The notes under the pieces were generated by a model. The model was given only the letters and a program-made list of their open reading frames with translations. It searched no databases and was not told where the DNA came from. From Macrostomum hystrix (Eukaryota > Animalia > Platyhelminthes): a DNA stretch of 64,000 bases. Positions 1 through 64,000 of this stretch are shown piece by piece; within the stretch, counting starts at the first letter, position 1; every line of letters starts with the position of its first letter. The translations under genes were made by a program, and so were the position numbers. Location of the stretch: NCBI GenBank assembly GCA_950097015.1, contig CATNEN010000038.1:11346001-11410000 (forward strand), read 5' to 3'.

Positions 1-1036
1 CAGATTCTCTCTCTAATCCCTTCTCAGATTCTCTCTCTAATCCCTTCTCAGATTCTCTCCCTAATCCCTTCTCAGATTCTCTCCCTAATCCCTTCTCAGA
101 TTCTCTCCCTAATCCCTTCTCAGATTCTTTCTCTAATCCCTTCTCAGATTCTCTCCCTAATCCCTTCTCAGATTCTCTCTCTAATCCCTTCTCAGATTCT
201 TATCCTAATCCCTTTCAGATTCTCTCCCTAATCCCTTCTCAGATTCTCTCTCTAATCCCTTCTCAGATTCTCTCTCTAATCCCTTCTCAGATTCTCTCTC
301 TAATCCCTTCTCAGATTCTCTCTCTAATCCCTTCTCAGATTCTTATCCTAATCCCTTCTCAGATTCTCTCTCTAATCCCTTCTCAGATTCTCTCCCAAAT
401 CCCTTCTCAGATTCTCTCTCTAATCCCTTCTCAGATTCTCTCTCTAATCCCTTCTCAGATTCTTATCCTAATCCCTTCTCAGATTCTCTCTCTAATCCCT
501 TCTCAGATTCTCTCCATAATCCCTTCTCAGATTCTCTCTCTAATCCCTTCTCAGATTCTCTCTCTAATCCCTTCTCAGATTCTCTCTCTAATCCCTTCTC
601 AGATTCTCTCCATAATCCCTTCTCAGATTCTCTCTCTAATCCCTTCTCAGATTCTCTCTCTAATCCCTTCTCAGATTCTCTCCCTAATCCCTTCTCAGAT
701 TCTCTCCCTAATCCCTTCTCAGATTCTCTCTCTAATCCCTTCTCAGATTCTCTCCCTAATCCCTTCTCAGATTCTTTCTCTAATCCCTTCTCAGATTCTC
801 TCCCTAATCCCTTCTCAGATTCTCTCTCTAATCCCTTCTCAGATTCTCTCTCTAATCCCTTCTCAGATTCTCTCCCTAATCCCTTCTCAGATTCTCTCTC
901 TAATCCCTTCTCAGATTCTCTCTCTAATCCCTTCTCAGATTCTTATCCTAATCCCTTCTCAGATTCTCTCTCTAATCCCTTCTCAGATTCTCTCTCTAAT
1001 CCCTTCTCAGATTCTCTCTCTAATTCCTTCTCAGAT
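1..1036. repeat. 24-bp minisatellite (CAGATTCTCTCTCTAATCCCTTCT)n, intronic in the CELF gene
   Basis: Directly visible tandem array, truncated by the window start. Confidence 0.97.
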
Positions 1037-1496
1037 TTGATCCCCAATCACTTTCCAGATTCTCTTCCCGACAAAATCACATAAATTTTTGACCCTACTG
1101 AAAGTAGTCTTTGGGATATATTTTGTTTCTAATTTTGTAAGTGAGATTTTGGCAATATTTGCTAGCTTGATCGTGCTTTTAAACTCGTTTTTAACGCAAT
1201 AATGATACGTAACAAATAAATTTTTAACTAGAAAGAAGTATTTAAGCAACCATCTTTTTTTCTTGTCAAATTAGGAAAATCTATTTAGTGAAATTCAGGA
1301 TCGTGACTGAGTTCTAGCAATCAGTTATTTCTCCTGTTTTTTGTCGACAGAAATTGTTTATTCTGAATCTAGCTGCATGTTCAAAATTATGTTTTATATT
1401 TTATGCATCTTTTTGTGTGGACTTCTACCAACACAGTCACTAAAATAATTATTTTTGTCATCAAAAACTAATCCAAGTTCTACTTCCTATTTTCTG

Positions 1497-2043
1497 ATAG
1501 CCCACTTCCCATCTACAGATATCCCACTTCCCATCTGCAGATATCCCACTTCCCATCTGCAGATACCCCACTTCCCATCTACAGATATCCCACTTCCCAT
1601 CTGCAGATATCCCACTTCCCATCTGCAGATATCCCACTTCTCATCTACAGATATCCCACTTCCCATCTGCAGATATCCCACTTCCCATCTGCAGATATCC
1701 CACTTCCCATCTACATTTATCCCACTTCCCATCTAAAGATATCCCACTTCCCATCTGCAGATATCCCAACTCCCATCTACAGATATCCCACTTCTCATCT
1801 ACATTTATCCCACTTCCCATCTACATTTATCCCACTTCCCATCTACATTTATCCCACTTCCCATCTACATTTATCCCACTTCCCATCTACATTTATCCCA
1901 CTTCCCATCTGCAGATATCCCACTTCCAATCTGCAGATATCTCACTTCCCATCGACATTCACCCCACTTCCCATCGACATTTATTCCACTTCCTATCTGC
2001 AGATATCCCACTTCCCATCTGCAGATATCCCACTTCCCATCTA
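1497..2043. repeat. 22-bp minisatellite (ATCCCACTTCCCATCTGCAGAT)n
   Basis: Directly visible tandem array. Confidence 0.95.
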
Positions 2044-2187
2044 CGAGTACCAATATCCCTCTTGATATAAACATTTATCCCAATTCCTATCTACTGAAGT
2101 CCCTCTACCCCCAACTTCTTCTGTTGATTAAAATCGCAATCCCTAACCAATCACGCTTTCCCGACCAGCAGCTCCGTGCAGTCTCAC

Positions 2188-5100
2188 CTGACTTGGGCTC
2201 AGAATCAACCGGCTTCACCTGAATCGGGCGGGCCATCTGCGAAAAGAAAATTACAGGGTTCAAAAACTAGCCAGGGGATAAATTAGGTAGGACCAACGAA
2301 AATGGGAGGCAGGATTTTTCCCGTCTTTTGGTAATCAGAGAAGTAATTGCCGCCCATTTTATTTCTTCTATCTGTGAAATCCCCTTAACTATCTAGGATT
2401 GGGATACGGGTTTGTGGGCATCTGCAGCAGGGATCAGGGCTGACTTCCGGGGCGACACGGACACTCAAAGGGAGGAGATGCAGTCGCCCGCACCTGCTGC
2501 AATCTTCTGCAGTAGGGAGAAAACAAAACAGACTGTCATTGAATAAAAATATCCCTTATCTCCCCGACCCCCGTGGATCTGGTTTGTTAGAGGCGAAATG
2601 TTAGTGTAGTGGAGGATCAAGTGTTGAGTAGGAGGTGTCCGGCTCAGGAGTGTCAGGCGGGGTAGGGTCAGAGGTGTCAGGCAGGGTAGGGTCAGAGGTG
2701 TCAGGCAGGGTAGGGTCAGAGGTGTCAGGCAGGGTAGGGTCAGAGGTGTCAGGCAGGGTAGAGTCAGAGGTGTCAGGCAGGGTAGGGTCAGAGGTGTCAG
2801 GCAGGGTAGGGTCAGAGGTGTCAGGCAGGGTAGGGTCAGAGGTGTCAGGCAGGGTAGGGTCAGAGGTGTCAGGAAGTAACTGACTTACTCCAGGCAGGGT
2901 GCAGTGGTCATGCAGCAGTGACTGGCACCGTACAGCGCTATCCTTGTTCACGTAGGTCAGAAATGCGCAGCCTACAAAATTTCGTGCGGGTTGGGCAATT
3001 TTAGTCGAGGTGAAGGTGAGATTTTTTGGTACCTGCAGTCTCTATTGTTTTCTCTTTGACTGTCACACCGTCTTATCTGGCCAACACAATGTTACCCCAA
3101 TCTTCTACCTATCTAGCCAATCCTCTGCCTATCTACCCAATCTTCTGCCTATCTACCCAATCTTCTGCCTATCTACCCAATCTTCTGCCTATCTACCCAA
3201 TCTTCTGCCTATCTACCCAATCTTCTGCCTATCTACCCAATCTTTTACCTATCTACCAAATCCTCTGCCTATCTACCCAATCCTCTGCCTATCTACCCAA
3301 TCTTCTGCCTATCTACCCAATCTTCTACCTATCTACCCAATCTTTTACCTATCTACCAAATCCTCTGCCTATCTACCCAATCCTCTGCCTATCTACCCAA
3401 TCCTCTGCCTATCTACCCAATCTTCTACCTATCTATCAAATCCTCTGCCTATCTACCCAATCTTCTGCCTATCTTCCCAATCTTTTACCTATCTACCAAA
3501 TCCTCTACCTATCTACCAAATCCTCTACCTATCTACCCATTCTTCTACCTGTCTACCCAATCTTCTACCTATCTACTCAATCCTGTACCTATCTACCCAA
3601 TCTTCTACCTATCTACCCAATCTTCTACCTATCTACCCAATCTTTTACCTATCTACCTAATCTTCTGCCTGTCTACCCAATCCTCTGCCTATCTACCCAA
3701 TCCTCTGCCTGTCTACCCAATCCTCTGCCTATCTACCCAAGTCGTCTCTCCTGCTTCACTTGTATAATAACTCGCGCTCGGATTTCCAATTAAAAAGATA
3801 CAGTAGTTCCGAAATCGTGACAAGCCACAGAAATAACTATATCACAGAATTTATTTTCCTGTAGGTATATAAAATCGCCATCGAGTAGGGCAGGTGGTTC
3901 GAGGTCTATCCCCACACCGAAAACAAATTTGGGATCACAAGAATAAGGACGGACATGCGGGCAGCGGAGATTGGACTCTTAATTAATGAGCCCATCATGC
4001 CGATTCCCTTGCCCGCCGCGTGTTTGTGTGAAGGCTGAAGAAATGTTGACTGATTTAAAAAAATTGTAATTATCATTTCTGCCTTGCATCAGCGATTAGG
4101 AAACGACAAGAAGAGATTGGTTGGAAATAGGAAGTGAGCTCATGACCCACTCTCGGGCTAAGGTCTAGAAATAATTAAAAAAGCAACACGATCTAGTTCC
4201 TGACAAGCAAGCCTTTGCCGGTCCAATCACAGGAGTCCTTGGTCAATAGTGCCAATAGTTTTCGAATCCTGAAACCCGAATTGATTAAAGAATTAAATAT
4301 TTTAGACTCTTATCCCAAAAAATCCTCAATCCTATCGATAATATAATCAGTCGAGAGCTTATACCGTCGAACCGTAATCCCTCAGAACCCTAGGCCCCAT
4401 CAATCGCTAATCCCATTAATCACAAATCAATCCCTTATCCAAACGATCTATAATCCCTTCAATCCCTAATCCCACCAATCCCTAATCCCTTCAATCCCTA
4501 ATCCCACAAATCCCTAATCCCACAAATCCCTAATCCCTTCAATCCCTAATCCCACAAATCCCTAATCCCACAAATCCCTAATCCCTTCAATCCCTAATCC
4601 CACAAATCCCTAATCACATCAATCCCTAATCATATCAATCCCTAATCACATCAATCCCTAATCCCACCAATCCCTAATCCCTTCAACCCCTAATCCCACA
4701 AATCCCTAATCACATCAATCCCTAATCACATCAATCCCTAATCACATCAATCCCTAATCCCATTGATCCCTAATCCCATCACTCTCTAGTCCCATCAATC
4801 CCTAATCACATTAATCCCTAATCACATCAATTCCTAATGCCACAAATCCCTAATCCCATTGATCCCTAATCCAATTGATCCCTAATCCAATTGATCCCTA
4901 ATCCAATTGATCCATAATCCAATTGATCCCTAATCCAATTGATCCTAATCCCATCACTCTCTAGTACCATCAATCCCTAATCCCATTGATCCCTAATCCC
5001 ATTCTAATCCCATTGATCCCTAATCCCATCAATCCGTAATCCTACCGATTGATAATCCTCTAATAATCCTTGCCCACGTCGACCCCTAATCACATCGAAC

Positions 5101-7342
5101 CCTTTATCCCTTAAAATTTGAATTTTTACGTAGGTAGATGAAACACGTGACTGCAGCTATTTTAAAACAACATTCTAAGCCTGAAATGAAACACTTGCAG
5201 GTTTTTACCAATAGAACAGCGGAGGACCTATCTAATGAGTTTTCGCAGAGGAAGACGGCACTATCGATGACTTCCTGGAAACTATGAGGAGTGCTTGAAA
5301 GCCCCACTCCCCGAGCTCGCTTCTTATAGGAGAAAGTTACCTTTCCTCTAGGGGAAAATGCTTGGCTGAATGCCACTTAATATGGCCAGGTCAGGAATAA
5401 TTAAATTTTACGTGTTAATATAATAATAGATATAGAGCTGACACATGTATGTTCAATAATATACTCGTAGTTTATAGTTTCAGGTCATGCAAATATCAAA
5501 GTGGACTGTTTAAGCCTCGAACGATAAATTGTGAGTATAACTCGATAGAGCCGAGAAAGAAATAGATTCAGATTCAGGTAGATGGAGATTCAGGTAGATG
5601 GAGATTCAGGTAGATGAAGATTCAGGTAGATGGAGATTCAGGTAGATGGAGATTCAGGTAGATGAAGATTCAGGTAGATGAAGATTCAGGTAGATGGAGA
5701 TTCAGGTAGATGAAGATTCAGGTAGATGGAGATTCAGGTAGATGGAGATTCAGGTAGATGAAGATTCAGGTAGATGAAGATTCAGGTAGATGAAGTTTCA
5801 GGTAGATGAAGATTCAGGTAGATGGAGATTCAGGTAGATGAAGTTTCAGGTAGATGGAGATTCAGGTAGATGGAGATTCAGGTAGATGAAGATTCAGGTA
5901 GATGGAGATTCAGGTAGATGGAGATTCTGGTGCATAGAGATTGAGGTAAAAATATTAGGGTAGAGAGAATCAGTTAGATCATATTAAGTGGGATAAATAT
6001 TAAAGTGGGATAGAAATTCAGTTACGTCAGAGACCAAAAGCTTCTAATCCCCTCAGTTCTGATTTGTTGAATAAAATCCCCCTTGTCATCTGTCAAAGCC
6101 GTGCCCCCCGCTAATCCTTCACAATGTGCCAGACCTTTGCAGGGTTACCGAAAATAACACTAAGACTAAATGAATAGAAATCAACAAAACAAAATTTTCT
6201 GTCTACATGTCTACATGTCTAAAATCTCCGGACTGCTATGCGCGATGCTAACGCAATAGCATGCTGGGTACACTCCAATTGTCTGACCTGAGCACGACTG
6301 CTGTGCTCAGTGGGGCCTTCTCAGCCCTCTCTTCACCTGTCTCATCCCAGTCTACATCTCACCCCAGTCTCCATCTCACCCCAGTCTCCATCTCACCCCA
6401 GTCTCCATCTCACCCAGTCTACATCTCACCCAAGTCTACATCTCACCCCAGTCTCCATCTCACCCCAGTCTCCATCTCACCTAGTCTCCATCTCACCCCA
6501 GTCTCCATCTCATCTAGTCTCCATCTCACCCCAGTCTCCATCTCACCTAGTCTCCATCTCACCCCAGTCTCCATCTCACCCCAGTCCCCATCTCACCCCA
6601 GTCTCCATCTCACCCAAGTCTCCATCTCACCCCAGTCTCCATCTCACCTAGTCTCCATCTCACCCCAGTCTCCATCTCACCTAGTCTCCATCTCACCCCA
6701 GTCTCCATCTCACCTAGTCTCCATCTCACCCCAGTCTCCATCTCACCTAGTCTCCATCTCACCCCAGTCTCCATCTCACCTAGTCTCCATCTCACCCCAG
6801 TCTCCATCTCACCTAGTCTCCATCTCACCCCAGTCTCCATCTCACCTAGTCTCCATCTCAACCCAGTCTCCATCTCACCTAGTCTCCATCTCACCCCAGT
6901 CTCCATCTCACCCCAGTCTCCATCTCACCTAGTCTCCATCTCACCTAGTCTCCATCTCACCCCAGTCTCTATCTCACCTAGTCTCCATCTCACCTAGTCT
7001 CCATCTCACCTAGTCTCCATCTCACCTAGTCTCCATCTCACCCCAGTCTCTATCTCACCTAGTCTCCATCTCACCCCAGTCTCCATCTCACCTAGTCTCC
7101 ATCTCACCCCAGTCTCCATCTCACCTAGTCTCCATCTCACCTAGTCTCCATCTCACCCCAGTCTCCATCTCACCCTTGTGCACGCCAGTGTGCCGATCTC
7201 TTAGCACTGTGAGGTTCTGAATTGGTCCGAATTTTTCAAACATTGGCCTGAGACAATCCGCATCCATGCTCCTTGGAATTTGGCCAACGAATAGCTTCAT
7301 GGAGCTCGAAGATGACTGGTGCTGGTGACGATTCGCGAGCAT
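2188..7342 (-). CDS. CELF: CELF/Bruno-like RNA-binding protein (CELF3-6 type), 5' part covering RRM1; the rest presumably lies beyond the window start
   Basis: Exons 7342-7174, 2971-2889 and 2236-2188 have GT-AG ends and matching phases (1, 0, 1). They translate MLANRH...[86 protein letters not shown], the characteristic CELF RRM1. An in-frame ATG at 7540 is an alternative start. Confidence 0.93.
2632..2873. repeat. 24-bp minisatellite (GTCAGGCAGGGTAGGGTCAGAGGT)n in CELF intron 2
   Basis: Directly visible. Confidence 0.95.
3095..3740. repeat. 20-bp minisatellite (TCTTCTGCCTATCTACCCAA)n
   Basis: Directly visible. Confidence 0.96.
4450..5040. repeat. ~17-bp minisatellite (AATCCCTAATCCCACA-like)
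   Basis: Directly visible, degenerate edges. Confidence 0.9.
5571..5930. repeat. 16-bp minisatellite (GATTCAGGTAGATGGA)n
   Basis: Directly visible. Confidence 0.96.
6345..7173. repeat. 16/17-bp minisatellite (CAGTCTCCATCTCACCC)n abutting the CELF intron-1 donor
   Basis: Directly visible; the minus-strand unit contains GGTGAGA. Confidence 0.96.
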
Positions 7343-7560
7343 AGAGTCTAGCTGCGTTTGGAAATGACGGGAAATGAAAATGACTCGTACAAATTGACAG
7401 ATTTCGAGAATCGGTTCTAGAATAATCCTCGGCTTGCTAGCGGGGGTTTGAGCAGGACTCAGACACAGGAGTTCCCTCTTAGCCGCTATTGGTTGGAATA
7501 GAGACAACCCTTTCAGGAAAGAGCTTTGGATTTTATTCATATTCTTAGCTGCTGGTTGGG

Positions 7561-8020
7561 AAGGGATTGTGAATGAATAGTGAAGGGATTGTGAATGAGC
7601 AGTTAAGGGATTGTGAATGAGCAGTGAAGGGATTGTGAATGAGCAGTGAAGGGATTGTGAATGAGCAGTGAAGGGATTGTGAATGAGCAGTGAAGGGATT
7701 GTGAATGAGCAGTGAAGGGATTGTGAATGAGCGGTGAAGGCATTGGGGTGGATAATGGATGGATTATGATTTAATAATGAATAGATTGTCCACCTGTGAA
7801 GAAGGGATTGTAATCGGATAAAGAAGGGATTGTAATCGGATAAAGAATGGATTGTGATTGGATAATGAAGGGATTGGGATTAGAAAATGAAGGGATTGTG
7901 ATTTGAAAATGAAGTGATTTTAATTGCTAATGAAGGATTTGTGATTGGATTATGAATGGATTGTGAGTGATAATGAAAGGATTGTGAATAAACAGTGAAG
8001 GGATTGTGAATGAACAGTGA
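7561..8020. repeat. 22-bp minisatellite (GAAGGGATTGTGAATGAGCAGT)n decaying into degenerate copies
   Basis: Directly visible. Confidence 0.88.
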
Positions 8021-8183
8021 TGTGACTGGATAATTTTGAGATTTTAGATATTTTAGCTATTCCTATTTTTGAGAATTCTAGGATTATCCAATTAAGGGAT
8101 TATTGTAATGTGAGATTATTTCATATTGTCGTGTTTTATTTTAGGCTTATCGAAATCCCATGACATCGGAATCTAAGATTCTT

Positions 8184-8469
8184 AATAATAATAATAATTT
8201 TATACACCTGCCCCAATTGGGCCAGATGTGCAGCCGACAGCACAGCCGCAGCTATTGCGCGGCGCATCTGAAGGCTGCCTACGGCTGTTCAGTCCATGGA
8301 CTGGGACCCACCCACCCTCAATTAACACAGCTAATGCTGCTAACCATTTAACAGCTGGGTGAACTGAAGCAATGCAGACTTTAGTGTCTTGCTAAAGGAG
8401 ACAAATTGTTCAATGGAGTCGGGAATCGAACCCCTGACCTCTGAGTCGTGAGTCCGACGCTCTAACCAC
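8184..8469 (-). mobile_element. tRNA-derived SINE with CORE-like domain, copy 1
   Basis: Minus strand shows A-box TGGTTAGAGC, B-box GGTTCGATTCC, a CORE-like segment and an (ATT)n tail; colinear with the copy at 39511-39819. Confidence 0.88.
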
Positions 8470-8539
8470 GAGAGTAGAATCCAAGATTCTTGGAGCCCTA
8501 GATTATCTGAATCCCATATTATCGGAATCCCTGTTTCTT

Positions 8540-10245
8540 GCAATCCAAGATTAGCGGGATTCTGGATTCTTTGAATCTGGGATTCTTGCAATCTGTGATT
8601 CTTGAAATCTGGGATTCTTGGAATCTGTGATTCTTGGAATCTGTGATTCTTGGAATCTGTGATTCTTGGAATCTGGGATTCTTGGAATCTGTGATTCTTG
8701 GAATCTGTGATTCTTGGAATCTGGGATTCTTGGAATCTGGGATTCTTGGAATCTGGGGTTTTTGGAATCTGGGGTTTTTGGAATCTGGGATTCTAGGAAT
8801 CTGGGGTTTTTGGAACCTGGGATTCTTGGAATATGGGATACTTAGAGGCAAGATTCTTCAAATCTAGGATTGTTGAAATCTGGGATTCTTGGAATCTGGG
8901 ATTCAAGGAATCTGGGATTTTAGGAATCTGGGGTTTTTGGAATCTGGAATTCTAGGAATCTGGGGTTTTTGGTATCTGGGATTCAAGGAATCTGGGATTT
9001 TAGGAATCTGGAGTTTTTGGAACCTGGGATTCTTGGAATATGGGATACTTAGAGGCAAGATTCTTCAAATCTAGGATTGTTGAAATCTGGGATTCTTGGA
9101 ATCTGGGATTCTCGGAATCTGGGATTCTTGAAATCTGGGATTCAAGGAATCTGGGATTTTAGGAATCTGGGGTTTTTGGAATCTGGAATTCTAGGAATCT
9201 GGGGTTTTTGGAATCTGGAATTCTAGGAATCTGGGGTTTTTGGTATCTGGGATTCAAGGAATCTGGGATTTTAGGAATCTGGGGTTTTTGGAATCTGGGA
9301 TTCTAGGAATCTGGGGTTTTTTAAATCTGGAATTCTAGGAATCTGGGATTCTAGGAATCTGGGGTTTTTGAAATCTGGGGTTTTTGGAATCTGGAATTCT
9401 CGGAATCTGGGGTTTTTGGTATCTGTGATTCTTGGAATCTGGGATTCTAGGAATCTGGGGTTTTTGGAATCTGGAATTCTAGGAATCTGGGGTTTTTGGA
9501 ATCTGGAATTCTAGGAATCTGGGGTTTTTGGAATCTGGAATTCTAGGAATCTGGGGTTTTTGGAATCTGGGATTCTAGGAATCTGGGGTTTTTGAAATCT
9601 GGGATTCAAGGAATCCGGGGTTTTTGAAATCTGGGGTTTTTGGAATCTGGAATTCTAGGAATCTGGGGTTTTTGGTATCTGTGATTCTTGGAATCTGGGA
9701 TTCTTGGAATCTGGGATTCTAGGAATCTGGGGTTTTTGGAATCTGGGGTTTTTGGAATCTGGAATTCTAGGAATCTGGGGTTTTTGGTATCTGGGATTCT
9801 AGGAATCTGGGGTTTTTGAAATCTGGGATTCAAGGAATCTGGGGTTTTTGGAATCTGGGATTCTAGGAATCTGGGGTTTTTGAAATCTGGGATTCAAGGA
9901 ATCCGGGGTTTTTGAAATCTGGGGTTTTTGGAATCTGGAATTCTAGGAATCTGGGGTTTTTGGTATCTGTGATTCTTGGAATCTGGGATTCTTGGAATCT
10001 GGGATTCTAGGAATCTGGGGTTTTTGGAATCTGGAATTCTATAGGAATCTGGGGTTTTTGGAATCTGGGGTTTTTGGAATCTGGAATTCTAGGAATCTGG
10101 GGTTTTTGGTATCTGGGATTCTAGGAATCTGGGGTTTTTGAAATCTGGGATTCAAGGAATCCGGGGTTTTTAGAATCTGGGATTCAAGGAATCTGGGATT
10201 TTTGGAACCTGGGATTCTTGGAATATGGGATACTTAGAGGCAAGA
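8540..10245. repeat. ~17-bp minisatellite (GGAATCTGGGATTCTT / GGAATCTGGGGTTTTT)n
   Basis: Directly visible; the marker ATATGGGATACTTAGAGGCAAG occurs three times. Confidence 0.95.
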
Positions 10246-10859
10246 GCTACCGCAAAAGAAGCAGAAGTTAGAGTTTAAGAGAGTATAGCGAAAATGTTCT
10301 ATAAAATTCTGCATGGTGTAGAGAGAATTACCCCTATACGCCCCTCACTTCCGTAAGCCATGAAGTCAGACAATTTAGTTTTTATGTACGTGAGCTACTC
10401 AGGGTCAACATCCTTACTGTACTCATCAATTGTGTTCCCTCTCCTGACTGCATATTCGGGTAATTTCGGAAGCAATATTTTGCTTTGTTTTATTTTCTAC
10501 GTTCTATAGTGGTTTCCGAATTTTTTTTAAGGTTGCCGTTCAATGAGCTCAACTATTGTCAGAGCTGGTTTTAAACGAAGTTTATTGTCATTTCTTTTAA
10601 TTTATCGATCAATTCGTCAAACTACTGGCTTGCTAGGGCCATTATTACTTCTAGCCAAAAGTTAATCAATTAGTCTGTCAATCAACTAATCAAAACACCA
10701 GTCAGGCATCAGCGAATCAATTTATCAGTGAATGGATCTATATGTAAATTGATAAATCAATAAATCATTCAATTAATGAATATGCGAACCAAACATTAAT
10801 CACAAGTAAAACATTATTTAAAAAATAATAAGAATACGTTCGCAGATAAATCACGCTGT

Positions 10860-11100
10860 CAACCAATCGAGATCGAAATCGATCAATCGATCGATCAATA
10901 AAATCATCGATCGATAATTTAATCAATCAATCAATCAGCTCGTCGTTTCAGTACTATCAATAAATCATCAATCAATAAAATTGTCAATCAAAATAGTCAA
11001 TCAATCAATAAATCAATCAATCGGTTAAAAAAATAAATCAAAAAATGGTCAATAAATATAATCAATCAATCAATAAATCAATTTGTCAGTCAATATAACA
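10860..11100. repeat. Degenerate (ATCA)n microsatellite region
   Basis: Runs of ATCAATCAATCA. Confidence 0.6.
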
Positions 11101-11752
11101 TATCAAACTGTCAATGAAGGAATCTGTCAGTCAACGGAAAATCATGTTTTCTATAAATGAAATGATTAAAAAGTCAAACAATAGATGAATCGATTAATCT
11201 ATAAAGTGATAGCTAGACATTGTTTCTCCTGATAAAATATGAATATGAATTGCAGGCGAACCCAAACTGGATGTACAGCCTCGGCCGCCCAACCGAGTTT
11301 CTACCCCAGCTAGGTGTGACTTCAAATTTTAGTTGACGATAATTTCACTTTTTGACCGAGTGAAAAAAATCAATTTTGCGAACAAAATATTTCAGAAGAA
11401 TTTAATCTAACTTACTTCCACTAATCTAGTGGGAGTACTAGCTGAGTATACCTTTTAATTAATTAAATAATATTTCATTTACTCCGCTGTCAAGATTGCT
11501 TCATTTTTCTGTTGCCGGGGGGGGCGTCAGTAAAAGACAGTTTTGATAATCTGCAGCAGCAGGCAATGCACCCTACTAGCTTGTCTGCCTCCCTGTCTAC
11601 TTGCCCGAATTGTGGGACACTCATCAGAACAAAAAATGTCAGATGACAAAAATAAAATGCGCTTTGCTTGCTACTAGGGATAGGACTATTATTTGGTAGG
11701 GGAAGAGTACGCCTTGACCTTATGAATCTCAATCTGCACTCGCACTTTAAAC

Positions 11753-13218
11753 TGATTCACAGTTAGTGATATCTATTGATTCACAGTGAGTGATATCTAT
11801 TGATTCACAGTGACTCACAGTGATTCACAGTTAGTGATATCTATTGATTCACAGTGAATGATATCGATTGATTCACAGTGAGTGATATCTATTGATTCAC
11901 AGTGACTGATATCGATTGATTCACAGTGATTGATATCTATTGATTCACAGTGAGTGATATCTATTGATTCACAGTGAGTGATATCTATTGATTCACAGTG
12001 ATTGATATCTATTGATTCACAGTGAGTGATATCTATTGATTCACAGTGATTGATATCTATTGATTCACAGCGAGTGATATCTATTGATTCACAGTGAATG
12101 ATATCTATTGATTCACAGTGACTGACATCGATTGATTCACAGTGAATGATATCTATTGATTCACAGTGAGTGATATCTATTGATTCACAGTGACTCACAG
12201 TGATTCACAGTTAGTGATATCTATTGATTCACAGTGAATGATATCGATTGATTCACAGTGAGTGATATCTATTGATTCACAGTGACTGATATCGATTGAT
12301 TCACAGTGATTGATATCTATTGATTCACAGTGAGTGATATCTATTGATTCACAGTGAGTGATATCTATTGATTCACAGTGATTGATATCTATTGATTCAC
12401 AGTGAGTGATATCTATTGATTCACAGTGATTGATATCTATTGATTCACAGTGAGTGATATCTATTGATTCACAGTGAATGATATCTATTGATTCACAGTG
12501 ACTGACATCGATTGATTCACAGTGAATGATATCTATTGATTCACAGTGAGTGATATCTATTGATTCACAGTGATTGATATCTATTGATTCACAGTTAGTG
12601 ATATCTATTGATTCACAGTGAGTGATATCTATTGATTCACAGTGAGTGATATCTATTGATTCACAGTGATTGATATCTATTGATTCACAGTGAGTGATAT
12701 CTATTGATTCACAGTGAGTGATATCTATTGATTCACAGTGAGTGATATCTATTGATTCACAGTGAGTGATATCTATTGATTCACAGTGAGTGATATCTAT
12801 TGATTCACAGTGAGTGATATCTATTGATTCACAGTGAGTGATATCTATTGATTCACAGTTAGTGATATCTATTGATTCACAGTGAGTGATATCTATTGAT
12901 TCACAGTGAGTGATATCTATTGATTCACAGTGAGTGATATCTATTGATTCACAGTGAGTGATATCTATTGATTCACAGTTAGTGATATCTATTGATTCAC
13001 AGTGAGTGATATCTATTGATTCACAGTGAGTGATATCTATTGATTCACAGTGAGTGATATCTATTGATTCACAGTGAGTGATATCTATTGATTCACAGTG
13101 AGTGATATCTATTGATTCACAGTGAGTGATATCTATTGATTCACAGTGAGTGATATCTATTGATTCACAGTGAGTGATATCTATCGATTCACAGTGAGTG
13201 ATATCTATTGATTCACGG
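11753..13218. repeat. 24-bp minisatellite (TGATTCACAGTGAGTGATATCTAT)n
   Basis: Directly visible, about 60 units. Confidence 0.97.
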
Positions 13219-13453
13219 TGGCTGATATGTCAAGTGTTTCAAATTTCACTAGCTATCTCCGTTTTACATAAAAGTTAAATAAGTCGCCACGGTGGGTTAA
13301 TATCATGATTAAGTAGCATATTTATTTTCGTAAATCACACGATACACAAAGTGTACTATTAAAAGTAGAAACTCGACAAAAACTGACGACTGCAGTTAGT
13401 TTTTTTTTACGAAACATTGGCTTCCGTCAGTCGCTGAGAGTCATCCGACTCAC

Positions 13454-16400
13454 TTCCTTCTGGGACTGCCGTTCAACTTGCTGGGCACCGATCTGTGAAT
13501 GCACATTACCAATCAAACCTGCTCTTTCATTGTTTCAGTTGTGATTCTGACCCTTTTTTTCTTCCCCGACTCTTTCTTTCTACCCCCTTGACTCTATCTT
13601 TCTCCCTCCGGACTCTTTCTTTCTTCCCCGACTCTTTCTTTCTACCACCTTGACTCCTTCTTTCTTCCCTGACTTTTTCTTTCTCCACCCTGACTCTTTC
13701 TTTCTCCCCCTTGACTCTTTCTTTTCCCCCCTTGACTCTTTCTTTCTCCCCCTTGACTCTTTCTTTCTCCTCCCTGACTCTTTCTTTCTCCCCCTTGACT
13801 CTTTTTTTCTTCTCCTGACTATCTTTCTCCCCCTTGACTCTTTTTTTCTTCTCCTGACTATCTTTCTCCCCCTTGACTCTTTTTTCTTCTCCTGACTATC
13901 TTTCTGCCCCTTGACTCTTTTTGTCCCCCCTTGACTCTTTCTTTCTCCCCCCCTGACTCTTTCTTTCTCCCCCCTGACTCTTTCTTTCTCCCCCTTGACT
14001 CTTTCCTTCTTCCCCTGACACTTTCTTTCTTCTCCTGACTATCTTTCTCCCCCTTGACTCTTTTTTTCTTCTCCTGACTATCTTTCTGCCCCTTGACTCT
14101 TTTTCCCCCTGACTCTTTATTTCTCCACCTGACTCTTTCTATCTCCCTCCTGGCTTTCTGCTCTCCAGACAGTTTCTTTCTACCTCGACTGTTTATTTCT
14201 ACCCCTGACTGTTTCTTTCTCCCTCCTGACTTTCATTCTTCTACCCAGACTTGCTGCTTGCCTGACTCTTTCTTTCTCATAGCACGTTGGCTAAGATCCA
14301 ATCCGGAGTCAGGGATCGAACCACTGACTCACCGCTTGTTGCCTAGCAGTGAGGGCAGTCTAGTTCGCTTGCCAGCCGCCGGCACTGGCGACACCTGGGC
14401 GGTCCTCGCCTTCGGCGCCGGCTCTTCGGATTCGGCCAGATCAGCGCCAAGCTCAACGACAGCTGGCGTCCGGGCACCGCTAACAGACGAAGCGTTTGTC
14501 GACTTTATCGACGAAGACTTGCTAGCGACAATGTCAAAGTTGTTACTTTTTGTTGAGCTTCCAGTTAGCAGCCGCGTATCCAGTCCTTCGCCGAAGGCGC
14601 TGCCGCCCCCGCCGCTGCAGATGCTGCATGCGGCCAATGCTGATTCCTGTTAGAAAATTGGCGCTAAATATACATTGTTTCTCAAATTAAATTTGAGATC
14701 TGGGATCGGGGATCTGGGATCGGAGATCTGGGATCGAAGATCTGGGATCGGGGATCTGGGATCGGGATCTGGAATCGGGGATCTGGGATCGGGGATCGGG
14801 GATCTGGGATCGGGGATCTGGGATCGGGGATCTGGGATCGGGGATCTGGGATCGGGGATCTGGGATCGGGGATCTGAGATCGGGGATCTGGGATCGGGGA
14901 TCTGGGATCGAGAATCTGGGATCGGGGATCTGGGATCGGGGATCTGGGATCGGGGATCTGGGATCGGGGATCTGGGATCGGAGATCTGGGATCGGGGATC
15001 TGAGATCGGGGATCTGGGATCGGGGATCTGGAATCGAGAATCTGGGATCGGGGATCTGGGATCGGAGATCTGGGATCGGAGATCTGGGATCGGGGATCTG
15101 GGATCGGGGATCTGGGATCGGGGGTCTGGGATCGGGATCTGGGATCGGGGATCTGGGATCGGGGTTCTGGGATCGGGGATCTGGGATCGGGGATCTGGGA
15201 TCGGGATCTGGGATCGGGGATCTGGGATCTGGGATCGGAGATCTGGGATCGGGGATCTGGGATCGGGGATCTGGGATCTGGGATCGGGATCTGGGATCGG
15301 GGTTCTGGGATCGGGGATCTGGGATCGGGATCTGGGATCGTGGATCTGGGATCTGGGATCGGGGATCTGAGATCGGGGATCTGGGATCGGGGATCTGGGA
15401 TCGAGAATCTGGGATCGGGGATCTGGGATCGGAGATCTGGGATCGGAGATCTGGGATCGGGGATCTGGGATCGGGGATCTGGGATCGGGGATCTGGGATC
15501 GGGATCTGGGATCGGGGATCTGGGATCGGGGATCTGGGATCGAGAATCTGGGATCGGGGATCTGGGATCGGAGATCTGGGATCGGGGATCTGGGATCGGG
15601 GATCTGGGATCGGAGATCTGGGATCGGGGATCTGAGATCGGGGATCTGGGATCGGGGATCTGGGATCGAGAATCTGGGATCGGGGATCTGGGATCGGAGA
15701 TCTGGGATCGGAGATCTGGGATCGGGGATCTGGGATCGGGGATCTGGGATCGGGGATCTGGGATCGGAGATCTGGGATCGGGGATCTGGGATCGGGGATC
15801 TGGGATCGGAGATCTGGGATCGGAGATCTGGGATCGGGATCTGAGATCGGGGATCTGGGATCGGGGATCTGGGATCGAGAATCTGGGATCGGGGATCTGG
15901 GATCGGAGATCTGGGATCGGAGATCTGGGATCGGGGATCTGGGATCGGGGATCTGGGATCGGGGGTCTGGGATCGGGATCTGGGATCGGGGATCTGGGAT
16001 CGGGGTTCTGGGATCGGGGATCTGGGATCAGGGATCTGGGATCGGGATCTGGGATCGGGGATCTGGGATCTGGGATCGGAGATCTGGGATCGGGGATCTG
16101 GGATCGGGGATCTGGGATCTGGGATCGGGATCTGGGATCGGAGTTCTGGGATCGGGGATCTGGGATCGGGATCTGGGATCGGGGATCTGGGATCTGGGAT
16201 CGGGGATCTGGGATCGGGGATCTGGGATCGGGGATCTGGGATCTGGGATCGGGATCTGGGATCGGGGTTCTGGGATCGGGGATCTGGGATCGGGATCTGG
16301 GATCGGGATCTGGGATCGGGATCTGGGATCGGGGATCTGGGATCTGGGATCGGAGATCTGGGATCGGGGATCTGGGATCGGGGATCTGGGATCTGGGATC

Positions 16401-19400
16401 GGGATCTGGGATCGGGGTTCTGGGATCGGGGATCTGGGATCGGGATCTGGGATCGGGGATCTGGGATCTGGGATCGGAGATCTGGGATCTCACCACATTG
16501 CTCACCACAAAGTACTCATCACGGTTGGTCACAGAGGACCTGATGATGTCTGTCACCAGCTGTCGTTCGCGAGGTGATGCGGCTACTAGCCAGGCTCGCA
16601 CAGCTGCCCGATCTTGAGTCTGCAGAATACGGCACAGCATGCTCATGACTGAGTCCTGCAGCAGCTCCAGTTTGCCGATAGCCTGCCCCCTGTTGCCCTT
16701 GTCGGCGACTGCCAGACGGCCAGTCAGGGGACTGTACAGACGCTGCAGCTGCCTCGCCTGTTGTGGATTGGCTTGCGGAAGCGAATGAATGAGGAAAATT
16801 CGAATTATGGATATAAACAAATGATCATTTATTAATTATCGAAATCATATTACAAGCAAAGAAATGAACTCTTATTAAAAACAAAATAAAACACTATTTG
16901 AAATCCCAATCCCATTTAATTTAGTGCCAACTAATATATCGTGCAGCTGTGACCGTTGCGATAGCTAGCTACGTAATTGTACTTTAGGTTCTACTTATTC
17001 TACTTAAATTATTAGTGCTTCAGTATATACGTACATATCGTTTTAACTGAAACTTTTCTAATGGGATTAAACAGTTCTTGTAAGTAATTTAGAGACAACT
17101 AAACTGAGTAATGAATAACAAATTATAAAACGCAGGAATACGCTGTTAAGATTTTTTTGAGAAACTAATTTTTTTATTTAAGTAGTATCAAAACACATTT
17201 ATTTCTTAAAAATGAAACACACGGACGACACGATAGTAGAAGACTCAAATTAGTTCCAAAACAGCATTGGATAATGATTTAATAAATTTAAATCCGGAAG
17301 CATTTTCAAGCTGATAGCTGGATGCAGTACTGCTGTACTACATGTCACCAGTATTGTGCTTGCTTTCCATTGCACTCTAATAGCCATCGTTATCTGGCTT
17401 GTCCGAATCATCGTACGGCTTGGGATTGGGATTGTAACCAGGCTTGTTGTAGGTGTCGTCGTACGGCTTAGGATTGGGATTGTAGCCAAGCTTGTTGTAG
17501 GTGTCGTCGTCCGGCTTAGGATTGGGATTGTAGCCAGGCTTGTTGTAGGTGTCGTCGTACGGCTTGGGATTGGGATTGTAACCAGGCTTGTTGTAGGTGT
17601 CGTCGTACGGCTTGGGATTGGGATTGTAGCCAGGCTTGTTGTAGGTGTCGTCGTACGGCTTGGGATTGGGATTGTTGCCAGGCTTGTTGTAGGTGTCGTC
17701 GTACGGCTTGGGATTGGGATTGTAACCAGGCTTGTTGTTGTTGTCGTCGTACGGCTTGGGATTGGGATTGTAGCCAGGCTTGTTGTAGGTGTCGTCGTAC
17801 GGCTTGGGATTGGGATTGTAACCAGGCTTGTTGTTGTTGTCGTCGTACGGCTTGGGATTGGGATTGTAGCCAAGCTTGTTGTAGGTGTCATCGTCCGGCT
17901 TAGGATTGGGATTGTAACCAGGCTTGTTGTAGGTGTCGTCGTACGGCTTAGGATTGGGATTGTAGCCTGCAGGCTTGTTGTAGGTGTCGTCGTACGGCTT
18001 GGGATTGGGATTGTAACCAGGCTTGTTGTTGTTGTCGTCGTACGGCTTGGGATTGGGATTGTAGCCAGGCTTGTTGTAGGTGTCGTCGTACGGCTTGGGA
18101 TTGGGATTGTAACCAGGCTTGTTGTTGTTGTCGTCGTACGGCTTGGGATTGGGATTGTAGCCAAGCTTGTTGTAGGTGTCATCGTCCGGCTTAGGATTGG
18201 GATTGTAACCAGGCTTGTTGTAGGTGTCGTCGTACGGCTTGGGATTGGGATTGTAACCAGGCTTGTTGTAGGTGTCGTCGTACGGCTTAGGATTGGGATT
18301 GTTGCCAGGCTTGTTGTAGGTGTCGTCGTACGGCTTGGGATTGGGATTGTAGCCAGGCTTGTTGTAGGTGTCGTCGTACGGCTTGGGATTGGGATTGTAA
18401 CCAGGCTTGTTGTAGGTGTCGTCGTACGGCTTGGGATTGGGATTGTAACCAGGCTTGTTGTAGGTGTCGTCGTACGGCTTGGGATTGGGATTGTAACCAG
18501 GCTTGTTGTAGGTGTCGTCGTACGGCTTGGGATTGGTATTGTAGCCAGGCTTGTTGTAGGTGTCTTCGTCCGGCTTAGGATTGGGATTGTAACCAGGCTT
18601 GTTGTAGGTGTCGTCGTACGGCTTAGGATTGGGATTGTAACCAGGCTTGTAGTTATTGTCGTCGTTCGGCTTAGGATTGGGATTGTAACCAGGCTTGTAG
18701 TTATTGTCGTCGTTCGGCTTAGGATCGGGATTGTAACCAGGCTTGTAGTTATTGTCGTCGTTCGGCTTAGGATCGGGATTGTAACCAGGCTTGTAGTTAT
18801 TGTCGTCGTTCGGCTTAGGATCGGGATTGTAACCAGGCTTGTAGTTATTGTCGTCGTTCGGCTTAGGATCGGGATTGTAACCAGGCTTGTAGTTATTGTC
18901 GTCGTCATATGATCTGGGATTGTAGCCGGGTTTGTTGTTCGAATCATCATAGTCGACTGGTGGAGCAGGTGTCAGCGTGGCCCACAATGCCACTGACAGC
19001 AGAATGCTTAGGCGCATTGTTTTCATTAATTTCAGACTTTTAAAACAAGGCAGTAGAAATAAATAACTTTCAATTGGTGTCCTCTCTTGTAGTTCTGTTG
19101 AAGTCAGTTATTTATAACCCTACAGGACCCCAATACTTATCCCCCCTCTAAACCCTCCACCAAGGCGTTATCAGTTGACTTGTGTGCGCCTTCTCGGGAC
19201 TGAAGTGTGAAGTGTTAGTTCGGAGGAGGTTGAGGTGCGACGTTGGGCAGAGGGTTGAGAATCAGCCAATCAGATCGCTCTAAGAAAAAACGCTTATATT
19301 GTTTCAACATGGACCAGTTTGAACAAGAACTTGTTTTTTTACTAACATCATGACCCACTATGCGCACTTAAATGTCAAACAGCACAGTCTGTGATCCTCT

Positions 19401-20871
19401 TGCTTTTAGACTAACAAAATAACAAATAAGTAAGCCCTTGATGCACTTTTATTGGACACAAAAGCTATTTTCACTGGACACTGTTTCAAACGAGTGGAAA
19501 ATCACTTTAAATTTTTTTCTACTTTAACTATTTGTCCGTGACCGTAAGCTTAAATTCAATCATGAGATACTCGTATCAGTAATACTTTGCTCCATCTTGT
19601 ATGGTTTTATAATACATTAGTTTCTTTAGAATTTAAGATTAAAGATCAAATCCAAACTGCAAACCATTATCTACTCACCTGCACTAGTCTGATTCGGATG
19701 CTCCGATGACGTGACGCCGTCTCGCACAATGAAAGTCTCCCTGACGAGATTGGACAGAGCCGCTCGCCACGCAGCATCGCCAGCGCCTGACCCTGACTGA
19801 GCCTCAGCCTGAAGTCTAGCAAACTGCTCTAGATGCTGCGGCTTGGTCAAGCCGCGTAGTGACGAACCCGGATTAGCGGCCGCGGCAAGAAGCTGCTCAG
19901 GCCGAGCAGTCGGATAGCAACTGCATGGCGGTTTTTTGTATAGAATAGAGTTAGTTTAAAAATTGGAATTTTTCTTTATGGTAATCCCATGAAAGCCGAA
20001 ACAGCAATCACAGCCACAGGGACACCCTAGCACTTATGACAATCCCATCCCAAAGAAAACCCAAATAAACAGGAACAGTCTGTTGCAATTACAATTACAT
20101 AGTGCAGTCTATGGCAATCTCATAATGGACACAGAGAAACAGTCCATGGCAATTCCACGGACTCAGTAACAGCCTATGGCAAATTGGGCAAAGAGTAACA
20201 GTCTATGGCAATCCCATGGGCAAAGAGTAACAGTCTATGGCAATCCCATGGGCAAAGAGTAACAGTCCATGGCAATCCCATGGGCAAAGAGTAACAGTCT
20301 ATGGCCATCCAATGAACACAGAGTAAAAATCTATGGCAATCCGATGCATGGATACAGTGAAATCTATGGCGATCCCATGCATGGACACAGTCAAACCAAT
20401 GGCAATCCCATGCATGGGCACAGTCAAACCAATGGCAATCCCATGCATGGACACAGTCAAACCAATGGCAATCCCATGCATGGACACAGTCAAACCAATG
20501 GCAATCCCATGCATGGACACAGTCAAACCAATGGCAATCCCATGCATGGACACAGTCAAACCAATGGCAATCCCATGCATGGACACAGTCAAACCAATGG
20601 CAATCCCATGCATGGACACAGTCAAACCAATGGCAATCCCATGGTCGCAGGAAGTCCAGTCTCACATATGAAAATCCAGTGGCATGCCGCTGTCCACCAC
20701 ACTGGGCACTTGGCAGCCCTGCAAGGCACAGATGTGAACGCATCGGTGCGGATGCGGATTGTGCCTAGTGATGACAGCGTGGGCTTTGAAGACGGCGGGT
20801 TCTATTGACTGTTCAGGCCTTCCAACTGTCGCTGTTGTCGATGCTCGACTTCTGGACTCAGACTGCTTCAT
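13454..20871 (-). CDS. TBATA: TBATA/SPATIAL-like protein (thymus, brain and testis associated family); last exon not resolved
   Basis: Exons 20871-20666, 19920-19679, 16771-16494, 14646-14333 and 13492-13454 splice in phase (2, 1, 0, 2, 2). Motifs ITRHNPHPHRCVHI, AWRAALSNL, LYSPLTGRL and MLCRILQTQDRAAVRAWLVAASPRERQLV resemble, from memory, TBATA blocks FSRHHPHPQHVTHI, YSxETGRL and LLCQILQTDSLSAIQFWLLYAPPKEK. Confidence 0.75.
13545..14280. repeat. Pyrimidine-rich ~21-bp minisatellite (TGACTCTTTCTTTCTCCCCCT)n
   Basis: Directly visible, degenerate. Confidence 0.9.
14694..16490. repeat. (GGGATCTGGGATCGG)n array filling almost all of TBATA intron 14647-16493
   Basis: Directly visible; begins immediately after the GTGAG donor. 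Confidence 0.97.
17173..17203 (-). terminator. Two candidate polyadenylation signals (AATAAA) for the nested gene
   Basis: TTTATT on the + strand at 17173-17178 and 17198-17203, about 175-200 nt past the stop codon. Confidence 0.55.
17377..19026 (-). CDS. Secreted Tyr/Pro/Asn/Lys/Asp-rich tandem-repeat protein (16-aa unit KPGYNPNPKPYDDTYN), intronless, nested in a TBATA intron
   Basis: ATG followed by a signal-peptide-like stretch (MRLSILLSVALWATLTPA); ~32 units of 48 bp; unique N- and C-termini; the only indel seen is a 3-nt insertion (KPAGY); upstream TATAAATA and downstream AATAAA. Confidence 0.85.
   Translation of the reverse strand: MKTMRLSILLSVALWATLTPAPPVDYDDSNNKPGYNPRSYDDDNNYKPGYNPDPKPNDDNNYKPGYNPDPKPNDDNNYKPGYNPDPKPNDDNNYKPGYNPDPKPNDDNNYKPGYNPNPKPNDDNNYKPGYNPNPKPYDDTYNKPGYNPNPKPDEDTYNKPGYNTNPKPYDDTYNKPGYNPNPKPYDDTYNKPGYNPNPKPYDDTYNKPGYNPNPKPYDDTYNKPGYNPNPKPYDDTYNKPGNNPNPKPYDDTYNKPGYNPNPKPYDDTYNKPGYNPNPKPDDDTYNKLGYNPNPKPYDDNNNKPGYNPNPKPYDDTYNKPGYNPNPKPYDDNNNKPGYNPNPKPYDDTYNKPAGYNPNPKPYDDTYNKPGYNPNPKPDDDTYNKLGYNPNPKPYDDNNNKPGYNPNPKPYDDTYNKPGYNPNPKPYDDNNNKPGYNPNPKPYDDTYNKPGNNPNPKPYDDTYNKPGYNPNPKPYDDTYNKPGYNPNPKPYDDTYNKPGYNPNPKPDDDTYNKLGYNPNPKPYDDTYNKPGYNPNPKPYDDSDKPDNDGY
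19109..19116 (-). promoter_or_regulatory. TATA box of the nested repeat-protein gene
   Basis: TATAAATA about 85 nt upstream of the ATG; CCAAT box (AGCCAATCAG) near 19264-19273. Confidence 0.6.
20195..20645. repeat. 30/33-bp minisatellite (ATGGCAATCCCATGCATGGACACAGTCAAACCA)n in a TBATA intron
   Basis: Directly visible. Confidence 0.94.
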
Positions 20872-21748
20872 TGCTGCAGATAGAATTCTTTAAACTACGA
20901 GTATATTCTGCTCGAGCACAGCTCAAAATAAGTAATATTGTTGTCCAATTTATGTGCTCTAGACTAGTAATGATGAAGCAACGTGAAAAACAGAAGCACC
21001 GGTTCGGCAGACAGACAGACAAGCTCGATGGCTGACATCAAACAATGGTAGATTTTGCACAGAATATAAATGGTTTTTTGAATGTGGCAGATCTGGTTAG
21101 ACAGAGCCAGTGCGATAAACTCCTCCGGTCCTTGTAAAATTCTCATTAAAACTGAGATTTGTGAGTTATTATTGTAAAAGCTTTTGAGCATAAAAACTGC
21201 TCTCTTCTGTCGCTTGTGTTTTTTCATCGAAGCAGAATTTGGTACTTGGGCACTAAAAAAAGTGCGAGACCTTAACGGCGCCTGGTAAACAAGCCCCTCC
21301 CCACACCACTTATAGAGGCGAAATTTTTCGTCCACTTTAGGAAGCTGAATACGTCATTGAACAGTCATAATGAATGTCATTCTAGAGGTCATTGGGTCAT
21401 TTTGTTATAGGCCTTATTTAATAAATTTAACTTTTATTCTACCGCTGACACGCTGACACCGAAGTTGTTGCAGGTGGAAATTAACTATCCCACCGCTGCC
21501 ACCAAAGTTGTACCAGGGCTTTACTTAACAACTGGCTTTTATAAGAAAATCCCACCGCTGTTATCAAAGTTGTGGTAGGCGTGCTTTCTTTTTTTTTTAC
21601 TTAAATTCTACTGAATGCCACCAAGGTTGTACTGGGGCTATTTTAATAATTTCACTGCTGTTGACTCCTTAAAAGATATTTTTAAATGGCGGTCCTTAAA
21701 TGGGCCGTTTTAGCTTCTCAAATGGTAGCGTTTATATATGCACGAGCG

Positions 21749-21761
21749 GTAACTAGGCAAC
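21749..21761. promoter_or_regulatory. RFX X-box candidate upstream of the TBATA-like gene
   Basis: GTAACTAGGCAAC (reverse complement GTTGCCTAGTTAC), followed on the minus strand by TATATAAA at ~21731-21738. Confidence 0.55.
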
Positions 21762-22431
21762 TGTACACGTTTCCAGTCAATTAGGCGTCCCCGAGATTAG
21801 AGTTTAGCAGTTTCTCTTGTGTAATATTCTTAGTATAATTCTTGAGTATAATTCTGATTATATCTGTCACTGCTATTTCTTCTTAAAATGAATAACACAA
21901 TGCACACAATAACCTTCGGAAATTTGCTTTTTTAACACACTTAAAAGTTCTATTTATAAACACACTAAAAACTCCTTCAATTTCAACTTCAATTCTTTAA
22001 ACACTTCAATTTACGAGCCGTATCTCAACCTTTAAACTCACTCTTTAAACTCTCTTGAAAACACTTCAAACTTATGAAAACCTTGAAATCTCTTAAAACC
22101 TGACAAACTTTACAAAACTTACTTCAACACACACTGACAACGTTCAACTGACAACTTACAACTGACAACTTTAACTTCAACTTTAACTTCAACTTTAACT
22201 TCAAACTACCCTTTTCAGTCCTCTTTATTTTTCTCTCTGAAAACTCGCCGCTATTTATACACAGAGAAATTAGCGTTTGTTTTAATTCGCATATCTTACA
22301 TAATATTATTTACATGATGAAAGGTAAAACAAAATTATTTTCATACAACATTACTTTTAATACGGTACAAAGATTAACAAAATATATATTTGGCGCGTTT
22401 TTGATTTTTATTTATTTTTACGATTTTATAA

Positions 22432-22622
22432 TAAGAGCAAGAACGTATATACATAATGAAATGGCTAAAACACTGTCACAAGAGCAAGAACGTATATACA
22501 TAATGAAATGGCTAAAACACTGTCACAAGAGCAAGAACGTATATACATAATGAAATGGCTAAAACACTGTCACAAGAGCAAGAACGTATATACATAATGA
22601 AATGGCTAAAACACTGTCACAA
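22432..22622. repeat. 47-bp tandem repeat, 4 copies
   Basis: AAGAGCAAGAACGTATATACATAATGAAATGGCTAAAACACTGTCAC repeated. Confidence 0.95.
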
Positions 22623-23621
22623 TTTAAAAGCTTATAAAACGTCAGTAAAGAGACTATTGAGCGGTCATCGAACAGGTCGTTTAGCATCGACGTGTAGTCA
22701 TTGCGGAGATCATTTAACATTTCGTAGCAAGCACACGAAACGCAAGAACACGGGGCCAACTTTTTGTTGCGCATCTTCTGAAACAAGAAATCAAGTCGCC
22801 AGCCCTTCAGATCGTCGAGGTATTCAACGGTTCTGGCCGAAGGTCGGATTTTTCCCTTAAGAGCTAGTGCGTATTTGACACAATCCTATGCACAAACTTG
22901 CACTGTGCCTCAGTGCGGCCTTGCCAGGCCTTCAAACTTTATCAGCATGTCAGTCGAAATGTGCCTGCATCATCTCCGACCTCGGTGGTCACCGACCTTT
23001 ATCTAGATATAAAAAGGGCCGGCAAAATGGGTTGGTAGTGCATCTGTTAATAATCATTGTAGAGGTATTAATTGAGCTATCATTTTGGCGGTCGTTAAGC
23101 AGGTTCGATTGGGACGTACATCATAAAAAATTAAATGACATCATTGCGCAGGTCCTTAAAGACTCATAAATCAGTAAATTGATATAATTTAAATTTGAGC
23201 TTTTGAGCAATAGTCGAATAGTTGATTGAGTAGCCATTGCACGAGATCAGGCCACTGATCAGTCATGATCTGAGTCATTGTAAAAGCAAAATTATAGAAG
23301 TTAAAGGAACAATAAAAGCAAATATCGCAGCCAACCCTAGCCAAAGCCACCGACTTGAGTCCAGTCTGTCCAGCCTTAAACAACATGCCATTTTTTGAGT
23401 ACAGTCCACATAGACGATTGTCTATAGTTGCAAACTGAAAATATTGATTCCCTAAATTTCAAATCAACTCCACACAATTGAATGTACGAATAAAATAAAT
23501 AAACTAGTACCAGTTTGAATCACCAAATGCTCGAGAAAGTATTCTTAAACGACGCCTTAACTTTTGTTAAGCTTTACTTCAATTGCTTAAACAAGCACTC
23601 GAAGCGAAGTGTAGGTGAAAG

Positions 23622-26600
23622 ATGTCAGAGCAGAATAATCAAGAGCCACAAGATGCTCTTGAAGCCGGCAGCCTTCATCAGCGAGCTGCCTCTCTGTTTA
23701 ACCTTCTCGACCCTCAGGGCACCGGCTTCGTGAACATCGACGACCTACGAGCTATTGCAGCCGAGTCAACAGATGACGAGCAGCAGCAGGCGACGGAGGA
23801 AATCTTCAGAAGGTTTGACACCAATGGAGATGGTCGAATCAATTTGGCTGACTTCCAAATAGCCCTCACGGCCATCAGCTGTAGGGCGGCGGAGGCGGCG
23901 GACATCGGCCAAGACTTAGGTCACGAAGTGCCAATCATTGACGGCGCCGAGGAACTCGAGTGTCACGACGAGGTTCAGCAGATGCAACGTCTGTTAGCGC
24001 AGAATTATCCACAGCTGGCTGAGTCATTCCAGGTGTGTCTCACTGCCAGCATTCAGTCTAATTCAGTTCACAAACTTCGAATCCTACAGAAGCCACTGCT
24101 ATACCAGCCTTATTGCCCCTTTGTAGGGCGTCATTGCAACGGTTGCTACGGAGCTCGCTATTCAGCGTCGCGAGCATCAGGAGCTCGAGACCAGCTATCG
24201 CCGCAGTCGGGACCTGGCCAATCAGCGCGCCCGCCAGCTGCAGGAGGAGATGGAGCGGCAGCTGTCTGGATTCGAAAGGCAGGCTCGGCTGGCGGAGCGA
24301 CAACGACTGGAAGCTGAGTTTCACCAGCTGGCAAACAGGCAGCAGGATGAAATTTCCAGGCTGCAGGTGCGTTTCTGGTTGTGTTTCTGGTTGTGTTTCA
24401 CGAAAATCGGTCATTCCGTTTGGGAGCTATCGTGAAGTAGACAGTAGGTATTTGGAATATCCCCCACCAGGAGAGGAAACAGCGTAGCGAAATAGCGAAA
24501 TCAGTTCTGCTGTAAAACCTTCATGACGCTCGAGACCCTGAGCTCGATTCCGCGGCGAGGCCACACTCATATGGGGCGCAGCCGTGCCCGCGGAGTAAGG
24601 CTTGGGGCTTGTCGTGCAATTTATGCTATTGAGAGCCATTGAGAACAATGTGGCATTGCCCTCAGCACTCCTGTAATTATTCTTATTATTAGTACGCGGG
24701 GTTTTTGAAATCTTCCAGACCTTTGCGATCTTAGGGTCATAGTCTATTTTCCTAGGCTCGGATGTCCGAACTGCGCCGGCATCGCGACTCTGCTGCCGCG
24801 TCGTCCTCGTTGGCTTCTTCGACGGCAGCCGCGGCGGCCCAGGAGGCGGCAGCGGCGGCCAAGTCAGACGCCGACAGGCTGGTTCGAGAGACGCAGCAGC
24901 TGGAAGCGGAGCTGGCTGCCTGCCAGGCCAAGTTGTCGCGCGCTAGAAATCGGGGCGACGCTGGTGAATTAGCATTGAAATCGCAGCGACGTCAGGTGGC
25001 CGAGGAGACCGAACGTCGTCAGGAACTTGATGGCCGTCTGGCGGAGATGCGGCTGGCAAATCTGCGGCTTCGGCAGGCTAACGAGGACCTCCGTAGGGCG
25101 TTGTTCAACGGTGGCCGTCTGCAGCGTCGAATTCGCCGGCATCGGCTTCGAGAGGCCTCTGGAATGTCTGCCTCGTCGATGCTGCGAAAGTCGACGACCT
25201 CCGCTGACATTCCGGCCGCGTTTGGGGGCTGCGAGTTTCGAGACAGCGAGGACTCGGAGTGGGAAGCCGAGACTGGGTGAGTCAACTGAGATGGAATATT
25301 GTGGCAATCCGGATGCTGCAAAAGACACTCAAGGCACAGCCGACTAGTGTTCGAAACTGATAACGTCATGAGCCATGTCTTCCGCATCATTTCCCTCCAA
25401 ATCCAGAGCATCGACCACCACCGCCCGCCTGTCTTCCGCATGGCGCCTTGACGCCAACGAGCAGACGCTGCCTTTGTCATCGCCATCAGAAGACTCCACG
25501 ACCATCGCGTCCTCTGATGAAGCGGATGAAATTGACGATGAAGGCGACACAGACTTGGACGAGTTTAGCGCAGATGAGGATGTCGGCGTGCCCTTGGCTG
25601 ACGAACTTGCAGCAGCTGCGCCGCCCCCTGCTCCGCCGTCGCGCTATCGCCGACGTCGAAGAGCTCGAACGTCGAGACGTCGCCGTCTTCCCTGGCTCGC
25701 CTCATCGGGCGTGGTTGAAGCCGATTTCGATTTCGCGGACGTCGCTGATCAACAGCCGGAGCGCCTATTCAAGATTGTGACCGCGGGCGACGCGGCAGTC
25801 GGCAAAAGTAGCTTCGTCGGCTGCTTCTGCGACGGCCGCTGCCCGCAGTCGACTGTTGCCACAGTCGGCATCGACTTCAGGACGCGTACCCTGGCTGTCG
25901 ACGGTCGGGTGGTGGCAATCCAGCTGTGGGATACCGCCGGGCAGGTGAGTCTGAGTCCTCTGTATAGAAACAGCCTTTCTGTTGTACTAATACTCACCGA
26001 GTCAATATTCTCCTCCCATCCGCAGGAGCGGTTCCGCAGTCTGGCCAGGTCGTACTTTCGTCGCGCTGACGGCGCCCTGCTGATCTACGATTGTACCGAC
26101 GAGGCCAGCTTCGTTGGTGTCCGAGACTGGCTGCTGGCCATCAGGGAGAGCTCGGGCTGCGAGATTCCTGTGCTGCTGCTGGCTAACAAGGTATTCTGAT
26201 CCCATAATATCCTGATCTCATAACACACTGTCCTGATCCCATAATACCCTGATCCAACGAGCAATCAATCAGATGTACACACCTGTGTGAGTGTATGCCT
26301 GCCTATATTATCTGCGTGCGCATGCGCTCAGGAGTCAGCGGAACGGGCAGCATTGCTTCACGCCGGCTGCAGGTCAAGTGTCACTAAATATTAGCCAATG
26401 CCCGCAGCCCACCTGCAATCATAATAATAATTGTAACTATAATAAATATGTTTTTATTATCCCGATCCGCAACACACTATCCTGATCCCGTAAATACTGA
26501 TCCCAAAACATCCGATCCATATCCCCTAAACACTTTTTCCACTGCCGTCTGGAAAATATGATTATCATTAACTTGAATTTCAATCCCAGATCGACGCCCG

Positions 26601-26898
26601 AGACGCTGCGCGCGATCGCGGCTCGGCCGTGGTGGACACGGAGGCGGGGCGGCAGCTTTCCAGCGACTGCGGCGCGCTATTCGCCGAAGCCAGCGCAGCC
26701 ACAGGGCAGAATGTGGCAGCGGCTGTGGCCACGCTCACCCGGGTGCTGCTGCTTCAGCAGGACTTGGCGGTCGGCAATTGCCTTTCTATTCACCTGCGCC
26801 GTCGACCGTCTGACGGTGACGTCACCGGCGTCGGTAGTGGCAGCTCGTCCGCTGTCAAAGCCTGGCATAGAAGGAGCAACTGCTGCAGGAATGCTTAG
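23622..26898 (+). CDS. RASEF: Large Rab GTPase with EF-hands and coiled coil (RASEF/Rab45; CRACR2A/Rab44 family)
   Basis: Exons 23622-24032, 24127-24366, 24756-25276, 25407-25944, 26026-26190 and 26590-26898 are phase-consistent. EF-hand loops DPQGTGFVNIDD and DTNGDGRINLAD; coiled coil; G-motifs GDAAVGKS, TVGIDF, WDTAGQE, NKID and EASA; C-terminal CC prenylation motif (NCCRNA). Confidence 0.9.
24525..24691 (+). mobile_element. SINE-like dispersed repeat (family 2) in RASEF intron 2
   Basis: CCTGAGCTCG...CCGCGGCGAGGCCACACTCAT...CCGCGGAG..AAGGCTTG.GGGCTT.TCGTGCAATT is shared with 40410-40506; ends in a TAT-rich tail. Confidence 0.55.
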
Positions 26899-27404
26899 CT
26901 CGACACTTTGGAATTATCCGCGACTCAATCGATCATTCTATACAAACTTTTAAACTTTTCGATACATGTCGTTTTGTTGTCAACTCTAAACCTGGCTGTA
27001 GGCGAGATCGATAGTCTTCTGAGTGAACATGAAAAAATGCTATTATAGGCTCAAATCTTTTAGGCTAAATAATGAAAAATTAAACATTTATTTCCGAATT
27101 TTCTAAAAATCAATCATTTGATTTCATCGAAGAAAATGGCAGCGATATAAAAAATGCACGAATTAGACTACTTAGAGTAGAAAAGAGAAAATTTATTAAG
27201 CGCTCAACTGCGGCTTAAAACTTTTCTCATAGTAACAAACTTGGCGATTCGACTAGATTGTTGACATTGAATGAAAAGCTCTTTAATCTGACAACTATAT
27301 ATTTTGTTGATTGATTAACATTCAACTCCCTAACAATAATGATCGCAAAAAATATTTCGGATTCAGTCTAAAAAACTATTTATAAACTATGAAGGCCAGT
27401 ATGA

Positions 27405-29258
27405 TGTGTTAGACTGATCCAAAACCTGTTAGACAGATGCCAAAAGTGTTTAGAGGGTCCCAAATCTGTTAGACTGATTCCAAACCGGTTAGACTGATCC
27501 CAAACCTGTTAGACTGATCCCAAACTTGTTAGACTGATCCCAAATCTGTTAGACTGATCCCAAACGACAGATTCCAAACCTGTTAGACTGATCCAAAACC
27601 TGTTAGACACATCCAAAACCTGTTAGACACATCCAAAACCTGTTAGACACATCCAAAACCTGTTAGACACATCCAAAACCTGTTAGACAGATCCCAAACC
27701 GGTTAGACTGATCCCAAACCTGTTAGACTGATCCCAAACCTGTTAGACTGATCCCAAACCTGTTAGACTGATCCCAAACGACAGATTCCAAACCGGTTAG
27801 ACTTATCCCAAACCTGTTAGACTGATCCCAAACGACAGATTCCAAACCGGTTAGACTTATCCCAAACCTGTTAGACTGATCCCAAACCTGTTAGACTGAT
27901 CCAAAACCTGTTAGACACATCCAAAACCTCTTAGACACATCCAAAACCTGTTAGACAGATCCCAAACCGGTTAGACTGATCCCAAACGACAGATTCCAAA
28001 CCGGTTAGACTTATCCCAAACCTGTTAGACTGATCCCAAACCTGTTAAACTGATCCCAAACGACAGATTCCAAACCTGTTAGACTGATCCAAAACCTGTT
28101 AGACACATCCAAAACCTCTTAGACACATCCAAAACCTGTTAAACTGATCCCAAACGACAGATCCCAAACCGGTTAGACTGATCCCAAACCTGTTAGACTG
28201 ATCCCAAACCTGTTAGACTGATCCCAAACCTGTTAGACTGATCCCAAACGACAGATTCCAAACCGGTTAGACTTATCCCAAACCTGTTAGACTGATCCCA
28301 AACGACAGATTCCAAACCGGTTAGACTTATCCCAAACCTGTTAGACTGATCCCAAACCTGTTAGACTGATCCAAAACCTGTTAGACACATCCAAAACCTC
28401 TTAGACACATCCAAAACCTGTTAGACAGATCCCAAACCGGTTAGACTGATCCCAAACGACAGATTCCAAACCGGTTAGACTTATCCCAAACCTGTTAGAC
28501 TGATCCCAAACCTGTTAAACTGATCCCAAACGACAGATTCCAAACCGGTTAGACTTATCCCAAACCTGTTAGACTGATCCCAAACCTGTTAAACTGATCC
28601 CAAACGACAGATTCCAAACCGGTTAGACTTATCCCAAACCTGTTAGACTGATCCAAACCTCTTAGACACATCCAAAACCTGTTAGACAGATCCCAAACCT
28701 GTTAGACGGGTCCCAAACCGGTTAGACTGATCCCAAGCGACAGATTCCAAACCTGTTAGACAGATCCCAAACCTGTTAGACAGATCCAAAACCTGTTAGA
28801 CAGATCCCAAACCTCTTAGACAGATCTCAAACCTGTTGGACAGATCCCAAACCTGTTAGGCAGATCCCAAGCCTTTTAGACAGATCCCAAAACCTGTTAG
28901 ACAGATCCCAAACCTGTTAGACAGATCCTAAACTTCTTAGACAGATTTCAAACCTGTTAGACAGATCCCAAACCTGTTAGACAGATCCCAAGCCTTTTAG
29001 ACAGATCCCAAAACCTGTTAGACACATCCAAAACCTGTTAGACGGGTCCCAAACCTGTTAGACAGGTCTCAGACCTGTTAGACACATCCAAAACCTGTTA
29101 GACAGATCCAAAACCTGTTAGACACATCCAAAACCTGTTAGACGGGTCCCAAACCTGTTAGACAGATCCCAAATCTGTTAGACAGATCCCAAACCTGTTA
29201 GACAGATCTCAAACCTGTTAGACAGATCCTTAACCTGTTAGACGGGTCCCAAACTTGT
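27405..29258. repeat. 20-bp minisatellite (TGTTAGACTGATCCCAAACC)n
   Basis: Directly visible, with higher-order blocks. Confidence 0.96.
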
Positions 29259-29928
29259 AATTAGTCTACACACAGGCAGCCAATCTATATATATAAAAGT
29301 GAAAACTCTGTCTGTCTGTCTGTCTGTCTGTCTGTGTGCAACCTTTTGTCTTTATAGACGCCGAAACCGCTCAACCAAATCGCACCAAACTTTGCACATA
29401 CCTAAAACCACCTACGCTGAGTGCAATAGGCTACTCAAATTCCCGAAAAATCATTTCCTTCCTGCTCAAAAGTGCAAAAAACTGCTCAAAAATCGTCAAA
29501 AAATCACTCAATTCGACATATCGTCGCCCCACTTTGTCAGATTTTCTCCAAATTTGATCCACTTACACTTTACATGTTTTCCAACAATGCTGTCAATTTT
29601 GAACATCTCTACTCAATCCAGAGCAAAGCTGCATCATCTCAAAGTGAGTCACTTTTTGTTTTTCGAGGACAGCCACCCCAACTCCCCTCCGCCACTCTGC
29701 GGGCCAAATTTTATTACAGCCACCCCCTCCCTTCCCCGGGCGCCGAAGCCCCAGACTGTACATTGTATTTCAAGCCGTGAATGTACACAGCCCAAACCCC
29801 TAGACTGTCTACTGGCCCCCAAGCAGCACTGAGACTGAGTGCGGTGAGTGCGGTGGCGTCCCAGTGCGCAGGGCTCTCCGGTCGATATTTCTCTCCAGCC
29901 AGCCTGGAAGAGAGAGGCTGGCGTTTAC

Positions 29929-30531
29929 TGGCTGTCAGAGAGGGCAATTCTGTGTCCTAGAAATGATGCCGCCAACTACCAACTGCTTCAGGAGTTGCCA
30001 GGTGCAGTTTTCACCTACAAGTCAATTGATACAACGTTGACTGATGACACCGCTGTGGAGTATCCTGTTGAGTTTCTGAACTCTCTAGATCCTCCTGGAA
30101 CTCCATCGCACAACTTGCAGCTGAAAGTTGGGGCACCAATTATGCTCCTCCGCAACCTGAATGCGCCAAGGCTGTGTAACGGCACCAGACTGATAGTCAG
30201 GCGGCTCTTCCCACACGTGATTGAGGCCACGATAAAGACTGGATCTGGCAGAGGAGAGTCTGTGTTCGTTCCCCGGATTCCAATTATCCCCACGGACCTG
30301 CCATTTCAGTTCAAGCGACTGCAGTTCCCTGTGAGAGTGTGCTTTGCGATGACTATTAACAAGGCTCAGGGACAGTCGCTGAAGGTGGCTGGCATCAACC
30401 TGGAGACTCCTTGCTTCTCGCATGGGCAGCTTTATGTCGCCTGCTCCCGTGTTGGAACTCCAGCTGGCCTATTCATTTTCGCACCAAGGGGAAGAACGAA
30501 GAATGTGGTGTATCCCCAGGCCTTGAGGTGA
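29929..30531 (+). pseudogene. C-terminal fragment of the Helitron Rep/Pif1-family helicase
   Basis: Motifs LKVGAPIMLLRNL, LCNGTRL, RLQFPVRVCFAMTINKAQGQS, FSHGQLYVACSRV and KNVVY; the Rep domain and Walker A motif are missing. Confidence 0.9.
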
Positions 30532-30683
30532 CTCGCAAGCAATTAATAGAAAAGTAGTCACGAATTGACCTTGACCTGTCTAACTCTGAACTCTGAAACA
30601 GTTTAATTTTGTTTCTTTGACATTGTTATTGTTATGCCATGGCTATTTTCCTTATGTATACGCGTGTACATGCATACTGTATA

Positions 30684-30956
30684 CAGAGGCAGATTTAGGG
30701 GGGGGCGGGGGGGCAGTCGCCCCCCTAAATTTTAATCATGGGATTAAGATGCCCCCACCAGGGGCGCCAGTCGCAGCACTGGCGCCCCTTTTCGGCCGCT
30801 GGCGCCCCTTTTTCAGCCGCTGGCTCCCGTTTTTCAGCCGCTGGCGCCCTTTCTTGGCTCCTGGCGCCCTTTTTCGGCCGCTGGCACCCCCTCTGTGATT
30901 CTCATGGCGCTCCCCTGACAGACCGCCCCAAAACAAAATTCCTGGATCTGCCACTG
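30684..30956. mobile_element. hAT-type MITE nested in the Helitron
   Basis: TIRs CAGAGGCAGATTTAGG / CCTGGATCTGCCACTG; perfect 8-bp TSD ACTGTATA (30676-30683, 30957-30964); internal GCTGGCGCCC repeats. Confidence 0.9.
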
Positions 30957-31446
30957 ACTGTATAGAGGAGTGGCTAAGAGACATGTTTCTAAAGAAGTAA
31001 TCAAGAGGGGGCTTTTTGGACAAACTTTTCACTTATTTTTTACTTAAAACGCCCTTAAACAAACTCTTCACTTTTCATTATTGCAGTAAATAAATAAATG
31101 GTGACCTTCACTATAAAGTTAATACAGAGACGTGAATTGCTTACTGCTTTGCTTTAGATTTCTGCCCCAAAAACAACGGGCAAAAAAAGCTAGTCTGCCA
31201 ATAAAGTAAAGACTGAACGATACAGCAAACTAAAATGCAGTATCGTTCATGGAAAATGAACAATGGTGATTGGCCAGCTGTCTCGAGCCAATAGTAGGGA
31301 ATTTTTTAAACTAGTTTAACTAAACTTGAGTCTATTTAATGGACTAAAAATATTTGGTAGAAATATATATATATTCAGCTTGTGTTTTACCGACTTGATT
31401 CTTTGCTGTAAGTTTTCAGTAGACTTCTGTGATTTATCCTGGGGAG

Positions 31447-32045
31447 AGCTGCAGAATCCAGCTGTGGGGTAGAATCCAGCATCTGCTGAGGGGTAGAATC
31501 CAGCATCAGCTGTGGGGTAGAATCCAGCATCAGCTGTGGGGTAGAATCCAGCATTAGCTGTGGGGTAGAATCCAGCACCAGCTGTGGGGTAGAATCCAGC
31601 ATCAGCTGTGGGGTAGAATCTAGCATCAGCTGTGGGGTAGAATCCAGCATTAGCTGTGGGGTAGAATCCAGCACCAGCTGTGGGGTAGAATCCAGCATTA
31701 GCTGTGGGGTAGAATCCAGCACCAGCTGTGGGGTAGAATCCAGCATCAGCTGTGGGGTAGAATCTAGCATCAGCTGTGGGGTAGAATCCAGCATTAGCTG
31801 TGGGGTAGAATCCAGCACCAGCTGTGGGGTAGAATCCAGCATCAGCTGTGGGGTAGAATCCAGCATCAGCTGTGGGTAGAATCCAGCACCAGCTGTGGGG
31901 TAGAATCTAGCATCAGCTGTGGGGTAGAATCCAGCATCAGCTGTGGGTAGAATCCAGCACCAGCTGTGGGGTAGAATCTAGCATCAGCTGTGGGGTAGAA
32001 TCCAGCATCAGCTGTGGGTAGAATCCAGCACCAGCTTTGGGGTAG
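31447..32045. repeat. 24-bp minisatellite (CAGCTGTGGGGTAGAATCCAGCAT)n
   Basis: Directly visible. Confidence 0.96.
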
Positions 32046-32769
32046 ACTACATGTGGCCCAACTTTGCTGGGTTTAGTTTCTAGCTATGGATGGATCATGA
32101 AATTTAATTACATGCTAATAAATAATTACACAATAAATTATCAGAGCGGAACAAAAACTCCGACAATTTTTTTTATTTTCGTGCGAAGCTGCCAAAGGCA
32201 ATAAAATTTTGGTCCAAAATTTATCTCAGCTGGTTGTCCGTGTGCTCAAAGTATTCTCCTAGCCATAACTCAATTCCACCACTTTCGCGTTGGCAACTCA
32301 TCAAAGGAGGATGACACATTGCAAATGCAATAAATAAGCCCAGCTGTAACTGCAGCTTTGTGGTCTACCTCCTCTACTCGCTTTCATCCCTGGGATCAAT
32401 TATTGTTAGCAACGCTGGCGATGAGGTTGGTGGGACTGCGATACGCACCGGGGGCTCTGGGAGTGGCTCGCATTCATTATTCACCGAAGCCACACTGGAG
32501 AGCATCAGTTGGTAATAGAAATTATTCTGGCTCCTAGGAGCAGGAGCAGGGAGAGAGACTGGACGATGCCCACTTTCTAGGGCCTGGCTTTTAGGTCTGC
32601 GAAACAGCAACTGCTGAATAATAGAAGGGCTATTTATCCCCCATCACCACCCACGCAACAACTTCCTAACTACTATTTTTTCACCTCATTTTTTTGTAAA
32701 CTCGATCTACTATATTTTGCACTAAAAGCTTCCGGACTCAATTTATTTACCTACCTGTTTTCGTCTATT

Positions 32770-33231
32770 GTCAGAGAGCGTGTTACAGTGTTCTATTTTT
32801 AGGCGGTTTAGTCAGAGGGCATGTGTACACTGTTCTATTTTTAGGCGGTTTAGTCAGAGAGCCTATGTACATTGTTCTATTTTTAGGCGGTTAAGTCAGA
32901 GAGAATCTGTACAACACTGTTCTTTTTTTAGGCGGTTTAGTCAGAGAGCCTATGTACATTGTTCTATTTTTAGGCGGTTTAGTCAGAGAGCCTATGTACA
33001 TTGTTCTATTTTTAGGCGGTTAAGTCAGAGAGAATCTGTACAACACTGTTCTTTTTTTAGGCGGTTTAGTCAGAGAGCCTATGTACATTGTTCTATTTTT
33101 AGGCGGTTTAGTCAGAGAGCCTATGTACATTGTTCTATTTTTAGGCGGTTAAGTCAGAGAGAATCTGTACAACACTGTTCTATTTTTAGGCGGTTTAGTC
33201 AGAGAGCCTATGTACATTGTTCTATTTTTAG
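32770..33231. repeat. ~42-45-bp minisatellite with 3-unit higher-order periodicity
   Basis: TGTTCTATTTTTAGGCGGTTTAGTCAGAGAG... repeated about 11 times. Confidence 0.93.
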
Positions 33232-33479
33232 CAGGTCTCGCAAAGGCGTGTGTGTGCGCTGATTCTAGTTTTAAGATGTTTGGTTCTCATGAGCAAGTGA
33301 ACCCATATTGATTTTTGTTTGTAAACGTACTACTTACAGTTTTAACATTGTCATAGCTCATGGTTGTAGGCTACAAATCTCACATTTCTCATGCTTTTTC
33401 AGTACTCTTCGCGGATTTCAAGCATTTCAAAAAGGCTGACCAGAAATTTTATCTGCTTTTTCTCTTCGACAAGAAGAAA

Positions 33480-36400
33480 ATGCTACAGCAGCTGCTAACA
33501 CTACTCTGTACTTTGCACTGGTCCCTTCTGTTCTTCTCAATGTCGACTGCAACTCCAGCGCTGGGTCCTCCTGAAGTGAGCGCTCGAGCATCAGCCGACG
33601 CTGTGTCGGACATTCTGGACAACCTTCTGCTCAGCTACGACAAGGCCATGCGGCCGATTCAGCACGATGACGAGGCTGGTAACTTGTCGGCACCGCTAAG
33701 CGTTCAAATCAGCATCAACATTCGCAGCATGGGTCCCATATCAGACAAGGACATGACCCTGTCCATGGACTGCTACTTTCGTCAGCTCTGGCGAGACAGC
33801 CGGTTGAATTTCAGCGAGAACAGCACCGGCTTTGCCAGCTTCCAGCTTAACGAGAAATTCTTGCACGAAATCTGGAGACCGGACACCTACTTCATGAATG
33901 GCCGAGCATCCTACCTGCACAACCTCACCTCACCCAATGTGCTCATCAGGATTCGGAGCCGAGGGGAGATTCTCTACTCAATGCGACTCACAATTAAGGT
34001 AAATTGGTGAATGGTGAATGGGATCTCAAGATGTCATGATCTCAAGATTGTGGGATTATCTGTAAATCTGGGATCTGGGAAAATTGGAGAACGGGAGAAA
34101 TAAGGAATGTGAGAATGGAAGACTGGGAGAATGGGACTATGGGAGATGGGAGAATGGGAAAATGGAAGAATGGGAGAATCGGAGGATGGGAGAATGGGAG
34201 AATCGGAGAATGGGAGAATCGGAGAATCGGAGAATGGGAGAATGGGAGAATGGGAGAATGGGAGAATGGGAAATTGAAGAATGGGAGAATCGGAGGATGG
34301 GAGAAAGGGAGAATCGGAGAATCGGAGAATCGGAGAATCAGAGAATGGTAGAATCGCAGAAAGGGAGAACGGGAGAATGGAAGAATGGGAGAATGGGGAA
34401 ATCAGTTAATTCGTTCCTCCTCTGCCTCCTCAATTATTGATTGGTCAATGGTCTCTCAATATTGTGGGATAACTTGTGAATGTGTTGTCAAGATTTGGGA
34501 TTTTCGAAGAATTGCATGTCAGGGTTGTGTGGATTTTTCTATCAATTGGATGATAAGGTTTTGGGTTGCTTGTATTATGTCAATTAGACATTTTTAATCT
34601 ACAAATTTGGCAGTTAAAATTAATATTACAAGTGGTTTTATGGTTAATATTTCGGTTTTGTACGACGGTAATTTGTAGGCACAATAATTTGATTTTAATT
34701 ATTAGAACAACACAAGAACGAAAAATCGATTAATGAAAAATACATGCATTAGCCGAGACAACTAGTAAGTTAAAAGCTTTTTAGGTAAATCCTCTTTTGC
34801 TCCAAAAATTGCACGAGTATAAGCCTGCTACTCTGCGTCATCCGCTTCGGGAAATTAATATGCAGCTTATCTGTTTAAAGGTTACCGGACATGCCTGGGA
34901 TTGCCCCGAACCGAAGGAACCGAAGAACAGATGCGACTGGGAGAATAGGAGGTTGGGAGGGTGGGAGAATATAAAAGAGGCAGAACGGAAGGAATTGCAG
35001 GGGCCGAATAAAATAATGCGAGAATGCAAGAATGGGAGCATGGAAGAATGGGAAAATGGAAGAATATGAAAATGGGAGAGAGGGGAAATTATATATTGGG
35101 AGAATGGAATAAAGGGAGAATGGGAGAATGGGAGAATGGGAGAATGGGAGAGAGGGAAAATGGAATAATGGGAGAATGGAAGAATGGGAAAATGAGAAAA
35201 GTGAGAATGGGAGAAAGGGAGAATATAATAATGGGGTGAATCAGAGAATTGGAGAATGGGAGAACGTGAGAATGGGAGAATGGAAGAATGGGAAAATTGG
35301 AAAATGGAAGAATGGGAGAATGGGAAAAGGGGAGAATGGGAGAATAGAAAAATGGGAGAATTGGAGAATGGGAAAATGGGAGAATTGGAGAATGGGAGAA
35401 TCTGAGAATGGGAGAGAGGGAAAATGGGAGAATGGGATAATGGAAGAATGGGAAAATGGGAAAAGGGGAGAATTGGAGAACGTGAGAATGGGAGAATGGA
35501 AGAATGGGAAAATTGGAAAATGGAAGAATGGGAGAATGGGAAAAGGGGAGAATGGGAGAATAGAAAAATGGGAGAATTGGAGAATGGGAAAATGGGAGAA
35601 TTGGAGAATGGGAGAATCTGAGAATGGGAGAGAGGGAAAATGGGAGAATGGGATAATGGAAGAATGGGAAAATGGGAAAAGTGAGAATGGGAGAAAGGGA
35701 AAATATAATAATGGGGTGAATCAGAGAATTGGAGAATGGGAAAAGGGGAGAATTGGAGAATGGGAGAATGGGAGAATCTGAGAATGGGAGAGAGGGAAAA
35801 TGGAATAATGGGAAAATGGGAAAAGTGAGAATGGGAGAAAGGGAGAATATAATAATGGGGTGAATCAGAGAATTGGAGAATGGGAGAATGGGAGAATGGC
35901 ATCAATAAAAAAGGTGTCAGGTTAAAGTTGCGCGGTTGCCATCTCGCACAGGCGCACTGTCCCATGGACTTTCATCGCTACCCAATGGACACGCAGCACT
36001 GCCCGCTGCACATTGCTAGCCACGGCTACGGTCTCAGCGACTTGTCCTACAGCTGGCGCTACGCCCAGCACTCAATTGAGACGGCGGCCAACCTGCAGAT
36101 GTCCCAGTTCGACCTGGTCAAGGTGTCAACCGGCGGCACTGTTCGAGCCATCGGCAAACTCGGAAATTTCTCCGTGCTCAGTGTCAGTTTTGTGCTAAAA
36201 CGGCACGTGGGATATTTTCTCATACAGCTCTACCTGCCCTGCGCACTGCTAGTGGTGCTGTCTTGGTGAGTCTGTGCTGCGGGAGAGGTGGGAGGGGGAA
36301 GACAGTGGGAAGAGAAGGGGAGAATACGAAGGGGATGAAGAGGAGAGGATAAGAGGGATGGCGAAGTGAAGGGGAGAAGAGGAGGGAAGAAGAGAAGGGG

Positions 36401-39318
36401 AGAAGAGAAGGGGAGAACAGAAGGGGAGAAGAGGAGGGGAGAAGAAGAGGGGAGAAGAAGTGGGGAGAAGAGGAGGAGAGAAGAGGAGGGGAGAAGAGAA
36501 GGGGAGAAGAGGAGGAGAGAAGAGGAGGGGAGAAGAGAAGGGGAGAAGAGGAGGGGAGAAGAGGAGGGGAGTAGAAGAGGGAAGAAGAGAAGGGGAGAAG
36601 AGAAGGGGAGAAGAGGAGTGGCGAAGAGAAGGGGAGAAGAGAAGGGGAGAACAGAAGGGGAGAAGAGAAGGGGAGAAGAGTTGGGGAGAGAAGAAGGGAA
36701 GAAGAGAAGGGGAGAAGAGAAGGGGAGAAGAGAAGGGGAGAAGAGAAGGGGAGAAGAGAAGGGGAGAAGAGAAAGGGAGAAGAGAAGGGGAGAAGAGAAG
36801 GGGAGAAGAGAAGGGGAGAAGAGAAGGGGAGAAGAGAAGGGGAGAAGAGAAGGGGAGAAGAGAAGGGGAGAAGAGAAGGGGAGAAGAGAAGGGGAGAAGA
36901 GAAGGGGGAAGAGAATGAGAGGGGAAGAAAAGTAGATGAGAATACGAGAGGATATTCTAATGGTTGATTAAATTTATCCCTTTGTTTTAATAAAATCTGA
37001 AATATAAATAAGTCCATTAGGAATTTAAATTTTAAAACTCAAATGGCTGGTACAAATTTACTCTTAATGCAGTCTGAAATTGATTTCCCTAGCGAATCGC
37101 CAGCAGACCCGTCTTGCCCCGTCCAAGTTCAGTTGGAAATTCAATTTATTCACACAAGACTGCTGTGGCAAACTATAGAAAATTGATTCACAGAATGGAG
37201 CTGGAAACGCAGGTGAATCTATCCCAATCAGTGTTCCGTAATTCACAATTCTACCAACACATTCCAATTCCCGTACCAACACATTCCAATTCCCGTACCA
37301 ACACATTCCAATTCCCGTACCAACACATTCCAATTCCCGTACCAACACATTCCATTCCTGTACCAACACATTCCATTCCTGTACCAACACATTCCAATTC
37401 CTGTACCAACACATTATAATTCCTGTACCAACCCATGTTGATCACTGTATACCAACCCATGCTGATCCCTGTACCAACCCATGCTGATCCCTGTACCAAC
37501 CCATGCTGATCCCTGTACCAACCCATGCTGATCCCTGTACCAACCCATGCTGATTCCTGTACCAACCAATGCTGATCCTTGTACCAACACATCCTGATCC
37601 CTGTACCAACCAATGCTGATCCCTGTACCAACCCTACCTGATCCCTGTACCAACCCATGCTGATCCCTGTACCAACCCATGCTGATCCCTGTACCAACCC
37701 ATGCTGATCCCTGTACCAACCCATGCTGATTCCTGTACCAACCAATGCTGATCCCTGTACCAACCAATGCTGATCCCTGTACCAACACATCCTGATCCCT
37801 GTACCAACCCTGCCTGATCCCTGTACCAACCCTACCTGATCCCTGTACCAACCCTGCCTGATCCCTGTACCAACCCTACCTGATCCCTGTACCAACCCTG
37901 CCTGATCCCTGTACTAACCCTGTCCGAATGGAAGGTATTTAACATCTAATTGCCCATTATCAGGGTGAGTTTTTGGCTAAATCGAGAAGCGACCGCTGAT
38001 CGCGTGGCCCTCGGCATCACGACAGTCCTAACAATGGCCTTCCTATTCATGGACAGCAGGGCCGACCTGCCGCGAGTGAGCTACTCAACAGCCATCGACT
38101 GGTACGTGGCGGTCTGCTTCGTGTTCGTGCTCAGCACCCTGCTGCAATTCGCCGCTGTGCACTATTTCACCAAGACTGGCACCGGCGAGCTCTACCTGGT
38201 GCTGGAAGGCGACGGCCCGACCTCTCAACTGCGGACCGTGGAATCGCGCGACCTTCTGTGCTGCTCGCCGCTGGCCGACAGGAGGAACGGCTCGCAGATG
38301 CAGCTGCAGCAGCAGCAGCAGCCCAGGTTGGTGCTTGTGAGATCAGCAGGATTTGGATAGAATGCTTGAATAGCTTGCTTCGATACCTGGAACAGCTTGG
38401 TTCGATAGCTTAGATAGCTTGAGTCGATACCTTAAATAGCTTGAGTCGATACCTTAGATAGCTTGAGTCGATACCTTAGATAGCTTGAGTCGATACCTTA
38501 GATAGCTTGAGTCGATACCTTAGATAGCTTGAGTCGATACCTTAGATAGCTTGAGTCGATACCTCGGACATCTTGGTTCGATACTATAGACAGCTTGCTT
38601 CGATACCATGGACAGCTTGGTTAGATACCTGAGGCAGCTTAGTTCAATACCATAGATAGCTTAATAAATACCTCGGAAAGCATGGTTCGATACCTGGAAT
38701 GGCTTGCTTCGATACCTGGAACAGCTTGGTTAATACCTCGGACAGCCTGGTTCGATACCTTAGATAGCTTCGTTAATAGCTCGGAAAGCGTGGTTCGATT
38801 CCTGAGACACTTTGGTTCGGTGCCGTAGGCAGGTTGGTTAGACAACTTTTGGTTCGATACCTTCGCTTGGTTCGATTCTATACACCGCTTGAATCGATAC
38901 CAAGTAATATTTTTATCTGGATTCGTTCAGTTCCGTAGCTAGCATTTAAGTTAATTCCTTGCTTCGATACCATATTGAGTTTGGTTCGATACCAAAGTCT
39001 ATCGTGCACAGACTGTATTTTACTTTTGATTCCTCCTCATTCTGCTCCGCCAGGCCTTCATTTACTGTCGAAGCTCGAGATCAAGAGCAGCAGCAGCAGC
39101 AGCCCCGACGTCGCCGCCGCTGCCTCCGCGACCTGGCCGGCTGCCTGCAGGGCAGCGTGTCCTACAAAGCTGCCTTCTCCGCCAGCCGGGAAATCTCCGG
39201 CGGGCACAACTCCGTCAGCTCGATCGACCGGATGTCCAGGGGCCTGTTTCCTGCCGCCTTCGCCCTGGTCAACGGCTGGTACTGGTCCTTCTATTTGTAC
39301 TTTTACTGGACAGATTAG
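33480..39318 (+). CDS. Grd: Cys-loop ligand-gated ion channel, GABA-receptor family, GRD-like subunit
   Basis: Exons 33480-33998, 35952-36265, 37964-38326 and 39054-39318 splice in phase (0, 2, 2). Signal peptide; IWRPDTYFMNG; Cys loop CPMDFHRYPMDTQHC; M1 YFLIQLYLPCALLVVLSWVSFW; M2 ATADRVALGITTVLTM; M3 and M4 present. Confidence 0.9.
34085..34400. repeat. (GGGAGAAT)n purine-rich repeat
   Basis: Directly visible, in GRD intron 1. Confidence 0.9.
35028..35900. repeat. (GGGAGAAT)n purine-rich repeat with block duplications
   Basis: Directly visible, in GRD intron 1. Confidence 0.92.
36285..36932. repeat. Polypurine 12-bp repeat (GGGGAGAAGAGA)n
   Basis: Directly visible, in GRD intron 2. Confidence 0.92.
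37251..37921. repeat. ~21-bp minisatellite (TGTACCAACCCATGCTGATCCC-like) with a unit transition
   Basis: Directly visible. Confidence 0.94.
38370..38993. repeat. ~21-bp minisatellite with GCTTGGTTCGATACC / GCTTGAGTCGATACC core, in GRD intron 3
   Basis: Directly visible, degenerate; related to 41105-41468. Confidence 0.85.
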
Positions 39319-39510
39319 AATGCCTGCAGGATCGGTAATATCATGGCTTGTGAAGCGACTGATTTTGAAAACACAAATAAATATACGTGAAATGCTACTC
39401 ATCAAACAGTAGTAATACACATTATAATCATGCGTGACTATTTTATCTCCAGTTTTTTCTTATGTTTTTGCCGTTTTTAATGGTCAAGACTATATGCATA
39501 GTGGATACAA

Positions 39511-39819
39511 GTGGTTGAAGCCTAATGGTTAGAGCGTCAGACTCACAACTTGAAGGTCGGGGGTTCGATTCCTGACTTCACTGAAGCAATTTGTGTCCTT
39601 TGACAAGACACTTAACTCTGCATTGCTTCAGTTTATCCAGCCGTAAAATGGGTACCAGCATTAGCTGGGGTAATTGAGGGTGGGTGTGGCGTCCCCCCCA
39701 GTCCATGGACTGAACAGCCGTACCCAGCCTTCAGATGCGCCTTACAATAGCTGCGGCTGTGCTGTCGGCTGCACATCTGGCTCAATAGGGACAGGCACAA
39801 TCAACTATTATTATTATTA
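39511..39819 (+). mobile_element. tRNA-derived SINE with CORE-like domain, copy 2
   Basis: A-box, B-box GGTTCGATTCC (39562-39572), TGTGTCCTTTGACAAGACACTTAACTC...CAGTTT...GTAAAATGGG, and a (TAT)n tail. Confidence 0.9.
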
Positions 39820-40019
39820 CTATATGTATTGTATAGTGGATTAAAGCTATTAGATTAGACTATCAACCTAAACGACATGTTTAGAAAAACGTTTAATCAA
39901 TAAGTAAACAGAAATAGAAACTAAATTATCGGTCTGAAATCAAGTCCATTGTCTATGGTTCATAGCAACATGATTGATTGATTATTATTATCCAGGCAAT
40001 CAGCGGTAACAGGAACGAC

Positions 40020-40436
40020 TCTCGCACTACAGTACCTGAGCTCGCACTATAGTACCTGAGCTCGCACTACAGTACCTGAGCTCGCACTACAGTACCTGAG
40101 CTCGCACTACAGTACCTGAGCTCGCACTACAGTACCTGAGCTCGCACTACAGTACCTGAGCTCGCACTACAGTACCTGAGCTCGCACTACAGTACCTGAG
40201 CTCGCACTATAGTACCTGAGCTCGAGCTACAGTACCTGAGCTCGCACTACAGTACCTGAGCTCGCACTACAGTACCTGAGCTCGCACTACAGTACCTGAG
40301 CTCGCACTACAGTACCTGAGCTCGCACTACAGTACCTGAGCTCGCACTACAGTACCTGAGCTCGCACTACAGTACCTGAGCTCGCACTACAGTACCTGAG
40401 CTCGCACTACAGTACCTGAGCTCGCACTACAGTACC
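40020..40436. repeat. 20-bp minisatellite (CTCGCACTACAGTACCTGAG)n, about 21 near-identical units
   Basis: Directly visible. Confidence 0.97.
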
Positions 40437-40506
40437 GCGGCCAGGCCACACTCATTTTAATTGGCGCTGCCGCGGAGAGAAGGCTTGCGGGCTTATCGTG
40501 CAATTC
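40435..40506 (+). mobile_element. SINE-like family 2 fragment
   Basis: Homologous to 24549-24621. Confidence 0.55.
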
Positions 40507-41104
40507 AAACCGATACCAACTTGGTCCAATGTTGCCAAATAACACACCAGCCGCTTTCACTCCCTGCAAATGATTTCTTTTCGGAACTTTGTAACTATTT
40601 CAGATAGTAAAAAACGAGTTTTTCTATCCATATCGGCTATAGTGCAATTTTAAGTGAATGCTCAATAGATTTACTCGAAAAATTCCAATTGAATTTCATA
40701 GAAAATCCAGCAGTGACGCAGTGACGGGACGTCTGCCGTTTCCCTCATCTTCTACTAGTCTGAGAAGACAATAGACCTATGATAAAAGCAAAGCTATTCT
40801 ACTGCCTAGATTTTAAGGTGAGCAGTCATTCACCCCGCATTCAACCTGATCTCAACTGGCTTTGATGCCGCACTGAATGGATTGGCTGACGAGATTCAGT
40901 TGGTTCAGTCATTTAACTCTAAGCCAGATAAGTGGAGTATAATAGGCCTTATGAGAACTAGCGACTCAAAACGGTCTCTAAGAGCGTTGTTAGGCTATCA
41001 ACTCGGGCAGCTGGTAAGCGAACAGCAGGTTGATACACAGGTAAGGCGATAATTCTTAAGCAATTTTTGTCTATAGCCCAAACCAATGGGAGTTCGTAGC
41101 CCAG

Positions 41105-41468
41105 TCTTGGTTCGATACCATGGGACTGCTTAGTTCGATACCATGTGACAGCTTGGTTCGATACCATGGGACTGCTTAGTTCGATACCATGTGACAGCTT
41201 GGTTCGATACCATGGGACTGCTTAGTTCGATACCAAGGACCACTTGGTTCGATACCATGGACCGCTTGGTTCGATACCATAGGACTGCTCGGTTCAGTTC
41301 CATGGACAGCTTGGCTCGATACCATGGGACAGCTTGCTTTGATACCAAGGAACAGCTTATTAATTAGTTCGATACCAAGGACCACTTGTTTCGATACCAT
41401 GGACCGCTTGGTTCGATACCATGGACCGCTTGGTTCGATACCATGGGACAGCTTGCTTCGATACCATG
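41105..41468. repeat. ~21-bp minisatellite with GGTTCGATACC core
   Basis: Directly visible. Confidence 0.9.
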
Positions 41469-41570
41469 TAATCTAAGTATTTAGGGCTTAGGAATCTAAT
41501 TCAAGAGATAGGGCTTCGAATCTTTTCGAGAAAAAATTATAATTGGGTAAGAAATTTTAATTACCTAATT

Positions 41571-41692
41571 CTTCAGTTCCTCTACCTGTTAAATGGGAAT
41601 AAGAAATTCAGTCCATAGACTGAACAGCTGTACACAGCCTTTGGATCCACAACGCAATAGCTGCGGCTGTGCTGCATTGGCTGTACATCTGG
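41571..41692 (+). mobile_element. Decayed 3' fragment of the CORE-like SINE, copy 3
   Basis: CAGTCCATAGACTGAACAGC and GCAATAGCTGCGGCTGTGCTG...CATCTGG match the other copies. Confidence 0.75.
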
Positions 41693-41809
41693 TTCTCTAT
41701 CTGTGTTGAGGATTATTCATGCGTTCTTACAACTGGCTGGAACAGAAAATCGGACAGAGACTGACTCGCTTCGCATGCCCTTTCAGGTCGCAACAGAACC
41801 GCTGCGGAC

Positions 41810-44800
41810 ATGTTGCCCAGAAGGCCCACCCTACGGCGGAGTCCCTACAGCGTACAGAGCATCATCGATGAGAAAAGCATGGTGGACTATGACACGGACA
41901 GGATGTCCCTAGCTGAGTACATTGAGCTGAGAAGGCGTCGTAGAATGGTATGTAATCGCTTGCGCAAGTCAGCTATGATACACGTGGCATAAAGTTGTTA
42001 AATTAAATCTATCCTAAAGTGATTAAGTCATTATCCAACAAGGGAGAGAAAAGACAAATGTACATTGGTTCGGGGATTATCTGACAAGGGAGAGAAAGGA
42101 CAGATGTGCATTGGTTCCACGATTATCCGACAAGGGAGAGAAAGGACAGATGTGCATTGGTTCCACGATTATCCGACAAGGGAGAGAAAGGACAAATGTA
42201 CATTGGTTCCACGATTATCTGACAAGGGAGAGAAAGGACAGATGTACATTGGTTGCACGATTATCTGACAAGGGAGAGAAAGGACAGATGTACATTGGTT
42301 GCACGATTATCCGACAAGGGAGAGAAAGGACAGATGTACATTGGTTCCACGATTATCTGACAAGGGAGAGAAAGGACAGATGTACATTGGTTGCACGATT
42401 ATCCGACAAGGGAGAGAAAGGACAGATGTGCATTGGTTCCACGATTATCTGACAAGGGAGAGAAAGGACAGATGTACATTGGTTCCACGATTATCTGACA
42501 AGGGAGAGAAAGGACAGATGTACATTGGTTCCACGATTATCTGACAAGGGAGAGAAAGGACAGATGTACATTGGTTCGGGGATTATCTGACAAGGGAGAG
42601 AAAGGACAGATGTGCATTGGTTCCACGATTATCTGACAAGGGAGAGAAAGGACAGATGTACATTGGTTGCACGATTATCTGACAAGGGAGAGAAAGGACA
42701 GATATACATTGGTTGCACGATTATCCGACAAGGGAGAGAAAGGACAGATGTACATTGGTTGCACGATTATCCGACAAGGGAGAGAAAGGACAGATGTACA
42801 TTGGTTCCACGATTATCTGACAAGGGAGAGAAAGGACAGATGTACATTGGTTCCACGATTATCTGACAAGGGAGAGAAAGGACAGATGTACATTGGTTGC
42901 ACGATTATCTGACAAGGGAGAGAAAGGACAGATGTACATTGGTTCCACGATTATCTGACAAGGGAGAGAAAGGACAGAGGTACATTGGTTCCACGATTAT
43001 CCGACAAGGGAGAGAAAGGACAGATGTACATTGGTTCCACGATTATCTGACAAGGGAGAGAAAGGACAGATGTACATTGGTTCCACGATTATCTGACAAG
43101 GGAGAGAAAGGACAGATGTACATTGGTTCCACGATTATCTGACAAGGGAGAGAAAGGACAGAGGTACATTGGTTCCACGATTATCCGACAAGGGAGAGAA
43201 AGGACAGATGTACATTGGTTCCACGATTATCCGACAAGGGAGAGAAAGGACAGATGTACATTGGTTCGGGGATTATCTGACAAGGGAGAGAAAGGACAGA
43301 TGTGCATTGGTTCCACGATTATCTGACAAGGGAGAGAAAGGACAGATGTACATTGGTTGCACGATTATCTGACAAGGGAGAGAAAGGACAGATATACATT
43401 GGTTGCACGATTATCCGACAAGGGAGAGAAAGGACAGATGTACATTGGTTGCACGATTATCCGACAAGGGAGAGAAAGGACAGATGTACATTGGTTCCAC
43501 GATTATCTGACAAGGGAGAGAAAGGACAGATGTACATTGGTTCCACGATTATCTGACAAGGGAGAGAAAGGACAGATGTACATTGGTTGCACGATTATCT
43601 GACAAGGGAGAGAAAGGACAGATGTACATTGGTTCCACGATTATCTGACAAGGGAGAGAAAGGACAGAGGTACATTGGTTCCACGATTATCCGACAAGGG
43701 AGAGAAAGGACAGATGTACATTGGTTCCACGATTATCCGACAAGGGAGAGAAAGGACAGATGTACATTGGTTCCACGATTATCTGACAAGGGAGAGAAAG
43801 GACAGATGTACATTGGTTCCACGATTATCTGACAAGGGAGAGAAAGGACAGAGGTACATTGGTTCCACGATTATCCGACAAGGGAGAGAAAGGACAGATG
43901 TACATTGGTTCCACGATTATCCGACAAGGGAGAGAAAGGACAGATGTACATTGGTTCCACGATTATCTGACAAGGGAGAGAAAGGACAGAAGAAAAGGAA
44001 ACATACTGCCAGAAAGCGAGTAGAAATGTAGATTTCGCCAAAAAATGAAAGAGAAAAGATGAATGGGATAAACGCAGTCTCTCTTCTATTGAATTTTACC
44101 TGCTCATAGCGAGAGGAATTCAAGCCTAGAAGTGGATGCATATTTCATTATATACCTTTCAGATCTATCCACAAAACACGGAGAGGAGAGAAAATAATTC
44201 TAGAGCTTAAATGGCGGAGAACAAATTAAAAAACTGAGCAACCATGTCGGAGACTTTAACAATCCCACTCTGAATTGTCTCACGCAGAACGCCTGTCAGA
44301 ATGTGCATATTGTTCGCATGGAGACAGCAAGCAGTCTGCGCTCCAGGCCTTCTTTCACCCAGCTACCGCCGCCACCGCCGACTCCGCCACCAAGGAGACC
44401 CAACCAGGTGCGGCGATACAACGACACCGACGATGATGAAGACGACGATGAAGACGAAGAAGACAACAAAAAGAGAGAAAAATCCTCGACACCAGGCAGC
44501 GAAGAAGATGACGACGAGGAGGAGGAGGAGGAGGACAAAGCCGCGGAAGAGGAGCGAATGCAGCAAGCGGAGAAGGCCAGGCAGGCAAAGGCAGAGGCTG
44601 AGAATCAGCCGAGCCGTCGAGACAGACAGTCGCGCCTGCCCGTGGCAGTGTGGCGCCTGGCAGCCGAGAGCAAAGAGACGCTGCTGACACCGCCGGATAT
44701 TCAACGATTGTTGGAGCTGCTTGAGGCTTCAGTGGAGCTGGACCTGACAATGCTGCGCAGCGGCCAGGACCGTCCAGTGCCGCTTGGTGAGGCCGGGCTC

Positions 44801-44959
44801 CAGGCTGACGCCAGAGTTGCCGCCGTGCGCCTCATCCAGCAAGACGACTTCCAGCGAGTGCTGGACAGCTTTCTAGCCGACTGCGGCGGCGGCTGCGGTG
44901 ACAAAGGAAGCCCTAATGGCTTCTACGAGATGTGCGCCAGACTGTCAAGCAAACTGTGA
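41810..44959 (+). CDS. Uncharacterised protein with Pro-rich and long acidic tracts and a helical C-terminus
   Basis: Exon 41810-41947 (ATG|GTATGT) splices in phase 0 to 44288-44959 (CGCAG|AAC); GC-rich coding-like composition; possible non-coding upstream exon ending at the ~40817 donor, with an acceptor at 41786. Confidence 0.7.
42030..43990. repeat. 46-bp minisatellite (~42 units) filling the intron of the unknown gene
   Basis: GACAAGGGAGAGAAAGGACAGATGTACATTGGTTCCACGATTATCT repeated. Confidence 0.97.
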
Positions 44960-44970
44960 AGACAGATAGT

Positions 44971-45571
44971 CTGTTAGCTAACCACAGCTAACCACTCTCA
45001 GCTGTTAGCTGACCACTCTCAGCTGTTAGCTGACCACTCTCAGCTGTTAGCTAACCACTCTCAGCTGTTAGCTAACCACAGCTAACCACTCTCAGCTGTT
45101 AGCTGACCACTCTCAGCTGTTAGCTGACCACTCTCAGCTGTTAGCTAACCACTCTCAGCTGTTAGCTAACCACTCTCAGCTGTTAGCTAACCACTCTCAG
45201 CTGTTAGCTAACCACTCTCAGCTGTTAGCTAACCACTCTCAGCTGTTAGCTAACCACTCTCAGCTGTTAGCTAACCATTCTCAGCTGTTAGCTAACCACT
45301 CTCAGCTGTTAGCTAACCATTCTCAGCTGTTAGCTAACCATTCTCAGCTGTTAGCTAACCACTCTCAGCTGTTAGCTGACCACTCTCAGCTGTTAGCTAA
45401 CCACTCTCAGCTGTTAGCTAACCACTCTCAGCTGTTAGCTAACCATTCTCAGCTGTTAGCTAACCACTCTCAGCTGTTAGCTAACCACTCTCAGCTGTTA
45501 GCTAACCAATCTCAGCTGTTAGCTAACCACTCTCAGCTGTTAGCTAACCACTCTCAGCTGTTAGCTAACCA
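44971..45571. repeat. 21-bp minisatellite (TCAGCTGTTAGCTAACCACTC)n directly after the stop codon
   Basis: Directly visible. Confidence 0.96.
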
Positions 45572-46107
45572 ATGTCCGATTTCAGAACACATCGCCAATA
45601 TAAATCACTGAAGTCGTTTTAATCAACTGATGTTTTTCTTAATCGAACAAGTCAGGCAATAAATATTAAAATTCTTGAACCAAACGCTTTTTGATAAAAC
45701 AGGTGCGAAATCAAAGCTCAGAAAGAATAGTTACCGGAGCTAATAATAAATGTGTCAAGATAAAAAAATTGAATATGAGACGATTAAATAAACTCACAAA
45801 GCATAGTAGACTATAACATAATTATATTATAATTATAAGCATTGTTGTAATACTTTAGTGTATCAATTCAAGTCTGCAGAGTACGAGTACTATTGCAATT
45901 ATATACTGCAACGACAAAAATACTTTTAAATCTAATAAAACCGGATGCTGCGTAAAGCTACACCGATGAACAACAATAGTGCTCGAAATATTATGTCATA
46001 TTCGATTATGCCAGCTAAATTATGCCATTTGACTACAAAAACTTTAGACATACCGTGAAATAGCTAGCAAATATTATAACAGAATATTCATTGTCAAGCT
46101 TTGAAAG

Positions 46108-46503
46108 CGCCTAGCAACAAGTCTCAGCCTAGTAACCACTTAGTTACAGCATAGCAACCACTCCTTTTCAGCCTAGCAACCACTTAGTTACAGCATAGCA
46201 ACCACTCATTTTCATCATAGCAATCACTAAGTTACAGCATAGCAACCATTCTTTTTCAGCCTAGCAACAACTTAGTTACAGCATAGCAACCACGCATTTT
46301 CATTATAGCAACCACTAAGTTACAGCATAGCAACCACTCCTTTCAGCCTAGCAACCGCTTAGTTACAGCATAGCAACCAATCTTTTTCAGCCTAGCAACA
46401 ACTTAGTTACAGCATAGCAACCACTCATTTTCATCATAGCAACCGCTTGGTTACAGCATAGCAACCACTGTTTTAGCGTCCACTCAGTTAGAGCATAGTA
46501 ACT
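46108..46503. repeat. Dimeric ~21+22-bp repeat with CATAGCAACC / CCTAGCAACC core
   Basis: Directly visible, degenerate. Confidence 0.85.
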
Positions 46504-46857
46504 ATCTCATACAACAAAATAAAGTGCTTTTACGAGAAATTCACAAAAAACGTTGCACAGTTTCATAAGCAAGTAGACAATAACTGGCATGGCACGGCAG
46601 GCCATACAACAATTATAGGAGAAATCAAATAGGCATAGATTTTGAGATAACTAGTCGGAATGAACTAATTTGCTGATAAAAATAAATGTAAGAATGATAT
46701 AGATATGCAAAAATGGAATAAAATTTATCTCTTTCCCCAATTTGACTCACTAAAGTGCGAATATTCGGTTTTGTTAATTAGCAATAGAGTTTGCAAGTTT
46801 ATTTTCGAAACATATCGGCATAAAAATGTCCATCCTTTTTTTAATCGCTTGATGCAC

Positions 46858-49800
46858 TCATTCATCAGCAGCTAACAGGCGCTCCATGCCGTGGAGAGTG
46901 TTGGTCATCGCTCTAATCTCGGCCTTCTTTACAACCACAATGGTCCACACCAGGAAGAATATGTAGATGGAGCTGGCGCTTATTATTGGCAGGCCGAGGA
47001 AGCCCGCGCCGAGCAGCTTGCTGCAAAAAGCGATTATATAAAAAAAAATTAGCGAACTGCACTACTCGTAAGTAGATATGTAAAAATAATTAAAATAAAT
47101 CACGCTGCAACTAAGTCAAATAAGTCTCAGCTCTCAGGTAGCCAGTCTCAGCACTCAGGTAACCAGTCTCAGCACTCAGGTTACCAGTCTCAGCACTCAG
47201 GTTACCAGTCTCAGCACTCAGGTTACCAGTCTCAGCACTCAGGTAACCAGTCTCAGCACTCAGGTAGCCAGTCTCAGCACTCAGGTAACCAGTCTCAGCA
47301 CTCAGGTAGCCAGTCTCAGCACTCAGGTAACCAGTCTCAGCACTCAGGTAGCCAGTCTCAGCACTAAGGTAACCAGTCTCAGCACTCAGGTAGCCAGTCT
47401 CAGCACTCAGGTTACCAGTCTCAGCACTCAGGTAGCCAGTCTCAGCACTCAGGTAACCAGTCTCAGCACTCAGGTAGCCAGTCTCAGCACTCAGGTAACC
47501 AGTCTCAGCACTCAGGTAGCCAGTCTCAGCACTCAGGTAACCAGTCTCAGCACTCAGGTAGCCAGTCTCAGCACTCAGGTAACCAGTCTCAGCACTCAGG
47601 TAGCCAGTCTCAGCACTCAGGTTACCAGTCTCAGCACTCAGGTTACCAGTCTCAGCACTCAGGTAGCCAGTCTCAGCACTCAGGTAACCAGTCTCAGCAC
47701 TCAGGTAGCCAGTCTCAGCACTCAGGTTACCAGTCTCAGCACTCAGGTAGCCAGTCTCAGCACTCAGGTAACCAGTCTCAGCACTCAGGTAGCCAGTCTT
47801 AGCACTCAGGTAACCAGTCTCAGCACTCAGGTAGCCAGTCTCAGCACTCAGGTAACCAGTCTCAGCACTCAGGTAGCCAGTCTCAGCACTCAGGTAACCA
47901 GTCTCAGCACTAAGGTAACCAGTCTCAGCACTCAGGTAGCCAGTCTCAGCACTCAGGTTACCAGTCTCAGCACTCAGGTAGCCAGTCTCAGCACTCAGGT
48001 AACCAGTCTCAGCACTCAGGTAGCCAGTCTCAGCACTCAGGTTACCAGTCTCAGCACTCAGGAAGCCAGTCTCAGCACTCAGGTAACCAGTCTCAGCACT
48101 CAGGTAGCCAGTCTTAGCACTCAGGTAACCAGTCTCAGCACTCAGGTAGCCAGTCTCAGCACTCAGGTAACCAGTCTCAGCACTCAGGTAGCCAGTCTCA
48201 GCACTCAGGTAACCAGTCTCAGCACTAAGGTAACCAGTCTCAGCACTCAGGTAGCCAGTCTCAGCACTCAGGTAGCCAGTCTCAGCACTCAGGTAGCCAG
48301 TCTTAGCACTCAGGTAACCAGTCTCAGCACTCAGGTAGCCAGTCTCAGCACTCAGGTTACCAGTCTCAGCACTCAGGTAGCCAGTCTCAGCACTCAGGTA
48401 ACCAGTCTCAGCACTCAGGTAGCCAGTCTCAGCACTCAGGTAACCAGTCTCAGCACTCAGGTTACCAGTCTCAGCACTCAGGTAACCAGTCTCAGCACTA
48501 AGGTAACCAGTCTCAGCACTCAGGTAACCAGTCTCAGCACTAAGGTAACCAGTCTCAGCACTAAGGTAACCAGTCTCAGCACTCAGGTAACCAGTCTCAG
48601 CACTCAGGTAGCCAGTCTCAGCACTCAGGTAACCAGTCTCAGCACTCAGGTAGCCAGTCTCAGCACTAAGGTAACCAGTCTCAGCACTCAGGTAGCCAGT
48701 CTCAGCACTCAGGTAGCCAGTCTCAGCACTCAGGTAACCAGTCTCAGCACTCAGGTAGCCAGTCTCAGCACTAAGGTAACCAGTCTCAGCACTCAGGTAG
48801 CCAGTCTCAGCACTCAGGTAACCAGTCTCAGCACTCAGGTAGCCAGTCTCAGCACTCAGGTTACCAGTCTCAGCACTCAGGTAGCCAGTCTCAGCACTCA
48901 GGTTACCAGTCTCAGCACTCAGGTAGCCAGTCTCAGCACTCAGGTAACCAGTCTCAGCACTCAGGTAGCCAGTCTCAGCACTAAGGTAACCAGTCTCAGC
49001 ACTCAGGTAGCCAGTCTCAGCACTAAGGTAACCAGTCTCAGCACTCAGGTAGCCAGTCTCAGCACTCAGGTTACCAGTCTCAGCACTCAGGTTACCAGTC
49101 TCAGCACTCAGGTTACCAGTCTCAGCACTCAGGTAACCAGTCTCAGCACTAAGGTAACCAGTCTCAGCACTCAGGTAACCAGTCTCAGCACTAAGGTAAC
49201 CAGTCTCAGCACTCAGGTAACCAGTCTCAGCACTCAGGTAGCCAGTCTCAGCACTCAGGTAACCAGTCTCAGCACTCAGGTAGCCAGTCTCAGCACTAAG
49301 GTAACCAGTCTCAGCACTCAGGTAGCCAGTCTCAGCACTCAGGTAACCAGTCTCAGCACTCAGGTAGCCAGTCTCAGCACTCAGGTAACCAGTCTCAGCA
49401 CTCAGGTAGCCAGTCTCAGCACTCAGGTAACCAGTCTCAGCACTCAGGTAGCCAGTCTCAGCACTCAGGTAACCAGTCTCAGCACTCAGGTAGCCAGTCT
49501 CAGCACTCAGGTAACCAGTCTCAGCACTCAGGTTACCAGTCTCAGCACTCAGGTTACCAGTCTCAGCACTCAGGTTACCAGTCTCAGCACTCAGGTAACC
49601 AGTCTCAGCACTAAGGTAACCAGTCTCAGCACTCAGGTAACCAGTCTCAGCACTAAGGTAACCAGTCTCAGCACTCAGGTAACCAGTCTCAGCACTCAGG
49701 TTACCAGTCTCAGCACTCAGGTAGCCAGTCTCAGCACTCAGGTAACCAGTCTCAGCACTCAGGTAGCCAGTCTCAGCACTCAGGTAACCAGTCTCAGCAC

Positions 49801-52800
49801 TCAGGTAGCCAGTCTCAGCACTCAGGTAGCCAGTCTCAGCACTCAGGTAACCAGTCTCAGCACTCAGGTAGCCAGTCTCAGCACTCAGGTAACCAGTCTC
49901 AGCACTCAGGTAGCCAGTCTCAGCACTCAGGTAACCAGTCTCAGCACTCAGGTAGCCAGTCTCAGCACTCAGGTAACCAGTCTCAGCACTCAGGTAGCCA
50001 GTCTCAGCACTCAGGTAACCAGTCTCAGCACTCAGGTAGCCAGTCTCAGCACTAAGGTAACCAGTCTCAGCACTCAGGTAGCCAGTCTCAGCACTCAGGT
50101 TACCAGTCTCAGCACTCAGGTAGCCAGTCTCAGCACTCAGGTAACCAGTCTCAGCACTCAGGTAGCCAGTCTCAGCACTCAGGTAACCAGTCTCAGCACT
50201 CAGGTAGCCAGTCTCAGCACTCAGGTAACCAGTCTCAGCACTCAGGTAGCCAGTCTCAGCACTCAGGTAACCAGTCTCAGCACTCAGGTAACCAGTCTCA
50301 GCACTCAGGTAGCCAGTCTCAGCACTCAGGTTACCAGTCTCAGCACTCAGGTAGCCAGTCTCAGCACTCAGGTAGCCAGTCTCAGCACTCAGGTTACCAG
50401 TCTCAGCACTCAGGTAGCCAGTCTCAGCACTCAGGTTACCAGTCTCAGCACTCAGGTAGCCAGTCTCAGCACTCAGGTAACCAGTCTCAGCACTCAGGTA
50501 GCCAGTCTCAGCACTCAGGTAACCAGTCTCAGCACTCAGGTAGCCAGTCTCAGCACTCAGGTAGCCAGTCTCAGCACTCAGGTAACCAGTCTCAGCACTC
50601 AGGTAGCCAGTCTCAGCACTCAGGTAGCCAGTCTCAGCACTAAGGTAACCAGTCTCAGCACTCAGGTAGCCAGTCTCAGCACTAAGGTAACCAGTCTCAG
50701 CACTCAGGTAGCCAGTCTCAGCACTCAGGTAACCAGTCTCAGCACTCAGGTAGCCAGTCTCAGCACTCAGGTAACCAGTCTCAGCACTCAGGTAGCCAGT
50801 CTCAGCACTCAGGTTACCAGTCTCAGCACTCAGGTAGCTAGTCTCAGCACTCAGGTAGCCAGTCTCAGCACTCAGGTAGCCAGTCTCAGCACTCAGGTAA
50901 CCAGTCTCAGCACTCAGGTAGCCAGTCTCAGCACTCAGGTTACCAGTCTCAGCACTCAGTTAGCCAGTCTCAGCACTCAGGTAGCCAGTCTCAGCACTCA
51001 GGTAGCCAGTCTCAGCACTCAGGTAGCCAGTCTCAGCACTCAGGTAGCCAGTCTCAGCACTCAGGTAACCAGTCTCAGCACTCAGGTAGCCAGTCTCAGC
51101 ACTCAGGTAGCCAGTCTCAGCACTCAGGTAGCCAGTCTCAGCTCATTCAGGGGGCAAACCTGGCGCAGAGCAGCAGCACTAGGGCCAGCAGTAGGCAGGC
51201 GCCAAAGTAGATTCTGTCTCGGCCAGCAGCGGCCACACCGTTTTGCATGATTGGCAGGCAGCGTTTGAGCAGGTCGCGCCTGACAGGCAGGTTTGGACCC
51301 AGAGTAGCCGGCTGGGTCACCGAGCGGGTGAGCTGCAGCTCAGCCTGGACACCTTCGTGGTCCGAGTAGTTGAACGACTCGCCAGGAATCTTTTGAGATG
51401 GGCGGTGCGGAGAAATGAGAAACATGAGACAGACTGTGAGAAACATGAGACAGACTATGAGAAACATGAGACAGACTGTGAGAAACATAAGACAGTCTGT
51501 GAGAAACATGAGACAGACTGTGAGAAACATGAGAGACTGTGAGAAACATGAGGCAGACTGTGAGATACATGAGACAGTCTGTGAGAAAAATGAGACAGTC
51601 TGTGAGAAACATGAGACAGACTGTGAGAAACATGAGACAGACTGTGAGAAACATGAGACAGTCTGTGAAAAACATGAGACAGTCTGTGAGAAACATGAGA
51701 CAGTCTGTGAGAAACATGAGACAGTCTGTGAGAAACATGAGACAGACTGTGAGATACATGAGACAGACTGTGAGAAACATGAGACAGTCTGTGAGAAACA
51801 TGAGACAGTCTGTGAGAAACATGAGACAGACTGTGAGATACATGAGACAGTCTGTGAGAAACATGAGACAGACTGTCAGAAACATGAGACAGACTGTGAG
51901 AAACATGAGACAGTCTGTGAGAAACATGAGACAGACTGTGAGAAACATAAGACAGACTGTCAGAAACATGAGACAGACTGTGAGAAACATGAGACAGTCT
52001 GTGAGAAACATGAGACAGACTGTGAGATACATGACACAGACTATGAGAAACATGAGACAGTCTGTGAGAAACATGAGACAGTCTGTGAGAAACGTGAGAC
52101 AAACTGTGAGATACATGAGACAGACTATGAGAAACATGAGACAGTCTGTGAGAAACATGAGACAGACTGTGAGAAACATGAGACAGTCTGTGAGAAGCAT
52201 GAGACAGTCTGTGAAAAACGTGAGACAAACTGTGAGAAATGTAAGACAGACTTTGAGCAGTGTTAGCAGGAATCGAGACAAGTATTTTCTCACCTGGCCA
52301 AGAGCAAGCCGACAGTCCAGACATTCGAATCGCGACCCGGCGGCGCCGCCATAGAGAATGTAGTCTAGACGCTCGGGAAACGGTCGGTTCTTGCTACTGA
52401 ACGAGTTGCCAGGCCTGTCGCAGGTGAAGCCATCCTTGTCCTCGCAAGCAGCAGCGCCTTGGATAGAAATTTATATTTATTATTCTTACATCAAGTTAAA
52501 CCGAAATCTTACAGCAATCAAACTAAAATCTTACCCTCTGAAACTGAAATCTCACCCACTGAAACTAATATCTCACCCACTGAAACTGAAATCTCACCCA
52601 CTGAAAATAAGATCTCGCCCACTGAAACTGAAATCTCACCCACTGAAACTGAAATCTCACCCACTGAAACTAATATCTCACCCACTGAAACTGAAATCTC
52701 ACCCACTGAAACTGAAATCTCGCCCACTCAAATCTGAAATCTCACCCACTGAAACTGAAATCTCACCCACTGAAACTAATATCTCACGCACTGAAACTAA

Positions 52801-55800
52801 AATCTCACCCACTGAAACTAAAATCTCACCCAATGAAACTAATATCTCACCCACTGAAACTAAAATCTCACCCACTGAAACTGAAATCTCATCCATTGAA
52901 AATAAAATCTCACCCACTGAAACTAAAATCTCACACACGGAAACTAAAATCTCACCTAATGAAACTAAAATCTCACCTAATGAAACTAAAATCTCACCTA
53001 ATGAAACTAAAATCTCACCTAATGAAACTAAAATCTCACCTAATGAAACTAATATCTCACCCACTGAAACTAATATCTCACCCACTGAAACTGAAATCTC
53101 ACCCACTGAAACTAAAATCTCACCCACTGAAACTAAAATCTCACCCAATGAAACGAAAATCTCACCCACGGAAACTAAAATCTCACCTAATGAAACTAAA
53201 ATCTCACCTAATGAAACTAAAATCTCACCTAATGAAACTAAAATCTCACCTAATGAAACTAAAATCTCACCTAATGAAACTAAAATCTCACTACCATGAG
53301 GCAGCAACAACAGAGCGGAAATATTTGTCCCCAACTAACCAGAGTGCTCAACCCAGGCGTCTTTGAGTCCAGTGTTAGCAAGCAGCAGTCGCAGGCCCAG
53401 GGTGTCCGGGTTCAGGTTGAGATCGCCGCACAGCAATGCAGCATCGCAGCCAACGCTAGTCAGCCTGACGAAGGTGCTCAGCTCGTGCGCCTGAGACAGC
53501 CGGTGCGGCAAATATTCGTCGCTCTCTCTATTGTACTCAGCGTGAAGGTGAGTGACGTAGCAGGCCAGGCTGAGGTCGCCAGGGAGTCGAACCCTGGCCA
53601 TGCCGACGCCCTTTCCGCCGAACCAGTCGCCGTGCTGCAGCCGATGCGGGAAGCCGTTGGCCGCGTAGCGATAGAAGAAGGTCTCCACGATTGGGAATCG
53701 GCTGAAGATGCAGCAGCCGCTGCCGATCAAGTTGCTAAGGACGTAGCATGGGGATTAGGCCATAGACGATAGTGGACGCAGAGCATTCAGCCACCGAGTA
53801 CTTCTGACACACTTTATGGCAGGCGACTTGAAGGCTTTTGATTTTGACTTTGATGTCATTTGGATGTCATTTTTAAGTACTGAGTGCCACTTTAAAGTTC
53901 ATTATCCTATTTTTGGCGAACTAGATGCCTTTCTAGGAAGAGACAGCCATTTTGAAGTACTGGGTATCATTTTAAAGCACAGACTTCCAATTTTACGTTC
54001 ACTTTGTATGAAAAGACCGTCGTTTCGATGCACGAACTGCGACTTTGAAGTACTGGATGTATTTTCTAAGTACCAAATGCCACTTTGAAGGTCAAACTGC
54101 TATTTTGAAGTACTTGATGTATTTTCTAAGTACCAAATGCCACTTTGAAGGTCAAACTGCTATTTTGAAGTACTTGATGTATTTTCTAAGTACCAAATGC
54201 CACTTTGAAGGTTAAACTGCCATTTTGAAGTACTTGATGTATTTTCTAAGTACCAAATGCCACTTTCAAGGTTAAACTGCTATTTTGAAGTACTTGATGT
54301 ATTTTCTAAGTACCAAATGCCACTTTGAAGGTTAAACTGCCATTTTGAAGTACTTGATGTATTTTCTAAGAACCAAATGCCACTTTGAAGGTCAAACTGT
54401 CATTTTGAAGTACTTGATGTATTTTCTAAGTACCAAATGCCACTTTGAAGGTCAAACTGCTATTTTGAAGTACTTGATGTATTTTCTAAGTACCAAATGC
54501 CACTTTGAAGGTTAAACTGCCATTTTGAAGTACTTGATGTATTTTCTAAGTACCAAATGCCACTTTGAAGGTCAAACTGCTATTTTGAAGTACTTGATGT
54601 ATTTTCTAAGTACCAAATGCCACTTTGAAGGTTAAACTGCCATTTTGAAGTACTTGATGTATTTTCTAAGTACCAAATGCCACTTTGAAGGTCAAACTGC
54701 TATTTTGAAGTACTTGATGTATTTTCTAAGTACCAAATGCCACTTTGAAGTTAAACTGCCATTTTGAAGTACTTGATGTATTTTCTAAGAACCAAATGCC
54801 ACTTTGAAGGTCAAACTGTCATTTTGAAGTACTGGATGTATTTTCTAAGTACCAAATGCCACTTTGAAGGTCAAACTGTCATTTTGAAGTACTTGATGTA
54901 TTTTCTAAGTACCAAATGCCACTTTGAAGGTCAAACTGTCATTTTGAAGTACTTGATGTATTTTCTAAGTACCAAATGCCACTTTGAAGGTCAAACTGTC
55001 ATTTTGAAGTACTGGATGTATTTTCTAAGTACCAAATGCCACTTTGAAGGTTAAACTACCACTTTTGAAGCCTTTTATAAGTACTAACAGCCACTATAAA
55101 GTACCTTCAATTTACTGAAGGTTAAACTGCCACTTTTTAGTACTTGATGTCAATTATTATAAGTACTAACTGCCACGTACTGCAATTGTTTGATGCACTT
55201 CACTTTGCAGTTCACTTCACTTTGAAGCACAGAGCGTAATCACAACGATTTACTCTGCCACTTAGAAGTAAAGAAATTTCAATACTAACACTGAAGCCTA
55301 TCTATTTTTTTAAATAGAACTAACTTACCTATGAAAATACTGCGAGTGCTGATAAGATTTCTGCATCTTTTTACGAATCTTTTCAAAGTCGCCGTCAGTC
55401 CAAACCTAAGAAAGAATGAATTTTGTCCTAATTTAGACACCCCGAAATTGATTTAATTGTAAAAAATAGACAACAAAGGTTTTAATATTTTTAGCTACCT
55501 CCTGTAGAAACACAATGTCGTGCTCGCCCTCAGACAGGGTGTTGGAAATAGCTGTTAGGCGTTCGTGTCGCTTCTCGCAGGCCAGCGGAGTGAATACACC
55601 CCTGGTTTAGACATTGTGAAACAACGAAATTTAACATAAATTCAACATATTGACTGTCACTATTTTGATTGCAGCCATTGTAATCTAGCTAGGCAATGAC
55701 TATACTTAGCTAACTATGACGTACTATGGACACAGTAAAGAAAAAGTACATTTTTTTCTCTGTATTGTCAACTTTTACTAATAGCTAAATTCAAACAGCC

Positions 55801-58800
55801 TCCCAGATGGCCAAGTCCAAGGCAAAGAGATCTCAGTGCAAGAGGAAAATGTGTAAACCACTCTGTCCTACTAACACCAATAGTCTAGATCAGGGGTCGG
55901 CAAACTCCGGCCCGCGGGCCAGATGCGGCCCTTAAAGCTCCCAAATCCGGCCCGTTGCCCCTTCCGACACCTATTGTATACAGTTTCATCTTTCCCCTGT
56001 CTCATCTCTCCCGTGTGTCGCCTTTCCCCCTGTCTCATCTCTCCCGTGTGTCGCCTTTCCCCCTGTCTCATCTCTCCCGTGTGTCACCTCTCCCGTGTCT
56101 TATCTCTCCATTGTCTCGTCTCTCCCGTGTCTTATCTCTCCATTGTCTCATCTCTTCCGTGTCTTATCTCTCCATTTTCTCGTCTGTTCTGTGCCTTGTC
56201 TCTCCTTTGTCTCACCTCTCCTGTGTCTTATCTCTCCCGTGTCTCCATCTCTCCCGTGTGTCATCTCTCCCTTGTCTCGTCTCTCCCGTGTCTCATCTCT
56301 CCATTGTCTCATCTCTTCCGCGTCTTATCTCTCCATTGTCTCGTCTCTCCCGTGTCTTATCTCTCCATTGTCTCGTCTCTCCCGTGTCTTGTCTCTCCTT
56401 TGTCTCACCTCTCCTGTGTCTTATCTCTCCCGTGTCTCATCTCTCCCGTGTGTCATCTCTCCAATGTCTCGTCTCTCCCGTGTCTTATCTCTCCTTTGTC
56501 TCATCTCTCTCGTGTCTCGTCTCTTCTCTCTCTCATCTCTTCTCTCTTTCATCTCTCCCCTATCTCTGATACATTTCTCTTAGATTTCTACAGTCTGCGC
56601 GGCCCGCTGTCGTCTTTTAGGTTCTCTATTTGGCCCGCTAGCTAATAAGTTTGCCGACCCCTGGTCTAGATCATTTAGTACATGCCAGAAAATTTGGGCT
56701 TGCACTGGTGTTGCCTGCCTAATTTGGTATGCATGGTTTGGTGTGCACTTGCATCACATTGAAGTCTAGTGTGTACATTTGCTTTATTGCCTAGGGTGGG
56801 TATCACAGGCATGTAGCACTAATATATATATATATATATATATAATGCATAAATTAGGATAGATGCTTTATGAGCATACCCTTGCTAGAGCATAAAGATT
56901 GCTCATAAGATGAGTTTGTGGAAGTTTGTGGCAGATTATGGGGTCAGTTAATTGTATTTCTACATATATATATTATTTTTTGCTTTTGTTCTCATAATAG
57001 TTTATAAATGTTTTTAATCACAAATTTTAACCATAGTAGATTTATTACTTACATTTTTAATGTTTATATTTAAAAAATTAAATGTCTGCTTAAAACACTA
57101 TTTAATGCTAACCACTGCACATTTTTTATTTTGTAATAGCTATGGCAACCATAAGCATTAGCATAACTGCATGATATTATTTAAATTTAGTGAGGCAGGC
57201 CCGAGAAAAATCTACTGTATATTACAAAGTTAAAACTATGCCAAATATCATATATTATTTGCAATCTTTTTGTTGTTTAAATGCACCCCTCAACCCCCAC
57301 CCAAATGCTATATATATTGTGAAATTTTGCCATAAGAACCTCAATGTGTTTGTCCCAAATAAAAATTGTTTGAGACAAGAGAGAAATAGAACAGAAAATA
57401 GAATAGAAAAATGAAGTGAATGGAAATTGTTTCATGTGTTGATTACTTACTAAGATAGAATAATATAGATATTGATACATTCTGAATAAGGAAGGTTAAC
57501 AAAATATTTGTGCTGAATTAAGCAGCGTTAATCCATTGGAAGCTCAATAGGATTGGTCTAAACCAGTGCACTTATGTGAATATTAGGGAATTACTATAGG
57601 GCCTCTTGCCACTTGGACACTAAATTGCTATCATAGATAAATAGTAATAAGATTGTTCTGAGTTCAATTGCAGGAAAATTAGCCAATACATGGAAGTGCT
57701 TATTCCCATGGTCCCATGCCAATAATTTTAATTTTATCCACATGGATCCATGCCGATAATTTTCTGCTTATCCACACAGCAGATTGTTTTGCCAATGACT
57801 TGAAGAACTCAAAGCACATATTTTACAGGAACTGTGTAGCAATTTTCATGCACTATATACAACTGGCCATACATGTTTTCCAGAACCTGCAGTACCTGTA
57901 GTAGGGCCTCTTTTAATTACAAGCAATGCACACATTAAATTTCAAATAATTGTTAATTTAAAATAATATGTAATGTTGCTAACAATTGCATGAAGAATTG
58001 CATTGGTATTAGTTACACATGAGCTTGAAATATATGATGCACATGCGCAAATGATACTACCAACTCGTTACCGTATGAAAATAAGGTTTCAGAAACCCGA
58101 CGAAAGTATGTTAACTAGTTCCACACTTTCCTCTGGGAATCTTTACAATTGTGTGTCCTTTGGACTTAGGCGTTAAATTCTTGAGAGTTAAAACAGTGTC
58201 CCAATGCTTTTGCTAGACAATTTTCTTTGCTGTAGACCTATTCATGCAAGCTGCCATATGATTAAGCAGAAAATTATTGGCACAGATCCATCTGGATAAA
58301 ATTGAAATTATTGGCACAGGACTGTGGGAATAAGCTCTGCCCCAATACACTAAGGAATGCAGAGATAAATAGATAATAGGGATAGGGCCTAGCCAAAATT
58401 TACAATATTGCAATTTTTGCAGATAGGAGGTAAAAAGAGAGAGGGGGCCTGCAACATTAGCTTTATTCCAGATGCATTGGTTTTCAAAAAGATTCAACTG
58501 ATTAAAAAACTAAGAGGAAAAAAGTAATTTTAGTTTTTTGGATTTTTGTTTTAATTGGTTTTCATTTTGCCAACTGATAATAAATTATTTCAAATTAAGG
58601 CCTGCAATAAATTATCTATTTATCTGACTTTTTATGGAGGAAATCAGTTCGATGGTTCTGTATTTTTCATTATGTTCCTAAAGAAACTTGAGAATATCAT
58701 TTGATACATGGAAATGTGTGTAACTATCTACATATTTTGTATAGCCTATGTGGATGCATAGCTAATATACCTTTCTTAAATGAGGAAAATAATAGAGAAA

Positions 58801-59181
58801 TGACTTCAACAACAACTTATGGCATAACATTCAAATAGGGCTGTTGAAATCAGCATACACTGGCACACAGACTTGATTTGGCCGAGAATTAGTTCCTGCA
58901 TGCACTGGACACCTTCGTGACTATGGATGGCAATCCATTTTTTATAAATCCATTTTTGGTAGAATTGGGCACTTTACATGTACTTTCTTTCGCAATGCAC
59001 AATACACAACACAATACTTTCGTACTAAATAGTAAATAATAGTCTTGGCTAATAAAAAAATAGACTGCATGTCGTCTTATAAAAATACCTATACCTAAAG
59101 AAAGAAAGTAAATCCGAGTCCCCACTTAGTCGTTAAATTCAAGGCTTACCAACAATTAAGAGTAACAACCTTCAGTTTCAT
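46858..59181 (-). CDS. SMPD2: Neutral sphingomyelinase (nSMase1/SMPD2-like, EEP fold) with two C-terminal TM helices
   Basis: Seven exons 59181-59150, 55601-55499, 55405-55329, 53734-53340, 52457-52294, 51389-51160 and 47020-46858 are all phase-consistent. Motifs TLNCWG, DIVFLQEVW, GSGCCIFSRFPI, HGDWFGGKGVG, THLHAEY, CGDLN, ERLDYILY and YSDHEGV. Confidence 0.93.
47124..51143. repeat. 21-bp minisatellite (CAGTCTCAGCACTCAGGTA[A/G]C)n, ~4 kb, in the last SMPD2 intron
   Basis: Directly visible, about 190 units. Confidence 0.98.
51415..52256. repeat. 21-bp minisatellite (TGAGAAACATGAGACAG[A/T]CTG)n
   Basis: Directly visible; fills an SMPD2 intron. Confidence 0.96.
52535..53292. repeat. 21-bp minisatellite (TGAAACTAAAATCTCACCCAC)n
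   Basis: Directly visible; fills an SMPD2 intron. Confidence 0.96.
54043..55070. repeat. 60-bp minisatellite, about 17 units
   Basis: TTTTGAAGTACTTGATGTATTTTCTAAGTACCAAATGCCACTTTGAAGGTCAAACTGCTA repeated. Confidence 0.97.
55891..56663. mobile_element. hAT (Charlie-like) MITE carrying an internal CT-rich minisatellite
   Basis: Perfect 16-bp TIRs CAGGGGTCGGCAAACT / AGTTTGCCGACCCCTG; perfect 8-bp TSD GTCTAGAT (55883-55890, 56664-56671); subterminal GGCCCG motifs. Confidence 0.93.
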
Positions 59182-60741
59182 TACTCTGTTGTGTGACAGC
59201 GACTGCGTTGGAAACTATGTGAATGGCTTAAAAAATCGTGTGATTACTTCTACCAACTATAGAGCTAGGCCAATTTCGCAGGTCAACGTTTCCATGAAAT
59301 TCGTATTTTGATTTTTTATTTAAACTTTAAATTATCAAAATCAAAACACAAATCATCAGATCCTGCGTCTCAGACTTAAAATCTAGCATTCCAGCTTAAT
59401 TTTTTAAAGGGCTCTGATATTAGTCTTTAATTTTTGAGAGAATATCAGTGAGGGGACATCAATTAAGACCATCACGGCAATGCTGGCATCTAGGAGGCAA
59501 GAAGGCAATACATGTGTAAAGGTTTTAAGCTGGAAATATGCCTATTTGCCTAGCAGCACTAATTAAGTTAACCAAAAACATCAGACTAAGTTGCGATTTC
59601 AAATGACACGAGGTTCTTTCTAATATTTTCTTGTATATCAAACCAAGTAATAAACAACTGAGTTCAAGCTGTCAGCCATAAAAGCAGACATACTTAAGAT
59701 ACAATTTTTATTAGTCCCCAGCAGATGCGTAGCTCAATCAAAACTCGGAGTGACACTTGGTGCAGGTTCTGACGCACCTCTAAAATGAGGCGAAAACAAA
59801 AGTATCTTTAGACAAAATGCAAAAACTAAAAATTATAAAAGTGAGACTGCATGCAGATTGCAGTGAACCGACTTTACTGGCTGAGCGCGAATCAGTTCTT
59901 TTCAAGAAAACTAATGTAACTGTTTTATAAAAAAGGCGAATTCCGCCATGGGCACTACGTGAACCTAGCATGAAGGAAAAAAGCCGGCAAAATCGGGCAA
60001 GGTCACTAAGTAAATGGACAGTAAGAGTGCTCAAATAAGTGAAAGCGCTATAGTGAAAAACAGTAAAATTGAGCTGCAAATTATCCACGAGCTTGCTGTG
60101 TCTGCTGGCGTCCCTGGCAACGGCCTGGTGAGGTTCGTGTCCCACCCGCATGCGCACTGGGAAGGGCGCTGATGCAGCTGCCTCCACCGCCAGATCGGCT
60201 CTGGGCGGCTGTCGGCGGTCGACGTGGCACATCGGAGCTGCTGCGTTGCCATGGAGACGGAGGGATGCGCTGCTCGGTTAGCAGGAGAGGCTCTGGAAGA
60301 GAATTAGACTCCATGGCACTCGAATTTTTATTAGCAACCTGAGCTGCCTCAGACAAGCCGCACATCCTCGGTGAGTCAAGGCGCAATGGGACTCGCCGAC
60401 GATGGCGGACTCTCAAAGGTGCACCTGAGCTGAGGTTTGAAGTGGATTCCCCTGAGGGTCAGCGAAGCAAAGCAAAGTAAATTCTGGTATCAGATTCTAG
60501 TATTCTGTTGCTAAATGAATATTGGTTGCTAAATAACCAGATCCAAAAAATTCAGACCAAGAAATTTACTTGCGGGCTTGCAAGAGACAAATGAATAAAA
60601 TATATATTTTTAAGTGTATTAAGACTTTCTGTTTAAAAAAGAATAAAATCACAACAGGCAAACTTGCGACTACAAGTTCTGTGCTTGAGTTCTCAGTGTG
60701 CTGAGCAGTTTCAGCTGTGCCAGAGAAAGTCGCTGGTGCCG

Positions 60742-63700
60742 TCAGCCGCGGCAGCTCTCGATGCCGACGGGCGTCACGACGACTCGACCGTGCTGGCTGG
60801 CCGAGTTGCCGCCGGCTGTGGCGTTGCAGCGGCTGCCGGAGCAAAAGGAGCCTCCGCCACCTCCCGCCTGACCGGCTTCCGTGCCAGCTCCACCACCGCT
60901 GAAGCCGCCGCCGCCTCCGCTGCCTCCTTCGCTATATGCAACACCGCCGCCGCCGCCGCCAAAGCCGCCGCAGATATAAGACTTAGAAATCGGAATGGAA
61001 TTAAGTGGGCGTTAGTAGGAAGCAAAAGCCAAAAATAGCAACAGCAGAAAGTACGAGCAACCGAAAGGAGAATGATTAGACAAAATCCGCCCCCAGAGAT
61101 CAACTATTCATTTCAGCGCAGGCCCGGTTCGGCAGGACAGCAGCTGTGCCGACGTGGAGCTGCCGGAGACAGGATCCGCAGCTGTGCTGACGTGGAATGG
61201 CCCGAGACCGGAACGCAGCTGTGCTGACGTGGAGCTCCCGGAATCAACCCGGCCTGTCCCGACCTGCAGCTGCCTGCATCGACCCAACCCTGCCGAAACT
61301 GGAGCCGCCCGGACCCGATCGGGAACGAGATCGGGAGGAGGCCGAGACCGCACAAGAAAGCGGGATCGATGAAAGAAAAGGGGTTGGCGTGCCTGCCAAC
61401 CAACTAGTTTAATGATAATAACTGTACTAGACTCGAGGCTGCGACCTCACTCACCCCCAATTCTCATGCGTACTGTTGCTATGGTATTATCTCCCCCTCG
61501 GATCGAGGGGTTTTAAAGACACTATATATATCGGTGCAGAGCGCGGAAAAAGATTCGCCGCGCGAGTTAGTTAGAGACTTACTTTGAGCTCCGTTTAGAT
61601 AAACTTACTAGAAAATCAGTGTGTTTGCGTTCTTTCTTAAGTAGAATCAGCGATAACGATCTAGAGAGATCACTACGACCAACCGGTATACTGAGTATCG
61701 ATAGTCGTAGGAGTTATAGCCTTAAAGACTTTTAGACTGCAATAAACCGCTAGACAAACTATAGGAAAACTACAAGTGAAGAAGAGACATAAAACTTGAA
61801 GCGCTATAGAAGACACTACGCGGAATTACTTGAGAGCCGCAGTCGACGCCACCGCCGACCCAGCCGTCGACTCGGCCTCGTCCGCGGAGTCCCTCAGCGC
61901 TCGAGTTGGACATCCAGCCAGCTCCCGGACCGCCTGGGAGGCAAGACTCCGGGTTTTCACTCGCACACGGCACAGTGGACATGTCCATGCCCGGCTGTCC
62001 GTTCGCTCCTCCGAAGCCGATCGCCAGGAAGTTCAGCCCAATGGAGTCGGTTCCGTTCACTCCGTCCTGACCGTCAATGCCTGCAGAGAATGGCAAAGCT
62101 CACACTGAGCCGCACCCGCTCACAGCCAATCAGCAAACACTGCTCAGCTGAGCGTCTCTCACAGCCAATCAGCAAACACTGCTCAGCTGAGCGTCTCTCA
62201 CAGCCAATCAGCAAACACTGCTCAGCTCAGCGTCTCTCACAGCCAATCAGCAAACACTGCTCAGCTGAGCGTCTCTCACAGCCAATCAGCAAACACTGCT
62301 CAGCTGAGCGTCTCTCACAGCCAATCAGCAAACACTGCTCAGCTGAGCGTCTCTCACAGCCAATCAGCAAACACTGCTCAGCTCAGCGTCTCTCAAAGCC
62401 AATCAGCAATCACTGCTCAGCTGAGCGTCTCTCACAGCCAATCAGCAAACACTGCTCAGCTGAGCGTCTCTCACAGCCAATCAGCAAACACTGCTCAGCT
62501 GAGCGTCTCTCACAGCCAATCAGCAAACACTGCTCAGCTGAGCGTCTCTCACAGCCAATCAGCAAACACTGCTCAGCTGAGCGTCTCTCACAGCCAATCA
62601 GCAAACACTGCTCAGCTGAGCGTCTCTCACAGCCAATCAGCAAACACTGCTCAGCTGAGCGTCTCTCACAGCCAATCAGCAAACACTGCTCAGCTCAGCG
62701 TCTCTCACAGCCAATCAGCAAACACTGCTCAGCTGAGCGTGTCTCACCGTCGAATTCGGTCGAGGCGCCTCCGCCTCCGCCTGCAGCCAGCAGCAGCTCG
62801 CCGCGGTCGTCGATGTACACGAATGAGCCGCCACCTCCGCTACGACCGATACAGCTTTCACTTCCGCACTGACCGACGACAATGGACAGCACGGTGCCTT
62901 CGCTGAGGTTTAAGAAGCCCGAGATGGCCGCTCCTCTGCCGCCTCTCATTAAGACACCATAAGACTCATATGAGCCACCGCTGGCTCCGAAGGCCTCGAT
63001 GCGGTAGCAGCCAGTCTGCGGCACGGCGGCCAGCTGCACGGACGCGATGGAGCCTTTCTCTGCAAAGTCAGCAGTCAGGAATGAACGCAATCAACTCAGG
63101 AATGTCTCAGAGACACTCGTCATTCACAGGCTGAGCTGGTCTGCTCACACCGACTCACTCAGCTCAGGAAGGAAGGTGCCGTTGGCAGCTCGAATCGGAC
63201 TTCTCCGCGGGAAGCTCGCGGTCTGGTCGTAGAAGGTCTCAGTGAGCCACAGCTCATCGCCAGCGTTGCCTCCCAGGCTGACGGGCTCCCTCAGGCAGTG
63301 GGCTGACTGGGCATCGAACTCGAAGAAGTGCACCAGCTGGCAATGCTCAGTTCTGTTGCTGCTGAAGATCAGCAATGCGCAAAGCGTTTCGGCGCACCTG
63401 GCAGCGCAGAAGGCCAGCGAGTCGGCGTCAATCTCGAGCGTCACTTCGAAGCACGGCAAGCTGGAGTTCAGCCAAACCAGTCCATAGAACCTGCTCAGGC
63501 CGTTGCTGCTGTTCTGCCACTGAGCAGTGCTGCTGTCTGCAATGGTTTCAAGGACATTTCCGCATATCTGAAACCATTCAGTGCGCAATGGACATTGCAG
63601 GGGACATTGCAGTGACACTCACTTTGCAGGCTGTCGTTCAGTGCTGGCACCGGACTGAGAGCGTCCCGCCTGTCCTGCAGCCGCTGCTGAAAGTTCTCCA

Positions 63701-64000
63701 ACAGCCACACCAGCTCGCCGTCCTCCGAGCTGAAGCTGCCGACCGCCGAGCCGCCAGAAGCTCCGGGCGCGGAGGCCGCGGGAAACACTCGCAGCAGGCG
63801 GCACAGCCGGTCCATCGGCCTGAATGAGGCCAGGTCGCAGCGGTACATTCCGCACATCAGCTGGCAGTCCGTCAGGCCGCCTACAGTTCTGGCCACAATC
63901 TGGGAGGCTCCGTCCGCCTCCGCGAGCTCCACCGGACTGTCCGACTTCAGCATCGTGTGCCGGTAGCACTCCGCCCTCGCTCTGCCTGCTGAAGGCGTAG
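60742..64000 (-). CDS. Protein with two PAN/Apple-like Cys domains and an ALK/LTK-type glycine-rich domain, no TM or kinase; 5' end lies outside the window
   Basis: Exons >63999-63623, 63536-63159, 63059-62748, 62080-61830 and 60981-60742 splice in phase (1, 1, 1, 0). PAN-like patterns DCQLMCGMYRCDLASF..CRL and FCAARCAETLCALLIF..CQL. Gly-rich motifs VPQTGCYRIEAFGASGG, GGRGAAISGFLNLSEGTVLSIVVGQ, SGGGGSFV, LLLAAGGGGGA, GGFGGGGG, GGGGGFSGG, GGGGGSF and GGN..HGRVVV, then a stop. Confidence 0.8.
62118..62745. repeat. 39-bp minisatellite (CAGCCAATCAGCAAACACTGCTCAGCTGAGCGTCTCTCA)n, about 16 units, filling an intron
   Basis: Directly visible. Confidence 0.97.

Follow-up and report, generated by a model that had tools for sequence, protein, structure and literature searches.

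The stretch of DNA analysed here, a window of 64,000 nucleotides from the flatworm Macrostomum hystrix, contains an open reading frame for a repetitive protein within an intron of a second gene, both on the minus strand. The host is a SPATIAL/TBATA-like gene, and the repeat gene is nested in it on the same strand. The host exon at 16491..16771, bounded by a splice junction at 16771, encodes the C-terminal part of SPATIAL (PF15256) and passed the Pfam cut-off of 27 with 39.8 bits (E 8.3e-10). The exon at 20666..20889, with a junction at 20666, gave a weak N-terminal match to the same family that stayed under the cut-off (E 0.002, 19 bits). Between them lies a host exon of 242 nt (19679..19920) whose minus-strand borders read AG|..|GTGAGT. 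Spliced contigs have a loose end at 19679 that maps to 16742-16771 and another at 19920 that maps to 20666-20695, which delimits an intron at 16772..19678. The repeat gene is located wholly within this intron, as had been proposed before any transcript data were considered.

The coding sequence (17377..19026, minus strand) consists of one exon and encodes 549 amino acids followed by a TAG stop codon. After a leader, the reading frame is made up of 32 units of about 16 amino acids each with the consensus KPGYNPNPKPYDDTYN. Exactly 48 nt were counted in 29 of these units, one carries an in-frame GCA insertion (KPAGY), the first is shortened, and the last is divergent. Tandem Repeats Finder (TRF) and the listing of units place the 48-bp array encoding these 16-amino acid units at 17411..18905 on the minus strand, with a period of 48, 31.1 copies, 94% matches, and 0% indels. 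Units 1-6 of the array read KPGYNP(D/N)PKPNDDNNY, later units mostly follow KPGYNPNPKPYDDTYN, and an internal duplication spans five to six units. The original prediction of a 48-bp array with about 32 units, no cysteine, and a frame-preserving KPAGY indel was thus confirmed by the open reading frame, TRF, and the unit listing.

Proline (23%), asparagine (21%), tyrosine (15%), aspartate (14%), and lysine (12%) dominate the 549-amino acid protein, which includes 82 tyrosines, 65 lysines, 78 aspartates, and no cysteine. Each unit contributes two lysines, two to three aspartates, and one to three tyrosines (mostly three), and a proline follows every two to four residues. The calculated pI is 4.7-4.8, with a net charge of about -14 at pH 7. 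With a GRAVY of -2.3, the mature chain (about 61 kDa) is strongly hydrophilic; it includes no N-glycosylation sequon. The residue after each tyrosine is Asn, Asp, Lys, or the stop codon, and Tyr-Gly was found for 0 of the 82 tyrosines. AlphaFold2, run on the single sequence, returned a mean pLDDT of 37.8 without secondary structure, and the mature chain is predicted to be disordered. Differences between units comprised about four synonymous and nine replacement kinds of change as counted by eye, and no clear enrichment at synonymous sites was found in this within-array comparison, which is underpowered.

The first 22 amino acids (18961..19026, minus strand) form a signal-peptide-like leader, as indicated by a hydrophobicity scan and analysis by hand. 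Its n-region reads MKTMR, its h-region LSILLSVALWATL, and its c-region TPAPP, and hydrophobicity peaks at 2.68 in a nine-residue window. The putative cleavage site is likely to follow Ala16 or Ala21. Both the n-h-c layout and the hydrophobicity peak agree with the signal-peptide-like N-terminus that had been noticed at the outset.

Two public sequencing runs (X4 and X5) yielded contigs that were placed over the 5' half of the gene region. These runs behave as RNA, because their cover is confined to exon-shaped pieces whose loose ends are spliced, and the 570 nt at 19104-19673 have none. One X5 contig of 206 nt matches 18881-19086 exactly, and one X4 contig of 179 nt is free of mismatches over 18887-19065. 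In X5, the contig at the 5' end of the gene has a depth of 32 vs 14.5 for the host exon, and pieces of the array reach depths in the hundreds in these runs. When scaled to the host exon, depth in X4 and X5 differs four- to eightfold, which hints at regulated expression. Three variant letters in the placed contigs were considered as alleles and rejected; they come from misplaced reads of paralogous units. Three further runs under other organism labels (X1-X3) hold only array fragments of 35-78 nt identical to the window, the longest of which are collapsed repeat-unit loops, and the unique 5' end has no cover in them.

The contig edge at 19086 defines a putative 5' UTR of 60 nt (19027..19086, minus strand; X5 and X4 contig cover) without an upstream ATG. 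A TATA box, TATAAATA, is located at 19109..19116 on the minus strand, 30 nt upstream of this edge. Two putative AATAAA poly(A) signals (17203-17198 and 17178-17173, together 17173..17203, minus strand) lie 175-200 nt past the stop codon. Hence both the gene's own TATA box and the AATAAA signals 3' of the stop codon, as claimed originally, are in place. The independent transcript proposed to start at about 19085 was borne out in part: the contig edge at 19086 and the bare sequence upstream agree with it, whereas the contigs are unstranded and cover the 5' half. Taken together, these features suggest a genuine gene with a start of its own.

Tandem repeats make up 47% of the window, and 19 ATG-started open reading frames of at least 150 amino acids occur in it, mostly inside minisatellites. 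The array is open in three of its six frames (two of the three sense frames and one antisense). An open reading frame alone is weak evidence in such a repeat-rich window with 19 long open reading frames and other open array frames. A signal-peptide-type non-repeat leader is, in turn, absent from all the other long open reading frames among the 19. In the published genome assembly of M. hystrix (42 contigs, 220,453,370 bases), the unit of the repeat and the unique 5' and 3' ends were found at this locus only, and all genome matches to the unit (30 of 30) fell inside the array. An annotation and Iso-Seq data for M. hystrix have been published (Wiberg et al. 2023, PMC10468722), and the gene corresponds to about 11,363,100-11,365,100 of contig 38. 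Possible paralogues were also considered: 107 protein matches in the M. hystrix genome turned out to be other minisatellites read as Pro/Asn/Lys-rich strings and were rejected, because they have no leader, consist of different units, and contain many stop codons. The array is therefore set apart by its non-repeat leader, its RNA-like cover, and a unit and ends that occur at a single locus.

Homologue searches gave no relative. No Pfam family was found in the 549-amino acid protein at E values up to 1, and word-indexed searches of 5.8 billion proteins with the whole protein and with residues 1-62 were blank. A phmmer search against 1.84 billion representatives returned low-complexity look-alikes only (best 84 bits, 25% identity), neither the ESM Atlas nor the PDB sequences included a true relative, and the exact 549-amino acid sequence is absent from a collection of 15 billion proteins. 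Judged by its sequence, the repeat protein is an orphan with no detectable relative. The view that it had been undescribed holds for Pfam, the protein libraries, the PDB, and the ESM Atlas, in none of which a characterised relative was found.

The best explanation, to which we assign a probability of roughly two thirds (0.68), is a real M. hystrix gene that encodes a disordered repeat protein destined for secretion. This single-exon gene would be transcribed on its own from near 19086, about 30 nt past the TATA box, and the first ATG (19026) would open the 549-amino acid protein. A cleavable signal peptide would then direct the product into the secretory pathway, and the repeat would evolve in minisatellite fashion. 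We infer transcription from the minus strand, translation, and secretion.

It is unlikely that the locus is instead a transcribed minisatellite that makes no protein, i.e., a non-coding RNA, possibly a plus-strand antisense transcript ending at 19086, with the open reading frame and leader having arisen by chance. The many long ATG-started frames in the minisatellites of the window, the three open array frames, and the lack of any homologue or annotated protein in the collections searched are in line with this explanation. An antisense RNA would also fit the edge at 19086, because the contigs carry no strand information and the plus strand includes both an AATAAA (19058-19063) that precedes the contig end by 23 nt and a TATAAAA (17124-17130). 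However, neither contig shows a poly(A) run or a loose end at 19086, and the minus-strand TATA box is exactly 30 nt from that contig end. The leader, moreover, has an n-h-c layout, is in frame, and stands at the first ATG of a minus-strand RNA, whereas the open plus-strand frame of the array has no ATG to start it and yields a meaningless hydrophobic V/I/G/R sequence.

As to the role of a secreted repeat protein, it is possible, although tentative, that it serves as a bulk secreted gland or egg-envelope material, coming from shell or cement glands or from shell granules of the oocyte, that is made insoluble via its tyrosines and lysines. Such insolubilisation might proceed by tyrosinase, with DOPA-quinone reacting with lysine, or by peroxidase, yielding dityrosine. 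The M. hystrix genome contains at least three tyrosinase loci, and oxidative tyrosine chemistry is thus possible.

A narrower proposal, that the protein is a DOPA-based adhesive or cement like mussel Mfp-1, sticking via DOPA and lysine side chains, is very unlikely. Like Mfp-1 with its AKPSYPPTYK decapeptides, the M. hystrix protein is of a secreted type, free of cysteine, and composed of many short Tyr/Lys/Pro tandem repeats in an extended disordered chain. The tyrosinase genes would suit this proposal as well, and so would the X-Pro-Gly (KPG) in the units, X-Pro-Gly being the classic context for prolyl hydroxylase. Mfp-1, however, is strongly basic with a pI of about 10, whereas the M. hystrix chain is acidic (pI 4.7, 78 Asp vs 65 Lys), with 21% Asn, 14% Asp, and a unit of 16 residues. 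No sequence similarity was found in any search, phmmer included, and the temporary glue is already accounted for by two other proteins. These are ap1 and ap2, with which Macrostomum species, M. hystrix among them, form their temporary glue and whose knock-down abolishes attachment; RNAi is effective in M. hystrix (PMC8621496). They are 5,407 and 14,794 amino acids long, contain EGF, C-type lectin, vWD, TIL, C8, LDL, and TSP-1 domains, and have repeats that are either Lys/Arg-rich or 221-255 amino acids long (PMC8621496). The repeat protein resembles them in being a secreted-type Macrostomum protein with large repetitive low-complexity regions, but is 549 amino acids long, acidic, without a Pfam domain, and built of 16-amino acid units. 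That ap1 and ap2 account for the temporary glue (PMC8621496) counts against a function as glue protein, one of the roles first suggested.

Eggshell precursors of trematodes are a second system for comparison. These secreted flatworm proteins are Tyr-rich, with tyrosines that are oxidised by tyrosinase and cross-linked to lysine and that often have a glycine on their carboxy side (PMC2758302). With 15% Tyr and 12% Lys, the M. hystrix protein resembles P14, P19 (vitelline protein B), and P48, which are Tyr-rich with lysine. It differs from them in being rich in Pro and Asn and not in Gly, as well as in having none of its 82 tyrosines followed by Gly, and no homology to the three was detected by phmmer (1.84 billion representatives) or by the word-indexed searches. 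The acidic pI and the absent Tyr-Gly context are unlike known DOPA proteins and speak against the cross-linking guess. Of the DOPA-type likeness in the original prediction, the secreted-type, cysteine-free Tyr/Lys/Pro repeats remain, whereas the acidic pI of 4.7 and the Tyr-Gly count of zero count against it.

Two further likenesses concern motifs or mode of action. The circumsporozoite protein of Plasmodium contains NANP/NPDP repeats, and Asn-Pro repeats favour turns and disorder. Repeated Asn-Pro dipeptides (NPNP, NPDP) are common to it and the M. hystrix protein, a likeness at the level of the motif to an unrelated protein that gave no search match. The Pro-rich cell-wall proteins of plants (PPVYK-type) and extensins are secreted Pro/Tyr/Lys repeat proteins that become insoluble via oxidative tyrosine cross-links and are heavily hydroxylated and glycosylated. 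They might be used as a working model, although they belong to another kingdom, have other repeats, and show no homology.

The NPNP core of the unit corresponds to a doubled hexamer AATCCC, and a GGGAT(T) core recurs in adjacent non-coding arrays. A quite unlikely scenario is that an intronic minisatellite gave rise to the gene, which now supplies a lineage-specific, oxidatively hardened Tyr/Lys material for egg envelope or cement. If true, an archoophoran flatworm, in which oocytes produce their own yolk and shell granules, would possess a precursor of shell or cement with no relation to the three families of trematodes, and this would suggest that new secreted proteins regularly arise from minisatellites in M. 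hystrix. No protein description of the eggshell, cement glands, or releasing glands of Macrostomum was found in the literature searched. Provided that the protein is made, it would be an unannotated, species-restricted secreted material in a flatworm model for adhesion and reproduction. With two lysines, two to three aspartates, and up to three tyrosines per unit and neither cysteine nor glycosylation sites, it would be a simple candidate for studies on condensation and oxidative cross-linking. That a 48-bp minisatellite can form the body of an expressed gene also bears on the annotation of this and other minisatellite-rich genomes.

It is extremely improbable that the SPATIAL/TBATA-like host uses the array as an alternative last exon, with exon 19679-19920 spliced to 18913, as the one X4 contig that joins 19679 to 18913 (CT..AC on the plus strand, i.e., GT..AG on the minus strand) has a depth of 3 and a shorter side of 27 nt and was flagged as weak, whereas the main splice of this exon goes to 16771 in both runs, greater depth is found over the unique 5' end that the isoform would skip (18914-19086), and the conserved SPATIAL C-terminus would be dropped. 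In favour of it, translation across the junction takes the host frame into the array's second open frame. The cryptic splice acceptor (cccag|A) used by this single low-depth contig is located within the coding sequence at 18913..18918 on the minus strand. The second open sense frame consists of TTTPTTSLVTIPIPSR units, stays open to 17250, and would give the host a Thr/Pro-rich tail.

The repeat gene lies within an intron of another gene on the same strand. Two public sequencing runs (X4 and X5), both from one 2020 study, contained about 30% of the words that were sampled, ahead of three weaker runs (X1-X3); contigs of the runs were aligned over 18420-20100. X4 and X5 behave as RNA, since an exon block at 19679-19920 is covered by contigs that continue to distant sequence and its flanks are bare. 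These contigs extend past both edges of the block into 16742-16771 and 20666-20695. They define three exons of a minus-strand host gene, one ending at 20666, one spanning 19679-19920 and one starting at 16771, so that intron 16772-19678 encloses the whole repeat gene, as had been proposed. An exon-by-exon search related the host to the Pfam family SPATIAL (TBATA family), with the C-terminal part above the cut-off (E 8e-10) and the N-terminal part below it (E 0.002). The exon with the SPATIAL C-terminus (14682-16820, minus strand) stays open for about 600 codons further into an adjacent 7/14-bp array, which encodes SQIPDPR-type repeats. A 1385-nt X5 contig runs 757 nt beyond the 16771 junction and, provided that contig and genome are colinear, would reach this array.

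From ATG to TAG, the nested open reading frame (17377-19026, minus strand) encodes 549 amino acids, beginning with MKTMRLSILLSVALWATLTPAPP. Analysed by hand, the leader has a short basic segment, which gives way to 13 hydrophobic residues (highest Kyte-Doolittle mean over 9 residues, 2.68) and then to an end rich in Pro and Ala. Cleavable signal peptides are built in this order, and the putative signal peptide is followed by eight further residues and 32 tandem units. Unit 1 is shortened, the next five read KPGYNP(D/N)PKPNDDNNY, and the majority of the others are KPGYNPNPKPYDDTYN with few single-residue variants (Y/N/D, P/L, P/T and TY/NN); one unit carries an in-frame GCA insertion giving KPAGY, and the chain ends in SDKPDNDGY. 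The original prediction had described an ATG, a signal-type N-terminus, some 32 units, a frame-preserving indel and a Cys-free chain, all of which were recovered. Its two Lys per unit also stand, and its two to three Tyr have to be widened to one to three, mostly three. Each unit further holds two or three adjoining Asp, and Pro recurs at intervals of a few residues. The composition is dominated by P (23%), N (21%), Y (15%), D (14%) and K (12%), with neither Cys nor an N-X-S/T sequon in the 549 residues. The predicted mature chain has a computed mass of about 61 kDa, a pI of 4.7, a net charge of about -14 and a GRAVY of -2.3. AlphaFold2 with single-sequence input returned a mean pLDDT of 37.8 and zero secondary structure, which fits a disordered chain, a single-sequence model being weak evidence.

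The open reading frame alone is no more than chance expectation. About 47% of the window (1-64000) consists of tandem repeats with 7-60-bp periods, and its 19 ATG-started open reading frames of at least 150 amino acids lie mostly within such repeats, so that in this genome a long frame by itself says little for the presence of a gene. The array itself (17411-18905; 48 bp, 31.1 copies, 94% matches and 0% indels by TRF) has two open sense frames and one open antisense frame. Unit comparison found a block of five to six units present twice, which indicates growth in minisatellite fashion. What sets this array apart is its leader, its single-locus sequence and its sharp-edged RNA-like cover. Of the 19 long frames, only that of the nested gene begins with unique, non-repetitive sequence shaped like a signal peptide, and the array had indeed been singled out. 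The M. hystrix assembly comprises 220,453,370 bases in 42 contigs (PMC10468722), the window being positions 11,346,001-11,410,000 of contig 38; in this 220-Mb genome, the 5' and 3' ends of the nested gene each occur at a single locus, and all 30 matches of the repeat unit fall inside the array. A protein search of the genome for paralogues gave 107 matches, and those inspected were unrelated minisatellites yielding Pro/Asn/Lys-rich strings.

RNA-like cover of the nested gene stops at a defined point. In X5 a contig of 206 nt is identical to 18881-19086, and in X4 one of 179 nt corresponds to 18887-19065; neither run covers 19104-19673 or 19959-20100, and array pieces reach a depth of several hundred. 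A minus-strand TATA box, TATAAATA (19116-19109), has its first T 30 nt upstream of the point where the X5 contig stops (19086), and no extra ATG occurs in the 60 nt between that point and the start codon. Two AATAAA signals follow the stop codon (17203-17198 and 17178-17173). These promoter and polyadenylation motifs had been noted before, and the RNA-like cover supports the separate transcript that had been postulated. The contigs lack strand information, and a non-coding or antisense RNA, transcribed from the plus strand and ending at 19086, would look alike; a plus-strand AATAAA lies at 19058-19063, 23 nt before that position, and a plus-strand TATAAAA at 17124-17130. Against this, no poly(A) run or loose end marks 19086 in the two contigs, the minus-strand TATA box sits at the exact spacing, the first ATG of a minus-strand RNA opens a complete signal-type leader, and the plus-strand frame lacks an ATG start and is implausible as a protein, which makes this alternative unlikely. 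We infer minus-strand transcription, translation and secretion of the nested gene. The depth of its unique 5' piece was 32 vs 14.5 for the host exon in X5 and 7.2 vs 13.2 in X4, contig depth being a poor measure; this is no more than a hint that nested gene and host are under separate regulation.

A single X4 contig (depth 3, shorter side 27 nt) splices 19679 to 18913, at an acceptor (cccag|A) within the nested coding sequence, and would lead the host frame into the second, Thr/Pro/Ser/Ile-rich open frame of the array, which has units TTTPTTSLVTIPIPSR and runs without a stop to 17250; a host-array fusion is highly improbable as an account of the array, and the junction is read as splicing noise, at most a minor isoform.

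No run showed an indel over 18420-20100. Three variant letters in the run alignment were considered as alleles and rejected, as they match variants of other array units (GGT/GGC, CCT/CTT and GAA/GAT). X1-X3 (2024, two other organism labels) contain array fragments of 35-78 nt that agree fully with the window at 18451-18528 and 18823-18900, of which the longest are repeat units collapsed into loops, and leave the unique 5' end and the host exon uncovered. These runs could be DNA at low coverage from this species or a very close relative.

Searches for relatives of the protein came back blank or with low-complexity look-alikes only, and the homology check thus brought up no characterised protein. 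Pfam gave no family at E up to 1, and neither the ESM Atlas, PDB sequences, an exact-sequence look-up nor a word-indexed search of 5.8 billion proteins (whole protein and residues 1-62) gave a real match. The best phmmer match among 1.84 billion representatives had 84 bits at 25% identity and is no real relative, matches of higher identity being unrelated short repeats only. Reproduction-related genes in Macrostomum evolve fast, often without detectable cross-species homologues (PMC7336406), with which the orphan status is consistent.

Like mussel foot protein 1, the product is a secreted-type, Cys-free Tyr/Lys/Pro repeat, but it has neither the basic charge of that protein nor any common sequence. 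With the trematode eggshell precursors P14, P19 and P48 it has in common a flatworm origin, an abundance of Tyr and Lys as a partner. In those families Gly often directly follows Tyr (PMC2758302); Tyr-Gly never occurs here, and no similarity was found. The Macrostomum adhesion proteins ap1 and ap2 are both far larger and packed with known domains, and their knock-down already abolishes adhesion in M. hystrix (PMC8621496). Circumsporozoite repeats resemble NPNP/NPDP at the motif level only. The product is filed as a taxon-restricted secreted tandem-repeat protein outside every named family. Of the original interpretation, the gene, its secretion signal, its intronic site and its separate transcript hold up; the DOPA or eggshell function is a hypothesis, and some features of the product speak against the mussel model.

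The mature chain would be a regular polyampholyte, which frequent Pro should hold extended. Such proteins are typically kept in secretory granules and then discharged in bulk to the outside of the cell. For a chain with 82 Tyr and 65 Lys, oxidative cross-linking would be the obvious hardening route, and the genome has at least three loci with tyrosinase-domain genes. A cross-linked structural material is the candidate role, with a probability of roughly one in four. Judged from residue context, Tyr adjoining Asp-Asp might be sulfated and Pro at K-P-G hydroxylated; an acidic partner or competitor of the Lys/Arg-rich glue protein ap1 is another possible role.

The array shares a GGGAT(T)/(A)ATCCC core with neighbouring non-coding arrays, and doubling the GGGATT/AATCCC hexamer gives the protein's NPNP core. 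Among the 34 arrays of the window (for example 1-1065, 4396-5042, 7560-8014, 14697-16490, 17411-18905 and 20333-20643), GGGAT is found in the units of nine and GGGATT in those of five, against means of 2.4 (maximum 6) and 0.6 (maximum 3) in 300 shuffles. This suggests that minisatellites may repeatedly turn into bodies of secreted proteins in M. hystrix.

Elsewhere in the window, neighbouring plus-strand open reading frames at 23619-26196 encode an EF-hand pair (E 5e-13), coiled-coil-like sequence and a Ras/Rab GTPase domain (E 4e-28), and look like a large EF-hand Rab GTPase gene. By eye, 29848-30528 (plus strand) resembles the C-terminal part of a PIF1/Helitron-type helicase, and pieces at 33357-38357 (plus strand) resemble a Cys-loop ligand-gated ion channel with minisatellite-filled introns between them.
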